Virus record (IMG/VR): IMGVR_UViG_3300037483_000080
Location: 1-43,844 of that record
From: a virus
Taxonomy: Duplodnaviria > Caudoviricetes
Reading direction: 5' to 3' (one strand)
Length of the DNA: 43,844 nucleotides
Program-made: the position numbers and the translations under genes
Shown: one piece after another, positions 1-43,844 of the stretch
How positions within the stretch are numbered: position 1 is the stretch's first letter
Layout of the letters: the number at the start of each line of letters is the position of its first letter
The notes under the pieces: generated by a model
Databases searched by the model: none
Told to the model about the DNA's origin: nothing
Seen by the model: the letters and a program-made list of their open reading frames with translations, nothing else

Positions 1-127
1 GAACTGCTGCGGCTGCGCTGTTCGGTACGGCTGTAGCGGCATGCGTCGTCACGTTCGGATCGCTGGGTGCAGCCGCGAACGGCACGGCAGGTTCTGCTCC
101 GACCGTTGACGGCACGATCGGGTATTT
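1..127. repeat. Terminal direct repeat (copy 1), identical to 43718-43844; contig is circular
   Basis: Exact 127-nt identity between the two ends; one ORF reads through the junction. Confidence 0.97.
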
Positions 128-287
128 CGGCGGGCTTGGTTCGATCAACTTGGGCGCTGGCACGGTGCATACCCTGTTGGCCGGCACGCCATACGTTGGA
201 CCTGGCGAGTTCATCGGCTACAAACACACCGCCGGAACGATTCTTAGCGGCTTCCGCGTGACCATCGCGTACGTGATGGGGAAGTAA
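1..287 (+). CDS. 3' part of putative capsid decoration/cement protein (142 aa in total; begins at 43576 and crosses the junction)
   Basis: Own translation across the junction, ending ...NGTAGSAPTVDGTIG...RVTIAYVMGK* (TAA 285-287); follows the major capsid gene; Gly/Thr/Ala-rich. Confidence 0.7.
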   Translation, partial: TAAAALFGTAVAACVVTFGSLGAAANGTAGSAPTVDGTIGYFGGLGSINLGAGTVHTLLAGTPYVGPGEFIGYKHTAGTILSGFRVTIAYVMGK

Positions 288-298
288 GCGACCATGAA

Positions 299-376
299 AC
301 GCACGGATAGGGTTGCAACCCGAAAAGGCGTAGTCCCCCGCGCCTTCCGTGCGTCGTCGGGGGAATCATGGGGGAC
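299..376 (+). promoter_or_regulatory. Candidate cis-regulatory RNA: three-way junction with anti-SD loop upstream of the glycosyltransferase
   Basis: P1 ACGCACGGA(299-307)/TCCGTGCGT(346-354); P2 GGGT/ACCC (310-321); P3 AGGCG/CGCCT (326-345); loop complementary to CGGGGGA (358-364) and to the SD GGGGGAC (370-376). Confidence 0.6.
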
Positions 377-384
377 ATGACGAG

Positions 385-1572
385 ATGAACATCAACTGGT
401 TTTCAAATGCGCCGTGGGCAGCCACGGGCTACGGCGTGCAAACAAAATTGTTCGCGCCGCGCCTAAAAGAACTGGGCCACGACATTGCGATCACGGCGTT
501 CTATGGCCTAGAAGGATCGGTCATCAACTGGAACGGTATCCAGATTTACCCGCGTTGGGCGCACGGCTACGGCCTGGACATCATGGCGGCGCACGCGAAG
601 CGCCAGAAGGCGGACATCGTTTTAACGCTGCTGGATGCGTGGGTCTTCGATGCAAACTCATTACGCGCGCAGAACGTCAAGTGGGTGCCGTGGTTCATGG
701 TGGATGGTGAGCCTTTGCAGTTGGCGGTGTACAGGCAGATCAAGGAATCGTTTCGTCCGATCTGCTGCTCACTGAACGCGCAACGGGCCTGCAAGTTAGC
801 CGGACTTGACGCGCTCTATGTGCCGCTCGGCACGGATTGCAGCGTGTACAAGCCGCTGGGCGACAAACAGGCTATTCGTGGCATGATGAGGTTTCCAACC
901 GACAAATTCATCGTCGGCATGGTGGCAGCGAACAAAGACCCTGGCGATCGCAAATGCTTCTTTCAGCAGATTGAAGCGTTCGCGCAGTTCCACCGCAAAC
1001 ACCCGGACACATTTCTGTACATGCACACGCAGCATCAGGTACAGCCGGGCGTAGGTTATGCGGCGCTGAACCTGAAAGAGTACGCGGAGTATCATGGACT
1101 TGTCGAAGAAAGTGATTTCGGCTTCTGCGATCAATACTGCTACATCCTCGGCTTCTCGGATCAGCACATGGTCAACACCTACAACGCCTTTGACGTACTC
1201 CTGAACGTATCGCGCGGCGAAGGCTTCGGCGTGCCGATCGTTGAGGCGCAAGCGTGCGGTACGCCCGTCATCATTGGCGACTGGACAGCGATGGAAGATT
1301 TGTGTTTCGCTGGCTGGAAGGTCGGACGCAAAGAGGCAGCGCGCTCGTGGAACGGGCAAGGCTCGTATCAGTTCACGCCTACCGTCGAAGCGATTACCGG
1401 GCGGCTAGAATTGGCCTATCGCACATCTGGCAAAAAATGGCCGGAGGCGGCAGAAGGCGTCAAGGTTTACGATGCCGACTACATCACCGAACATCACTGG
1501 AAGCCAGCGATTGCAGCGCTTCAAGACATGCTCAGCGGGCAGGATACCGAATTGAAGTTGGTGAAGTTCTAA
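385..1572 (+). CDS. GT-B fold glycosyltransferase (GT4 family)
   Basis: N-terminal TGYG motif; C-terminal SRGEGFGVPIVEAQACGTPVI (E-x7-E) motif; ATG 385 with GGGGGA SD. Confidence 0.92.
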   Translation: MNINWFSNAPWAATGYGVQTKLFAPRLKELGHDIAITAFYGLEGSVINWNGIQIYPRWAHGYGLDIMAAHAKRQKADIVLTLLDAWVFDANSLRAQNVKWVPWFMVDGEPLQLAVYRQIKESFRPICCSLNAQRACKLAGLDALYVPLGTDCSVYKPLGDKQAIRGMMRFPTDKFIVGMVAANKDPGDRKCFFQQIEAFAQFHRKHPDTFLYMHTQHQVQPGVGYAALNLKEYAEYHGLVEESDFGFCDQYCYILGFSDQHMVNTYNAFDVLLNVSRGEGFGVPIVEAQACGTPVIIGDWTAMEDLCFAGWKVGRKEAARSWNGQGSYQFTPTVEAITGRLELAYRTSGKKWPEAAEGVKVYDADYITEHHWKPAIAALQDMLSGQDTELKLVKF

Positions 1573-1805
1573 TGAACATGCTAACTGGATTTGTCTCACG
1601 TCGAACCGATGGATTATTCGATTGGTACAAGTTCGATGTAAAGCCACCTTCATCTGGCGATGCTTCCATTGGCTGTAAATTGGCTGGTATTGTACGAGAG
1701 GTACATCCAGCGTGTAACGATAACGGCGGTACACTGGCGATTCTGAATTACCCTCCGGGTACAAATATATGGGTTGAGATAGTCAATGAAAATCCAACTC
1801 CTTAA
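1572..1805 (+). CDS. Hypothetical protein (77 aa) in the modification cassette
   Basis: ATG overlaps the GT4 stop (TAATG); end overlaps the next start. Confidence 0.6.
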   Translation: MNMLTGFVSRRTDGLFDWYKFDVKPPSSGDASIGCKLAGIVREVHPACNDNGGTLAILNYPPGTNIWVEIVNENPTP

Positions 1806-3051
1806 CCCGCCAATCCACCACTACACCGGGCGGCAGTACCGCATGATGCCGCCGATCAACCTGCCGACGATCGCGGCGCTGCTGTCTGCCGCCGGCCACT
1901 ACGCTGAGGTAATCGACCTCGAAGCGTTGGCCGTCACGCCAGAGCGGCTTGAGCATGCGTACAAAGCGCAGCGCGAGTCATGGCCGGACGTGATCGGTAT
2001 CACGAGCATGACGATCACTTCACGCGGTGCAATGGATACCGTGCAAGCGCTGCGCCGTGCTGGCTTCGACGGCAAGATCATCGCGGGCGGCATCTACCCG
2101 ACGGAGAACGCGCAGAAGTGTATCGATGACTGGGGCGTTGATCTCGTTGTTGTCGGTGAGTGCGAGGGCAACGTTGTAGAGATATTCGAGAGGGGTGCGC
2201 CTGGCGTACATCTCGGCCAGCGTATGCCGATCGAGGACATCCCTGCACCCGACTGGCAGCACCACAACCCGCCGATCGGCGATTACAACGGCAACACGCG
2301 CTTGATCAATCCGAAGCCGGGCATCAGCATGTGGTCACGCGGGTGCCCGTTCCAGTGCGTGTTCTGTAGTGACAATCTCTTCAATGGGCAGCCGATCCGC
2401 TATCGCCCGCCGGCGCTCATTGAGCAAGAGATGCGCGAACTCAAGCGGCGCGGCTGCCTGAATTGCTATGTGTACGACGATGAGCTTGTCGGCACGAAGT
2501 TGCCGCATGGCTGGATCGAGGACATCGCCGATCGCATCGAAGACTTGCATTTGCCGTACATCACGCAGGGGCACTGCAACCGCAACACCATCACGCCTGA
2601 ATCAATGAGCCACGTCAAGCGCAGCGGTTGCAGGGTGATCTTTTGGGGCCTGGAATCGTTCAGCGAAAACGTGCTCCTGGCGATCAAGAAACGGATCAAA
2701 GAAGTGGACATCTGGCACACGCTCAAGGTGTCGCACGAAGCCGGGATCGAGAACGCCGTATTCACGATGGTGGGCAACTACAAAGAGACTGTAGCCGATT
2801 TGGAGCACACCTACAACTGCTTGAAGAAAGCGCACGCCGATGGCCTGATCCAATACCGGCAAACAACCGTCTGCACAGGGATGCCTGGGACACCGCTTGA
2901 GAAGATCATGAAGGCTGAGGGCTGGTGGACAGAGCCGCCGGAGTACGGGCCGCAGATGGCGCAAGTCTACAGCCCGACGCCGTGGTTGACGATGCAAGAG
3001 ATCATGTACTGGGCGAACAAATTTCAGGAAACGTGTCCGGGGGTGCCATGA
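1786..3051 (+). CDS. Cobalamin-binding radical SAM enzyme (class B methyltransferase-like)
   Basis: B12-binding domain (PPINLPTIAALL...PDVIGIT...IIAGGIYPT...VVVGECE), then SRGCPFQCVFC (CxxxCxxC), YDDE and GLES motifs. Confidence 0.92.
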   Translation: MKIQLLNPPIHHYTGRQYRMMPPINLPTIAALLSAAGHYAEVIDLEALAVTPERLEHAYKAQRESWPDVIGITSMTITSRGAMDTVQALRRAGFDGKIIAGGIYPTENAQKCIDDWGVDLVVVGECEGNVVEIFERGAPGVHLGQRMPIEDIPAPDWQHHNPPIGDYNGNTRLINPKPGISMWSRGCPFQCVFCSDNLFNGQPIRYRPPALIEQEMRELKRRGCLNCYVYDDELVGTKLPHGWIEDIADRIEDLHLPYITQGHCNRNTITPESMSHVKRSGCRVIFWGLESFSENVLLAIKKRIKEVDIWHTLKVSHEAGIENAVFTMVGNYKETVADLEHTYNCLKKAHADGLIQYRQTTVCTGMPGTPLEKIMKAEGWWTEPPEYGPQMAQVYSPTPWLTMQEIMYWANKFQETCPGVP

Positions 3052-3281
3052 ATAAAGCAACGAAGGTAAGGCAGGCTGAAGTAAAAACTGAAGCGGCGGT
3101 AGAAGAAGTAGAAACTCGCGGCAACACCGCAATCATGCGAGTAGTCACGCCGTACACCGACGACATGATGACGGTACTCGAAGAACGCCTCGACGCTCAA
3201 TTTGATGATGGCTTCAAAGTTGCCGCGTGTGTTCCGTACGGCGTCGATCGCATGGTCGTCATTTTGCAGAAGGCCGCATGA
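3048..3281 (+). CDS. Hypothetical protein (77 aa)
   Basis: ATGA overlap with the upstream stop; plausible composition. Confidence 0.65.
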   Translation: MNKATKVRQAEVKTEAAVEEVETRGNTAIMRVVTPYTDDMMTVLEERLDAQFDDGFKVAACVPYGVDRMVVILQKAA

Positions 3282-3463
3282 GTAATAAAAGTGCGCCTTT
3301 CGGCGCACTGCTGGATAACATCCTATCAGATATTCAATCGGGCGCTATATCATTCGCCACGGATTTACGGGTCGCTCGGCCTCTGACGCCACTTAATCGG
3401 AGTGTGATGTCTAGCGATAAATCAATCCAGCGAATATATTATAACACGGTTTGTCAAGCATGA
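3278..3463 (+). CDS. Possible 61-aa translational-coupling ORF antisense to the candidate ncRNA
   Basis: ATGA overlaps at both ends; the peptide is largely the translation of terminator and promoter DNA. Confidence 0.35.
   Translation: MSNKSAPFGALLDNILSDIQSGAISFATDLRVARPLTPLNRSVMSSDKSIQRIYYNTVCQA
3284..3309 (-). terminator. Intrinsic terminator
   Basis: Minus strand AGTGCGCC-GAAA-GGCGCACT followed by TTTATT. Confidence 0.8.
3284..3431 (-). ncRNA. Candidate ~148-nt structured ncRNA (unrecognised family)
   Basis: Extended -10 just upstream; 5' GCUGGAU pairs with AUCCAGC directly before an intrinsic terminator; nested internal helices; no useful minus-strand ORF. Confidence 0.7.
3438..3446 (-). 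promoter_or_regulatory. Extended -10 promoter TGTTATAAT
   Basis: Predicted +1 (G3431) is 7 nt downstream and is the first base of the closing stem. Confidence 0.6.
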
Positions 3464-4113
3464 ACAAAGCGATCGTTACATTCGGCGTAGGACCACACCG
3501 CGAATACCTTAGCATCGCGCGCCCATCGTTTCAGGCGTTCGCTAAGCGGCACGGCTACGACTATTTTGAAGCCGATCAAATCGGGAGGCTGCGCCCGCCG
3601 GCCTGGTACAAGGTGAAGTGCTTGATCGATCTGCTTAAGCAGTGTGACCTGGCGGCATTCTTCGGCTGCGATCTCGTCGTCGTTGACGGGCGCGATGACT
3701 TTCCGCTACCTGATACCGATTGGTGGCAGGCTATGGTCACGCACCACACGCAATGTGGTGACGTTCCGAATGACGACATGTGGATTTGCAAGCGTGACAT
3801 GCTGCCGTGGCTTGAGCGTGTGTGGGCGCTTGGTGGCAAGTACCTAAATCATGGGTGGTGGGAGCAGGCTGCGCTCATGGAGTTGATGGCCTACGACCCG
3901 GCGATTAATAATTTTCCGACGCATTGCAATGACATCTGCAACGAACTCTACCAGCATACGCTCTGGTTGCCGAATGAGTGGAACGTGCATTGCTGGGACA
4001 AGCCGCAGCCGTCGCATACGCGCATTCAGCACGCGACGATGTGGCCGGACAGGGCGTCGATTATGAGGCAGTGGGCGCACGAAGCTGAGGAGTGGATCGG
4101 TGAGATACGTTGA
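3460..4113 (+). CDS. GT-A glycosyltransferase, GT34 (GMA12/MNN10)-like
   Basis: FAKRHGYDY, PAWYKV, WWEQAAL and LPNEWN motifs; usual DxD appears as GCD. Confidence 0.75.
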   Translation: MNKAIVTFGVGPHREYLSIARPSFQAFAKRHGYDYFEADQIGRLRPPAWYKVKCLIDLLKQCDLAAFFGCDLVVVDGRDDFPLPDTDWWQAMVTHHTQCGDVPNDDMWICKRDMLPWLERVWALGGKYLNHGWWEQAALMELMAYDPAINNFPTHCNDICNELYQHTLWLPNEWNVHCWDKPQPSHTRIQHATMWPDRASIMRQWAHEAEEWIGEIR

Positions 4114-5170
4114 TCCCGTCGGCAAGATTCTAGCGCACGTTGACCGCCTGGCCGCGTGGAAGCAGGGCACGCACGCAGCGCCGATCAACATCGAGTGGGA
4201 CTTGAGTAACCGCTGCTCGTTGGGTTGCGCGGGTTGCCACTTCGCTTACACGCACACGCGCGGGCCGCTGGCCGGCAAGCGCGACAAGCCGCATGACTTC
4301 GTTGACGGCGGAGATATTGCAGACACGAACATGGTCAAGCGCGCGCTGTACGAAGCGAAGGAAGCGGGCGTGTTGTCAGCGACGTGGACCGGCGGCGGTG
4401 AGCCGACATTGCATCCAGATTTTGACGAGATCGTGCGCTATGCAGATTCGCTTGGCCTGCGGCAGGGGCTGTACACGCACGGCGGGCACATCAACGAAGC
4501 GCGCGGGAAGATGCTTGGCGATGTGTTAGATTGGATCGTTGTGTCGGTGGATTGCGTTGACGCTGAATCATACGCGGCCTACAAGGGCGTGTCTCAAAAC
4601 TGGTTTAGCAAGATGCTGGCTGGCGTGTCTAATCTGCGGCATGGTAAATCAGTCGTCGGTGTGTCGTTCTTGCTGGGCAAGGACAACTGGACGCAGGCGC
4701 GCGACATGTTAAAACTTGCGCGAGAGATGGGCGTTGACTACGCCACGTTCAGGCCGATGATTGAGTACAGCATGGACGATCCGTCAATGCCTGCCGGTAA
4801 CGTATCGTGGATTACGCAGGCGCTGCCCATGCTCGAATTGCTGTCTAATCAACCTGACGTTGAGTGCATCCCTGAGCGGTTCATCGAATACCGGGACTGG
4901 CAATACCGGCGCGAGTATGGCGCGTGCTACGGCATCCGCTTTAACACCGTGGTCACGCCGAACGGCAAGGTATTCGTATGCGTCAATCGGCGCGAGTTTG
5001 CCGGGAGCGAGTTGGGCGATCTGTCGGTTGAATCGTTCGCCTCTATTTGGGCGCGGCACCCCGGCGAATGGCGCGACTTCGAGAAATGCCGTGTGCTGTG
5101 CCGCTTGCACATGATCAACAAAACGGTGTGGGATGTTCACCGCCCGCGCCAGCATGTGGAGTTTGTCTAA
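4100..5170 (+). CDS. Radical SAM enzyme with C-terminal SPASM/twitch Fe-S domain
   Basis: LSNRCSLGCAGC, TGGGEPTLHP; C-terminal ACYG...VTPNGKVFVC...LGDL...IW...C..C. Confidence 0.92.
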   Translation: MRYVDPVGKILAHVDRLAAWKQGTHAAPINIEWDLSNRCSLGCAGCHFAYTHTRGPLAGKRDKPHDFVDGGDIADTNMVKRALYEAKEAGVLSATWTGGGEPTLHPDFDEIVRYADSLGLRQGLYTHGGHINEARGKMLGDVLDWIVVSVDCVDAESYAAYKGVSQNWFSKMLAGVSNLRHGKSVVGVSFLLGKDNWTQARDMLKLAREMGVDYATFRPMIEYSMDDPSMPAGNVSWITQALPMLELLSNQPDVECIPERFIEYRDWQYRREYGACYGIRFNTVVTPNGKVFVCVNRREFAGSELGDLSVESFASIWARHPGEWRDFEKCRVLCRLHMINKTVWDVHRPRQHVEFV

Positions 5171-5757
5171 TGACTGTCACGCCGCGTACCCCAGGCATGG
5201 ACGATCTCGTACAGCAGTTGCGCGAGTTGGCCGATGTCGGCACCGCTGATTTCGTCATCGCATCAGACACATACTGGTCCTACGAGCATTTGCAAACTGC
5301 TCTCGATCGGCACCGCATCACAATTTACCAGCAGGAGTTGGAGCAGTGGCCGACGTTGAACACGTCAAACGTGTTCGTGTACCAGGAATACCGCGCGCCA
5401 ATCGGCAACCTTGAGAGCGGAACCGCAGTATTCAGCGTGCAGCAACTAAACGGCGGCACGGCACCCGCCTACACCGTGGACTACAACACAGGCGTGATCA
5501 CGTTCACGGCTGACACGGCAGGCACTGCCTACATGTTGTCTGCGCGCGCCTACGATGTCTACGCGGCGGCTGCGGATGTGTGGCGCGCTAAGATGGCGAA
5601 TGCGGCAAAGTATTTTGACTTCTCGACTGATAATCACAGTTTCAAAAAGTCGCAGTTCAAGTCCAATTGTTTAGAGATGGCTAAGTATTTCGACAGTCAG
5701 AGTATGACTAACTCGTTTAGCGTGACAACTATCACGCGCTCGGACGTGAACGCATGA
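5170..5757 (+). CDS. Head-tail connector (neck) protein, putative
   Basis: First gene of the neck block; YDVYAAAADVWRAK motif typical of adaptors. Confidence 0.6.
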   Translation: MTVTPRTPGMDDLVQQLRELADVGTADFVIASDTYWSYEHLQTALDRHRITIYQQELEQWPTLNTSNVFVYQEYRAPIGNLESGTAVFSVQQLNGGTAPAYTVDYNTGVITFTADTAGTAYMLSARAYDVYAAAADVWRAKMANAAKYFDFSTDNHSFKKSQFKSNCLEMAKYFDSQSMTNSFSVTTITRSDVNA

Positions 5758-6125
5758 CGGCGCTCTTAAACAGCAGTGAACTAACGTGGATGCGCGCAGT
5801 CGTTGACGGCGTGCTGCCGGATACGTGCAACATCCTCAGTGAGTCGCTTGCGCCTGACGGCGAGGGCGGCGTTACCTCGACGTGGGGCACCGTGTACACT
5901 GACAGGCCGTGCCGGCTGGATAGCGCTGTTCGCACCGCTGACGAAGTGTCGATAGTGGGTGGCGGTCGCAAGGCAGTACATCAATACATGCTCAGTCTCG
6001 CGGATGACACCACGATCAACGCAGGGAATCGGGTCGAGATCAGCACATCCACGTATACCGTCGTTAGCGTCAATGATAATCAGTCGTGGATGGCAGTTGG
6101 CCGCGCCGTGTTGGAGTTGATCTAA
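5754..6125 (+). CDS. Head closure/stopper protein, putative
   Basis: PDGEGG...W.TV...PCRL pattern; gene order. Confidence 0.7.
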   Translation: MTALLNSSELTWMRAVVDGVLPDTCNILSESLAPDGEGGVTSTWGTVYTDRPCRLDSAVRTADEVSIVGGGRKAVHQYMLSLADDTTINAGNRVEISTSTYTVVSVNDNQSWMAVGRAVLELI

Positions 6126-6493
6126 TGAGCAAGATTAAACTTGACACGACGAAATTGGATCAACTTCTGGCTTCGATACCCGGCGATGTAGATGAGGTTG
6201 TCGGAAAAGCGGCGATGCTGATCGAGCAACAGGCGAGGTTGCAAGTTAATAGTTGGCCCAGGGCAAAGATGTATGTACGCACTGGCGCGCTGGCAAATGG
6301 CATCATGGCAGAACGGATAAAGCGCGGTTTTTGGTCTGTGCATGATAGCGTAGAGTACGGCGTATTTTGGGAACTTGGTCATCACAATATCTTTTTGCGC
6401 CGCTATGTGCGCAGGCCGTTTTTCACACCCGCGATCATGTACGTGGGTTCAAAGTTTGCGCAGATATTAGCGCAAGGATTATTCAATGAGTAG
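6125..6493 (+). CDS. HK97 gp10-like tail completion protein
   Basis: VRTGALANGI, VEYGVFWELG and RPFFTPA motifs. Confidence 0.8.
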   Translation: MSKIKLDTTKLDQLLASIPGDVDEVVGKAAMLIEQQARLQVNSWPRAKMYVRTGALANGIMAERIKRGFWSVHDSVEYGVFWELGHHNIFLRRYVRRPFFTPAIMYVGSKFAQILAQGLFNE

Positions 6494-6707
6494 GCCAAAT
6501 CTATACGCTATCGAAACTCGACCAGGAAAAACGCGCATTTTTTCCGTTAGCCAAATCGTTGTAGAGGCTGGTTTGACATCAAGGCGGGCGGCGCGCAGAC
6601 TCATTAATCGCGCAGTAAAATCAGGTGAAGTAAAACGGCTGAGGCGCAGGAACGGGCACGGCGGGACAATGATACCAAAAGAGAACACATCGAATGAGCG
6701 CATTTAA
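6486..6707 (+). CDS. Small basic protein, S4-like or winged-helix nucleic-acid-binding domain
   Basis: IVVEAGLTSRRAARRLI resembles the S4 motif; overlaps both neighbours. Confidence 0.5.
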   Translation: MSRPNLYAIETRPGKTRIFSVSQIVVEAGLTSRRAARRLINRAVKSGEVKRLRRRNGHGGTMIPKENTSNERI

Positions 6708-7113
6708 CGCGCTGGGCGCTGCGATCTACAGCAAACTTTCTGGTGGCACTGCGCTGACAGCACTGCTCAGCGGCGGCACGGCATCGATCTACAACGTCGA
6801 AGCGCCGTTCGAGGCGTCCTATGATTACGTGATCTTCAACGTGCAGGGCGGCGTTGAGTCGAACGACAGCGGACACCGCGTCAAGGACATTACTCTACAG
6901 GTACGCGCTTACTCAACGGCGCTTAATCGCGCGGGCACAATAGATTTGCGCTGTGATACGCTATTGCACGGCGGCACGTTGAACATCACAGGCTGGACGT
7001 GTGTGTTTGGGCCGGTGCGGGCGCAGGACATCGAGATCGTGGAATACGACGAAGCACATAGGCCGATCTACACACGCGGCGGGCTGTACGACATCAAAAT
7101 CGAGAAGGTGTAA
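6694..7113 (+). CDS. Tail terminator protein, putative
   Basis: AIYSKL...IYNVEAP...YVIF pattern; precedes the tail tube gene. Confidence 0.72.
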   Translation: MSAFNALGAAIYSKLSGGTALTALLSGGTASIYNVEAPFEASYDYVIFNVQGGVESNDSGHRVKDITLQVRAYSTALNRAGTIDLRCDTLLHGGTLNITGWTCVFGPVRAQDIEIVEYDEAHRPIYTRGGLYDIKIEKV

Positions 7114-7122
7114 AGGAGCATC

Positions 7123-7539
7123 ATGCCAGAATATGCTGGAAGCGCAGTTGTTTTGCAGTGGATTTGGAGCGGCGGCACATTGAACATGAGCGGCGACACG
7201 CGCAGTTGCAACATCACGCCGTCAATGGACACCATCGACGCAACGGCTGGCAGCGACCCTAACAAGGTGTATCTGCCGTCATTCGTTGACTGGGAAGTGT
7301 CGTGGGATGGCGTTGCGCAGAACGGCACCGCTGGCACCGTGTACTCACAGGCGCTTTTGCCCGGTGCTAACGGCACGGTGCAGGTCGGGCCGTATGGCAC
7401 CGCCGGGAGCGCGCTAAAGTTTTCCATGCCCGCGTTTTGCATGGGCGGCGCGATCACGCTGCCATACTCGGACGTGGCGAGTGTCACCGCGTCGTGGAAG
7501 ACGGCGAGCGGCGGTAGCGCAACTTGGGGCACGTTCTAA
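7123..7539 (+). CDS. Major tail (tube) protein
   Basis: Strong AAGGAG SD; size and position before the chaperones and tape measure. Confidence 0.78.
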   Translation: MPEYAGSAVVLQWIWSGGTLNMSGDTRSCNITPSMDTIDATAGSDPNKVYLPSFVDWEVSWDGVAQNGTAGTVYSQALLPGANGTVQVGPYGTAGSALKFSMPAFCMGGAITLPYSDVASVTASWKTASGGSATWGTF

Positions 7540-7547
7540 GGAGCGTC

Positions 7548-7823
7548 ATGAATACAGGGGGAAAGCAAATCACGCTGTCCAATGGCCGCACACTGACGAT
7601 TGATCTGTACACGATCTCAATGAAAGAGTATCGCGGCCTATTCGATCCGTCGCAGTCTGCGGAGCAAGACGATGCTGTATACGCTAAGGTGCTGGGCATC
7701 ACGGCTGAAGAACTGGCGGATATGCCGCAGCCAGATTACCGCTGGGCCTGCCGCTCGGTGTTGGACGCCGCGAAAGAGCCACTGGCAGACCCAAACTCTC
7801 AAAGCGTGTCTACTACGCCCTAA
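7548..7823 (+). CDS. Tail assembly chaperone (lambda gpG-like)
   Basis: AAGGAG SD; position; slippery heptamer near the 3' end. Confidence 0.78.
   Translation: MNTGGKQITLSNGRTLTIDLYTISMKEYRGLFDPSQSAEQDDAVYAKVLGITAEELADMPQPDYRWACRSVLDAAKEPLADPNSQSVSTTP
7790..7796 (+). other. Programmed -1 frameshift site C CCA AAC
   Basis: In-frame X XXY YYZ heptamer; the -1 frame stays open to 8017. Confidence 0.8.
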
Positions 7824-8017
7824 GCGGGGTGAAGGGACACGCAACACCGATCGAGTATTGGCGCTGGGAGTTAGCGGAGCGGTTCGGCTGGCCGCTTGAA
7901 TACGTTGATGGATTGAGCGTTGAAGACATGCATGAGTTCTGGCAGATTGACGACGGTCGAAACCGAGTCATGAGCGAGCAACGTGCAAGGGCGATTGCTA
8001 AATGCCGCAAAAGATAG
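7796..8017 (+). CDS. Frameshifted extension of the tail chaperone (gpGT-like)
   Basis: -1 frame reads LSKRVYYALSGVKGHATPIEYWRWELAERFGWPLEYVD... Confidence 0.75.
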   Translation, partial: LSKRVYYALSGVKGHATPIEYWRWELAERFGWPLEYVDGLSVEDMHEFWQIDDGRNRVMSEQRARAIAKCRKR

Positions 8018-10518
8018 CGAGCCTCTACGCGGAAATTGGCGCGGATACACGCGGGCTTGAAAAGGGCTTGCAGCAAACACGCCAAGGGCTGCAGGGTGCT
8101 GGCAAGGATGCCGACACGCTCGGTGAGAAGGTCGGCAAGTTTGCTACGGGCTTCGGCAAGTTCGCGCTGACCGCTGGCGTCACTGCGCTTGGTGGCGCGT
8201 TGGTTCAGGCCGTCAAGTCGGCGTCAGAACTTGAAACAGAGTTCGCCAAAATTGCCGCTTTGACAGACACGCCACGCGAAGCGATTCAGGGCCTGACTAA
8301 AGACGTGATGGCGATGTCGCGCGAGATGCCGATCAGCGCGAAGGAGTTAGCGAAGGGGCTATACTTCATTTCGTCGTCAGGCTTCCAGGGCGCGCAAGCG
8401 ATGGACATCTTGCGCGCGTCTGCGAAGGCAGCATCGGCTGGGTTGGGCGAGACGAAGACGATCGCGGATGCTGTGACATCTGCGCTCAACGCCTACAAGC
8501 TCGAAGGCGCTGACGCTGCACGCATCACCGACATTTTGACGCAGGCCGTGAAGGAGGGTAAGGGCGAACCTGACGAGTTAGCGGGTTCGCTTGGACGCGT
8601 TCTACCTATCGCGTCAGCCGCCGGCGTGTCAATGGAGCAAGTCGCCGCGAGCATGGCGACAATGACACGCACCGGCCTAACCGCGGACGAAGCAGCAACT
8701 GCGCTGCGTGGAACCATCGGTGCATTGCTTGCGCCGTCGAAGCAGGCCAAGGACGCGCTGGGCGCGATTGGGTTGAGCGTTGACGATCTCGCAAAGATGC
8801 TCAGAGAACGCGGCTTGGTGGAAGTGCTGCAAACGCTGATGGAGCGCACGCACGGCAACGTGGAAGCGCTCGACGCGATCATTCCGAATGTGCGCGCGTT
8901 GACGGGCGTGTTGAGCACCGCCGGTAGCCAGGGCGAAGCATACGCAGAGATTCTTGGTAAGATGAAGAACGCGGCGGGCAGCACCGATAAAGCGTTCGCT
9001 GAGATGTCTAATACGTTTGAGTTCAAGTCGAAGAAGGCGCAGAACTCACTCGAAAACTTAGGGATTGCCGTTGGTCAGAAACTACTGCCTCCGCTCGGCG
9101 ACGCCGCAGACGCTGCCGCTGTGTTGATCAACTGGCAGGACAAGGTTGACGAAGCGTTTGCGGGCACAAAGAAAATAATCGAGCGGACAGCGAAGTCATA
9201 TGAAGAATACCGCGATAGCATCCTGGCAACAGCGATCGCGGCTGGCAAGATGAATGAGCAGGAAGCGGAACAGATCAGGACTGGAAAGACGCTGGCCGAA
9301 ACAACGTTCGATCTGTCAACGCTGACACAGGATCAGGCAGAGGCCTTCAACGCTGAGATGATGAAGTCCGCCGCTCTCACGGGAAATTACAAAGACCTCG
9401 CTGAACTAACTGCAATTCTAGCCGATCGCTTCGGGCTGATGTCAGAGGCGCAATTTGCAGCCGCAAAGACGCAAGAGAAACTCAACGATATGGCCGCGTT
9501 TAGCGCCACGGTCCACGCGGCGTCAGCGGAGTCAATCGAGGCGGAAGCGAAGGCGCTTGAGTTCAGCGCGATCGAAACTGAGAAGGACGCGAAAGCAAAG
9601 AAGGAACTTCTCGAAGTCGTAGCCGAGTCGAAGATCGCTTACTCCGATTTTGTGGAGTCCATCACAACTGCAAACGGTGGCGTGAAGTTCGACGCGCTTG
9701 ACGGTGCACAGCAAACGATCGCGCGCCTTGAGCAGACGATGATGGAGAATCCAGAGAACGCCGAGAACTACGCATCGAAGATTCGCGCAATCAAGGAGCA
9801 GTTCGGCTTGATCTCTGGCCCAGCCGAAGCAGCAGCAGCAAGTTTCCGAGTGCTAGAGGAGATGTGGATTACTAGAAACATTTCAACCACTGGCTATGCT
9901 ACCGCGCTTGGCAAGATTCAGCAGGCGGCAAAAGACGGCAAAGTCGAAGTTGATGAACTCGGCCTAAAGACTGGCGAGGCGGCGGCTTACATGACCGCAG
10001 CGACCGGCAATGCAAACACGGCATCTGACGACATCGTGAGGACCGGCAAGAAGACAAAGCAAGACTTGCTTGACGAGATGGGCAACAGCCTCGAAGGGCA
10101 GCAAACTAAACTGAGTGGAACGATCAGCAGCAGTATGATCTCAATCTCGACGGCAGTGTCAACAGCGAAGAGTGTTATCAAAACCGGCGTCGGCGAGATC
10201 AACGGCGCGCTCGACACTATCCCGCGCATTATTGACATTGAAGTCAGGTTACGCACACCGGCCAACTTGCCGGGCGGTGGCGGCGCAGGTGGCGGACTAC
10301 CGAACAGTTATTCACGCGGCGCGAATTTCATTGTGCCGCCTGGGTTCACGGGCGACAACTATCCGCTAGGGTATGCTAAGTCAGGCGAGCATGTAATCAT
10401 CTTAAACGAGCAACAGCAGCAGGCGATCAACAATCAAATGACGATGAACGTGTACGCGCAGAGCGCGCCCAACGTCATCGATGAATTTAACCTAATGCGA
10501 TCAATGGTGGGTGCTTAA
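8002..10518 (+). CDS. Tape measure protein (TP901-type core)
   Basis: IASLYAEIGADT N-terminus; AATALR core motif; 838 aa, helical. Confidence 0.93.
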   Translation: MPQKIASLYAEIGADTRGLEKGLQQTRQGLQGAGKDADTLGEKVGKFATGFGKFALTAGVTALGGALVQAVKSASELETEFAKIAALTDTPREAIQGLTKDVMAMSREMPISAKELAKGLYFISSSGFQGAQAMDILRASAKAASAGLGETKTIADAVTSALNAYKLEGADAARITDILTQAVKEGKGEPDELAGSLGRVLPIASAAGVSMEQVAASMATMTRTGLTADEAATALRGTIGALLAPSKQAKDALGAIGLSVDDLAKMLRERGLVEVLQTLMERTHGNVEALDAIIPNVRALTGVLSTAGSQGEAYAEILGKMKNAAGSTDKAFAEMSNTFEFKSKKAQNSLENLGIAVGQKLLPPLGDAADAAAVLINWQDKVDEAFAGTKKIIERTAKSYEEYRDSILATAIAAGKMNEQEAEQIRTGKTLAETTFDLSTLTQDQAEAFNAEMMKSAALTGNYKDLAELTAILADRFGLMSEAQFAAAKTQEKLNDMAAFSATVHAASAESIEAEAKALEFSAIETEKDAKAKKELLEVVAESKIAYSDFVESITTANGGVKFDALDGAQQTIARLEQTMMENPENAENYASKIRAIKEQFGLISGPAEAAAASFRVLEEMWITRNISTTGYATALGKIQQAAKDGKVEVDELGLKTGEAAAYMTAATGNANTASDDIVRTGKKTKQDLLDEMGNSLEGQQTKLSGTISSSMISISTAVSTAKSVIKTGVGEINGALDTIPRIIDIEVRLRTPANLPGGGGAGGGLPNSYSRGANFIVPPGFTGDNYPLGYAKSGEHVIILNEQQQQAINNQMTMNVYAQSAPNVIDEFNLMRSMVGA

Positions 10519-13004
10519 TGACCGGACAGTGGTCGATCATCGTGCCGGAAGCGCGAACTAACCTAGTAAAAAATCCCAGTGTTGAAACTAACACGACTGG
10601 GCACGCGGCTACCGGCTCTACCATTTCAAGAGATTCAGCCTACGCGCGCGCCGGAGTTTTTTCATTGAAGATCGTCACGGACGATGCAGGTGCGTCTGAG
10701 GGTACGGTCTACAATGGTGGTGGCGGCACTGGCGCTATGCCGGTTACGATCGGGACTTCGTACACCGCATCTGTTTTCTTGCGCGGTGACGGGACCGTGT
10801 ACCTGGGCATATATTGGTACACCACCAGCGGATCGGTTTTTGTCAGCACGTCGTTTTCGAGCGTGTTGACATTAGCGGACAGTGGCTGGACCAGGTACAC
10901 TATTACCGCTACAGCGCCTGCCACATCAGACTATGCCCAAATCCGCGTCATCACATCGGCTCAACAGTCTGCCAGATTCTGGTGTGACGGCTTCCAGTTC
11001 GAGGCCGGGGCGTATGCCACTACCTACATTGACGGCGATCGGCATGGTTGCTACTGGACAGGGCTGTACCACGCCAGCACATCAGCGCGACACGCAAATT
11101 ACAGATTAGGTGGTCGCGTTGTAGACATCGAAGATACCTACGGCATTCGCGTGCTGAACTCATCAGGGGCCGGAGCTCCGACGGTAGACGTGATGACACA
11201 GGCGCTTGCCTTGCAGCCTGGGAGCACGTACATCAACGACGTTTACCGTGAGCGCACGCTAAACCTCGTGCTCGCGCCGTACAGCGCAACGCTGCCCGGC
11301 TTACATCTTCTGCGTAAGAATCTATGGAACCTGATCAAGCCTGAAGCATACGGAGAAAATGATCCGTTTCTATTGGCCTACACCGGAAACACGCGCAAGG
11401 TATACGGCGCATTCCGCTATGACGGCGGCTGGGACTTCGGGCAGTTGTCGGGAGGCGCGTACAAAGTGGAGCAGCAAGCCAAGGTTTCGTTGCGCCTAGT
11501 GGCATGTGATCCGTACTGGTACGAGGACGATCAGCAACAAGAGACGCTCGAATTCACGGATTCGCTTGCGTCTAACAATTATGCTGCGGCGCGTATCAAC
11601 GGCAACTGGCAGAATCTTGGGACCGGGTTTAACGGCCAGGTAAATTGCATAGTCCCAGACACAAACACGGGCAGAGTATATTTTGGTGGAGCGTTCACAA
11701 CCGCAAACGGCGTAACCGTCAACGGCGTGTGCTATTGGAACGGAGAAACGTTTGTGGCAATGACGGGCGCTGGCGGAACAGGTGTAAGCGGAGGCGCGGT
11801 CAACGCGCTCGCCGTTGCGCCAAACAATGATGTGTGGATCGGTGGAGCATTTACATCTTGCGACGGCGCTACTGCAGATGGCCTGGCCCGCTGGAATTAT
11901 GCAGCATCAACTTACACTAAGTTTACAAACGGCGCGCCAGGAGATATATTCAACGCGATCGCCATAGATAAAAACGGGATCGTTTATCTCGGCGGATTAT
12001 TTGCTAACTGGGACGCGAACGCAAATTCAGACAATATTGTTTCGTACAATGGAACCGCGTTCGCCCCGTTAAGCACAGGTACTAATGGTCAAATATACAG
12101 CCTTGCTACAGGAATAGATGGATCGACGCTGTACGTGGGGGGTGCTTTTTCATCACCGCAAACGCGCGTCATGTCGTGGAACGGATCGGCGTTTTCTGCA
12201 ATGGGCGGCGGCGCAAGTAGCATTGTCAGATCAATTCTTGCCGCAATCAATGGCGATGTATACATCTGCGGCGACTTTGCGACAACTCCTACAACGTCGT
12301 ATATCGCGCGCTGGAGCGGATCATCTTGGTACTCGCTCGGTTCTGGCTTAAGTCTTTCTGGGTATAAACTATTCCCAGACCAGGACGGGCGCGTAGTTGT
12401 CGTAGGCCCATTTTCGACTGCTGGCGGAATAACAGCGTATGGTATTGCGGCGTGGAATTTATCTGTATGGTCAGGCATTGATTTGACGCCGCCCGGAGCC
12501 GCAGAGGTTATCTGCGGGGCGTCTGCCGGGGAGTCTATGTATCTTGGCTTTGATACAGCCGGCACCGCAACTTCAAGCGGCCTTGCAACTTTAATAAACA
12601 ACAGCACATCAGACGTGTACCCGATCATCACTATTACCGGGCCGACTACCGGGTCTGCAACATTGCAGTGGCTTGAGAACCAGACAACTGGTGATCTGCT
12701 GTACCTCAACCTCGTGATTCTACCGGGAGAGATCGTTACGATTGATCTTAGGCCTGGTGCTAAGTCGGTTAATTCGAGTTGGCGCGGCGCTTCTACCACG
12801 TCCAATCGAGGAACCGTATACTTTACGAGCGGCGCGCGGGGGCAAATTTATGATGCAGTGCTTCCGGGTAGCGACTTCTCGAACTGGCATATCGCGCCAG
12901 GCTCAAACACGATCGCGGCTTTCGTCAGTGGCACGACTACCGGCGTCGTCATGGTCGCATCGTGGCAGACGCAGCACAACACCGTGGACGGAGCCAGCGC
13001 ATGA
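10518..13004 (+). CDS. Enlarged distal tail (Dit-like) protein with carbohydrate-binding module and beta-propeller insert
   Basis: NLVKNPSVE...DGFQFEAGAYATTYIDG module; LVACDPYWY and YPIITITGP Dit motifs; repeated (L/V)Y.GG.F...W.G blades. Confidence 0.75.
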   Translation: MTGQWSIIVPEARTNLVKNPSVETNTTGHAATGSTISRDSAYARAGVFSLKIVTDDAGASEGTVYNGGGGTGAMPVTIGTSYTASVFLRGDGTVYLGIYWYTTSGSVFVSTSFSSVLTLADSGWTRYTITATAPATSDYAQIRVITSAQQSARFWCDGFQFEAGAYATTYIDGDRHGCYWTGLYHASTSARHANYRLGGRVVDIEDTYGIRVLNSSGAGAPTVDVMTQALALQPGSTYINDVYRERTLNLVLAPYSATLPGLHLLRKNLWNLIKPEAYGENDPFLLAYTGNTRKVYGAFRYDGGWDFGQLSGGAYKVEQQAKVSLRLVACDPYWYEDDQQQETLEFTDSLASNNYAAARINGNWQNLGTGFNGQVNCIVPDTNTGRVYFGGAFTTANGVTVNGVCYWNGETFVAMTGAGGTGVSGGAVNALAVAPNNDVWIGGAFTSCDGATADGLARWNYAASTYTKFTNGAPGDIFNAIAIDKNGIVYLGGLFANWDANANSDNIVSYNGTAFAPLSTGTNGQIYSLATGIDGSTLYVGGAFSSPQTRVMSWNGSAFSAMGGGASSIVRSILAAINGDVYICGDFATTPTTSYIARWSGSSWYSLGSGLSLSGYKLFPDQDGRVVVVGPFSTAGGITAYGIAAWNLSVWSGIDLTPPGAAEVICGASAGESMYLGFDTAGTATSSGLATLINNSTSDVYPIITITGPTTGSATLQWLENQTTGDLLYLNLVILPGEIVTIDLRPGAKSVNSSWRGASTTSNRGTVYFTSGARGQIYDAVLPGSDFSNWHIAPGSNTIAAFVSGTTTGVVMVASWQTQHNTVDGASA

Positions 13005-14152
13005 TCAACGACGCGCGGAACGTAAAGGCCGAATACGAGTTGTGGTTGCTCACGGATGCCGGTGTGCGGATTGCGTCGCTCGACATGGTGCAGTCGTTCA
13101 CGTACACGAAGGCCGTCAACAGTTCTGGCGGTTTCAGCCTGACGCTGCCGCACACGTTCGATAAGTCGCTGCTTGAAAAAGATCGCCGCATCGTGATCTA
13201 CCGCAAGCCCAATGGCGGCGCGATGTCACGCGACTTCACCGGCATCATTGAGACGATCAACAAAGCCGGGCGTGTGCCTTCCTATACCGTGACGGGCTGC
13301 TCGTTAAATGGCCTGCTCGAACGGCGCTGTGTGTTGTACTACGCTAAGAGCACAAAGGCGCTGTATTCAGGGCGAGAGGCTGACGACGCAATGAAGCAGA
13401 TCGTCAGGGAGAACATGGGATCGTCTGCGACGACTGGAAACGGGCGCAAGGTCACGAACTCGATCTCGTCTACCTATTTCAGTGTGCAGGCTGACACGTC
13501 GCTTGGGCCGCAGATCGATAAATCGTTCGCGTTCTTGCGCGTGGCTGACGTGCTACGTGATATTTCTGAGATGTCGCGCCAGGACACGCCTGAGATTTTC
13601 TTTGAGATGGTAGCGACATCTGAATCAGCGTTTGAGTTTCAGACGTTTAAGACGATGCGCGGCGCAGACCGGCGCTATTCCAGCGGTCTTAGCCCGATCG
13701 TGTTCGGCGTTGAGTACGGCAACCTTGACGATCCTGTGCTGTCTGAGTCATGGGCGGATGAAATCAACTACGCCGTCGCTGGCGGTCAGGGAGAGGAAAC
13801 GAAACGCGCGCTTGGCACCGCGGAGGACACCGCTAGATCAGGCGCGTCGATCTTCGGTAAGACCGAGGGCTTTATCAACGCGACTAATATTTCAGGTAGT
13901 GACGCAGCAGCAATTGTTGCGCTCAACGATCGCGCTAAGGAGCTGGTAAACAAGAACAGACCCAAGCGCCACTTCACGGCGCGCATTATCAACACAGCGG
14001 GCTGCGCATACGGCAAGCACTGGGGCTACGGCGACTACATCACAGCCTCATACTACGGCGAGCAGTTCAACGCCATGATCAAGGCAGTTACGGTGACGCC
14101 GACGCCGCAGGGCGGAGAGAAGATCGACGCCAGGATCGAGGCCTACACGTGA
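13001..14152 (+). CDS. Baseplate hub/Tal-like tail protein (siphovirus Gp37-like)
   Basis: Follows Dit; YGNL, VAGGQGE and YGKHWGYGDYIT motifs. Confidence 0.72.
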   Translation: MINDARNVKAEYELWLLTDAGVRIASLDMVQSFTYTKAVNSSGGFSLTLPHTFDKSLLEKDRRIVIYRKPNGGAMSRDFTGIIETINKAGRVPSYTVTGCSLNGLLERRCVLYYAKSTKALYSGREADDAMKQIVRENMGSSATTGNGRKVTNSISSTYFSVQADTSLGPQIDKSFAFLRVADVLRDISEMSRQDTPEIFFEMVATSESAFEFQTFKTMRGADRRYSSGLSPIVFGVEYGNLDDPVLSESWADEINYAVAGGQGEETKRALGTAEDTARSGASIFGKTEGFINATNISGSDAAAIVALNDRAKELVNKNRPKRHFTARIINTAGCAYGKHWGYGDYITASYYGEQFNAMIKAVTVTPTPQGGEKIDARIEAYT

Positions 14153-14415
14153 ACCACGTCGAGATGACGCTGAGCCACGAGAAACGTCTCGCGTTTCTCG
14201 AGGCGCTTGAGCATCCCGTATTTACTGCACTTGGCGCGAAGACGGTCAACATCGCGCAAGTGACAGTAGCGCATGGGCTAGGATACACGCCAACGATGAT
14301 CAGTGTGCTGATGAATAGCGCGGGTACGGTGTGGCGTAGCGCGGCGAGTGATGCAACAAATATCTATCTCAAGGCAGACGCCGACGGGCGCACCTGTGAG
14401 GTTTTTGTAAGGTGA
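14149..14415 (+). CDS. Small tail-associated protein
   Basis: VTVAHGLGYTP motif common in tail-fibre domains; GTGA overlap. Confidence 0.6.
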   Translation: MNHVEMTLSHEKRLAFLEALEHPVFTALGAKTVNIAQVTVAHGLGYTPTMISVLMNSAGTVWRSAASDATNIYLKADADGRTCEVFVR

Positions 14416-14419
14416 TCGC

Positions 14420-14785
14420 ATGACAACCATGATCTATATCGAAGCGCCTGGCACGCGCAACTACATCCACTATCGCGGCGACACGTTCTATGATTCGTTC
14501 GTGTTCGAGGATACTGCGGGGAGCGCCGTTGATCTGACGGGCTGGTCGGCGTCTCTGCAAGGCTGGCCGGCAGGTGCGCCGAATGGTAGCACAGCCGTGA
14601 TCGCGCTGACATCTGGCACGCCAGCATACGTCACGCTTGGCGGCACCGCTGGCAGCGTGACTATCAAGGCAGCCGGGACCGTAGCTGACGACTGGCCGGT
14701 TGACACGTATGATTACCAGTTCAAGTTCACAGACGCGGCTGGCGACATTCAAACCTATCTCGTCGGCACGATCGATCAACGCTAG
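14420..14785 (+). CDS. Baseplate adaptor (BppU N-terminal-like)
   Basis: RGDTF, VDLTG, YDYQ...TYLVGTI pattern. Confidence 0.65.
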   Translation: MTTMIYIEAPGTRNYIHYRGDTFYDSFVFEDTAGSAVDLTGWSASLQGWPAGAPNGSTAVIALTSGTPAYVTLGGTAGSVTIKAAGTVADDWPVDTYDYQFKFTDAAGDIQTYLVGTIDQR

Positions 14786-14793
14786 GACATACC

Positions 14794-16185
14794 ATGAGCA
14801 ACGAGGTAACGCTAAACTTCACTGACACCACGGTTACACTCAAGAGCATCGGCGGCTCCTCCGCTGCCGATGTGACCTCCGCCTTCGCGGCGCACAACGC
14901 TGACGAGGGCGCGCACGCAAATATCACTTCGTTTGTCAGCATAGAGGCGTACGGCGCAAGCACTGCGCTGGCCGATAACGCCTCTGCGATTCAGGCGGCG
15001 CTAGATGCCGCTGGAGGCGTTTTTGTGCCAGAGGGTACGTACACTTTTTTATCGACGATCACCCTAAACGATCGGCAATCGATCATCGGGAGCGGACGAA
15101 ATAGCGCACTAAAATTCATGCCTACAATTCCAGGTGACGTTGGAATTTACGCTACGGATAAGACTAACATTATCCTACAAGACTTCACGATCAAGGGCGG
15201 AAATCTAAACAGCGCTATAGCCTTACAACTGTCTAATGTGACTGATTCAGTTGTTTCAATTGCAATAGACGGAGCGTGGATCAACGGAGGGAACCCGGCT
15301 TACTCGTTCAGCGACTGCGCGATCAATGTCACAAGCGTAGCACCTAGTAATTCATTCGACGTATCTATAGAAAATATCTACATCAACGCGATCATTGGGG
15401 ATGGGCTTCAGATCACTGGCAATTCTGGCAATATCGTATCCGTGCGCGGGGGAGTAATTGGAGGATTAGACGGATGGTGCATTGATTGCGATCAGGGAAC
15501 CGAGGAGCCAATTATCACCCTTGAATCCGTTGTGGTCCAAGGCGGATACCTTGGACTATTGAGGGCGCGGATGCTTGCCTCGTCAGCAATAAGGAATTGC
15601 CATTTTGAGGCAACTCCCGGAAACACAACGCCACCTATTCAGCTAATAGGGGCTGGAACAACATCGGCGATGATTATCGATGGTAATAATATAAGTCAGG
15701 CTGCTGCGGATTACGCGATTGATTTTGCTTTTACCGCAGGAGCGTCCGCAATAAGAATTAAAAATAACCGCTTTACTGGAACGAGTGGTAAAAAGGCCGT
15801 TCACTTCGGGTACACAGGGGCAGGTATTGAATTTGGTCCAAACTACTACAACGGATATGGCTCTACAAACCCGGAAACGCTATGCGATCTTGGAACGTAC
15901 TACGTTAACGATGCGTTACTAATTGACAGCGGAACTGGCGGCGGAAGAATTGTGTATCTTAACGGAATATCTAACGATCCACCAGCAACAATAATTGACG
16001 TGCGTGGTAAAATAAAAGCATTTTCACACGGTGGAGCAACTTATACAGCGGCACCGTCAGCAGGTGATTGGTCGAGAGGTGATATGGTGTTAAACTCTAA
16101 CGCCACCAGCGGACAACCCATGGGGTGGATGTGTACTGTAGCCGGCACACCTGGAACATGGGTTGCTATGGCTAATCTCGCTTAG
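14794..16185 (+). CDS. Tail spike / receptor-binding protein, pectate-lyase-like beta-helix
   Basis: SIEAYGA...DNASAIQAALD...VFVPEGTY; C-terminal GWMCTVAGTPGTW; more AT-rich than flanks. Confidence 0.85.
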   Translation: MSNEVTLNFTDTTVTLKSIGGSSAADVTSAFAAHNADEGAHANITSFVSIEAYGASTALADNASAIQAALDAAGGVFVPEGTYTFLSTITLNDRQSIIGSGRNSALKFMPTIPGDVGIYATDKTNIILQDFTIKGGNLNSAIALQLSNVTDSVVSIAIDGAWINGGNPAYSFSDCAINVTSVAPSNSFDVSIENIYINAIIGDGLQITGNSGNIVSVRGGVIGGLDGWCIDCDQGTEEPIITLESVVVQGGYLGLLRARMLASSAIRNCHFEATPGNTTPPIQLIGAGTTSAMIIDGNNISQAAADYAIDFAFTAGASAIRIKNNRFTGTSGKKAVHFGYTGAGIEFGPNYYNGYGSTNPETLCDLGTYYVNDALLIDSGTGGGRIVYLNGISNDPPATIIDVRGKIKAFSHGGATYTAAPSAGDWSRGDMVLNSNATSGQPMGWMCTVAGTPGTWVAMANLA

Positions 16186-16187
16186 AC

Positions 16188-16433
16188 CTACTCCCTGATC
16201 GCGCCGACGCGCAACGCGATGTACACCGCCTGAGCCGTCGTGCGCGCGCCCAGCCGCTCGCGGATGCTCTGTAGGTGATGTACTACGGTATGGCGCTGGA
16301 CGCCGAACTCATTGGCGATCTGGCCGTAGTCCAGGCCCTCCGCCACGCATTGCAGTATAGCCGACTGGTGAGGCGTTAGCGTTAGGCTGAACGAGCAGTA
16401 TGCGCCGGGGCGGGCTGAGGGTGTGCCGGTCAA
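16188..16433 (-). CDS. LuxR-family HTH regulator
   Basis: LTPHQSAILQCVAEGLDYGQIA...TVVHHLQSIRERLGARTTAQAV; start uncertain. Confidence 0.85.
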   Translation of the reverse strand: MTGTPSARPGAYCSFSLTLTPHQSAILQCVAEGLDYGQIANEFGVQRHTVVHHLQSIRERLGARTTAQAVYIALRVGAIRE

Positions 16434-16443
16434 TGGTTACCGC

Positions 16444-16500
16444 ATTTTTCCGGCATTTTTCCGCTCATTTATTCATGCATCTTTCCGGTGTATTTTTCCG
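16444..16500. repeat. Four copies of AT(T/C)TTTCCG
   Basis: Copies start at 16444, 16455, 16479, 16492; bracketed by inverted GGTTACCG/CGGTAACC. Confidence 0.7.
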
Positions 16501-16525
16501 GGTAATTGTAATCGTCGGTAACCCG

Positions 16526-17515
16526 CTACGGGGTGGGGGAGTCGGATTGCAGCGCGTCGATTACCGGGTCCAGTACAACGCGATCGTGAAGCGTCTTTAG
16601 GCTACCAATTTCTCCTGGTGCATAAGTGCCACCGCCGTTTGCTGGATTGCCCTGCTGCGTCACGATGTCGTAGCCGTGGTTTTTCCCCCACGTAATAGCG
16701 CTGTCCCACATGCGCCCGCTCAGTCCTGGTATGTCGTTCTTGCCAGCGATTCTGTTTTGATTCCATCCGAACTTCCGGCCACTGAATTTTAGTATGTCGA
16801 TCAGGCGCGTCCTGTCGTCTGCGCTTGAGAAGTTTAGCCCGGTCACGATACTGACGGGCGGATCGGTTTCAGACTGCTGCTTGACATCTGGTACTTCTTC
16901 TTTCTCGTACACAACCACTGGAGTTATTCGACCGATCAACTTCCACATTGCGATCACGAAAAGCGCGAATAGGACAATCACCGCAATTGTTGGAAACCAA
17001 GCCCAAATGCTGTCAATCGATTTTCGCGTTTCTCCGCTATCAGCCTCGTTTATCATAGCGTGTGCCGCAGCCTGACGAGTCGCCTGTATAGCAGCAACAC
17101 TAGCCGCGTACTGTTCGCGGTCCACCGCAACCGTCATGCTGATCGCCTGCGCCGTGGCCTGCAACGACACAGCCGTCAACGTCGCGTACTCCTTGCTAAC
17201 AGTGATGTCGTTCGCCGTCTGCGTGGCGGCCAATGCCTGCAACGTCGCAACCTCGCGCGCCTTCACCGCCTGCTCTTGCGCGGCTTGTGCATACACCCGT
17301 GCAGCCTCCTGCTCTTGCGCGGCTGCATCGCCAGCGCTAATCGCCGACAGCGCGCCGCCGGCCTGCCGCGTGGCCTCGGCTGGCGCGTAGATCGCAGTGC
17401 GCTGCACCGGCGGCAGAGCAAGCGGTGACGCAGACGAGCCGAACTTGACGCCGCCGTTTGCCGCGACGAATGCTAGGATGACGAGGGCTAGGACGAGGCC
17501 GCCGAAGTTTTTCAT
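16526..17515 (-). CDS. Membrane protein: signal/TM, Ala/Thr/Gln-rich stalk, second TM, cytoplasmic domain
   Basis: Two hydrophobic segments; ATQTA/QATAQA-type stalk. Confidence 0.7.
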   Translation of the reverse strand: MKNFGGLVLALVILAFVAANGGVKFGSSASPLALPPVQRTAIYAPAEATRQAGGALSAISAGDAAAQEQEAARVYAQAAQEQAVKAREVATLQALAATQTANDITVSKEYATLTAVSLQATAQAISMTVAVDREQYAASVAAIQATRQAAAHAMINEADSGETRKSIDSIWAWFPTIAVIVLFALFVIAMWKLIGRITPVVVYEKEEVPDVKQQSETDPPVSIVTGLNFSSADDRTRLIDILKFSGRKFGWNQNRIAGKNDIPGLSGRMWDSAITWGKNHGYDIVTQQGNPANGGGTYAPGEIGSLKTLHDRVVLDPVIDALQSDSPTP

Positions 17516-17523
17516 AGGCGTTT

Positions 17524-17709
17524 CTACCGTTGCATCTTGGCTATATCTTCCCGTGTGTAATACAACGTGCAAAACCACTCGCCGCAACTTACGCGGAAGT
17601 GCGTAGGCTCTTGGATGCTTCGCCCGCGCAGTGAAACATGCACGGCCTTTTCAGGCGACGGCGCCGTGACTTCTTCGGTGTAGTAGCAACATTTGACCTT
17701 GTAGATCAT
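17524..17709 (-). CDS. Hypothetical protein
   Basis: ATGA-coupled in operon. Confidence 0.55.
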   Translation of the reverse strand: MIYKVKCCYYTEEVTAPSPEKAVHVSLRGRSIQEPTHFRVSCGEWFCTLYYTREDIAKMQR

Positions 17710-17858
17710 GTCGTCACCTTCTTTACTGTGGCTTGATCAATTCGTTTCTTCTTCTCGCCCCACGCGCCGATCGCGTCGCCCAGCGCGACAAACAGCGACG
17801 GTACCGGGGGCTGCTTGGGAACGTAGTACGGCAACTCTTTTTTAGCGTTGTTTTTCAT
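17706..17858 (-). CDS. Hypothetical protein (MKNNAKKELPYY...)
   Basis: Fills the operon gap; stop overlaps the next start. Confidence 0.5.
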   Translation of the reverse strand: MKNNAKKELPYYVPKQPPVPSLFVALGDAIGAWGEKKKRIDQATVKKVTT

Positions 17859-17871
17859 GAATTGATTTTTA

Positions 17872-18123
17872 TTAGTCAGCTGCGCGCAATGTCGTGTTGT
17901 TGCATTCGTGCCTCGACTCCCAGCAGTACAGACACATAGTCTCATCGCAGTCTGGGCATAGGAAATATTCATATTCGATTACTTCCATCTTGCAGCGCGG
18001 ACATTCTATACGGTAGCCATCCTCTCTATTCACATCGAGATGACCGCGTAGCGTTAATAGCAACCTGTCAACAGTACATCTCTTGACAACGCTCAACAAC
18101 TTTGACAATACGTTGTTTTTCAT
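17872..18123 (-). CDS. Cys-rich Zn-finger protein
   Basis: CPRC, CPDC, CLYC...HEC. Confidence 0.6.
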   Translation of the reverse strand: MKNNVLSKLLSVVKRCTVDRLLLTLRGHLDVNREDGYRIECPRCKMEVIEYEYFLCPDCDETMCLYCWESRHECNNTTLRAAD

Positions 18124-18356
18124 ATGCTCCTCAACACTGGCTTGCATTTGTCGCCACTCTGAAACACGACGCGATGACATGATTGACACGCCTCGCAGTA
18201 GCGCCACTCGCGCTCAACGGTTTCGTCTGGCACGAACACGACGCGCTGTGTGTTCGGACACAGTGCCGACGCATGGCCGCTGTACAGCGGCTTTACGGTG
18301 AGCGGGTCTGCTACGGGCTGCGGGCGCATGTGGTCGGGCGTGATGAGCGGCGTCAT
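18120..18356 (-). CDS. Hypothetical protein, possible Zn ribbon
   Basis: CEAC motif; ATGA-coupled. Confidence 0.6.
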   Translation of the reverse strand: MTPLITPDHMRPQPVADPLTVKPLYSGHASALCPNTQRVVFVPDETVEREWRYCEACQSCHRVVFQSGDKCKPVLRSI

Positions 18357-18475
18357 GACGCGCGCTCCGCTTTCGGTGCGCTAAACAATACACCACTGCC
18401 ATACCTGTACTCGTTGCAGCGTGGGCAGTACTCGTCGCGGTCTAGATTAGTGTTGCATTCGCGGCAGACGCTTCT
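18353..18475 (-). pseudogene. Start-less Zn-ribbon reading frame (readthrough extension or frameshifted gene)
   Basis: RSVCRECNTNLDRDEYCPRCNEYRY..., in frame directly after the TGA of 18476-19069. Confidence 0.5.
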
Positions 18476-19069
18476 TCACTCAACGTCTGCGTTATTCAGT
18501 GCGTATGCCGAGATCGTGTACATTTTGATAGCCGCGATATGCTCGTCTACTACTGATTCGCCAACCCACACGCGCTCGATCTTTTCGAGAGCCGCGCGGT
18601 ACGCTGGCGCTGTGTCGAAGTAGCGCTCCGCGTCAGGCGTATGCTCCGGCGCGTTCGCGGCGAACCCAGCATTGAACTCTGCAACCCCTGCGTCATACTC
18701 TGCTTTCAGCGCGTCAAGTTTGTTGAGAGCATCTTGCAGGTCTAATCGCAATTCGTTTTCGCGTTCGCACGTCCGATCGAGTTTGCCGATCAGTTCGTCC
18801 CGCTCACGCTCTGCGTCAACGATCCGCTTTGGTATGTCTCGGCCCATCTTGCCTTCGATGTAGCGCTTGCATTCATCTGCGGTCGTATATTCAGATCCAA
18901 GCGGCGTCAAGTGCTGCATCGCGTTGCGCCACCCGTCCCGTTCATCAATCAAGCGCGCGTTGTAGTCGCGGAGGGCGGAGAGGTCCTTAACAAATACGCA
19001 ATTCCGCTTGTCGATCTCTTTACACACGTTGTCCAGGTGGTGCCTAATCAGTTCGTCCAATGCGCTCAC
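18476..19069 (-). CDS. Coiled-coil hypothetical protein
   Basis: GGAGG SD; LTPLGSEY motif; heptad-rich. Confidence 0.7.
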   Translation of the reverse strand: MSALDELIRHHLDNVCKEIDKRNCVFVKDLSALRDYNARLIDERDGWRNAMQHLTPLGSEYTTADECKRYIEGKMGRDIPKRIVDAERERDELIGKLDRTCERENELRLDLQDALNKLDALKAEYDAGVAEFNAGFAANAPEHTPDAERYFDTAPAYRAALEKIERVWVGESVVDEHIAAIKMYTISAYALNNADVE

Positions 19070-19431
19070 GTCGTCCTCCCGTGCTGTTTCAAAATTGCAT
19101 CGATCATTACTAGAGATTGCTCTATCGCGCGCCGGGCTGCTCGCAACGTTGCTGGTGAATCAATCCAGTGAGGTACATCCTCGTCAATGCGCAACCATGC
19201 GCGCTGCGCCCTGCTATTCGCACGATCGATCGCTGTCTTGATCGCGCGCGTATCATGCAATGTGCCGCGCTTTAATTTGTTCAACTGGCCGTGAGTCATG
19301 TGTAAATGCCGCGCGGCTTCACGTTCTGTGCCGTAACGCTTGATGTACGCGCGAATGATGCGACGCGCTTCAGGTGACGACCTCATTTTTTGACGGGGCG
19401 TTAATTTTGATGTACCCATAGTGCAGGTCAT
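19066..19431 (-). CDS. Basic protein with probable HTH
   Basis: YGTEREAARHLHMTHGQLNKLKRG; start uncertain. Confidence 0.6.
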   Translation of the reverse strand: MTCTMGTSKLTPRQKMRSSPEARRIIRAYIKRYGTEREAARHLHMTHGQLNKLKRGTLHDTRAIKTAIDRANSRAQRAWLRIDEDVPHWIDSPATLRAARRAIEQSLVMIDAILKQHGRTT

Positions 19432-19482
19432 TTTTCCGCATGTCGCAGCGTACAGTGTCGGTTTCGCGCGGTTTCAAGTGGT

Positions 19483-19671
19483 CTACAGCATACGCCTGTT
19501 GATCTTCCGCGACGCCTTCGCCATCTTGCGGCGCGCCTTGCGCTTGGCGTCGAAGTCGTGCGGGCGCTGTCGGCCAGACCGATGCTTGCTGGTGTGCTCA
19601 CCGATGACGCGCGGCTTCAATACGTCCACCTTTCCGATCGCCTTTGCGATTGCTGCGAGTAGGTTAATCAT
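19483..19671 (-). CDS. Small basic hypothetical protein
   Basis: AAAGGA SD; RKARRKMAKASRKINR C-terminus common in phage proteins. Confidence 0.65.
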   Translation of the reverse strand: MINLLAAIAKAIGKVDVLKPRVIGEHTSKHRSGRQRPHDFDAKRKARRKMAKASRKINRRML

Positions 19672-19689
19672 GATAGTCCTTTCTGTGTC

Positions 19690-20154
19690 CTACGTAAACG
19701 GCAACGGCTCCAGCACATCATGTATCGTCGCAAACGCCTCGCCGCTCCTGATCATCTCAGGCGTGAATCGGAACACGCTCCAGCCTTGCATCGTCGCAGC
19801 GTTGATCTTGCTGTAGTCTGCGCTCAGCGTGTGCCGCCCGATTGCGACCGGCTTGCCCGTGCGCTTGCTGATCACGGCCATTCTGTTACCGCCGTCAACC
19901 TCAAGCGCGATTTTTCGCTCAGGCCACGCCCGGTCAAATGTCCAATTGCGATCAGCGTCGAATGGGTAGTCAACAAGCGATCCATCGACCAGGCCACCAA
20001 GCACGAGTTGATCGGTCAATTCGATCTCGTGCCGCTTGCGCTCGGCAGCCTTTTCGTCTTTGCAGCGCTGACAAAACTTACTGCCGCGCACGCGCTTATA
20101 GTACAGACATTTTGAGCACAGTACATGATTACTCATTCGTAGATCGTCAATCAT
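19690..20154 (-). CDS. Vsr/DUF559-like PD-(D/E)XK endonuclease with N-terminal Zn finger
   Basis: WTFDRAWPERKIALEVDGG...KINAATMQGWSVFRFT. Confidence 0.8.
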   Translation of the reverse strand: MIDDLRMSNHVLCSKCLYYKRVRGSKFCQRCKDEKAAERKRHEIELTDQLVLGGLVDGSLVDYPFDADRNWTFDRAWPERKIALEVDGGNRMAVISKRTGKPVAIGRHTLSADYSKINAATMQGWSVFRFTPEMIRSGEAFATIHDVLEPLPFT

Positions 20155-20359
20155 CCAGCAGCTCTGCGATAAAAATGTGTAACGCTCGCGCCTTGTTAGA
20201 CGGGATAAAAACTCCCTTCAGCACCGGCACGCCGTCGAACCATGGCTGGAACACGATGAAGCCACCAGGATCGCTAAACGATTTTTTTGCCAACTCACTG
20301 TCGGATATCCTGTCGCTCATCTCGTCAGTGAGTGGTATCGATATGCTGTTAATATGCAT
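20147..20359 (-). CDS. Hypothetical protein
   Basis: GGAGG SD; overlaps neighbours. Confidence 0.55.
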   Translation of the reverse strand: MHINSISIPLTDEMSDRISDSELAKKSFSDPGGFIVFQPWFDGVPVLKGVFIPSNKARALHIFIAELLDD

Positions 20360-20552
20360 TCAACGCCTCCAGTTCTCCGCGCTCCTCAGCCGGCTCCTCG
20401 CCAGATACACGGGCGGACCACGATTTGAGGTACTCGCCCCACCAGTACTCGACAACCGGCGATGGGACGTTGCAGTTCAGCCACGACAACGATGCCATCC
20501 ACCGCCGCAGCCGTGGAATCTGTTTAACCATCTGCTCGTAGTTAGCCATCAC
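20349..20552 (-). CDS. Hypothetical protein
   Basis: GAGG SD; operon position. Confidence 0.55.
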   Translation of the reverse strand: MMANYEQMVKQIPRLRRWMASLSWLNCNVPSPVVEYWWGEYLKSWSARVSGEEPAEERGELEALNAY

Positions 20553-20640
20553 GCCCTCGTTATCATCGTCACCGCGCCGCCTGCGTGACCGCCGAATCGT
20601 GCGCTGACTGCTGCGCCGACATGCTGCGGAAACATCAGGC

Positions 20641-21009
20641 TTAGCTCACTTCTACGAAATCAACTGACTCCGAGTAATAACCGTTGCTATAGCCATACCA
20701 GCGAATTGTCACATAGCCCTTGATCGTTGCGAATTTGTAAAACGTCCAAGTGAAACTTTCTTGACAACCCTTCGCTGGTGTGCACTCTGGATTTCGTCCT
20801 ACATGCTTGACTTCCTCTGACATCAACAGTGGCTGCCCTATCAGGTCCTGCATTTCACCAACTACATCCTCGACGGTTACGCTTTCTTCGCATTCCTGAG
20901 AATGATACATCTTGAACCGCTTGCCGTCGTCGCATGTGAACACAATTTTTTCTTTGCCGACTTCGACGTTCGATAATGTTTTTCCAAGCATATCTTCTAC
21001 TTGTGGCAT
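20641..21009 (-). CDS. Conserved phage protein of unknown function
   Basis: TWTFYKFATIKGYVTIRWYG.SNGYYSESVDF, a widespread phage family motif; AGGAGG SD. Confidence 0.8.
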   Translation of the reverse strand: MPQVEDMLGKTLSNVEVGKEKIVFTCDDGKRFKMYHSQECEESVTVEDVVGEMQDLIGQPLLMSEEVKHVGRNPECTPAKGCQESFTWTFYKFATIKGYVTIRWYGYSNGYYSESVDFVEVS

Positions 21010-21029
21010 CGCGTTCCTCCTGTATGATT

Positions 21030-21155
21030 ACTGAGCCGATCGACCTGCCGCTCGGGCGGTCTCGCATATCCTCGCCGATGGTTTATGACACGGCTCGCGC
21101 ATTGCGTCTTAGAGGCTAATCGGCATATACAGTATGCGCTCGATCGCGCGCCAGC
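21030..21155 (-). ncRNA. Candidate ~126-nt structured RNA, possibly related to 3284-3431
   Basis: Nested helices CGATCGA/TCGATCG, CGCATA/TATGCG, GCCGAT/ATCGGC; motifs shared with the 3.4 kb RNA. Confidence 0.5.
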
Positions 21156-21183
21156 GCAAGCCTAACATTTGTACTATTGACAA

Positions 21184-21369
21184 TCACGATTTAGAGAACC
21201 GCGCAGCCGCTTTTCCTAGAATGCCTGACTGCACGATGGCCTCAAACCAGAATTTTGGATAGCCGCCATTGGCGGCCTTCACACGTTCACAGTTTTCGTT
21301 CCATTCCTGAGCGTTGCGGCTGGATATCATCAGTGTAACCACATCGTGCCGCTTGGTCAAATCTAGCAT
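21184..21369 (-). CDS. Hypothetical protein
   Basis: AGGAG SD; NGGYPKFWF motif. Confidence 0.65.
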   Translation of the reverse strand: MLDLTKRHDVVTLMISSRNAQEWNENCERVKAANGGYPKFWFEAIVQSGILGKAAARFSKS

Positions 21370-21606
21370 CGTTCTCCTACGCTGTCACGGGCGCGCCCGG
21401 CCTCGCGGCGGTGATGTTCGATTAACACTCGCTTGCGCTTCGATGCCGTGCGTTTCGCCGCCGGCGCTGGAGCAGTCCTGACCAAGCGCCTGATCACCTC
21501 GTCAACTGACACGCAGCCGGCATGCTCGGCCAGCGCTTTCACTTTCTGCCAGTCGGATTCGAGCATACCGATCGGGCGTCGCCGCATCGTCTCGGATAAG
21601 GTGGGC
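21363..21606 (-). CDS. Ribbon-helix-helix-like domain, probably joined to the upstream frame by a -1 shift
   Basis: RRRPIGMLESDWQKVKALA...SVDEVIRRLV; start uncertain. Confidence 0.5.
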
Positions 21607-21811
21607 GGCCTGCGCCTTTGCGCAATGGGAAGGCGGGAACCATGACGAACACGCCGTTTTTCCAGGCGGTCAACGCCTGTGACCACGCCATGCTGTTTCG
21701 GCCATTCACCACGCCGTCGCGGAATCCATCGCGCAGTGCTGCGGCTTGCAGTTCGGCCACGCGGCGGGCCTGGCGGGCATTGCGGGTTGGGTCGGTTGAT
21801 TTGTTTTTCAC
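21539..21811 (-). CDS. Hypothetical protein ending in an RKGAGRPP motif
   Basis: GTG start with GGAG SD. Confidence 0.55.
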   Translation of the reverse strand: MKNKSTDPTRNARQARRVAELQAAALRDGFRDGVVNGRNSMAWSQALTAWKNGVFVMVPAFPLRKGAGRPPYPRRCGDARSVCSNPTGRK

Positions 21812-21812
21812 A

Positions 21813-22454
21813 TCACTCTCCGCAATGACAATGTTTATCGAGGCAGTAGCCGCAATCGAGGCATGACGGCTCATTGTCACATCCGCGTTTCGCGCATGGC
21901 TCCCACAGCTGACCGCTCGATTTGCGCGGACTGGGTTGTGGCAGATTCGCGGAAACAGCAGATCGATAGTCGGCGTCAGTCAGCGTCGGCGATAGGGTGG
22001 AAACCTGCTCTCTGATGCTGGATGGTTCGAGATCGAGCGCCTCGCGGTAGGCATTGGCCGTAGCCTCAGATCGTGCGTAGCCCATCACGTCGAATTCGCC
22101 AGCTGCGTGCATCTCGATCATCGTCGATTCCATTGATTCGATTACACGCTCGTACTGTTGGCGCGTGGCCTCGCCGGTTTTCAATTGGCGGCGTAATTCA
22201 GTAACAGCCTGTTGATGATTCATGGGTTTATTATCATCTGCGAGAATCTCGAATTTGTGCGTCAGATCATTCTCGGCATTGTACCAGTCCATTTCACAGG
22301 TTTTCTCATCGCGAATTTTCACGCAGTAACATTCGTGGATTTTGTCCCATCGTCGTTCCGTGACGACACCCCGCGTGAAATATTCGCGATCGTAAACGAA
22401 TTTCCACGAAAACACACGATCTCCGATTGAAACCATAACGGCGTTGGTATTCAT
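21813..22454 (-). CDS. Hypothetical protein with C-terminal Cys cluster
   Basis: AGGAGG SD; C-terminal CAKRGC...CLDC..C..HCHC. Confidence 0.7.
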   Translation of the reverse strand: MNTNAVMVSIGDRVFSWKFVYDREYFTRGVVTERRWDKIHECYCVKIRDEKTCEMDWYNAENDLTHKFEILADDNKPMNHQQAVTELRRQLKTGEATRQQYERVIESMESTMIEMHAAGEFDVMGYARSEATANAYREALDLEPSSIREQVSTLSPTLTDADYRSAVSANLPQPSPRKSSGQLWEPCAKRGCDNEPSCLDCGYCLDKHCHCGE

Positions 22455-22464
22455 GATGTTCCTC

Positions 22465-22740
22465 CTAGAACCGATTTTGTCGTTTTGTCCAGCGCGAGCG
22501 GTTCGCGCTGTTGCGGCGGCTGAGGTATGCGTTCACATCCGACACGGCCTGATCGATGTTGTCGAATCGGATTTTTCCCAACTGCCCCTCGAATCCCCAC
22601 GCGCCGGTGGCCTGCGCTAGTTGCTTGAGGATTGCCCTGTCGCGCTCAGCACCGGTTGCATTTTGCGCGCCGTTCATCGCATTCTGAACGAGTTCTGCCA
22701 CGTTGTATTGCTCGCCTCGTATCTGCCGTTTGTCTGCCAT
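22465..22740 (-). CDS. Hypothetical protein
   Basis: GAGG SD directly downstream of a consensus promoter. Confidence 0.7.
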   Translation of the reverse strand: MADKRQIRGEQYNVAELVQNAMNGAQNATGAERDRAILKQLAQATGAWGFEGQLGKIRFDNIDQAVSDVNAYLSRRNSANRSRWTKRQNRF

Positions 22741-22771
22741 TTCGCTTACCTCTATGCTCTGGATTGACTAC

Positions 22772-22800
22772 ATTATACGCGCAGTTATATAACGTGTCAA
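22772..22800 (-). promoter_or_regulatory. Sigma70 promoter TTGACA-17-TATAAT
   Basis: Perfect consensus; palindrome GTTATATAAC in the spacer. Confidence 0.88.
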
Positions 22801-22856
22801 GCGTTTTTGCAGTTTCTAATCTATTTGTTAGGTTGTGTTCTAATTCTGTTCTAATC

Positions 22857-23243
22857 CTACGTCTCGCACACCCACGCCCCGTGCATCCCGCGCCCGACCG
22901 CGCCCCAGCGCTGCGCCACGTCGAAACTCACCTCCCCGATCACGTTGCCGCTCCGCATCCAATCACGTGTGGCGGCGTCGCCCGCGCAGTCAAACACGAG
23001 CAAGCGCGCAGTGTTCCCGTTCCACCTCACGTCCACGACCTCGCCGATCCTGGCGCAGTCCAGCACGGCGATGTAGCCGTCGTAGTCGGCGTGGTTGGCT
23101 GGCAGCGTGTACGCGGTGCGGCCCGGCACCGAGCGGTTGGAGATGACGGCGCGGGTTGGGGCGGCTGCATACTGACTCAACACGCCCCGCTCGCACTCAG
23201 CCGACGACGCCAGCACGGCGATAGCGATCAATAGTTGGAGCAT
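22857..23243 (-). CDS. Secreted protein, RlpA/DPBB-like fold (putative)
   Basis: Signal peptide; YIAVLDCARIGEVV...LLVFDCAG. Confidence 0.55.
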   Translation of the reverse strand: MLQLLIAIAVLASSAECERGVLSQYAAAPTRAVISNRSVPGRTAYTLPANHADYDGYIAVLDCARIGEVVDVRWNGNTARLLVFDCAGDAATRDWMRSGNVIGEVSFDVAQRWGAVGRGMHGAWVCET

Positions 23244-24409
23244 TGCGCCTCGATCACGCACTGGTACAACAGCGGTGGAACTGCATTTCCTATTACTGTA
23301 CAAGCGAGACGATCTTTGTCCGGTAGGATGTACGAATCCGGCAACGACTGGAAGCGGGCCAGCGCGCGCGGCGTCATCTTAACGACGCGGCCAGCGGAAA
23401 GCCACGCGCGCCCTATTGCGGCACTGTGACCAATATCGACCGTGACATACGGTTCTTCATCGGCCTTGAATGCGGCGTTAGTTGCGTTGCCATTTGAGAT
23501 TATAAACGCCCGCGCTGGCCGCTTCTCCATGCTGCCCGTCATAGTGTAGATCGGCTCGTCACTCACGCAAGCGGTAACGCTTGCGCCGTAGTCGTTCAGC
23601 GTGCCGTTGATGACGAAGGCGCGGGGCAGGCCGCCCGTTGGTGTTGCTGCAATCGTGTTTGATGGTTCGTCTACTGCGCATACGCCTTGACCAATGAACG
23701 ATCTGTCGAGTCCGCTTACATTTGCGACCATGATAAAAGTGTCTTGTAATTCCTGAGGCAGTCTTTCCAGTTGCCAGTCCGCGAACTTAGACACCGGCAG
23801 CGTGTCGATCAAGTCCTCGATCGCGGCGTACCACCCGATCCACGGCAGGCGCGTGTCAAACATCGGAGCCAACTTCGACGGCTCAGCATGCGTTGCAACT
23901 GGCCTACGCGGCTTGCCGTGCAACTTCGCTACCAAGATCAGACGCTTGCGCGTCTGCGGCACGCCATAGTCAGCAGCGTTCAGATGCCAGTAATCCACGC
24001 GGTAGCCGTTGCGGTTGAGCGCTTCGAGGATGTGGGCGAACGCCGTAAACGTGCGGTAGCCGTACACGTTTTCAAGCGTGAAGATGTCCGGCAGAAAGTG
24101 ATTGATATACGCGCACGTCGCGTCAGCCGTGGCGATGTCCTCAGGCGATTCCTCGCCATTCGCTTTCGCGTTGCTGGCGTTCGTGCACACCGGCGATGCG
24201 TGGAGCACATCAGGGCGCGGGAGTGACATCATGAGCGCAGTGTCAAGCACGTTGCCCGTGATAGTGTTGAAGCAGTTGTTGCGGGCAACTTGTGCAATCT
24301 TGTCATCGTACTCAACGCCGAACAAATGAGTTAGTCCAGCAGCGCGAGCGCCGACGCCGACACCCTCGCCGCCACTGAATAGTGTTGCAATTGTTGTTAC
24401 TGCTCGCAT
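23228..24409 (-). CDS. DNA (cytosine-5) methyltransferase
   Basis: Motifs I LFSGGEG, IV ASPVC, VI LENV, VIII QTRKR, IX ARFQSLP, X IGNAV. Confidence 0.93.
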   Translation of the reverse strand: MRAVTTIATLFSGGEGVGVGARAAGLTHLFGVEYDDKIAQVARNNCFNTITGNVLDTALMMSLPRPDVLHASPVCTNASNAKANGEESPEDIATADATCAYINHFLPDIFTLENVYGYRTFTAFAHILEALNRNGYRVDYWHLNAADYGVPQTRKRLILVAKLHGKPRRPVATHAEPSKLAPMFDTRLPWIGWYAAIEDLIDTLPVSKFADWQLERLPQELQDTFIMVANVSGLDRSFIGQGVCAVDEPSNTIAATPTGGLPRAFVINGTLNDYGASVTACVSDEPIYTMTGSMEKRPARAFIISNGNATNAAFKADEEPYVTVDIGHSAAIGRAWLSAGRVVKMTPRALARFQSLPDSYILPDKDRLACTVIGNAVPPLLYQCVIEAQCSNY

Positions 24410-24576
24410 GGTCGGCCAATCTTTCGATCAATCTTAACGAACGAGTCAAGCGCGCGTTGGTCGATCAGCCAATCGCGCCCGATCTTGATCGCAGCAAGCC
24501 TACCGCTACGGCAAAAGCGCCGCACCAGTGACGGAGTAACGCCAATTCGATCCGCTACTTGGTTGACGGTTAGCAT
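24397..24576 (-). CDS. Excisionase-like (HTH_17) DNA-binding protein, 59 aa, absent from the ORF track
   Basis: Own translation: MLTVNQVADRIGVTPSLVRRFCRSGRLAAIKIGRDWLID...KIGRPCEQ. Confidence 0.85.
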   Translation of the reverse strand: MLTVNQVADRIGVTPSLVRRFCRSGRLAAIKIGRDWLIDQRALDSFVKIDRKIGRPCEQ

Positions 24577-24773
24577 GTCTGCGCCTTGTCTGCGCGTCCG
24601 ATTGCATACTTGATGCGGCCAACCGCGTCATTGATGACGCTCTGCGGCACTAGGTCGGTAAACTCGGTGCAGGCGTACAATACCGCCGTGTAGATCGCTT
24701 TGTCAGTCCTATTTCCGTTCAAGTGCTTGATTGCCCTGTTCGCCAGTTCAGTGCTTTGATTTACCAGTTCCAT
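24570..24773 (-). CDS. Hypothetical protein (67 aa)
   Basis: GAGG SD; first gene after the promoter. Confidence 0.65.
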   Translation of the reverse strand: MELVNQSTELANRAIKHLNGNRTDKAIYTAVLYACTEFTDLVPQSVINDAVGRIKYAIGRADKAQTC

Positions 24774-24802
24774 CTTGCCGCCTCGTCTCTCAGGATGACT
24801 AT

Positions 24803-24830
24803 ATTGTACCACTAGCGGTATAGTTGTCAA
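24803..24830 (-). promoter_or_regulatory. Sigma70 promoter TTGACA-16-TACAAT with imperfect palindrome TACCACTAGCGGTA
   Basis: Near-consensus hexamers; the palindrome overlaps the spacer and -10. Confidence 0.75.
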
Positions 24831-24832
24831 GC

Positions 24833-24846
24833 AGAACCTTTGTTCT
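24833..24846. promoter_or_regulatory. LexA-type box AGAAC-CTTT-GTTCT
   Basis: Matches the GAAC-N4-GTTC SOS box; abuts the -35. Confidence 0.6.
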
Positions 24847-24934
24847 AGTCTGCCGTCCCGCCTTCGTCGGGTTGATGTAGCGCAATTCAAAGCGCTGCGC
24901 AGCGTCGTTCCAAATGTTGCGCTTGTGCGATGAC

Positions 24935-25342
24935 TTATTCCGTGCCATTGTTCTGCTCCTTTGTGTTGTATGATCCCAGCACCTCCACCGTCACGCCCCA
25001 GCACCAGCCGCCGATGCCGCCTGGCAACTGGTAGTCAATGCGCTCGACGCGGGCCGTGCTCAGGTCCACCGTCAATCCGCGCAACCGCTCGGCCACAAGC
25101 GGCAGGGAGGCGGCCAGGGTGGGCGGCGTGGGAGCGGCGCTTACAGTTTTCTCAGTTTGCACCGTGTCGATCTCGTTCACGATTTCCGCTTGCGGCTTCG
25201 GCTTATTGCTCAACAACTGCGCGCCGTACTCGACAAGTGCCGCGCGGGCTTCGTCTGCGCGCTTATTCGGCGGCGGCGTCAACGGAGCGTAGTCGTGGCG
25301 CATACTTGCCGCGCGATCAGTCAGACTAGATCGCGTTTTCAT
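24935..25342 (-). CDS. Hypothetical protein
   Basis: GAGGGG SD; overlaps the upstream gene. Confidence 0.6.
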   Translation of the reverse strand: MKTRSSLTDRAASMRHDYAPLTPPPNKRADEARAALVEYGAQLLSNKPKPQAEIVNEIDTVQTEKTVSAAPTPPTLAASLPLVAERLRGLTVDLSTARVERIDYQLPGGIGGWCWGVTVEVLGSYNTKEQNNGTE

Positions 25343-25784
25343 CGTCGCCCCTCAACTGTCTTGCGTATTCGTACCGCTCACGATCGGCGCTGAACGCGCG
25401 CGATTTGTCGCTCTGCGCCTTGCGGTATTCGGGCCACAGTTTCGCGGTTTCCATCGGGTACGGGCTGCGGGCGCAAACTTCGTTAAATCGATCGCGCCGG
25501 TACTTCTTAAACCACGCGCCGAAGTCGTTAAGCATGGCAGCTATGTCGTCAAGCGCGATCGCGTCGTTGGCTTCGCGCTCGGCCTTCTTGATCTCGCTTG
25601 CCGCTTTGTTGCAGGCGCCGCGTAGCGAATCGGTTAGCGGCTGGCCTTCGTAGCCGCACAGCTTAACCAAGGCCACGAATGCGACATCGGCGCGGCGTTG
25701 CTTGCGCGGCGGCTCAACGGCCGGGCCGATCTCGCCGGTGAACAGGTTGACGGCGTGCCACTCGGTGGCGGTGGTGGTGGTCAT
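25326..25784 (-). CDS. Hypothetical protein (possibly replication-related)
   Basis: GAGG SD; ATGA overlap; function guessed from position only. Confidence 0.6.
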   Translation of the reverse strand: MTTTTATEWHAVNLFTGEIGPAVEPPRKQRRADVAFVALVKLCGYEGQPLTDSLRGACNKAASEIKKAEREANDAIALDDIAAMLNDFGAWFKKYRRDRFNEVCARSPYPMETAKLWPEYRKAQSDKSRAFSADRERYEYARQLRGDDENAI

Positions 25785-26680
25785 GGTTTAACCTCGTAAT
25801 CTTTGATCACAACGCCTTGAGATGGTGTCCCTCTTACATGTTCGCCCCACCAATACAAACCTTTATTTTTACCAAATAATCCTTTTTCGGAATAATCCTT
25901 GAAGTGTCCTCGGCAAATATGAAGCGCTAACTTAATCCCGGTACTTTGTGCAGCGCCGTCACGATTAAGAATCTTCATCATGGGGTGAATGTTAAGCGTG
26001 TAATATCTTATGCAGGGATGTTTCCTTCTTTTCTTTGTTTGCTTGAGTTCATGAGATTTTACAAGTTCTACGTTTTTACAATGCATGAATGATATAGTCA
26101 AGAACTCCACCACTAATGTATTCAGCATATCCTGCATAAGTCTATGTATTCCCTCGTCTTGCGGGTCTGGAATTGATTCTTGATCCTTGTGGAATGACGC
26201 ATATGACGAATTAAAAGTACCATCTTTATTTACATACAGTCTTACCACAAGCCCACGCGGGACAGTGCTTAAGTTTCCTGAATCATCCATGAAGTATTGA
26301 GTTACAATCAAGCACCATTTAGCACTACCATCGGACCAGTTTTGTATTTCTTCCCTTTTGTTTTCTTCGGTAAGCTCATATGAGACAATGTGGCTTCCGT
26401 AATACCTGAAAAGTTTTCCTAGATTTGTACCTCTGAGCATTTGTCCATCTTGATTTATTTGGCTAGGTCCTCGATATTCTATAAAAATATTCTCGAATGG
26501 TGGGGCCATATTCGGCATATCATATAGAGTTAATGTTCGACTATCTATTTCGTAATAGTATCGTGACACATTATCAGCGTTTATTACGATCGCCTCATCT
26601 AGCCAGCGCGCAAGCCAACCCTCTGGCGCTGTTTCTCTTGGATTCAATTCTAGTAATTCATCGATTAGACGGCGCGTCAT
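25781..26680 (-). CDS. AT-rich hypothetical protein with C-terminal H..RGHF motif
   Basis: LHICRGHFKDY...LFGK..GLYWW..HVRG; AGGAG SD; ATGA overlap. Confidence 0.75.
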   Translation of the reverse strand: MTRRLIDELLELNPRETAPEGWLARWLDEAIVINADNVSRYYYEIDSRTLTLYDMPNMAPPFENIFIEYRGPSQINQDGQMLRGTNLGKLFRYYGSHIVSYELTEENKREEIQNWSDGSAKWCLIVTQYFMDDSGNLSTVPRGLVVRLYVNKDGTFNSSYASFHKDQESIPDPQDEGIHRLMQDMLNTLVVEFLTISFMHCKNVELVKSHELKQTKKRRKHPCIRYYTLNIHPMMKILNRDGAAQSTGIKLALHICRGHFKDYSEKGLFGKNKGLYWWGEHVRGTPSQGVVIKDYEVKP

Positions 26681-27363
26681 AGCCTGATCTCCTTCGTTCC
26701 AGTGCAGGACGGGTAGTTGGGGCAACCCCAAAACGGATGCCCGTCGATTCGGCGCGTGCGCTTAACCATCTCTGATCCGCACTTGCCGCAAAATGGATTG
26801 AACTCATTAGCGCCCATCTCTTTTTCTCGATTCTTTCTAAGACTTCTCTTTCGCATGTGTGTGCCGATCTGCGGTCCGTATATTTCTTCAAGAGCCTTGC
26901 GGTATTCTGTGGCCTGTTTACTGACCTGTTTCAAATCATTGCGCAGGCGTTGATTTTCTTGCATTCGTTCAGTTCGGTGCCGCTTGCGCGCCCTGCGCCC
27001 ATTGTACTTCTCGTTCTCAAATTGGCGCAGCGCCCGCCTGGCGTACCGTCTCATCACGTTCATCGTCAAGTCGATCGGCTCGACCGAGATGATCTTAACG
27101 CCCTGCTGCGCGGCTAGTCTGCGCTTCAAGTTATCAAGGTGACGCCGATACTTGAATTCGTCCGTGCCTTCTATTGGCCTTAAATGATACTCTCCTTGAA
27201 ACTCAAAACCGATCTTGATGTCTGGATAGTACCTGTCTATCTCTAGCGGCTGTCCTGTCTTCGGATTCGTCAGCCACTTCGGGCGGTAGTTGTCGATGTA
27301 CTTGTGTCCGGTAATGTATGCGTCGAGATACTCACACATTAACGATTCGCCTGTAGATTTCAT
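26677..27363 (-). CDS. PD-(D/E)XK (Vsr-like) endonuclease fused to a topoisomerase-type C4 Zn ribbon
   Basis: RPKWLTNPKTGQPLEIDRYYP...GFEFQGEYH; C-terminal CGKCGSEMVKR...FWGCPNYPSC. Confidence 0.78.
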   Translation of the reverse strand: MKSTGESLMCEYLDAYITGHKYIDNYRPKWLTNPKTGQPLEIDRYYPDIKIGFEFQGEYHLRPIEGTDEFKYRRHLDNLKRRLAAQQGVKIISVEPIDLTMNVMRRYARRALRQFENEKYNGRRARKRHRTERMQENQRLRNDLKQVSKQATEYRKALEEIYGPQIGTHMRKRSLRKNREKEMGANEFNPFCGKCGSEMVKRTRRIDGHPFWGCPNYPSCTGTKEIRL

Positions 27364-27730
27364 GTGTTGCCCCTTGCTGCAATGAGGGAGGGAGTTGAGC
27401 AGAATCATCCCCTTAATTCAGGGAATGATCCAGCGATTGACTGCAACTCGGTCGGTCGTCTCGCTTCGTCATGTTACTCAGGCCTACGCTCGCGCTTCCG
27501 TGCTGGTATCGCCCTTCATCCACGGACTCGGCCCTTTCACCGATTTGGGTATCCGGTGTTGACCAGTGCCCACCTGAAGACTTACGGTCATATCCTGCTC
27601 GGAGGGCGCGGCTATTTCACTGCTATTGTATAATGTATATGGGGTAGTCTCTAGCCTGAGCCATCCCAATTTGTTAGCGCCAACCGTTCGGCCTGGACGT
27701 GTCCCGTCAGAACACCGATCGGGTAACGCA
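27364..27730 (-). ncRNA. Candidate large structured RNA (~370 nt) upstream of the endonuclease
   Basis: Many helices incl. long-range CTCAGGC/GCCTGAG; long gap in a gene-dense genome. Confidence 0.45.
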
Positions 27731-27763
27731 AACGAGCAGGGCCGCGCTAACGGCCCTGCTCGT
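27730..27763 (-). terminator. 13-bp perfect hairpin, possible terminator
   Basis: ACGAGCAGGGCCG-N6-CGGCCCTGCTCGT; only a short T tail. Confidence 0.55.
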
Positions 27764-27807
27764 CGTGTTGTGTTGCTGCTGTTCGCTTCGTGCTGCGTAG
27801 TGACATT

Positions 27808-27922
27808 AAAAAAGCACCTTGATTCCGTGTCGGTTGCCGGTTGGCAGGCCGCGACTAGGTGCGACAAAACAACCGGCACAGAATCAAAGTGCCCTTGCCT
27901 AGTCCACACGCCCGCTGCCAAC
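27808..27922 (-). promoter_or_regulatory. Attenuator/antisense-type leader (reminiscent of P4 CI / P1 c4)
   Basis: 23-bp stem ending in T6; loop segments CCTAGTC and CTGCCAAC complementary to upstream GACTAGG and GTTGGCAG. Confidence 0.6.
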
Positions 27923-27948
27923 GGGTTAAATTTTTGTGCTACGCTATT

Positions 27949-27977
27949 AAGATACACGATTTCAGTTTCCGTGTCAA
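27949..27977 (-). promoter_or_regulatory. Sigma70 promoter TTGACA-17-TATCTT
   Basis: Consensus -35; near-consensus -10. Confidence 0.75.
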
Positions 27978-28040
27978 GTGGCAAAATTATAGCCGCCCAT
28001 GTCAACCCACCGCGCCGGCGCAGGCACGCTCGCGGCAGCG

Positions 28041-28370
28041 CTAGTCGTCGTCTTCATTTTCATCCGTGACAATATCGGTCGCCATGCTACAGCAAAACGG
28101 GCAAGCCTCGTCGCCGTTGTCGATCCACGTCTCGCCGCAGTCGTTACACGTTCGCTCTTCAATCATGATCTCCTTTGTTTGCTCCCACTTCGCTTCCAGC
28201 GCTTCATCAGCCCTGGTCCGGTACACCGCCGCTTCGTCGCGCTCAAGCGTGCGCACGTCCTGCCACGCGCCCATGAACAACCGGCGCAGCACGTAGCAGC
28301 CGCGCCAGTCGTCGTACAGTTGCCGCGCTGTTTCGGCGCGGAGGTCGGCGAGTGTGTCGGTGAGGGTCAC
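28041..28370 (-). CDS. Hypothetical protein with C-terminal Zn ribbon
   Basis: CNDC...CPFC; GTGA overlap. Confidence 0.65.
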   Translation of the reverse strand: MTLTDTLADLRAETARQLYDDWRGCYVLRRLFMGAWQDVRTLERDEAAVYRTRADEALEAKWEQTKEIMIEERTCNDCGETWIDNGDEACPFCCSMATDIVTDENEDDD

Positions 28371-29182
28371 GACAGCATGTCGATCAAGCGATCGATTTGC
28401 GCGGCCCGTGCGGCGGCCCATGCGTCGTCATGTTCGGCGGCCCGTGCGGCGGCCCATGCGGCGGCCAGTGCGGCGGCCCGTGCGGCGGCCCATGCGTCGT
28501 CATGTGCGTCGTCATGTGCGTCGTCATGTGCGGCGGCCCGTGCGGCGGCCCATGCGTCGTCATGTTCGGCGGCCCGTGCGGCGGCCCATGCGTCGTCATG
28601 TTCGGCGGCCCGTGCGGCGGCCCATGCGGCGGCCAGTGCGGCGGCCAGTGCGGCGGCCAGTGCGGCGGCCAGTGCGGCGGCCCGTGCGGCGGCCAGTGCG
28701 GCGGCCCGTGCGGCGGCCAGTGCGGCGGCCAGTGCGGCGGCCCGTGCGGCGGCCCATGCGTCGTCATGTTCGGCGGCCAGTGCGGCGGCCCGTGCGGCGG
28801 CCAGTGCGGCGGCCCGTGCGGCGGCCAGTGCGGCGGCCAGTTGATCATCGGTCGCTTCTCCGTTTGCGTAACGCTCGGCGATGTCGCAAGCGTTGATGCT
28901 GCGCTGATCAGGATCGCTTAAAAGTTTCAACGCCTCACGCGCGCACCATACCGCGAACAATCTCAGTGTTCGCGCGTTAATAAATTCTTCGCGGCATACG
29001 ACCCATAACCGATCCTCCGCCGGGCATTCTTTTATTTTGAGGATTTCGATAACTGTTCCCGACCATCCTTCCCGCAAAAAACCGCTATTGATTTGCTCTC
29101 CATATTTGTCAATTCCAGTTACCGGATCGTAGCACGGTCCTAGCGCTCGAATGTCGTTGATAGTCAGTTGCTTGAGTTCCAT
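28367..29182 (-). CDS. Imm5-like helical protein with long Ala-rich tetrapeptide repeat
   Basis: RLFAVWCAREAL...AERYANGEAT..QLAAA, then AA(L/R/W)A and (A/E)HDD units; AGGA SD. Confidence 0.75.
   Translation of the reverse strand: MELKQLTINDIRALGPCYDPVTGIDKYGEQINSGFLREGWSGTVIEILKIKECPAEDRLWVVCREEFINARTLRLFAVWCAREALKLLSDPDQRSINACDIAERYANGEATDDQLAAALAAARAAALAAARAAALAAEHDDAWAAARAAALAAALAAARAAALAAARAAALAAALAAALAAALAAAWAAARAAEHDDAWAAARAAEHDDAWAAARAAAHDDAHDDAHDDAWAAARAAALAAAWAAARAAEHDDAWAAARAAQIDRLIDMLS
28400..28840. repeat. 12-nt-period coding tandem repeat
   Basis: Units such as GCGGCGGCCAGT, GCGGCGGCCCGT, GCGGCGGCCCAT, GCGTCGTCATGT. Confidence 0.95.
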
Positions 29183-29186
29183 TTCG

Positions 29187-29420
29187 TTATCCTTCCTCGT
29201 CCTCTCGGTCCGCAGCGACTCGCGCCATTTCAGCAGTAAACTCAACCAACATGCTGTAGTACCCGATCATGAAAGAGATTTGATTGGCGTAAGACGATTC
29301 CCTGTTTTTCAAGGCATTGTACATTTTTGAGCACTCCTTAAAGCGCTCAGAGAATGTTTTAAGGAGTGCTTTAAGGCTAATGACCGCTACGTTATCCTTT
29401 TCGTTCATCTCATTCTCCAT
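29187..29420 (-). CDS. Hypothetical protein
   Basis: Operon position; start uncertain. Confidence 0.55.
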   Translation of the reverse strand: MENEMNEKDNVAVISLKALLKTFSERFKECSKMYNALKNRESSYANQISFMIGYYSMLVEFTAEMARVAADREDEEG

Positions 29421-29644
29421 TCTGCATTCTGCAACTTAGCCCGGTACTCGTTCAGCACGCCGCGCGTCGGAGGCCACACGTTCAACCCGATCGCTTGCGC
29501 CATTTCATTAGCCTCGCATGTACTCATCCATGCGATGGCTGCTGCGCGCACGCTCGCGGTGTGGCTGGCCGCGTCCTTCACGGCGGCGAGTAGCGTAGCG
29601 GAGATCAGGCGGCGGCATGCGTTGGTGTCGTAGTCGGGTGTCAT
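29405..29644 (-). CDS. Hypothetical protein
   Basis: LISATLLAAVKDA...AAIAWM pattern of small phage proteins. Confidence 0.6.
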   Translation of the reverse strand: MTPDYDTNACRRLISATLLAAVKDAASHTASVRAAAIAWMSTCEANEMAQAIGLNVWPPTRGVLNEYRAKLQNAEWRMR

Positions 29645-29651
29645 ATGGCAT

Positions 29652-30092
29652 CTATCCAGTCATGCGCCTGCTGTTGATTTTCTGCGTAGTCGCAGAGCCA
29701 ACCAGTCCGACGGCGTTGTGTGCGACTGCGCGCAACTTAGACAGCCTGCGCTCCAGCGCAGCGATGCGCCGTTCGAGCGCGGCCTCGCGGCGAACCTCTA
29801 GCATTTGTGCGCGCGACTCTATCCTCATGACGCGGTCCCCGCTCTTGAAGTCAGCATAGCAATCTCTCCACCATTCCTGTGTATTCATGGCCGTACCCCT
29901 CAACCAGTCGTTATAGATGCGCGCGGCCTCAGTCATGCTGTAGCCGTAGTTGAAAGACAACTCAGACAACATGAATTCGTGACTGCTGCTGTAGTCTTTG
30001 ATGCTGTCGAGCATCAACAGAGCGTCCCGCCGGTCGCGCTCAGCGTCCGTGAGCGGCGGCGCGAGGTGAGTGTCGAATTTGACGGTGGTCAC
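29652..30092 (-). CDS. Hypothetical protein
   Basis: GTGA overlap; GAGGTG SD. Confidence 0.6.
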   Translation of the reverse strand: MTTVKFDTHLAPPLTDAERDRRDALLMLDSIKDYSSSHEFMLSELSFNYGYSMTEAARIYNDWLRGTAMNTQEWWRDCYADFKSGDRVMRIESRAQMLEVRREAALERRIAALERRLSKLRAVAHNAVGLVGSATTQKINSRRMTG

Positions 30093-30301
30093 GCTTCCAC
30101 CTCGTCTCTGTTTTGTTTCGTACTGCGCCTTAAATCGAACTGTTCAGTAACGCGAGCGTTCCACTCGATCAACTCCAGCCGTTCGCGTTCTATAACTGAT
30201 TTCAGTTCGGCTTCCAGTTGCGCGGCGCGTTCCTCGGCGACTATTGCGCGGCGCTCAATATTTTTGTAGTCGCTAAACAAAACAATGTTTTCTGGCTCCA
30301 T
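30089..30301 (-). CDS. Coiled-coil hypothetical protein
   Basis: GAGGAG SD. Confidence 0.6.
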   Translation of the reverse strand: MEPENIVLFSDYKNIERRAIVAEERAAQLEAELKSVIERERLELIEWNARVTEQFDLRRSTKQNRDEVEA

Positions 30302-30394
30302 GATTGCTCCTCTCAATTTCAATGCCGGGGCGTCGTTTGCGGAGTCGTGCTATATGTATCCGCATCAACACGGGCGCTCCAGCATGATGATAAT

Positions 30395-30556
30395 CTACCC
30401 GGCCCCGTACCCGGCCCCGTACCCGTCCCCGGCCCCGGCCCCGTCCCCGTCCCCGGCCCCGTACCCGTCCCCGGCCCCGTCCCCGTCCCCGGCCCCGTAC
30501 CCGTCCCCGGCCCCGTCCCCGTACCCGGCCCCGTCCCCGTCAATATCATGGTTCAT
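30395..30556 (-). CDS. Gly-rich G-(D/Y/A) repeat peptide (53 aa)
   Basis: MNHDIDGDGAGYGDGAGDGYG...; 6-nt periodic DNA; GAGGAG SD. Confidence 0.65.
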   Translation of the reverse strand: MNHDIDGDGAGYGDGAGDGYGAGDGDGAGDGYGAGDGDGAGAGDGYGAGYGAG

Positions 30557-30941
30557 AGTCTTTCGCTCCTCTGATCGAAATTTCTGCTGCGTCCGTGCAC
30601 AGCGTAATCTCGCAGTCCTCAGTGAGATGTTTTCGCAACTCCGGCGCGCCGATCTTGCTGGATGGATCGAGTCCATAGACAGAGACGCCGCTCAAAAATG
30701 CAGCGCCATTCGCCGGCCTCCAATACCACAGCCTGCGAGAATCGGTCAGCAAACACTCACGCCCGTTATAGCTCATCAACACGCCTGCGTGGACGCCTGC
30801 GTCATGACAGCGGACGATCACGTACTTGCCAATCATTCCGTTATCGATCTTAGGCTCGTGTGCTCCATGCCACTGAAGATTTAGCAACTCGCCGATCTGC
30901 TTGATCTGCCCTAGAGTCAACTCATCGATGTTCATTTTCAT
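30546..30941 (-). CDS. DUF6948-like phage protein
   Basis: IGKYVIVRC..AGVHAG.L...LTDSRRLWYW. Confidence 0.78.
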   Translation of the reverse strand: MKMNIDELTLGQIKQIGELLNLQWHGAHEPKIDNGMIGKYVIVRCHDAGVHAGVLMSYNGRECLLTDSRRLWYWRPANGAAFLSGVSVYGLDPSSKIGAPELRKHLTEDCEITLCTDAAEISIRGAKDYEP

Positions 30942-31050
30942 TTTCCTTTTTTTGTTGTGCCGCCGCCTGTGCGTCTACGGACCGACTCCATCGAAACAAT
31001 TATCGATGTGGTCCCGAACTTGTCACGTCACAGTCAGCAGCGCGGTTACG

Positions 31051-31866
31051 CTACAGTCCCTCGTCGTCGCGGCCCAGTTGCTTCTTGCCGTTCCTCAACT
31101 TGCGCTCATTGACGCGCTTGTTCAAGTACTGCGTGGCGGTTTCGTAATCTCCGCCAGCGTCATCAAGAGCGAGAGCGATTTCCTCTTGCGTTGCGCCTGC
31201 GCTGATTCGCTCAAATTCCGCCTTTGGATCATCGTCGTGATCGACAACCGTCGAGCCGTCGATCTTCCACTCTGGCGCGTCGGCTGACTCAATGTCCGCC
31301 TCGATCGTTAGGCCAAACGGGACATCAAAGCGGCGCTTGAGCGCGTCGGCCTCTGCGCGTTTCATTGCGCACTGTACGCGCTCCATCTTCGTCTGTTCGC
31401 TCTGGCGCAGCACTCCGATCCCACTGGTGTACGGCTTGTCGCCCAGGATGTCCTTCACAGAGTCCCACGGAATGCCGGCCTTAGTCATCCGCTCGATCAT
31501 GCCGCAATAGGTCATGACGTTTTCTGTGTCGAACAGCCTGGCCTCGAATGCCAGCGCGCCAGACTCGATCCCGTACCGCTTGCGCTCATCCGCGTCGACG
31601 ATCTCACGGAAGTCAATCCAGAAATTTCCTTGCACCTGCTCGCGCGCTTTCTTGCGAAGTCCCTTGATCCCGATCATCGGCCCGCGATTCGGGATGTACC
31701 ACACCTCACCGTTGAACGGGTCGAGTCCATGTGCTACCGCGATCTGCGCAAGCGCGAAACGCTCGCCGGGTTGCAACTTCGAACCTCCAGGCAACATCGC
31801 CTTGATCCGATCATCAACCTGCTTCAACTGATGTTTGTCGGGGAGTAATGCTAATGCGTTTCCCAT
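31051..31866 (-). CDS. RecT/Red-beta-like single-strand annealing protein
   Basis: GLDPFNGEVWYI...IGIKGLRKKA; MKRAEADALKRRF; AAGGAGG SD. Confidence 0.78.
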   Translation of the reverse strand: MGNALALLPDKHQLKQVDDRIKAMLPGGSKLQPGERFALAQIAVAHGLDPFNGEVWYIPNRGPMIGIKGLRKKAREQVQGNFWIDFREIVDADERKRYGIESGALAFEARLFDTENVMTYCGMIERMTKAGIPWDSVKDILGDKPYTSGIGVLRQSEQTKMERVQCAMKRAEADALKRRFDVPFGLTIEADIESADAPEWKIDGSTVVDHDDDPKAEFERISAGATQEEIALALDDAGGDYETATQYLNKRVNERKLRNGKKQLGRDDEGL

Positions 31867-31876
31867 ACCGCCTCCT

Positions 31877-32239
31877 TTATGCGCCTTCTGTGGCGCTGTT
31901 GTAGTGCGTCCACTTCACGTCGTTGCTGCGCATCGCCTCCATGAGCGTGATGTCATCGTCGGTCAACTCCGCCATGTGCGCCTCGAACTGGCGCACCTTC
32001 TCAGCAGCAAGCCTCTGCGTAGTCTCAAGCGCCGCAGCAATCTCACGCCGCATGTCGTCTGCGCCGCGCAGCCCGGAGGCTGCGGCACGGCGAGCCAGCA
32101 CCTGCGGCATGGTCATCAGCGACGGATCGATCTCGCGGGTGCCGTCGCGGTGCTGGACGGCGACGATGCGCTTGCGAGGGCGGCATATTGCACAGCGGCC
32201 GTCATGCGTAAACATCGGGTCGTGCGTGCAGGTGGTCAT
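31877..32239 (-). CDS. Hypothetical protein
   Basis: ATGA overlap. Confidence 0.6.
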   Translation of the reverse strand: MTTCTHDPMFTHDGRCAICRPRKRIVAVQHRDGTREIDPSLMTMPQVLARRAAASGLRGADDMRREIAAALETTQRLAAEKVRQFEAHMAELTDDDITLMEAMRSNDVKWTHYNSATEGA

Positions 32240-32556
32240 GATTGCGCCCCGGATTTCCGGATCGCGGCGTCTGCGCGACCCATGATCCGCCTGCACTCTG
32301 GCGGCGCGCCGTTGATCTCCTCGTCGCACCAGTTGCGCAGCGCCTTCAGCGCCTCCAGCAACTCAGGCGCTGCGGCGATGAGCAAAGCGTTGGCCCTGTC
32401 TTCTTCGCTTTTACCAAGAGCGTTAATTCCGCTACCGCCGTAGCAGCCAAGTACCCGCTTTCCATTCTTTCCATTCAGGCTTGCGAGATCGTACCGCCTC
32501 GGCCTTCCGGTTGATTCGTCCCACCACTCCCACGGTCCCGGTGTGTGCTTCGTCAT
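32236..32556 (-). CDS. Conserved phage hypothetical protein
   Basis: KHTPGPW...ANALLIAAAPELLEAL family motif. Confidence 0.8.
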   Translation of the reverse strand: MTKHTPGPWEWWDESTGRPRRYDLASLNGKNGKRVLGCYGGSGINALGKSEEDRANALLIAAAPELLEALKALRNWCDEEINGAPPECRRIMGRADAAIRKSGAQS

Positions 32557-32744
32557 TTCGTAGCCTCCTGCTCGCGCGCCAGTTTGCGGCGCTCGATCTC
32601 ATCTCTCGCAAGATCGATCAGCGTCGCGGTCATGTTCGAGTAACGCCTCCGCTTGCGGCGCACATCATCGAGCGCCAGCCAGGCCAGCATCCTGGCGGCG
32701 CCGGCGTCTTTGATGTTGATCTGATCTGGTCGTTTTTTTGGCAT
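32553..32744 (-). CDS. Ribbon-helix-helix (VapB/Arc-like) DNA-binding protein
   Basis: QINIKD...AARML...LA; GGAGG SD. Confidence 0.6.
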   Translation of the reverse strand: MPKKRPDQINIKDAGAARMLAWLALDDVRRKRRRYSNMTATLIDLARDEIERRKLAREQEATK

Positions 32745-32767
32745 ATTGCCCTCCATGATTTGATCTG

Positions 32768-32825
32768 TGGCAACTGCGGATTCGAACCGCCATGGCTATC
32801 ATCATCGGCCCACTGCCGAGTTGCC
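32768..32825 (-). ncRNA. Minimal tRNA-like element
   Basis: GGCAACT/AGTTGCC acceptor-like stem; CGGC-AGTGG-GCCG D-like arm; GCGG-TTCGAAT-CCGC T arm; no proper anticodon arm. Confidence 0.55.
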
Positions 32826-32885
32826 GTTATATCCGCGCCGCCGTTGCCGGGTGGCCTTGAGTCGGCGCGGGGTGTGGGTGGGGTG

Positions 32886-33119
32886 CTACTCCAGGATTGC
32901 TTCGAAACCGTTGTCGCCATCGACAACGGTGTAGCCGCTATCGTCCGGCTCGTTGCTATTCCAGTCGATCAGTACTGCATTGCTTGGCACGTTGTCTCCG
33001 TCGCAGAACCCAGTTATGATCCCGCGTCCAGTTACCGTAGGCCACACATCCATGATGTTGGCGGCCCGTACTTCGCGGCTGTTAATGTGATTCCCAATTA
33101 GGTGATTGTACTTGTTCAT
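32886..33119 (-). CDS. Hypothetical protein (first early gene)
   Basis: GGAGG SD after a consensus promoter. Confidence 0.7.
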   Translation of the reverse strand: MNKYNHLIGNHINSREVRAANIMDVWPTVTGRGIITGFCDGDNVPSNAVLIDWNSNEPDDSGYTVVDGDNGFEAILE

Positions 33120-33149
33120 TTCATTGCCTCCGTGCGTTTGATTGATTAC

Positions 33150-33177
33150 ATTATAGACGCATTCTATAATTTGTCAA
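33150..33177 (-). promoter_or_regulatory. Early promoter TTGACA-16-TATAAT with operator-like inverted repeat ATTATAGA-N5-TCTATAAT
   Basis: Consensus hexamers; perfect 8-bp arms at 33150-33170. Confidence 0.85.
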
Positions 33178-33290
33178 TACGCAAAATGGCGATTCGACCC
33201 AGTACTTTAGTACTACCTATCCACGCCACGCTCGCCATTTTGCGCGTTTTCGTGGTTTGCGGCAGGTGTGGGCGTTGCTGTAGCAGGTGG

Positions 33291-33320
33291 TTGACATGCG
33301 GAGCACAAATGGCGTATACT
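33291..33320 (+). promoter_or_regulatory. Rightward promoter TTGACA-18-TATACT
   Basis: Near consensus; upstream of the lysis/packaging arm. Confidence 0.7.
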
Positions 33321-33329
33321 GGTTGACAG

Positions 33330-33345
33330 TTGCACGCATGTTCGA
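33330..33345. promoter_or_regulatory. Degenerate LexA-type box TTGCAC-GCAT-GTTCGA
   Basis: One perfect half-site; just downstream of the promoter. Confidence 0.4.
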
Positions 33346-33373
33346 GCATGGCGGTAAAACTAACGGAGGAAAC

Positions 33374-33595
33374 ATGACCAGGGAAGAGTGGTTGGAAGTC
33401 GTCAAAACGGTTGTGGCGATTGTGTACGGCGTGCTGGGCGTGCTGTCGGTGTTCGGGCCACTCGCGCAATATCGGGAGTGGTTCGTTTTGCTTTCCAGCA
33501 TCGTTGCAGTTTTCGCGGCGGCTCTCGGTATCCAGTTAACGAAGCCGACTGAGCAGATCGCTGACATCAAAGCGCGCAAGGCTTCCGGCAAATAG
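33374..33595 (+). CDS. Holin-like two-TM protein
   Basis: Two TM helices, basic C-terminus, GGAGG SD. Confidence 0.6.
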   Translation: MTREEWLEVVKTVVAIVYGVLGVLSVFGPLAQYREWFVLLSSIVAVFAAALGIQLTKPTEQIADIKARKASGK

Positions 33596-33716
33596 ACGGC
33601 GTATGGCGGCACGGCCTTACGCCGTCCTCCTTTTGCAGCCCGCGCCGCAACGTCATATACGTGTGCGGCTCTGGGGAGAGGCGCATAAGCGGCGCGGGCG
33701 AAAGAGGTAACATTGC

Positions 33717-33881
33717 ATGTTTGATTACGTTTGGTTTTGGAGATCGAGATTACCTGAGCGCAAGGGGCAGGCGTGCCGCGTCGTTGTACGTGGCCGCATG
33801 AATAGCGTGTTGGTTGAGTTCGCAGACGGCTACAAAGTCATCACATCGCGCTACGCCGTGAGAAAAAATGCGACACCGTAA
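33717..33881 (+). CDS. Small conserved phage protein (54 aa, absent from the ORF track)
   Basis: Own translation: MFDYVWFWRSRLPERKGQACRVVVRGRMNSVLVEFADGYKVITSRYAVRKNATP. Confidence 0.7.
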   Translation: MFDYVWFWRSRLPERKGQACRVVVRGRMNSVLVEFADGYKVITSRYAVRKNATP

Positions 33882-34101
33882 CAATCTCTACTTGCTCGTG
33901 ATCGCATCGTTGCTGTCCATGCTCCTGTTGGCCGCTCTCTCTGTGTCAGCGCCGCAGCCTGGCGCTTCTGTGTCGCCGCTCGCCGTTGATAGGCCGACGC
34001 CGACGAGCGAGGCCACGTTGGTGCCTGAGTCGTATCTGCCGGCGGTGCTGCGCAACTGGTCACCGTTGCCTACGCCAACGGTGAGGCCGACGCCGCCATG
34101 A
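33868..34101 (+). CDS. Secreted Pro/Thr-rich peptide with YLPAVLR motif
   Basis: Signal peptide; PTPT linkers; YLP.V.R. Confidence 0.65.
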   Translation: MRHRNNLYLLVIASLLSMLLLAALSVSAPQPGASVSPLAVDRPTPTSEATLVPESYLPAVLRNWSPLPTPTVRPTPP

Positions 34102-34379
34102 ACATTGTGAGCGTTGATCAGTACCTGAATCTATTTGCGTCGGCTGTGTTGCTGGGGCTGGCGCTGACCTCGCTGCTAAAATCGCGCGGTAGAAAACTTC
34201 ACGCACTGTTGATTTCATGCATCGCAATTTTCAACGTTTGTTTTTACGCAATCGCAATCACGACGAGCCTCAACGAAGCCTACCGCTATGAATACGCCGC
34301 GATCAGCGGGGCGCGCAGTTTCGTTACCATCCTAACTCTGTGCGGCGTTGGCGTGAATGTGTTGAGGTCTAAACTATGA
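34098..34379 (+). CDS. Three-TM membrane protein (lysis module)
   Basis: Three hydrophobic segments; ATGA-coupled. Confidence 0.65.
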   Translation: MNIVSVDQYLNLFASAVLLGLALTSLLKSRGRKLHALLISCIAIFNVCFYAIAITTSLNEAYRYEYAAISGARSFVTILTLCGVGVNVLRSKL

Positions 34380-34753
34380 GCGATGAAGCGAAGTTCATCA
34401 TTACGGTTGTTGCCGGTCTTCTGTCCGGCGGACTCATTCAGTCGTGGTTTAATCGGCGCAAGACGGCTAGTGATGCGTACAACGTTCTGCTCGACGCATT
34501 GAACAAGAGCGGGCAGACGATCGATGATTTATTTGGCATGTTGGCCGAGGTGCCGCAACTGAAATCGCAGTTGAAAACCGCGCAGGACGAAATCAAATCG
34601 CTTAAGCGGCAATCAGATTTCTGGATTTCATTCTCGCGCACCATGCACGGCGGTGCAGTAGCTAACGCTGATTACATCCGCAAGCTTGAGCATATTCCTC
34701 CGTTTGAGCCGCCGAAGTTCCCGTCTGGTCCGCTAGGAGTTTTGCAAACATGA
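34376..34753 (+). CDS. Single-TM coiled-coil protein (lysis-associated)
   Basis: N-terminal TM followed by a coiled coil. Confidence 0.65.
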   Translation: MSDEAKFIITVVAGLLSGGLIQSWFNRRKTASDAYNVLLDALNKSGQTIDDLFGMLAEVPQLKSQLKTAQDEIKSLKRQSDFWISFSRTMHGGAVANADYIRKLEHIPPFEPPKFPSGPLGVLQT

Positions 34754-35748
34754 AAACATTCCTTGCCGTTCACCTTCCCCCAGTTGGCCGGCGCAACGGC
34801 CTCGGTGCATTTCTTGACGCGGGCGCGGCTGGTGTCGTGGCGTTTCAGTGCGGATTTCAAGCAACTGCGAATCAGTTCTATGCCACGCGCTTTCAGGCGT
34901 ATGGCAAAGACAACCCCGACAATTTCTACACCGATCCGATCGCTGCCGCGCATTCGCACTTCGACGGCCAGCAATTGAAGTGGCGGCAGAATCCCGGCGC
35001 GAAAGCGCGGCTGTCCAACAACGAGTTGGACTTAGAAACGCCATGGCACGGAGAGAAGCAAGCGCAGTTCTTTATCAAGTTCATGCGACTGTGCGAATCC
35101 ATCGGCGAGTACGGCGGCATTTGCAATTATGCTGGCGGCAACCCCAGTGACAACGCCTTGCTGGACGGTACGCCGTGCTCACTCGAAGATCGCTGGCGTT
35201 CAGTGTTACCCGCCGTGAAATATGCGGGCGAGCACGATCACTACGTTGTGCTGCACATCCATCAGCAAAATCACGGCCTGATGGAGTCGCCCGGCGGCCA
35301 GCAAATCTCACTACGTCATCGGCGCTCGATCGCGTACTGGCTGCGCAATGATCTCCACCCGGAATGCATTATCACCAAGCCGCCACGAATTATCTTCAAC
35401 GAGGTTTCGAACGGCGTTGGTGGCGTTGAGCCGAACGAAGACGCCTACTACAAATCTGTGACATGGCTCGATCAGCAGTTGCGCAACGATCCATACAACA
35501 GTCTGTACACCGTGCTGTGCCTGTATCAGGCTGGCGCGGCAGAGCCGATCAGCGAGAGCATGTATCGACGCCTGGCCGCTTACATCGCTACGCAGAGTGA
35601 GATCGTGATCAACCCGTTGCCGCCGATTGAGCCGCCCCCGCCGGTTGATCCCCGCGCCAAATTCGCGGGCCGCATCGCCACGGCGCAGTATGCGGGGCTG
35701 CGCGAGTACGTGACGGAGCGCGACGGCACAATCGAGGTGATGCCGTGA
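34750..35748 (+). CDS. Putative glycoside hydrolase-like lysin
   Basis: NNE, LHIH and FNE motifs spaced as in clan GH-A barrels; Pro-rich linker; lysis position. Confidence 0.45.
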   Translation: MKTFLAVHLPPVGRRNGLGAFLDAGAAGVVAFQCGFQATANQFYATRFQAYGKDNPDNFYTDPIAAAHSHFDGQQLKWRQNPGAKARLSNNELDLETPWHGEKQAQFFIKFMRLCESIGEYGGICNYAGGNPSDNALLDGTPCSLEDRWRSVLPAVKYAGEHDHYVVLHIHQQNHGLMESPGGQQISLRHRRSIAYWLRNDLHPECIITKPPRIIFNEVSNGVGGVEPNEDAYYKSVTWLDQQLRNDPYNSLYTVLCLYQAGAAEPISESMYRRLAAYIATQSEIVINPLPPIEPPPPVDPRAKFAGRIATAQYAGLREYVTERDGTIEVMP

Positions 35749-36431
35749 ACAACATCGACCCAGCATCTCCCATTGCAAAATTCGAAGCCGTCCTGTCAGC
35801 CATCGCGCAAGATCAATATCGACTCGAAAGCAAAATCGAGGCGGCCATCGCGCAGTTCGAGCGCGAGATCAAGCCGCTCGTGTTGGCGCAGTCTAGCGGT
35901 GGCGTGCCTGAGCGCGTACTGTTTTGCAGCCCGGTCACAGGTCAGATCGAGACGGGCGCTAACATTTGGGGCCTCGACTGGTTCGATGCCTCGCCGTACG
36001 GCAAGCAGCACGGCGCGTTGAAGCACTACCACACCGGTGATGATCTGAACCGCCCCGGTTACTGGGATAGCGGAGCGCCCGTCTACTGCACGGCTGACGG
36101 CGTGGTCGATTTTGTCGGCCAGGTCGCCGGTTGGCAGGGCGATGTCGTGATCGTTGAGCACGCGCTTGAGGATGGCTCAACGGTGTGGACGCGCTATGCG
36201 CACATCAAAGTGGACGCCGATCTTGACGACGGTGAACCGGTAAGCCGCGGGCAACATATCGGGTACATCGCAGATTACACGCCAGCGGGACCGCGAGGCG
36301 ACCACCTGCACTACGATGTAGCGCGCATAGACATCGGTGATAGACCGGGCGACTGGCCGGGGTTGTCGCTGGAGCGCGTGACGAGAGACTACATTGACCC
36401 GGTGACGTGGCACAGGGGGAGGAGCAAGTGA
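35745..36431 (+). CDS. M23 family metallopeptidase (endolysin)
   Basis: HTGDD, YAH and HLH zinc motifs. Confidence 0.88.
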   Translation: MNNIDPASPIAKFEAVLSAIAQDQYRLESKIEAAIAQFEREIKPLVLAQSSGGVPERVLFCSPVTGQIETGANIWGLDWFDASPYGKQHGALKHYHTGDDLNRPGYWDSGAPVYCTADGVVDFVGQVAGWQGDVVIVEHALEDGSTVWTRYAHIKVDADLDDGEPVSRGQHIGYIADYTPAGPRGDHLHYDVARIDIGDRPGDWPGLSLERVTRDYIDPVTWHRGRSK

Positions 36432-36628
36432 GCGAATGCAATCCAGTTCATGTTTATCCGCAAAATGACGTTAAGCCACACGTCACCGATGGCTCGCCGT
36501 GTTGGTGCATTCCATCGATAGAATCTGAAAGCGGATCAGTAGTTGTGATCCATAATGACTGCAGTTCGCTGACGACTGATATAATGTGTTTCTACAATCG
36601 CTGTTCGGGTAAGGTAAAAGATGCATGA
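36428..36628 (+). CDS. Small His/Cys-rich phage protein
   Basis: VHVYP.ND...H....CWC.P...VIHN. Confidence 0.65.
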   Translation: MSECNPVHVYPQNDVKPHVTDGSPCWCIPSIESESGSVVVIHNDCSSLTTDIMCFYNRCSGKVKDA

Positions 36629-36849
36629 CAGACTACATCCACGAAGATAAGGAAACCGATCGGCTCGAAGACGCCGTGAAGCACGGCGCGGCGTGCGGCG
36701 CCGTACGCAACGACATGTACCTGTGTCAGATGGGCAGCGGCGGCACATCTGATCTGCCGCCCATCACGCAGGCGGAAATCGACGCCGCGATCAAGCGCGT
36801 GAGCATAGACATCGAGGCGATGGACAATGAGCCGCCCGTCAACTCGTGA
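36625..36849 (+). CDS. Hypothetical protein
   Basis: ATGA-coupled. Confidence 0.55.
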   Translation: MTDYIHEDKETDRLEDAVKHGAACGAVRNDMYLCQMGSGGTSDLPPITQAEIDAAIKRVSIDIEAMDNEPPVNS

Positions 36850-36933
36850 TCGCGCCTGGTCAGCGCGCGTCATCGGCAAGCATCGGCGCTGGCTGATCAC
36901 GCTGGCGGTGATGCGGGCGTTCTGGAGGATGAG

Positions 36934-37203
36934 GTGAGTAAGCGTACGCCGATCGATCCGCTATACAACGTCAGCGCCAAGCCGCTGAAGCCGCGAGACC
37001 TTCGCCGTGTTCAGCGCAACGCTTTGCCTCCGGTTGATCGGGCGCAACAGTTCCATCTTGATCGAGAAGCGATATGGGCACGACGTTGGCGCAACCTCGC
37101 ACTGTTCGATGTAGTGTTCTGCGCCGTGGCGGTTACTCTGATCGTGTTCGCGGTGGTGATGATCTTGAGCCTGCCGAGCACGGGGCAGGCGTGGCGGTTC
37201 TGA
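36934..37203 (+). CDS. Hypothetical membrane protein
   Basis: GGAGG SD; one TM. Confidence 0.6.
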   Translation: MSKRTPIDPLYNVSAKPLKPRDLRRVQRNALPPVDRAQQFHLDREAIWARRWRNLALFDVVFCAVAVTLIVFAVVMILSLPSTGQAWRF

Positions 37204-37457
37204 TGGATGCGGTCAAGGCGATTGAGTTCGTCGCAGAGATACGGCAGGTGAAAACTCTCAGCGACCATACCGTCAATGTGACGCTGAACTTTCCTGAGTA
37301 TTGCACCGAACAAGTAGCGGAAATGTTGAAACATCACGGCTGGCAAGTACGCGGAGTGTTTGAGTTTATCCAAGTTTTTACAAATGAGCAAGAACAAAAC
37401 TGGGAACAAACTAACGAACGAGCAGCGCGCAACCCTCTTGGAGTGGATTGCGGCTGA
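37203..37457 (+). CDS. Hypothetical protein
   Basis: TGATG overlap. Confidence 0.6.
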   Translation: MDAVKAIEFVAEIRQVKTLSDHTVNVTLNFPEYCTEQVAEMLKHHGWQVRGVFEFIQVFTNEQEQNWEQTNERAARNPLGVDCG

Positions 37458-37851
37458 CTATGACTGGCGCGTGATCCGCAACTGGTTTGAGGAACGCGGC
37501 TGGCCGTCTATTACGCGCGCGCTAGTCACGTATTACCGCACATCGCGCGGCGAGAGTATCCAGCGCATCAGGACCGAGCGCTACAGCAAAGCGCTTGATG
37601 CTGGACTGGCGCAACGGGCAGAACGTGTAGAGCGCTTAAAGAAACACGCCGACGAACTGGAAGCGTTGAAGTGGGAGCCGGACAAGAACGGGCGATTGTG
37701 GAATGAGAAGGCGTGGCGCGAGACGCTGAGGGACATCGCGGAAGAGATTGGCGAGCGTAAGCAGAAGCACGAGATCAGCGGGCCGGACGGCGAAGCGCTG
37801 ATCCTAAAGATCGTCAGAGCGAGCAATGCAAGCGCAGATAACGATCAATGA
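37384..37851 (+). CDS. Terminase small subunit, putative
   Basis: Directly upstream of TerL; KHEISGPDG C-terminal motif. Confidence 0.75.
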   Translation: MSKNKTGNKLTNEQRATLLEWIAADYDWRVIRNWFEERGWPSITRALVTYYRTSRGESIQRIRTERYSKALDAGLAQRAERVERLKKHADELEALKWEPDKNGRLWNEKAWRETLRDIAEEIGERKQKHEISGPDGEALILKIVRASNASADNDQ

Positions 37852-39067
37852 TGCTTACGAGCAGCACCTTGACAACAACTCGCGCTTGCAAATCATCTTC
37901 GGCGGTTCGTCGTCGGGCAAGTCTGTGTTTGCGGCGCAGCGCGCAGTCATCCGCGTGCTGGAAGGCAAGCGCAACTACCTAGTATGTCGAGCGGTAGGGC
38001 GCACGATTCGGCGCTCGGTGTTCAGCGAGATCAACGGCGCAATCGCTGACGCTGGCTTAACTAAGTTGTTCAGTGTCAACAAGAGCGAATGGACGATCAC
38101 TTGTCGCAACGGCTATCAAATACTATTCGCCGGGCTTGACGACGCAGAGAAGATCAAGAGCATCAGGCCAGACAAGGGCGTCGTCACTGACATTTGGGTA
38201 GAGGAAGCGACAGAGACAGAGCGCGAGACGATCAAGCAGTTGCACAAGCGCCAGCGTGGCGGTGACGAAGATACGCCTAAGACGCTGACGCTGACCTTCA
38301 ACCCGATCTATAAGACGCACTGGATTTATCAGGACTATTTTGCTAAGATCGCTTGGGCAGATGATCAAGCCGAATACACGTCGCCAGAGTTGAGCATCCT
38401 TAAGACGACGTACAAAGATAACAAGTTTTTAACGACGCAGGACATAGCCGACTTAGAGGGCGAGACAGACGAGTATTACCGCGACGTGTACACGCTCGGC
38501 AAGTGGGGCGTGTTGGGCGATGTCATATTCAAGAACTGGACCACGCGCGACTTATCGGACATGCGCGACCAGTTTACGAATCACCGCAACGGGCTAGACT
38601 TTGGATTTAGCAGTGACCCGGCGGCGCTGGCGGTGATGTACTACGACCGCGCGCGTAAGATCGTATACATCTACGATGAACTTTATGAGCGCGGCCTGAC
38701 CAACGATGTGCTCGCAGACGAGATCAAACAGCGCGTTGAGCGGCAGTTGGTTGTGTGCGACAGCGCAGAACCGAAGTCAATCGCTGAGTTGCAGGGCTTC
38801 GGCGTCAATGCGACGGGTGCACGCAAGGGCAAGGATAGCGTTGTATTTGGTATTCAGTGGTTGCAGCAGCAGCAGATTGTGATTGATAGCAAGTGTATCA
38901 ACGCGCGCAACGAGTTATCGATCTACCACTGGAAGAAGGACAAAGACGGAAACGCAATCAGGCAGCCGGTAGACAAGAATAACCACATGATCGACGGTGT
39001 GCGCTACGGGCTTGAGGACGATATGATGGGGGGTGTAACCGTGATGGAGAATCCATTTTACAACTGA
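37826..39067 (+). CDS. terL: Terminase large subunit, PBSX family
   Basis: Walker A GGSSSGKS; Walker B WVEEA; TFNP; GLDFG, DSAEP, NHMIDGVRY. Confidence 0.96.
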   Translation: MQAQITINDAYEQHLDNNSRLQIIFGGSSSGKSVFAAQRAVIRVLEGKRNYLVCRAVGRTIRRSVFSEINGAIADAGLTKLFSVNKSEWTITCRNGYQILFAGLDDAEKIKSIRPDKGVVTDIWVEEATETERETIKQLHKRQRGGDEDTPKTLTLTFNPIYKTHWIYQDYFAKIAWADDQAEYTSPELSILKTTYKDNKFLTTQDIADLEGETDEYYRDVYTLGKWGVLGDVIFKNWTTRDLSDMRDQFTNHRNGLDFGFSSDPAALAVMYYDRARKIVYIYDELYERGLTNDVLADEIKQRVERQLVVCDSAEPKSIAELQGFGVNATGARKGKDSVVFGIQWLQQQQIVIDSKCINARNELSIYHWKKDKDGNAIRQPVDKNNHMIDGVRYGLEDDMMGGVTVMENPFYN

Positions 39068-39074
39068 GGCAACT

Positions 39075-40523
39075 ATGAGCATTACTGACACGCTCCGTCG
39101 AAACATCGTCAACTGGCTGATCCCTGAATACTCCGAACGCATGGCCCGGCTCAGTGAGTACAGCGCGCGTCGCGATTACCGCGAAGGCGCACAGCGCCGC
39201 CCGCTAAAGGTGAAGCCAGAGCAGGCCGACGACAACTTGATCCTTAACTTCACTGGCCTCATCGTTGATCGTGGCATCTCAATGCTGTTTGGCAATGGCG
39301 TGGAGTTCGATTTCGGAGAAGCGGAAGAGACGCCGGATGGCGAAGAAGCAGCGACCGATCCGCGCAATGACTACATCGATCGCGTGATGAAGGCGAACAC
39401 CTACCCGATCTTTTTGCACAAGACGGCGCAACTCGGCGGCACCTACGGCACGGCCTACGTCAAGATCATGCCTGGTGCTATGCCCGACGGCTTGCCGCGC
39501 TTGGTCGCGCTCAACCCTCAATGGCTCACGCTGGACGCGCCGCCCGAAGATATGGAAACAGTATTTCGTTACACGATCGAGTACAACACGACAGATGAGA
39601 ACGACAAGGAGATCACGCGCAAGGAAGTGACGGAGCGCTTGCGCACAACCGAGGGCTGGGCCGATACGTGGTCGGTGAAGTCGTACATCATGCGCGAAGG
39701 CACCGGCGGCAAATTTGAATTGGTGTCTGACGTGGAGTGGCCGTATGAGTTCGCGCCGATCGTGCATTGGCAGAACTTGCCTGATGCTGAACAGTGCTAT
39801 GGGGATAGCGACATCACAGACGATATGATCGCTGTGCAGGACGCGATCAATTTCGTAGCGTCCAATGTGCAGCGCATCATCAGATACCACGCACACCCGA
39901 AAACGTGGGGGCGCGGCTTTACAACGAGCGGTACTGCGTCGTGGGGCGCTGACGAGATGGTGACGGTCAACGGCCAGGACGCTATGATCTCGAACCTTGA
40001 AATGTCGTCTGACCTGGCATCCTCGCGTGAGTTCCTGCACTATCTGCGCGGCGTCATGTTCGACATATCGCGCACGGTTGACTTAGCGAGCATGTCTGAC
40101 AAGTTGGGCGCGCTGACAAATTTTGCGCTGCGTGTGCTGTACAAAGACGCGCTCGACAAACTCGAAACGAAGCGCCTGCTCTACGGCTGGGGATTGACTG
40201 AGATCAACCGGAGATTGTTGTTGCTGGCGGGTATCGCCACGGAAGACGGCGGCGATGTCGTTTGGTCTGAGCCGTTGCCGATTGACGACGTGGGCCAGGC
40301 GCAGGCGCTGCAAACTGACCTCGACATGGGCATCGTGGATAAGGAAACTGTATCAACAATTCGCGGCTACGACTGGGAAACAGTGCAAGAGCGTTTAGCC
40401 GAGCAAGAGCAGAGCGGGTCAAATGTCGGAGAGCGCATCTTGAGCGACTTCCAGCGCGGTGGTGGTAGTTCGCTGCTCGATCGGATGATGGGGACGACAG
40501 GACAGGATAATGTCATCGCCTGA
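39075..40523 (+). CDS. Portal protein (SPP1 gp6-like)
   Basis: Follows TerL; 482 aa; PIVHWQN...YGDSDI. Confidence 0.88.
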   Translation: MSITDTLRRNIVNWLIPEYSERMARLSEYSARRDYREGAQRRPLKVKPEQADDNLILNFTGLIVDRGISMLFGNGVEFDFGEAEETPDGEEAATDPRNDYIDRVMKANTYPIFLHKTAQLGGTYGTAYVKIMPGAMPDGLPRLVALNPQWLTLDAPPEDMETVFRYTIEYNTTDENDKEITRKEVTERLRTTEGWADTWSVKSYIMREGTGGKFELVSDVEWPYEFAPIVHWQNLPDAEQCYGDSDITDDMIAVQDAINFVASNVQRIIRYHAHPKTWGRGFTTSGTASWGADEMVTVNGQDAMISNLEMSSDLASSREFLHYLRGVMFDISRTVDLASMSDKLGALTNFALRVLYKDALDKLETKRLLYGWGLTEINRRLLLLAGIATEDGGDVVWSEPLPIDDVGQAQALQTDLDMGIVDKETVSTIRGYDWETVQERLAEQEQSGSNVGERILSDFQRGGGSSLLDRMMGTTGQDNVIA

Positions 40524-41505
40524 CTTATTGAGGTTGGCCGAGCAATTCGCAGCGGCCAGCGCGCGCCGTGATGCCGTTGCGTTGAAGCGCATCGCGTCGG
40601 CGTACGCGCGCATGTACCGCCGTTTGTCTGGTCAGATCGAGGCGCTCGCCGAGCAAGTTGGCGGCGGCCAGATGACGACTGGGCAACTTGCGCGCTTCGG
40701 GCGCTGGCAAGCACTGCGCGAGCAGATCGCAGGGGAGTTGGGAGACTTCTCGTCATACGTGCGTGTGGAGTTGAGCAGCACGGCAGAGGACGCGATCGCG
40801 CGAGCGCTATCCGATTCACGTTCGCTGATCGGCATCAGCACGCAGGGCGCTGGCCTATCGGTCGCGTTTAACTCGTTGCCTACAAATTCGGTCATGCGTC
40901 TGCTGGGCTTTTTGCAGACAGGATCGCCGTTGTACAAGCGCTTGGCACTGCTGTCGCCCGTCAACGCTAAAGCATTGGCCGATCTATTCGTGGAAGGCGT
41001 TGGCCTGGGCTGGAACCCGCGCAAGATTGCTGCCATGATGCGGCGTCAGTTCGGTGCCAACCTGACGGACGCGCTACGCATGACACGCACGGCGCAACTG
41101 TACGCATACCGCGAGGCGACACGCGCGAATTACATCAATAATCCAGAGATCGTGCAGGGCTGGTACTGGATGGCAGCGCTCGGTCAGCCGCAGACGTGCA
41201 TGAGTTGCATCAGGATGCACGGCACGTTTCACAAGTTGAGCGAGCGCTTGAACGACCACCACAACGGGCGCTGTACGATGCTGCCGGCGGTGAAGGGCTT
41301 CGGCAACCCGATCAAACAGAGCGGCGAAGAGTGGTTCAACGCGCAGCCGCCGGACGTGCAGAAGAGTCACATGGGGCCTGAGTATTGGCAGGCGTGGAAA
41401 GACGGCAAGTATTCGTTCGGCAACATCAGCCGCGAATATGACAATGACGTGTACGGCCCAATGCGGGTTGCCACGACGCTGAAAGAACTGTTAGGGGGTG
41501 GGTGA
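40510..41505 (+). CDS. Minor head morphogenesis protein (SPP1 gp7 / Mu gpF-like)
   Basis: TCMSCIRMHG...DHHNGRCTMLP. Confidence 0.82.
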   Translation: MSSPDLLRLAEQFAAASARRDAVALKRIASAYARMYRRLSGQIEALAEQVGGGQMTTGQLARFGRWQALREQIAGELGDFSSYVRVELSSTAEDAIARALSDSRSLIGISTQGAGLSVAFNSLPTNSVMRLLGFLQTGSPLYKRLALLSPVNAKALADLFVEGVGLGWNPRKIAAMMRRQFGANLTDALRMTRTAQLYAYREATRANYINNPEIVQGWYWMAALGQPQTCMSCIRMHGTFHKLSERLNDHHNGRCTMLPAVKGFGNPIKQSGEEWFNAQPPDVQKSHMGPEYWQAWKDGKYSFGNISREYDNDVYGPMRVATTLKELLGGG

Positions 41506-41738
41506 TGATTAGCAGTGCAGATTTTGCAGTCGCGTTAGGCAGTCTCCAGCAGTGTTTTTACGGTGGGACAGCCGAGGTTCTATTTGACCGCGTTGGAGTA
41601 GCAGTTCTTGATTACCGCGAGTCCGAGGCGATCCCGGCGAATATGTATGCTACTCATTGGCGCTGTCACTATTGCGGCACGCTGCAAGTAAAAGCCCGCG
41701 TGACGTGCTCGCAATGCGGCGGGGAGCGGAGAGAATGA
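41502..41738 (+). CDS. Zn-ribbon protein
   Basis: WRCHYCGT...CSQCGG. Confidence 0.65.
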   Translation: MMISSADFAVALGSLQQCFYGGTAEVLFDRVGVAVLDYRESEAIPANMYATHWRCHYCGTLQVKARVTCSQCGGERRE

Positions 41739-42073
41739 GTTATCAATGCACGCGGATTCATGACAATAGCGGAACGCAGTGTAATGACTGCGGTTGTATT
41801 CAGATCAACGCCGCCCTTTGCCCGCGCTGTGGCGCTACGATGAGTATCAGCGATGTTTTTGGACACGAGAAAGTATGCCCGGCAGAGCAACGTGATACCT
41901 GTTCTGCGACGCTTACCGTCAGCGCAGAGTGGCCCGACTTCCTGACGGCGGTTCAGGCCGCACGGCGCGAATACCGCGCCCATCACGTAGAGCGGATCGC
42001 CGTTGTCGATCTCGCGAATCTCACAATCGGGCGCGTGATTGCGTTTGAGAAGCATGTTGACACCGTAAAATAA
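41735..42073 (+). CDS. Cys-rich hypothetical protein
   Basis: CNDC, CPRC; ATGA overlap. Confidence 0.55.
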   Translation: MSYQCTRIHDNSGTQCNDCGCIQINAALCPRCGATMSISDVFGHEKVCPAEQRDTCSATLTVSAEWPDFLTAVQAARREYRAHHVERIAVVDLANLTIGRVIAFEKHVDTVK

Positions 42074-42084
42074 AGTCGTATACT
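42057..42084 (+). promoter_or_regulatory. Promoter TTGACA-16-TATACT for the capsid operon
   Basis: Near consensus. Confidence 0.72.
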
Positions 42085-42123
42085 AGAAGCACAACTAAAT
42101 AACGTACACGCAACGCGAGCGAC

Positions 42124-42167
42124 AGGCGCGGGAATCCAGAGACAGGAATCCCAGCGCCTTTTTATTT
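42124..42167 (+). terminator. Terminator-like hairpin in the scaffold gene leader
   Basis: AGGCGC-GGGA..TCCC-A-GCGCCT followed by TTTTATTT. Confidence 0.6.
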
Positions 42168-42184
42168 ACCCAGGAGTAATCGCA

Positions 42185-42688
42185 ATGACGACCGAGACGG
42201 TCACAGCAGAGGTGGTCGAGACGACCACGGCAACCGAAACGCAGACGCAACCGGCGGGCAAGACGCCAGCCGAATTGCAAGCGGAGTTAGCGCGAGTTGA
42301 AGCGGCGTTGAAAGACGCCAACAAAGAAGCGGCCAGCCGCCGCAAGAAACTTGAAGAGTTCGAGAAGGCTGAGCAAGCGCGCAAAGACGCTGAGTTGTCC
42401 GAGACGGAACGACTCAAGAAAGAATTGCAGAGCGCCCAGTCAAAACTTGAAGCGGCTCAACGCACGGAACTACAGCGCAGCGTGTCAGACGAAGTTGGTT
42501 TACCCGCAGTGTTCGCCGCCAGGATTCAGGGCGCGGATCGTGACGCGATGTTAGCGGATGCCAAGGCGATACTGGCTGTATTGCCGAAGGGCACCACGTT
42601 AGCGCCGAAGATCGGGCCGACGAATCCAGGCGCGGCCACGAAGGGCGAAACCGACGACGAAAAGCGCAGGCGCTTAGGGCTACGATAG
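42185..42688 (+). CDS. Capsid scaffolding protein
   Basis: ANKEAASRRKKL, ELSETERL and GLPAVFAARIQG motifs; upstream of the MCP. Confidence 0.85.
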   Translation: MTTETVTAEVVETTTATETQTQPAGKTPAELQAELARVEAALKDANKEAASRRKKLEEFEKAEQARKDAELSETERLKKELQSAQSKLEAAQRTELQRSVSDEVGLPAVFAARIQGADRDAMLADAKAILAVLPKGTTLAPKIGPTNPGAATKGETDDEKRRRLGLR

Positions 42689-42696
42689 GAGTACAC

Positions 42697-43563
42697 ATGA
42701 CACAGTTAAACACCTTTGCAGACATCTCCTCGATTGCACAAGCGATTCAGGAAGATGCCATCTTCATCGAACGCGATACGAACTTCATGACGGATAGTCA
42801 AATCGTCACGACTTTCACCGATGGGCGCGGCGGCAACACGCGCACCGGTTATCAGTACAACGCAGGCACCGCAAAGACTCTCGCCGAAACCGACGACATG
42901 ACCAGCGAGGCTTTCACGCCTGCAGCGCTGGAGACTTTGACGCCCGGCGAGATCGGGTTGCAGTTTTTTCTCACGGACATCCGCATCGACACCGACGCGC
43001 CAGAAAACATTCGCGCTGATGCCGCTGTCGAGTTAGGTGCAGCGGGACGCGACAAGATCGAGGCCGACATGCTCGGCTTGTTCACGTCGTTCACCGGCGG
43101 CACGATGGGCACAGCGGGTAGCGCGATCACCTGGGGTCAGGTGTTCGCCGGCGCTACCGTGGTCCGCACGAATAGCAAGAACCGGGCATTGCCTGTGTAC
43201 TGCGTTCTGCACGAGTATCAATGGCACACGCTGGCGAAGGCCACGAGCGTTGCAGGCATCACCTTGCAGAGCATCCCTGATCGTTTGGTCGGCCCTGGCG
43301 GCACCTGGTACGTTGGCAGCGCGGCGGGCATCAACTTCTATACCACAACCAACATCACGATCGCATCGTCCAGTTGCTACGCTGGCATGTTCCAGCGGCC
43401 CGCGCTGGCGTATGATCTGCGGCGCGTGATCCGTGTTGAGCCACAGCGGGACGCATCGCGGCGTGGTTGGGAACTGAACATGAGCGCACACTACGCCAAA
43501 GGCGTGTGGCGGCCAACGTTTGGCGTTGCGATGTTGAGCGCTGCCACGGCACCAACGGGCTAA
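42697..43563 (+). CDS. Major capsid protein
   Basis: 288 aa after the scaffold; LAETDD, IRVEPQRDAS, GVWRP motifs; AGGAG SD. Confidence 0.85.
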   Translation: MTQLNTFADISSIAQAIQEDAIFIERDTNFMTDSQIVTTFTDGRGGNTRTGYQYNAGTAKTLAETDDMTSEAFTPAALETLTPGEIGLQFFLTDIRIDTDAPENIRADAAVELGAAGRDKIEADMLGLFTSFTGGTMGTAGSAITWGQVFAGATVVRTNSKNRALPVYCVLHEYQWHTLAKATSVAGITLQSIPDRLVGPGGTWYVGSAAGINFYTTTNITIASSSCYAGMFQRPALAYDLRRVIRVEPQRDASRRGWELNMSAHYAKGVWRPTFGVAMLSAATAPTG

Positions 43564-43575
43564 GGAGAAATAGAC

Positions 43576-43844
43576 ATGAGCGACTTCAATGTTCAGATTG
43601 CATCGTTTGACATCGGGCCGGTCGTAGGCGCGCAGAGCATCCCGGCTTTCCGCGTGCCCGAAGAGGGTGGCGGCATCACCGTGATCGATGGTCTGTTGAC
43701 ACTCAACAACACCGGCGGAACTGCTGCGGCTGCGCTGTTCGGTACGGCTGTAGCGGCATGCGTCGTCACGTTCGGATCGCTGGGTGCAGCCGCGAACGGC
43801 ACGGCAGGTTCTGCTCCGACCGTTGACGGCACGATCGGGTATTT
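43576..43844 (+). CDS. 5' part of the putative capsid decoration protein (continues at 128-287)
   Basis: AAGGAG SD; ATG 43576; frame open through the junction. Confidence 0.7.
   Translation, partial: MSDFNVQIASFDIGPVVGAQSIPAFRVPEEGGGITVIDGLLTLNNTGGTAAAALFGTAVAACVVTFGSLGAAANGTAGSAPTVDGTIGY
43718..43844. repeat. Terminal direct repeat (copy 2)
   Basis: Identical to 1-127. Confidence 0.97.

Follow-up and report, generated by a model that had tools for sequence, protein, structure and literature searches.

What do two sugar-transferase genes and two radical SAM genes do in the middle of a phage's virion operon? The window analysed here, a stretch of 43,844 nt, carries the circular, 43.7-kb genome of an uncultured tailed phage, a siphovirus, with a 127-nt terminal repeat at the contig ends. 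The four enzyme genes occupy a slot flanked on the left by the major capsid gene and a small gene that runs across the repeat, thus wrapping the contig ends, and on the right by the neck/adaptor genes (Table 1). An earlier note on this DNA had placed them between a capsid decoration gene and the neck genes. The location held, but profile searches found no family match for the small gene, and "decoration" is a positional label; of 29 complete non-redundant intervals, 23 have a homologue of it behind the capsid gene. All four enzymes were recovered at the place where they had been reported, by matches to PF00534, PF02310/PF04055 and PF04055/PF13186 and, for the GT34-like protein, by ESM features.

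Table 1. Features of the slot, its flanks and one distant gene mentioned in the text.
Feature	Position	Strand	Basis
Major capsid protein, 288 aa, likely glycan acceptor	42697..43563	+	phrog_267 E 1.2e-6; 350 IMG/VR relatives; tail statistics; C-terminus Thr-Gly
Putative decoration gene, 5' part	43576..43844	+	Position after capsid gene; continues over terminal repeat
Putative decoration gene, 3' part	1..287	+	Cluster c4
int-alpA-type structured RNA leader	299..375	+	Rfam RF02996 match at 300-363
GT4 (GT-B fold) glycosyltransferase, core gene of cassette	385..1572	+	PF00534
77-aa ORF at GT4/B12 junction	1572..1805	+	Likely inserted; outside conserved cassette
B12-binding radical SAM enzyme (class B type), predicted C-methyltransferase	1786..3051	+	PF02310, PF04055
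Two small ORFs, 77 and 61 aa, at B12/GT-A junction	3048..3463 (3048-3281, 3278-3463)	+	Likely inserted
GT34-like GT-A fold protein, 217 aa	3460..4113	+	ESM features
Twitch-type radical SAM enzyme	4100..5170	+	PF04055, PF13186
First neck gene, putative head-tail adaptor, right slot boundary	5170..5757	+	Precedes head-closure and tail-completion genes; cluster c7 in 39 loci
C5 cytosine methyltransferase	23228-24409	-	Profile match

The overlapping starts and stops previously described are kept throughout the chain, but the enzyme genes are not directly joined, three small ORFs lying between them. These ORFs are likely insertions: the one behind the GT4 gene has a GC3 of 0.36, carries a 6-nt direct repeat on both sides and is absent in the relatives L134 and L136, while the other two (GC3 0.56 and 0.43) are bounded by a 12-nt imperfect repeat. 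None of the three had a tblastn match in the fetched loci, and in L134, L135 and L136 the four enzyme genes are contiguous without small ORFs between them. Comparison with L136 indicated purifying selection on the genes for GT4 (dN/dS 0.13), the B12 enzyme (0.04) and the twitch enzyme (0.11), and we therefore regard the enzyme genes as real; for the GT-A gene compared with L134, dS was saturated. All four products are net acidic and have no transmembrane segment (maximal 19-residue hydropathy 1.26 or less).

GT4 scored 35.6 bits against PF00534 (curated cut-off 26.4 bits, E 8.8e-9) and contains the EX7E motif, with E279, E287, R189 and K190 invariant in 56/56, which places it in the GT4 (GT-B) family. 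A synteny survey of the kind proposed in the earlier note was run among the best 80 of 350 capsid-anchored IMG/VR matches, and GT4 follows the capsid gene in all 76 loci with at least 800 nt downstream (55/55 non-redundant). GT4 is the core gene of the cassette, capsid-linked in a large uncultured clade. One 109-kb phage has the GT4-B12 module outside its virion operon. In the genome G001 the module stands beside NrdD and DNA methylases.

Beyond GT4 the slot is variable. Relatives carry UDP-galactopyranose mutase, DegT aminotransferase, formyltransferases, GNAT, sulfotransferase, FkbM and CmcI-type methyltransferases, O-methyltransferases, GT2/Anp1 and NAD epimerases, and the B12 enzyme is present in only 3 of 29 relatives' slots. 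The two radical SAM enzymes come as an optional pair outside the cassette core, which amends the earlier proposal that the cassette builds a glycan on the virion and tailors it by radical chemistry; in its main line, that proposal is the reading best supported by gene linkage, slot content and capsid tails.

The B12 enzyme combines an N-terminal B12-binding domain (PF02310, E 6.6e-16) with a CX3CX2C radical SAM core (PF04055, E 8.4e-17), the domain arrangement of class B enzymes, and C187, C191 and C194 are invariant in 117/117; 204 homologues were found. It shares this domain and core with AprD4 and with MgmA/QCMT, GenD1 and TokK, class B methyltransferases whose cobalamin-dependent chemistry is treated in the accessible part of PMC13598754. 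Its best PDB matches were MgmA (9ccb) and AprD4 (6fd2), but it stayed below every NCBIfam equivalog cut-off (MgmA, BchE, HpnJ, AprD4 and others), the best score being 68.6 bits compared with at least 251 required. Close relatives (at least 46% identity) were found only beside this phage GT4. The enzyme is predicted to be a C-methyltransferase. The GT34-like protein had no Pfam, PHROG or NCBIfam match; its ESM features lie at 0.98 to clusters in which 48-87% carry PF05637, one homologue reaches PF05637 at E 0.004, below the cut-off, and its PDB matches are weak (WbbM, E 0.011; XXT5, E 0.016). The first Asp of the DxD motif is replaced by Gly (G-x-D) in the window's protein and in 55/117 homologues.

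The last enzyme matched PF04055 (E 5.1e-12) and PF13186 (E 2.5e-5; 24.9 bits, cut-off 21.5). The full SPASM motif comprises seven Cys for two clusters. The earlier label SPASM/twitch could be kept in its twitch part only, as four invariant Cys follow the core (C276, C294, C330 and C334 in 119/119), enough for one auxiliary cluster, and the full seven-Cys motif is absent. Fold comparison ranked BlsE first and DesII third, both of which act on sugars. Identity to the sugar-acting twitch enzymes BlsE, DesII, BtrN and SpeY is 13-17%, and the score against the BlsE model was 40.8 (cut-off 400). Since SkfB scores like the sugar-acting enzymes, the fold leaves the twitch substrate unfixed.

With the closest solved relative of the B12 enzyme being the protein methylase MgmA, the transferases might glycosylate the virion, with protein residues instead of sugar as the target of one radical SAM enzyme or of both, by MgmA-like C-methylation or an SkfB-like cross-link. 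The gene neighbourhoods speak against this. A glycosyltransferase lies within 1.5 kb of the B12 family in 35/35 non-redundant loci and of the twitch family in 47/56, both radical SAM families occupy a slot that otherwise holds sugar enzymes, and cellular proteins distantly related to the B12 enzyme are also encoded among glycosyltransferases and epimerases (L141-L143, L149, L151). The C-terminal hydrophobic strand motif of GT4 tracks the presence of the downstream B12 gene, and the twitch enzyme has only four auxiliary Cys. We consider action on protein residues unlikely, if worth keeping in mind. Structural genes are clustered at 32/35 B12 and 53/56 twitch loci, the latter spread over several unrelated head modules; NAD epimerases are found in B12 loci and in 0/56 twitch loci.

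The capsid proteins themselves suggest an acceptor. In this clade 43/57 end in Ser and 52/57 have Ser or Thr in the last two residues, compared with C-terminal Ser in only 0-5 of 12-54 for other genes of the same loci. The sister capsid clade, in which 80/80 loci gave no glycosyltransferase, radical SAM or epimerase match, has a C-terminal Ser in 1/27. Among phages with GT4 immediately behind the capsid gene, 4 of 6 distinct tails keep Ser or Thr in the last two residues; the window's own capsid protein ends in Thr-Gly, not Ser. The Ser tails resemble the C-terminal glycan sites reported for mycobacteriophages in the available part of PMC12619734, and the capsid and tail-tube proteins of Che8 and Corndog end in Ser. 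Judged from these tails, Ser/Thr at the capsid C-terminus would most likely be the glycan acceptor site.

Hypermodification of the phage DNA before packaging would account for the enzymes in another way, with the C5 methyltransferase and the radical SAM enzymes providing an oxygen-independent priming for base glycosylation. The earlier note had seen no TET/JBP, hydroxymethylase, nucleotide kinase or polymerase. Neither the scan of 82 ORF entries nor the genome search matched TET/JBP, a thymidylate-synthase-like protein or a kinase, but the note had passed over the C5 methyltransferase listed in Table 1. This gene, the surroundings of the G001 module and late expression, which would suit pre-packaging modification (PMC13326640, seen in part), lend the idea some substance. 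However, the methyltransferase lies 18 kb off on the opposite strand, which contrasts with the clustering of DNA-modification pathways described in the accessible part of 10.1101/2023.12.21.572611, and ORF scans and genome search found no base-hydroxylating or hydroxymethylating enzyme clustered with a glycosyltransferase. Thymidylate synthase is absent in 5/5 related records including G001, the cassette enzymes are acidic, and the correlation with capsid tails would be left unexplained; DNA modification is thus improbable.

Resemblance of the enzyme set to O-antigen and S-layer glycan pathways raises the further option that the cassette remodels a glycan of the host envelope, for superinfection exclusion or receptor masking. 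Excerpts of PMC7029224 and PMC9723712 propose this for glycosyltransferase clusters of pelagimyophages and methanogen viruses; in L210, L211 and L233 the slot includes sugar ABC-transporter genes, and the RNA leader could permit separate regulation. Against it, the cassette keeps its late position in the virion operon across several unrelated head modules, and the 55/55 retention of GT4 beside the capsid gene is unlike that of morons. Serotype-conversion (Gtr-type) cassettes encode a membrane glycosyltransferase or flippase and belong to temperate phages. Profile searches and hydropathy detected no integrase, membrane glycosyltransferase or flippase here, and we hold host-glycan remodelling to be quite improbable. 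A diffusible or lipid-linked small molecule, serving as counter-defence metabolite or signal, would be in keeping with the antibiotic pathways to which BlsE, DesII, AprD4 and BtrN belong (partly PMC13598754, in excerpt), but the window is without scaffold-building or export genes and GT4 is invariably linked to the capsid gene, making such a product very improbable.

Virion glycosylation with radical tailoring of the sugar is therefore the best-supported reading and probably the correct one, because GT4 is strictly linked to the capsid gene, the variable slot is filled by sugar-pathway enzymes, Ser/Thr tails mark the capsids of this clade and not those of the cassette-less sister clade, and the searches returned no DNA-priming enzyme. 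Together the four products would act in the cytoplasm as a pathway glycosylating a virion protein, with the capsid C-terminal Ser/Thr as the most likely site. GT4 would be the priming transferase, with a host NDP-sugar as donor, and the GT34-like protein would lengthen the glycan. The twitch enzyme may oxidise, epimerise or deoxygenate the sugar, as free NDP-sugar or protein-bound, apparently taking the part that NAD-dependent epimerases play in sister phages; the B12 enzyme, possibly docked on the C-terminal strand of GT4, would C-methylate it with host cobalamin, a place that O-methyltransferases seem to take in sister phages. In anoxic habitats, the likely benefit is a diversified surface coat that may aid adhesion or stability or evade proteases or capsid sensing by the host. 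More tentatively, and with considerable doubt, phages of anoxic habitats may build a carbon-methyl-branched capsid-tail glycan by a cobalamin-dependent radical SAM enzyme docked on GT4 and by its twitch partner, drawn from an interchangeable tailoring library, dosed by an anti-Shine-Dalgarno pseudoknot and belonging to almost phage-only enzyme families. If true, radical and B12 chemistry would diversify a virus surface.

Virion glycosylation in mycobacteriophages was reportedly described by Freeman et al. in 2023. In the literature found, it is documented among tailed phages for only a few mycobacteriophages, through Che8 gp108-110, Corndog gp35-38 and Myrna (PMC12619734, PMC12363180, PMC11652166, PMC13445384, each available in part). 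Like the window, these systems employ soluble phage-encoded glycosyltransferases, and Corndog has a methyltransferase and three glycosyltransferases inside its head module, comparable to the slot in the virion operon. Profile searches, however, detected no homology between either the GT4 or the GT34-like protein of the window and Che8 gp108-110 or Corndog gp36-38; the only matches to Che8 gp109/Corndog gp37 came from GT2-like clusters in other relatives (E about 1e-6 to 1e-8). What the window has in addition is a pair of radical SAM enzymes and an RNA leader, and the Che8 and Corndog regions read contain no radical SAM gene. Its cassette would be a chemically richer version, with an unusual, probably carbon-methylated sugar and a different glycosyltransferase family as core capsid-linked gene with a predicted acceptor site, the capsid C-terminal Ser/Thr; the optional radical SAM modules would represent novel catalysts of branched- or deoxy-sugar formation.

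The same GT4 family occurs in the cultured phages Mae-JY09 of Microcystis (PP395641), phiPsal1 of Pontimonas, S-CBS4 of Synechococcus and TJE1 of Tetrasphaera. Mae-JY09 has the same slot, in the order capsid, small gene, RNA leader, GT4 (44% identity), GT-like gene, NAD epimerase and adaptor, and as a cultured member allows direct testing. In phiPsal1 the order is capsid, GT4, methyltransferase and GT2, and in the uncultured MW202801 the twitch family follows the capsid gene. These cassettes carry no functional annotation, and neither the B12 enzyme nor the GT34-like protein matched a GenBank phage record.

Upstream of GT4 lies a structured leader that reached 38.2 bits against Rfam RF02996 (gathering threshold 35.8, E 8.7e-7) and belongs to this family. 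It forms a three-way junction (299-354), and its loop TCCCCC (334-339) has two possible pairing partners, GGGGGA at 359-364, which would give a pseudoknot, and the likely ribosome-binding site (370-375); through the pseudoknot, the enzymes would be translated at a much lower level than the capsid gene. As the family name says, int-alpA RNAs usually accompany integrase or alpA genes, whereas the window's RNA precedes a glycosyltransferase in a virion operon and, unlike the int-alpA motif, has a covarying loop-to-downstream pairing. The int-alpA-type RNA with a covarying pseudoknot before GT4 and the GT4 tail motif that tracks the B12 enzyme are new here, and the leader places this RNA class in a defined setting, with a mechanism that lends itself to testing. 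An int-alpA-type RNA lies upstream of GT4 in 42 of 63 distinct leaders of relatives, with covariation of the loop pairing, and RF02996 scored above gathering in 3/14 GT4 loci and 0/6 control loci.

A 127-nt repeat is common to both ends of the window, which we therefore read as circular, with a length of 43.7 kb; its IMG/VR class is direct terminal repeats, yet the CheckV completeness estimate is 53%. Pfam and PHROG scans identified terminase, SPP1-type portal, scaffold, neck and siphovirus tail genes, and the small putative decoration gene following the capsid gene wraps around the window ends. Between this gene and the first neck gene lie the four enzyme genes, as the earlier note had placed them. 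Their direct chaining did not stand, as three small ORFs interrupt the series. Because these ORFs have low GC3, are flanked by short direct repeats located at gene starts, gave no tblastn match in the fetched loci and do not occur in the closest relatives (L134-L136), whose four enzyme genes are contiguous, we read them as probable recent insertions. Low-complexity repeat ORFs occur in the early region (28367-29245 and 30319-30676, both minus strand; Ala-rich and Gly-Asp/Tyr repeats). Among the matches listed, the cassette occurs in a single run, a sediment metagenome that may be the source of the window.

Features of the cassette and its surroundings in the window
Feature	Position	Strand	Basis
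int-alpA-type RNA leader	299-375	+	Rfam match; just outside the region marked in the earlier note
GT4	385-1572	+	family profile matches
Hydrophobic strand-like GT4 tail motif	1552-1572	+	comparison of GT4 C-termini
B12-binding radical SAM	1786-3051	+	family profile matches
GT34-like 217-aa protein	3460-4113	+	ESM features
Second radical SAM (twitch)	4100-5170	+	family profile matches
Major capsid gene	42697-43563	+	phage structural family scans

The cassette is real, conserved and widespread. Compared with L136, dN/dS was 0.13 for GT4, 0.04 for the B12 enzyme and 0.11 for the twitch enzyme, while synonymous sites of the GT-A (GT34-like) gene were saturated. All four enzymes have an acidic net charge. 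The 217-aa protein had no match in Pfam, PHROG or NCBIfam scans. By ESM features it groups at 0.98 with viral clusters whose members carry GT34 in 48-87% of cases; WbbM and XXT5 are weak matches of its family profile. Its DxD is G-x-D, likewise in 55/117 homologues.

Around the twitch enzyme (best 80 of 363 IMG/VR matches; 56 non-redundant loci), 53/56 loci had clustered structural genes and 47/56 a GT within 1.5 kb; around the B12 enzyme (48 loci, 35 non-redundant) the counts were 32/35 and 35/35. By eye, structural-looking ORFs are also present in L026, L029, L072, L104 and L131. In this synteny survey, of the kind proposed in the earlier note, the one real exception is the 109-kb phage G001 (L127-L130). 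There, NrdD and DNA methylase genes surround a GT4-B12-epimerase-rSAM-GT4 module, GT2 and epimerase genes lie upstream of the terminase genes, and the capsid protein ends in Asp. An intein interrupts the B12 enzyme in L127-L130 (L129:8306-10678) and in P0150, with a LAGLIDADG domain in L129. As the head modules of the surveyed loci differ (SPP1-like, HK97-like, lambda/Mu-like), placement beside them recurs across unrelated backbones. A second radical SAM was found in 18/24 B12 loci with 2.5 kb downstream, belonging to the window's family in 2 and to another family in 16, never both. NAD epimerases known from B12 loci occurred in 0/56 non-redundant twitch loci (from the best 80 of 363).

So as not to select on the enzymes, a capsid alignment was used as query; built from enzyme-anchored loci, it is clade-biased, and some matches are the same contigs. 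GT4 followed the capsid gene in 76/76 loci with 800 nt downstream (best 80 of 350 IMG/VR matches, four being too short to score), or 55/55 non-redundant loci among these 80. Complete non-redundant intervals up to the first neck gene (n = 29) held the GT34-like gene in 10 cases, the B12 enzyme in 3 and the window's twitch family in 1. Variable genes of this slot (41 representatives of 76 clusters scanned) include UDP-galactopyranose mutase, DegT aminotransferase, formyltransferases, GNAT, sulfotransferase, FkbM and CmcI-type methyltransferases, GT2/Anp1 proteins and a further radical SAM family. By its gene content, the capsid-adjacent slot is one for glycan building, in which GT4 is the core and the radical SAM pair an optional module. 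A small-molecule product of the cassette is highly improbable. In L210, L211 and L233 (e.g. L211:10333-13370) the slot also holds sugar ABC-transporter permease, periplasmic binding protein and GH42-like genes and a tRNA-synthetase-class-I-like protein. GT4-FkbM methyltransferase fusions occur in L208:8236-10140 and L197:11372-13423, where the FkbM part is C-terminal to GT4 in 18 clustered ORFs but N-terminal in L197. L234 has GT4 and GT34-like genes after the capsid gene and a second sugar cluster (L234:259-7489), which includes different twitch and B12 radical SAM genes, upstream of the head-morphogenesis gene.

We consider virion glycosylation with radical sugar tailoring the probable role of the cassette. 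It may work like mycobacteriophage virion glycosylation, as described in parts of PMC12363180, PMC11652166 and PMC13445384; because the GTs of the two are not homologous, we do not class it as a member of that system. Cultured phages with the same GT4 carry it in the same slot, but without radical SAM genes. The cultured Mae-JY09 (PP395641, L001) has the capsid family, the RNA leader and the GT4 slot in common with the window; its ORFs look very GC-rich for a Microcystis phage, and the host label may be doubtful. In agreement with the earlier note, literature searches, covering mostly non-subscription papers, found no description of a phage combining radical SAM, cobalamin/B12, glycosyltransferase and capsid or other structural genes, nor did those on virion glycosylation, twitch enzymes and int-alpA.

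Viral radical SAM and GT genes have been noted and read as host-surface genes (in parts of PMC9723712 and PMC7029224). For the cassette, host-surface modification is quite unlikely, given that none of the four enzymes has membrane segments and that no integrase was found among the scanned ORFs. The window encodes a stand-alone C5 cytosine methyltransferase (23228-24409, minus strand; E 2.1e-34), 18 kb from the cassette and on the other strand. DNA modification by the cassette is rather unlikely, as in the earlier note: the Pfam and PHROG scans (35 + 47 ORF entries, many without family match) found no TET/JBP, thymidylate synthase, kinase or polymerase, and a genome search likewise found no TET/JBP. 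Known pyrimidine glycosylation requires a pre-existing hydroxyl, and its genes cluster (parts of PMC13326640 and 10.1101/2023.12.21.572611).

The capsid C-terminus is a candidate acceptor. Within the clade, 43/57 capsids have a terminal Ser and 52/57 have Ser/Thr within their final two positions; for ten further genes from these loci, terminal Ser occurred in 0-5 of 12-54. In this comparison of one clade with one clade, the sister capsid clade, for which three cassette-free GenBank phages served as seeds, has shorter tails, terminal Ser in 1/27, and GT, radical SAM or epimerase profile matches in 0/80 loci (flanks ≤6 kb). Since 4/6 distinct capsid tails of phages without the small gene still show Ser/Thr at one of the two final positions, the tail is not solely a decoration-binding site. 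Mycobacteriophage glycans are located at capsid and tail-tube C-termini (part of PMC12619734). The capsid and tail-tube proteins of the mycobacteriophages Che8 and Corndog have Ser as C-terminal residue. Freeman reportedly described in 2023 a glycan linked to the terminal serine. Against this acceptor count the capsids of the window, ending Thr-Gly, and of Mae-JY09, ending in Ala, the terminal Ser in 15/24 capsid tails of B12-anchored loci, and GT4 distances that follow the adaptor no less than the capsid (rho 0.45 and 0.42; 32 loci). Direct modification of protein, as a rival to glycosylation, is unlikely.

The GT4 tail motif was present in 19/34 cases where the B12 gene is next versus 2/63 others, a post hoc pattern. 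In a quick tree built from 56 GT4 cores, at least seven changes are required to explain the B12-next label, and the motif follows the B12 gene in five sister contrasts. Because its codons vary, the motif looks to be under selection at the protein level. We hypothesize that the B12 enzyme may dock on it; recombination linkage is an alternative explanation of the association.

The 97-nt gap upstream of GT4 scores 38.2 bits for Rfam int-alpA, where the gathering threshold is 35.8; this threshold was exceeded in 3/14 GT4 loci and 0/6 controls. A junction pattern, composed after the sequences were seen, matched 42/63 distinct leaders (drawn from 80 loci whose gap measures 50-170 nt), 12/630 shuffles and 1/54 control regions. 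The loop-to-downstream pairing covaries: the second hairpin region and the 20 nt that follow the outer stem paired over 6.4 bp on average versus 4.6 (maximum 5.1) in 1000 partner swaps, a statistic that ignores relatedness of leaders. As the leader loop resembles an anti-Shine-Dalgarno sequence and the GT4 start codon is preceded by a second purine run, we infer that a pseudoknot may free the GT4 ribosome-binding site, or block it when open. In L125, a group I intron match (L125:3347-3524) lies at the start of the GT4 region.

What the first reader, a model, noticed from the sequence alone, without database searches (positions are those of the whole stretch)
3276..3463. Self-contained antisense ncRNA unit hidden inside the modification operon
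Seen: minus-strand TGTTATAAT puts +1 at G3431, the first base of GCUGGAU, which pairs with AUCCAGC directly before a GAAA-loop terminator. Internal helices: CGCUA/UAGCG, AUCA/UGAU, CACU/AGUG, CGUCA/UGGCG, AAUAUCU/GGAUGUU. There is a possible pseudoknot GAUUUA/UAAAUC and two CCGAUU motifs. The unit is flanked by GCATGA direct repeats (3276-3281, 3458-3463). Inference: an independently transcribed ~148-nt RNA acquired as a moron. It could be a protein sponge, an anti-defence RNA or an antisense regulator of the cassette.
Basis: partly seen in the sequence, partly recalled or inferred. Interest (0 to 1): 0.8.

Follow-up and report, generated by a model that had tools for sequence, protein, structure and literature searches.

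The report
Swappable small-RNA cassette in phage operon
An uncultured phage carries, inserted backwards between two late genes that touch in its relatives, a promoter-to-terminator unit that likely makes a 148-base folded RNA; a close relative has the same promoter in front of a different RNA-like sequence, both inserts keep a reading frame open that likely carries ribosomes to the next gene, and the RNA likely acts on the host.

Summary
The core observation holds. A minus-strand extended -10 promoter, a 7-bp stem joining the predicted +1 to the base before the terminator (11 of 20,000 shuffles) and a strong terminator fill the gap exactly. The GCATGA 'repeats' are the stop/start overlaps of a 61-codon open frame on the plus strand.

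Relatives decide most of it. Of 6 syntenic loci, 4 are empty, 1 holds an unrelated small ORF, and 1 (L100) holds the same promoter (20 of 22 bases) before a different 145-nt folded, U-tailed sequence, again over an open ATGA-to-ATGA frame. Neither peptide has a homologue, and the next gene lacks a ribosome-binding site. The promoter layout also precedes tRNAs and mRNAs in Chloroflexota genomes.

Best reading: an RNA-only moron at a cargo hotspot, made early by host polymerase and acting in trans, with the open frame as a ribosome relay. No homologue, covariation, target or transcript was found, so the function is inferred; cis-antisense control is the main rival.

The parts
3452..3457 (-). TTGACA hexamer only 8 nt upstream of the -10 box (not the usual 16-18 nt)
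   Evidence: identical in L100; same layout at window 28005 and 63 times in 49 of 191 Chloroflexota-class genomes
3438..3446 (-). extended -10 box TGnTATAAT; predicted +1 at G3431
   Evidence: only such site on the minus strand; conserved in L100
3284..3431 (-). predicted 148-nt small RNA
   Evidence: no Rfam match at gathering score, best E 0.75 over the terminator end
3425..3431 (-). 5' strand of the closing stem
   Evidence: pair probabilities 0.80-1.0; 11 of 20,000 shuffles
3310..3316 (-). 3' strand of the closing stem, stacked on the terminator
3362..3423 (-). predicted long arm (6-bp helix, 4-nt 3' bulge, 5-bp helix, weak apical part); not significant by itself
   Evidence: z -0.43, 88 of 300 shuffles
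3317..3361 (-). two predicted short arms (3361-3339 and 3334-3317)
   Evidence: minimum-energy fold and pair probabilities
3282..3309 (-). intrinsic terminator: 8-bp GAAA hairpin 3309-3290 plus U tract ending beside the upstream stop codon
3278..3463 (+). 61-codon open frame overlapping the upstream stop and the downstream start (ATGA at both ends); read as a ribosome relay
   Evidence: open in 284 of 5,000 shuffles; no homologue; codon score -0.143
3048..3281 (+). 77-aa orphan ORF inserted at the same junction (DUF4177/DUF1737-like lead only)
   Evidence: absent from L002, L100, L101, L102, L126, L127; no homologue; atlas scores under 0.9
3048..3470 (+). whole insert relative to the empty site (3048-3459), bounded by an 11-base near repeat (10 of 11 identical) at 3048-3058 and 3460-3470
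1786..3051 (+). upstream flank: B12-binding radical SAM gene
   Evidence: Pfam PF02310 and PF04055
3460..4113 (+). downstream flank: 217-aa gene without a Shine-Dalgarno signal; glycosyltransferase-like by my recall of the sequence pattern, no Pfam or PHROG hit

Best explanation
This is an optional insert in a phage late operon that likely encodes a stand-alone small RNA, predicted to be made by host RNA polymerase from its own promoter and likely to act in trans on a host protein or RNA, while the open frame on the other strand likely only relays ribosomes to the next gene. SHOWN: the insert is missing in 4 of 6 syntenic relatives; a second, unrelated sequence sits behind the same promoter at the same junction in L100; both inserts have promoter, 5' helix at +1 and U-tailed hairpin on the minus strand and a stop-free ATGA-to-ATGA frame on the plus strand; the two peptides differ and have no homologues; the downstream gene has no ribosome-binding site. 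INFERRED: (1) the housekeeping sigma factor fires the extended -10 promoter from the start of infection, before the late operon is on; (2) pairing of +1 into a 7-bp helix plus the terminator makes the RNA stable; (3) the RNA body is interchangeable cargo, like the small protein genes at the same junction, and works as a decoy or base-pairing RNA against a host factor; (4) only inserts that leave the plus frame open survive, because the downstream gene depends on translational coupling.
For: Empty sites: L002, L101, L126, L127 (radical SAM 87-88% aa identity in L126/L127). Other cargo: small Cys/His ORF in L102. L100: 179-bp insert; 145-nt RNA z -3.55 (1 of 300), opposite strand z 0.19 (161 of 300); 6-bp loop-bulge pseudoknot possible. 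Promoter stretch 20 of 22 identical against 69 of 103 at four-fold sites (binomial p 0.010, stretch chosen after seeing it); both differences change amino acids and spare the boxes. The bodies are not drifted copies: alignment score 46 against 45 +/- 7 for shuffles and 104-141 expected at 30-40% drift (0 of 300 as low). +1 buried in a 7-bp helix in both (180 and 103 of 5,000 shuffles). Frames open in 284 and 444 of 5,000 shuffles, in the one phase of three that couples, while the other five frames hold 3-7 and 2-5 stops. Anti-SD pairing at the downstream start -2.9 and -3.7 kcal/mol against -6.8 to -12.2 at four other starts. Promoter layout: 63 matches in 49 of 191 genomes against 1 reversed control; 25 of 30 fetched loci have a same-sense SD-led ORF within 250 nt against 11 of 30 on the other side; 3 of 30 have a same-sense tRNA downstream. 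Precedent: convergent small-RNA genes at moron sites of lambdoid late regions act in trans (PMC4104026, passages).
Against: No homologue of either RNA body, so no covariation. The core fold is not significant in the window (z -1.2 to -1.3) and marginal in L100 (z -1.75, 16 of 300). No target was found in the phage genome (best duplexes within the range of 8 shuffles per segment) and the host genome is unknown. Only two RNA-type inserts are known, and their last 8 or so codons are shared, so the two open frames are not fully independent. L102 breaks the coupling rule (stop 16 nt before the start), though that contig has several apparent frameshift errors. The L100 terminator has a long structured loop and is missed by the simple scan. 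A probably real HTH moron scores almost as low in codon usage (-0.104) as the relay frame. The reversed-pattern control does not correct for how common TGnTATAAT promoters are.
Confidence: 0.45

Rival explanations
1. Cis-antisense damper of the late cassette. The RNA pairs with the relay frame in the late mRNA, blocks ribosome passage or invites RNase III, and so lowers or delays the coupled downstream genes; head-on transcription may add to this. The body sequence is free because it always matches its own target.
For: Full complementarity to a frame on which the SD-less downstream gene seems to depend; explains a kept promoter with an unconstrained body; precedents: lambda OOP (pO-oop-tO, RNase III cleavage suggested; PMC5869508 passages) and BTP1 STnc6030 antisense to late genes (PMC7067206 passages).
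Against: The RNA does not reach the downstream start (5' end 29 nt away) nor the upstream gene, so it targets only the DNA it brought; 4 of 6 relatives do without it; drift alone does not explain the replaced body; both RNAs hide their 5' ends in helices; no integrase or repressor family among 81 ORF scans, so a lysogen immunity role has no support.
Confidence: 0.25
2. Captured foreign DNA or a small selfish element with no benefit to the phage: promoter-terminator fragments recombine in at ATGA microhomology and persist if the frame stays open.
For: Lower GC (46% against 56%); 11-base near repeat around the 412-bp insert; RecT-like gene in the genome, weak hit; weak core fold.
Against: One copy only; no transposase family among 81 ORF scans; no terminal inverted repeat by eye; promoter more conserved than neutral sites; two different bodies each fill the gap exactly from promoter to U tract.
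Confidence: 0.17
3. The 61-aa ORF is a real small protein moron, and the minus-strand signals are by-products or an antitoxin-like check on it (type I toxin-antitoxin style).
For: ATGA overlaps at both ends like the other genes of the operon; other small protein morons in this operon; called as a gene in the protein collection.
Against: No homologue for either peptide; codon score below all 88 in-frame blocks; a strong hairpin right after the start codon; every difference in the shared last codons is non-synonymous; neither peptide shows a membrane-spanning stretch by eye.
Confidence: 0.1

Closest known systems
Prophage anti-sRNAs AgvB and AsxR of enterohaemorrhagic E. coli (PMC4104026, passages read)
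   Same: Small-RNA genes lying convergent at a moron insertion site of a phage late region; related cassettes with an exchangeable part.
   Different: Those are 51-60 nt with a conserved 3' 42 nt and a variable 5' end, and bind Hfq. Here 145-148 nt; only the promoter and first bases are shared, body and terminator differ; the cassette sits inside a coupled operon over an open frame.
Phage morons (definition recalled; Juhala et al. 2000 seen only as a citation in PMC4104026)
   Same: Insert between two genes adjacent in relatives, own promoter and terminator, lower GC.
   Different: The cargo appears to be an RNA; the plus-strand frame looks like a relay, not the product.
Lambda OOP RNA (PMC5869508, passages)
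   Same: Compact promoter-RNA-terminator unit antisense to a phage mRNA at a gene junction.
   Different: OOP overlaps 52 bases of cII; this RNA overlaps only its own insert, is optional among close relatives and has a swapped counterpart.
STnc6030 of Salmonella prophage BTP1 (PMC7067206, passages)
   Same: Antisense RNA within late structural genes.
   Different: 786 nt, overlaps real genes, works in a lysogen; no lysogeny genes were found here.

Membership tests
Any Rfam 15 family | match at the family's gathering score | tested here: not met
   none in the element; best E 0.75; none to E 10 for the L100 insert
Phage moron | inserted between two genes that are adjacent in relatives | tested here: met
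   4 of 6 syntenic loci empty
Phage moron | own sigma-70-type promoter and intrinsic terminator | tested here: met
   sequence level only; activity untested
Phage moron | protein-coding cargo under that promoter | tested here: not met
   minus-strand frames hold 3-5 stops; no ORF of 25 aa or more within the unit on that strand
AgvB/AsxR anti-sRNAs | 51-60 nt, conserved 3' region and variable 5' end | tested here: not met
   145-148 nt; sharing is at the promoter end only
AgvB/AsxR anti-sRNAs | convergent gene at a moron site of the late region | tested here: met
AgvB/AsxR anti-sRNAs | Hfq binding and pairing with a host sRNA | not testable with these tools
   host unknown, no RNA data
OOP-type cis-antisense RNA | overlap with the coding or initiation region of the regulated gene | tested here: inconclusive
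   overlaps only the relay frame 3278-3463; stops 29 nt short of the downstream start
OOP-type cis-antisense RNA | duplex-dependent loss of target mRNA or protein | not testable with these tools
   needs experiment
Non-autonomous transposon (MITE/IS derivative) | several copies or copies at other sites | tested here: not met
   one copy in the record; none in 13 related virus records
Non-autonomous transposon (MITE/IS derivative) | target-site duplication | tested here: inconclusive
   GCATGA is explained by ATGA overlaps; the empty site has a different base pair before ATGA
Type I toxin-antitoxin locus | conserved small hydrophobic toxin opposite the RNA | tested here: not met
   peptides differ and have no homologues; hydrophobicity judged by eye only

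The most novel reading that the evidence does not exclude
These phages keep a hypervariable slot for interchangeable structured RNA genes, an RNA counterpart of anti-defence protein hotspots: one shared host-type promoter drives unrelated folded RNAs (one with a pseudoknot) that each neutralise a different host factor, and every insert must carry a junk open frame that bridges ribosomes across it so that the coupled late operon survives.
Probability: 0.25. Interest if true: 0.8.

Novelty: new variant of a known kind. Interest (0 to 1): 0.52.

Why it matters
If true, small orphan ORFs in coupled phage operons can be shadows of RNA genes on the other strand, and gene callers would hide them. It suggests a simple screen (ATGA-to-ATGA orphan frame, opposite promoter at one end, terminator at the other, empty site in relatives) for phage RNAs that covariation searches miss because they have no homologues. 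Two unrelated RNAs behind one promoter also give a ready pair for asking whether phages swap RNA cargo as they swap counter-defence proteins.

Tried and rejected
Homologue searches, all without a full-length hit: GenBank phages and plasmids by blastn (only short matches at E 7-8); pattern scans of viral contigs (72 loci, all chance on inspection: 10 loci, all chance: 0; 1, unrelated); one pattern each in metagenome and genome collections (0); 13 related virus records and 5 genomes holding related loci; 401-genome phylum and class draws around a Chloroflexota genome for each RNA (2, 9, 4 and 0 short hits, near the chance count; one, L149, was the promoter alone and led); single-sequence covariance models over 40 sources and 150 genomes (1 hit at E 0.02, judged chance). 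These models give chance hits at E 0.02 in coding DNA, so they are weak. A shared helix-bulge-helix domain between the two RNAs looked tempting (7.3 bits, E 0.15) but is not significant (197 of 2,000 shuffles; no reciprocal hit). Self-dimerisation is at chance level. tRNA/tmRNA: none. Ribozyme and riboswitch resemblances (twister, HDV-like, hammerhead, glmS, c-di-GMP) were considered from memory and dropped: core residues or topology are missing and Rfam found none. Expression: no RNA holder listed; the one DNA run may be the source of this record and shows no variant without the insert. Whether that run holds the L100-type insert is left open. The exhaustive profile search of the 61-aa peptide was queued and had not returned. 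The viral structured-RNA catalogue PMC10690425 gave no hit for three 12-14-base motifs, each in DNA and RNA letters, but 3 of its 6 held files were not searched and 3 more are unreadable here, so overlap with it is not excluded. Paper searches listed nothing describing this arrangement (listings and abstract starts only).

Full report
SETTING. The window is a whole 43.8-kb virus record with direct terminal repeats, held by one sediment-metagenome run that may be its source. Terminase, SPP1-type portal, capsid, tail completion and tape-measure genes mark a siphovirus. The element lies in the late operon, in a block of a GT4 glycosyltransferase, two radical SAM genes and a 217-aa gene, between the capsid gene and the head-tail genes. 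That position suggests virion rather than DNA modification (inference; capsid glycosylation by phage glycosyltransferases is described in PMC11256854, passages). The host is not established: capsid relatives lie in 2 Chloroflexota, 1 Paceibacterota and 1 Caldisericales genome at 46% and on two contigs (39.9 and 13.9 kb) of a Lysobacterales-labelled genome at 78-81%. No integrase or repressor family was found in 81 ORF scans.

OBSERVATION. The motifs are all present. Three features exceed chance: the only minus-strand TGnTATAAT in the record, a 7-bp stem from the predicted +1 to the base before the terminator (11 of 20,000 shuffles), and an 8-bp terminator hairpin whose U tract ends beside the upstream stop codon. 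The GCATGA pair marks the two ATGA overlaps of an open frame, 3278-3463. No Rfam family matches.

RELATIVES. Six loci carry the same radical SAM gene followed by the same downstream gene. In L002, L101, L126 and L127 the two genes overlap directly by ATGA, so the whole stretch 3048-3459, a 77-aa orphan ORF plus the element, is an insert; its borders are an 11-base near repeat. L102 holds an unrelated 39-aa Cys/His ORF. L100, the closest (88% aa downstream, 64 of 64 aa upstream), holds a different 179-bp insert with the same design. The promoter abuts the downstream start codon and matches at 20 of 22 bases, against 69 of 103 at four-fold sites (p 0.010, stretch chosen after seeing it). A 145-nt sequence follows that folds on the minus strand only (z -3.55 against 0.19), begins with a 7-bp helix at +1, can form a 6-bp pseudoknot and ends in a hairpin with a U tract; the simple terminator scan misses that hairpin because of its long loop. 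The two RNA bodies align no better than shuffles and far worse than neutral drift predicts, so one body replaced the other. A possible shared domain was not significant.

THE OPEN FRAME. Both inserts are stop-free from ATGA to ATGA (284 and 444 of 5,000 shuffles, and in the coupling phase), while their other five frames are closed. The peptides differ, have no homologues, and in the shared end every change is non-synonymous while the promoter boxes are intact. The downstream start has no Shine-Dalgarno signal in either. I read the frame as a relay that keeps translational coupling. Against this: the shared last codons make the two cases partly dependent, L102 lacks the overlap (its contig shows frameshift errors), and codon usage does not separate the frame from another small moron.

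THE PROMOTER. TTGACA sits only 8 nt before TATAAT. This layout recurs at window 28005 and, with the TG motif, 63 times in 49 of 191 genomes of a Chloroflexota class against 1 reversed control. It is a minor class: 1 of 150 listed and 0 of 76 promoter-like pairs. Of 30 fetched loci, 25 have a same-sense SD-led ORF within 250 nt (11 on the other side) and 3 a same-sense tRNA; none is followed by a relative of either RNA. It therefore behaves as an ordinary oriented host promoter, which supports the strand call and hints at a Chloroflexota host; other phyla were not sampled in depth.

MECHANISM. Most likely (0.45): an RNA-only moron, made early by host polymerase, stabilised by its paired ends, acting in trans on a host factor, at a junction that also takes small protein cargo. 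I put the chance that it is a transcribed non-coding gene at all at about 0.75. The main rival (0.25) is cis-antisense damping through the relay frame, as for lambda OOP (PMC5869508, passages) or STnc6030 (PMC7067206, passages); the two modes can coexist. Neutral or selfish capture (0.17) and a real small protein (0.10) remain. No target was found in the phage genome, no homologue allowed a covariation test, and there are no RNA data.

NOVELTY. Small-RNA genes at phage moron sites are known (PMC4104026, passages), so the kind is known. This element fails the length and conservation pattern of those anti-sRNAs and matches no Rfam family. The swap of unrelated folded bodies behind one promoter and the relay frame were not found in five paper searches; unsearched supplements of PMC10690425 may bear on this. 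An earlier unchecked note of this scan describes antisense small-RNA genes in another phage's late operon; it is a parallel, not support. Verdict: new variant of a known kind, interest 0.52.

Noticed in passing
window 300-363 (+); L126 11292-11357; L127 4243-4308; L128 10669-10745: An int-alpA RNA motif (Rfam RF02996) lies between the gene after the capsid gene and the GT4 start: above gathering score in the window and in 3 of 11 relatives scanned, with similar hairpins by eye in L091, L092, L093, L129, L130, L131. A C-rich loop faces a downstream G-rich ribosome-binding site, suggesting cis control of the glycosylation block.
   Followed up: partly
window 1572-1805 and 6486-6707 (+): Two more small morons in the same operon (orphan 77 aa; HTH-like 73 aa), absent from L126 and L127.
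   Followed up: partly
window 28005-27986 (-); L152-L181: A promoter layout with TTGACA only 8 nt before TATAAT; it recurs in Chloroflexota genomes, is kept at orthologous loci and precedes tRNA-Sec and tRNA-Val genes. The role of the hexamer is unexplained.
   Followed up: partly
L102 286-421: A 39-aa Cys/His (zinc-finger-like) ORF fills the same junction.
   Followed up: no
L155-L160, just after the promoter: A conserved leader with a GC-rich hairpin and a palindromic 16-base site precedes the same methyltransferase-like gene in six Chloroflexota loci; the palindrome resembles a parS site by my recall.
   Followed up: no
window 42057-42185 (+); L126 9369; L127 2311: A promoter-like site and a hairpin-rich leader precede the scaffold gene in the window and in both close relatives.
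   Followed up: no
window 3132-3116 (-): A second, weaker terminator-like hairpin downstream of the RNA, inside the 77-aa ORF; could catch read-through or be chance.
   Followed up: no

Follow-up and report, generated by a model that had tools for sequence, protein, structure and literature searches.

A Gly-Thr-aliphatic motif over-represented in predicted surface proteins of phages with a cassette GT4 gene is a candidate threonine O-glycosylation sequon

Introduction

In Bacteroidetes, proteins are O-glycosylated by a periplasmic, host-encoded system at the sequon D-(S/T)-(A/I/L/V/M/T). Gtf1/GtfA, which we take to be the cytoplasmic GT4 protein O-glycosyltransferase of serine-rich repeat adhesins, has as its target (Gtf1) the Ser-rich repeats of one adhesin, and B736L presumably belongs to chlorovirus capsid glycosylation. 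Among phages, virion glycosylation was reportedly described by Freeman et al. in 2023 for the mycobacteriophages Che8, Corndog and Myrna, and the glycans of Che8 are reported to be attached to C-terminal serines. Passages of two papers propose that the mycobacteriophages' own glycosyltransferases coat the capsid and the tail tube (PMC12363180, PMC11256854). A preprint on the Corndog baseplate had no passage on virion glycosylation, and a search of the full-text literature, outside which most subscription papers lie, returned no published sequon for a phage virion.

Here, we analyzed a 43,844-nt circular phage record (the window), which has a 127-bp terminal repeat and a siphovirus-type structural operon on the + strand. 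In sequencing runs, a single DNA holder was listed, which may be the source, and no RNA holder. Like the mycobacteriophage system, the window carries phage-encoded glycosyltransferase genes (GT4 and GT34-like). Unlike that system, its glycosyltransferase cassette is placed inside the head-neck operon, and its GT4 had no mycobacteriophage match among 50,697 phage records; by GT4 homology it is thus not a member of that system.

Results

A glycosyltransferase cassette lies inside the structural operon

The cassette follows the putative decoration gene, precedes the gene of the head-tail adaptor and comprises a GT4 gene, a B12 radical SAM gene, a GT34-like gene, a radical SAM/SPASM gene and two small ORFs (Table 1). 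The decoration protein has no family match, and we infer its role from the position of its gene behind the capsid gene. The tail tube was assigned by a PHROG match to major tail protein (E 2e-4) and by its structural model, which matches the siphophage tube 8gtb_A (TM 0.71). The GT34-like protein likely extends the glycan. Its family was taken from its Atlas neighbours at 0.98, in which 48-87% of members have PF05637, and from a cluster-mate in L028 that matches PF05637 itself (E 1e-4). The B12 radical SAM protein, whose cluster is present in 5/74 cassettes, is likely a methylase of the glycan or its precursor. In the gap that separates the decoration gene from GT4, an Rfam match to int-alpA RNA (300-363, +, 38.2 bits, cut-off 35.8) could regulate the cassette. 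Elsewhere in the window, two ORFs on the − strand are of repetitive build, one at 28367-29245 being Ala-rich with AAARAA and HDDAW repeats (phrog_18326), and the other, at 30319-30549, being built of GTGPG/GT repeats; this second ORF is possibly no more than a tandem repeat's shadow frame.

Table 1. Structural and cassette features of the window; motif means G-T-[AVI] unless another word is given.
Feature	Position	Strand	Remarks
Putative decoration protein, 3′ part	1..287	+	1-127 is the terminal repeat
GT4 (GT-B) glycosyltransferase	385..1572	+	PF00534, phrog_2170; sole constant cassette gene
Small cassette ORF	1572..1805	+	no family
B12-binding radical SAM protein	1786..3051	+	PF04055 and PF02310; variable accessory gene
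Small cassette ORF	3048..3281	+	no family
GT34-like (GT-A) glycosyltransferase	3460..4113	+	itself without Pfam match
Radical SAM/SPASM protein	4100..5170	+	PF04055 and PF13186; variable accessory gene
Putative head-tail adaptor (neck)	5170..5757	+	4 G-T-A sites; role from position, no family match
Head completion protein	5754..6125	+	PF05521 weak, phrog_615; 1 motif
Neck1-type protein	6125..6493	+	phrog_5; no motif; family GTA 1 vs 3.4 expected
Tail terminator	6694..7113	+	PF11367; 3 motifs
Tail tube protein	7123..7539	+	4 motifs: 7324, 7333, 7372, 7396
Tape measure protein	8002..10518	+	PF10145; internal control, no GTA
Dit-like minor tail protein with beta-propeller	10518..13004	+	phrog_106, PF12768; 5 motifs
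Gp37-like hub/Tal protein	13001..14152	+	PF14594; 1 motif
Small tail-tip ORF	14149..14415	+	1 motif
Small putative baseplate adaptor	14420..14785	+	phrog_1084 (function not known); 3 motifs
Pectate-lyase-like tail spike	14794..16185	+	PF12708; 8 Gly-Thr, zero motifs
Portal	39075..40523	+	PF05133; 2 motifs; family not enriched (GTA 10 vs 8.1 expected)
Major capsid protein, HK97 fold	42697..43563	+	G-T-A at 42865 (T58) and 43108 (T139)
Putative decoration protein, 5′ part	43576..43844	+	whole protein 142 aa, spanning the circular join; 6 motifs altogether

G-T-[AVI] exceeds expectation in the window's predicted surface proteins

A preliminary description of this DNA had pointed to a recurrent GTAG(S/T) motif in the virion proteins. 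On translation, the stretches that it quoted were all correct, namely GTAGSA at 81-98, 43108-43125 and 7396-7413, GTAGTV at 7324-7341 and GTAGSV at 14642-14659, and we located the related DTAG(T/S)A at 5512, 12552 and 14510. Its eight hand counts of Gly-Thr likewise matched ours (decoration 7/142 aa, tube 6/138, adaptor 5/121, terminator 4/139, neck 4/195, major capsid protein 4/288, TerL 0/413 and tape measure 3/838). The decoration gene spans the terminal repeat, and the match at 43798 therefore duplicates that at 81.

We assigned the proteins to virion, internal and non-structural groups by family and position, and compared observed counts with those expected from 2000 within-protein shuffles. 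In the 13 virion proteins (3512 aa), GTA was found 19 times vs 4.0 expected, a count reached in 0/2000 shuffles, and was the top tripeptide (Poisson 5e-8; corrected for 8000 words, about 4e-4), while none was found in the five internal or assembly proteins (1489 aa, 1.3 expected) and two in the 43 non-structural ORFs (7705 aa, 2.9 expected). Similarly, G-T-[AVI] was counted 32 times vs 8.6 expected in virion proteins (0/2000 shuffles), vs 2 (2.1 expected) in internal and 4 (6.4 expected) in non-structural proteins. The longer word [GD]TAG[ST] occurred 8 times vs 0.11 expected in the virion group, and GT 57 times vs 36, whereas its reverse TG (34 vs 36), like the other reversed words, had no excess. 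A composition-corrected comparison thus leaves the excess standing in virion proteins only, and an artefact of composition is ruled out, as the excess survives the within-protein shuffles. The codons differ, as had been remarked before: the 32 sites are spelt by 24 different 9-nt strings, which rules out a DNA repeat as the source of the motif. The pattern is thus real and specific, G-T-[AVI] being over-represented in the predicted surface proteins.

The core of the motif is defined by relatives of the window

The class G-T-[AVI] was defined on a set of 289 proteins from six virion families, which included the window and was thinned to less than 70% identity. In this set it was found 677 times vs 118 expected, while [AVI] preceded by Thr without a leading Gly (non-Gly-T-[AVI]) was at 0.92-fold, and G-S-[AVI] was counted 142 times vs 87. 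Other candidate words were close to or below expectation (D-T-G 0.64-fold, [ST][GA]S 0.94-fold, [ST][GA][not G]T 1.15-fold). Where Ser or Thr stood three positions ahead of the motif Thr, the excess rose to 12.6-fold, and TAG[ST] without a leading Gly was also enriched (49 vs 9.1), in part through overlap with the core. DTAG had no excess in relatives (6 vs 3.2), and neither it nor GTAG(S/T), both earlier taken as the unit, is the core, which is G-T-[AVI].

The most enriched family was the head-tail adaptor, with 133 GTA vs 10.5 expected; the GTA excess was absent from the family counts of scaffold, MuF, chaperone, neck1, portal and the GT4 itself. Conserved G-T-[AVI] columns numbered 26 and were spread over all six families and folds, compared with six for the next X-Y-[AVI] class. 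At these columns Thr (808) and Ser (162) were the two commonest residues, followed by Ala (109) and Gly (78). In the capsid, T136 of the window lies in G-T-M, and the same column is G-T-[AVI] in 46/52 relatives. The excess of the lineage lies mostly in such inherited columns, while rare columns contributed 139 sites vs 72 for the reversed control T-G-[AVI].

GT4 is the constant gene of a variable cassette

The window's GT4 matches Glycos_transf_1 (PF00534) at 35.5 bits (cut-off 26.4). The stretch E-G-F-G-x-P-x-x-E is invariant in GT4, its E279 and E287 (E-x7-E) being kept in 6/6 and their equivalents in 7/7 aligned homologues. In 78 of the 84 capsid-anchored loci, some of which lie on a common contig, GT4 follows the capsid or decoration gene, and the remaining six end before its place. 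Among the 74 loci with a complete cassette, every other gene cluster occurs in 20 or fewer. In 37 cassette representatives that were scanned, the genes that could be named were mostly GT2, GT34, GT4, methyltransferases, an epimerase, UDP-galactopyranose mutase and radical SAM, and an ABC transporter set was also found among the partners. In two loci, ABC sugar-transporter genes, glycoside-hydrolase-like ORFs and a tRNA-synthetase-like domain lie between GT4 and the adaptor (L031:12512-17798, L123:4891-6557).

The preliminary description had named radical SAM enzymes among the readers of the motif, which was not borne out: ORFs with CxxxCxxC occur in 12/74 complete cassettes, and the motif excess is 6.5-fold with them (n=5) and 6.0-fold without them (n=33). 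Minimal cassettes, made of GT4 and one GT34-like gene, keep an excess of 3.1- to 7.5-fold.

By tblastn, GT4 matched 6/50,697 phage records (4 phages). A single-protein scan with GT4 gave no match, whereas an alignment-based scan did, and roughly 1000-2500 matching stretches were estimated for viral contigs. A scan of genome contigs found three full-length GT4 matches among 80 loci, but covered 3/64 parts and therefore says little on hosts. The hosts or bins of GT4 carriers vary widely (Microcystis, Pontimonas and an Anaerolineales bin, into which one related contig falls). Deep support in the GT4 tree is weak, and the motif-linked part of the family is not firmly resolved in it. Single loci differed from the common arrangement: L625 (G044) has a tandem pair of GT4-family genes, a GT4 of the window's family (L501:9110-10102) has cellular-looking surroundings, with a peptide-synthetase-like gene nearby and no virion genes, and two HK97-head phages without GT4 (L198, L201) still carry the cassette GT2 gene.

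The excess is much weaker in relatives without GT4

Capsid and tube have homologues in a sister lineage (80 loci and two cultured phages) in which no GT4 match was found; GTA was counted there 2 times vs 5.3 expected in the capsid and 5 times vs 4.2 in the tube. In the two cultured sister phages the capsid is without the GGT loop after the spine helix. Calculated per genome over capsid, adaptor, terminator and tube, the excess had a median of 6.0-fold in the GT4 lineage (n=38, range 3.05-10.6) and of 2.06 in the GT4-less sister (n=24, range 0.63-3.42), a contrast that its p of 5e-11 overstates because the genomes are related. In the GT4 lineage, tail-tip proteins of 38 different clusters gave 79 vs 25 expected, as against 55 vs 48 for those of the sister. 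The accessory proteins of the sister had 84 vs 36.6, which indicates a real background without GT4. Five cultured GT4-less siphophages summed to 37 vs 31. In searches of whole records, GT4 was missing from all 35 control records, of which 17 were at least 90% complete, and was recovered in 3/3 positive controls. The comparison with cassette-less relatives, which the preliminary description had proposed, thus shows the excess to be much weaker there. A close GT4-less relative of the window phage was not found, and as its tube has no match in cultured phages and its portal only distant ones, no close cassette-less relative was found in culture either.

The motif recurs with related GT4s in other phages

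L612 is a contractile-tailed myovirus with a Bxz1-like module, whose cassette consists of GT4 and a GT34-like gene. Among its tripeptides GTA ranks first (26 vs 3.5 expected, in 9/24 proteins), with 8 motifs in the sheath and 4 in the cement protein, and 0 both in the putative tube beneath the sheath and in the capsid protein. Four cultured relatives of L612 without GT4 have 1, 0, 0 and 1 motifs in the orthologous sheaths, and the excess over the module is 5.2-fold in L612 vs 0.9- to 1.5-fold in these four. In further, out-of-sample DNA of L612, four baseplate or tail proteins have 9, 9, 4 and 2 motifs and six have 0; the wedge has 9, whereas its GT4-less orthologues have 0, 3, 0 and 2. The cultured phage Mae-JY09 (PP395641.1) likewise has GTA as its top tripeptide (20 vs 4.4), and neither its cassette nor that of L612 has a radical SAM gene.

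In L089, the capsid protein is of a different family and motif-free, and two small downstream proteins have 5 and 4 motifs. No GT4 was found in the locus of 80 relatives of this capsid, 24 of which had sufficient upstream flank, and 93 similar small proteins of GT4-less relatives have 0-2 motifs each, and the direct homologue in L468 has 0. L049, L086 and L581 repeat the L089 pattern. Small orphan ORFs of about 90-145 aa with 3-5 motifs each were seen behind capsid genes in L049:7380-8691, L086:7235-7513, L089:12534-13307 and L612:9690-9977; in phages with a motif-free capsid, such motif-dense ORFs are possibly dedicated glycan carriers. Near-regularly spaced motifs, 10-13 to a protein, were observed in tail proteins of Mae-JY09 (L010, 218 aa, 20757-21413), L581:9897-10985 and L495:11974-13797.

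A tally from gene calls alone, over loci of at least 2500 aa, gave 2.65-fold for the window lineage (106 loci) and 2.51 for other heads with a close GT4 (10 loci), vs 1.43 with a more distant GT4 (30 loci) and 1.57 and 1.10 in two GT4-less groups (43 loci each). DSL-LC06-like phages, which are without the window's GT4 family (L333, L342, L345, L364), have a different top tripeptide, SAG or DSA; in L342, SAG was counted 19 times vs 3.4 expected in 11 proteins and DSA 15 times vs 2.6, and D-S-A-G may possibly be a second sequon. The annotation of DSL-LC06 holds several other glycosyltransferases.

The link holds for part of the GT4 family

In the phiPsal1 HK97-head lineage, the core four proteins did not separate phages with GT4 (2.3-fold, n=11) from those without (1.8-fold, n=4; p=0.66), while a wider protein set did (103 vs 35.3 expected with GT4, 13 vs 8.4 without), the latter resting on two GT4-less clades of related sequences. 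No excess was found in phages with more distant GT4s (TJE1, GTA 1 vs 2.8; S-CBS4, 4 vs 2.9; L598, 5 vs 7; L525, 16 vs 14), and the link thus holds for only part of the GT4 family. Two low counts have no bearing on the link, L569 (1 vs 2.4) being a locus without surface-protein genes and L501 (2 vs 4.4) being cellular-looking. The podovirus-like G042 (L610, L632, L633) had 32 vs 19.6 in total. The preliminary description had taken the whole virion as a substrate, but zero motifs were found in the major capsid proteins of L049, L086, L089 and L612, as in the window's spike and neck1 proteins.

Motif sites lie in loops and at the starts of strands and helices

Monomer models were used for the secondary structure of the sites. 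In the capsid model (pLDDT 83, HK97 fold), T58 lies in coil inside the E-loop hairpin, and T136-T142 directly after the spine helix, at the G-loop. In the model of the tube, which has the siphophage tube fold (pLDDT 85), T93 belongs to the loop of a hairpin, T19 and T85 lie where strands begin, and T69 and T72 where the helix begins; the elements that carry the motif Thr presumably face outward, as in tube structures. For phage P74-26, contacts of the G-loop with the decoration protein and with the neighbouring E-loop are described (PMC6775164). These contacts would place the window's G-loop on the outer side, where it may be partly covered. The placement of several sites at the beginning of a strand or helix in the monomer models counts against their reading as sugar attachment sites.

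Discussion

Judged from sequence comparison, G-T-[AVI] is probably a Thr O-glycosylation sequon for the phage's own GT4. This reading stands on the motif excess, its restriction to virion-surface families, the fixed place of GT4 behind the capsid genes and the co-recurrence of both elsewhere; the excess on surface proteins, together with its recurrence in unrelated viruses that share GT4, makes it likely that the motif marks sites of sugar attachment. GT4 would be made late, with the structural proteins, from a shared operon. It would read a Gly-Thr-small aliphatic turn, often after [T/S]-[G/A/S], on subunits or assembled particles, and add the first sugar to the motif Thr in the cytoplasm. 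Swappable downstream genes (GT34, GT2, methyltransferases, epimerase, UDP-galactopyranose mutase, radical SAM) would then extend and cap the glycan, and different cassettes would give each phage a different coat at the same address. Where the capsid protein is without sites, small motif-dense accessory proteins may carry the coat. Such a coat might serve for masking, for host attachment or for stability.

We lean, by a narrower balance, towards a broader proposal: a mobile GT4 clade may be a cytoplasmic, sequon-reading O-glycosyltransferase with the address G-T-[A/V/I], and wherever it has landed, in sipho- or myoviruses and in different hosts, surface proteins would have evolved the address or carriers would have been added, with the swappable cassette setting the glycan. 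The preliminary description had suggested that exposed proteins converged on the motif. The recurrence of the motif with a related GT4 in unrelated structural modules agrees with this, but within the lineage of the window the sites lie mostly in inherited columns.

Of the other explanations, structural bias combined with descent survives best, and we consider it unlikely. Gly-Thr-aliphatic would then be a favoured, ancestral turn-to-strand element, with GT4 as a linked passenger, which would suit the background of 1.1- to 2.3-fold in GT4-less phages, the sites at hairpins and strand starts, the mostly conserved columns of the lineage and the 1-4 GTA that GT4-less HK97 capsids retain. It is at odds with homologous GT4-less folds, where capsid, tube, sheaths and wedges are without the excess, with the near-expected counts of the five cultured GT4-less siphophages, with a single motif class common to six unrelated folds, and with the asymmetry of sheath and tube in L612 (8 vs 0).

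There is a similarly small chance that the motif has another reader, such as a host cytoplasmic enzyme, the product of a non-cassette phage gene or something that binds it non-covalently, or that the modification is other than a sugar. For phage tail proteins, host-encoded modification has been reported (PMC13445384), our co-occurrence tests covered the genes in the fetched flanks, and some wider-family GT4s occur without the motif. Against this, the motif crosses sipho- and myovirus modules along with GT4, the hosts or bins differ widely, and the cassette partners are mostly sugar enzymes.

A GT4 whose substrate is DNA bases or the host surface, and to which the motif is unrelated, is improbable. 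Phage glycosyltransferases do act on 5hmC, and their clusters can adjoin structural genes (10.1101/2023.12.21.572611); the window has a C5 cytosine methyltransferase (23228-24409, −), and the best PDB matches of GT4 include small-molecule and lipid GT4s. But unlike in phage 5hmC DNA glycosylation clusters, this methyltransferase is far from the cassette (about 18 kb, on the opposite strand), no adjoining dioxygenase was detected, and a Pfam scan, which could miss a divergent one, found no dioxygenase family in the 67 ORFs; moreover, the co-occurrence of GT4 and motif would be left unexplained. Direct reading or modification of the motif by radical SAM enzymes is very improbable and largely refuted, since, although two such genes are in the window's cassette, the excess is equal in cassettes without them and neither Mae-JY09 nor L612 has one.

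If G-T-[AVI] is indeed the sequon of GT4, a three-residue sequon and one soluble enzyme would make glycan coats predictable from genomes, a function would be given to a widespread phage GT4 gene and to small orphan genes behind capsid genes, and a one-enzyme, site-addressable O-glycosylation reaction would be available for the bacterial cytoplasm. As cultured Mae-JY09 has both enzyme and motif, the claim is directly testable.

Compared with Che8, the motif of the window consists of internal Thr dispersed over many proteins, and its capsid ends in Gly and its tube in Phe. Like Gtf1/GtfA and B736L, the window GT4 is in the GT-B fold family; its profile matches to chlorovirus-type B736L (3oy2, E 2e-9) and to Gtf1 (4pqg, E about 5e-4, weak) reach no further than the common C-terminal region and do not surpass those to small-molecule GT4s. 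Unlike the target of Gtf1, its motif is of three residues on many folds. In this it resembles the Bacteroidetes sequon, which also has three residues, a hydroxyl followed by a small aliphatic, over many unrelated proteins, with the difference that Gly, not Asp, stands ahead of the Thr, as the counts for DTAG and non-Gly-T-[AVI] in relatives show. As far as we searched, virion glycosylation is known and documented for few phages, and what would be new here is the recognition rule.
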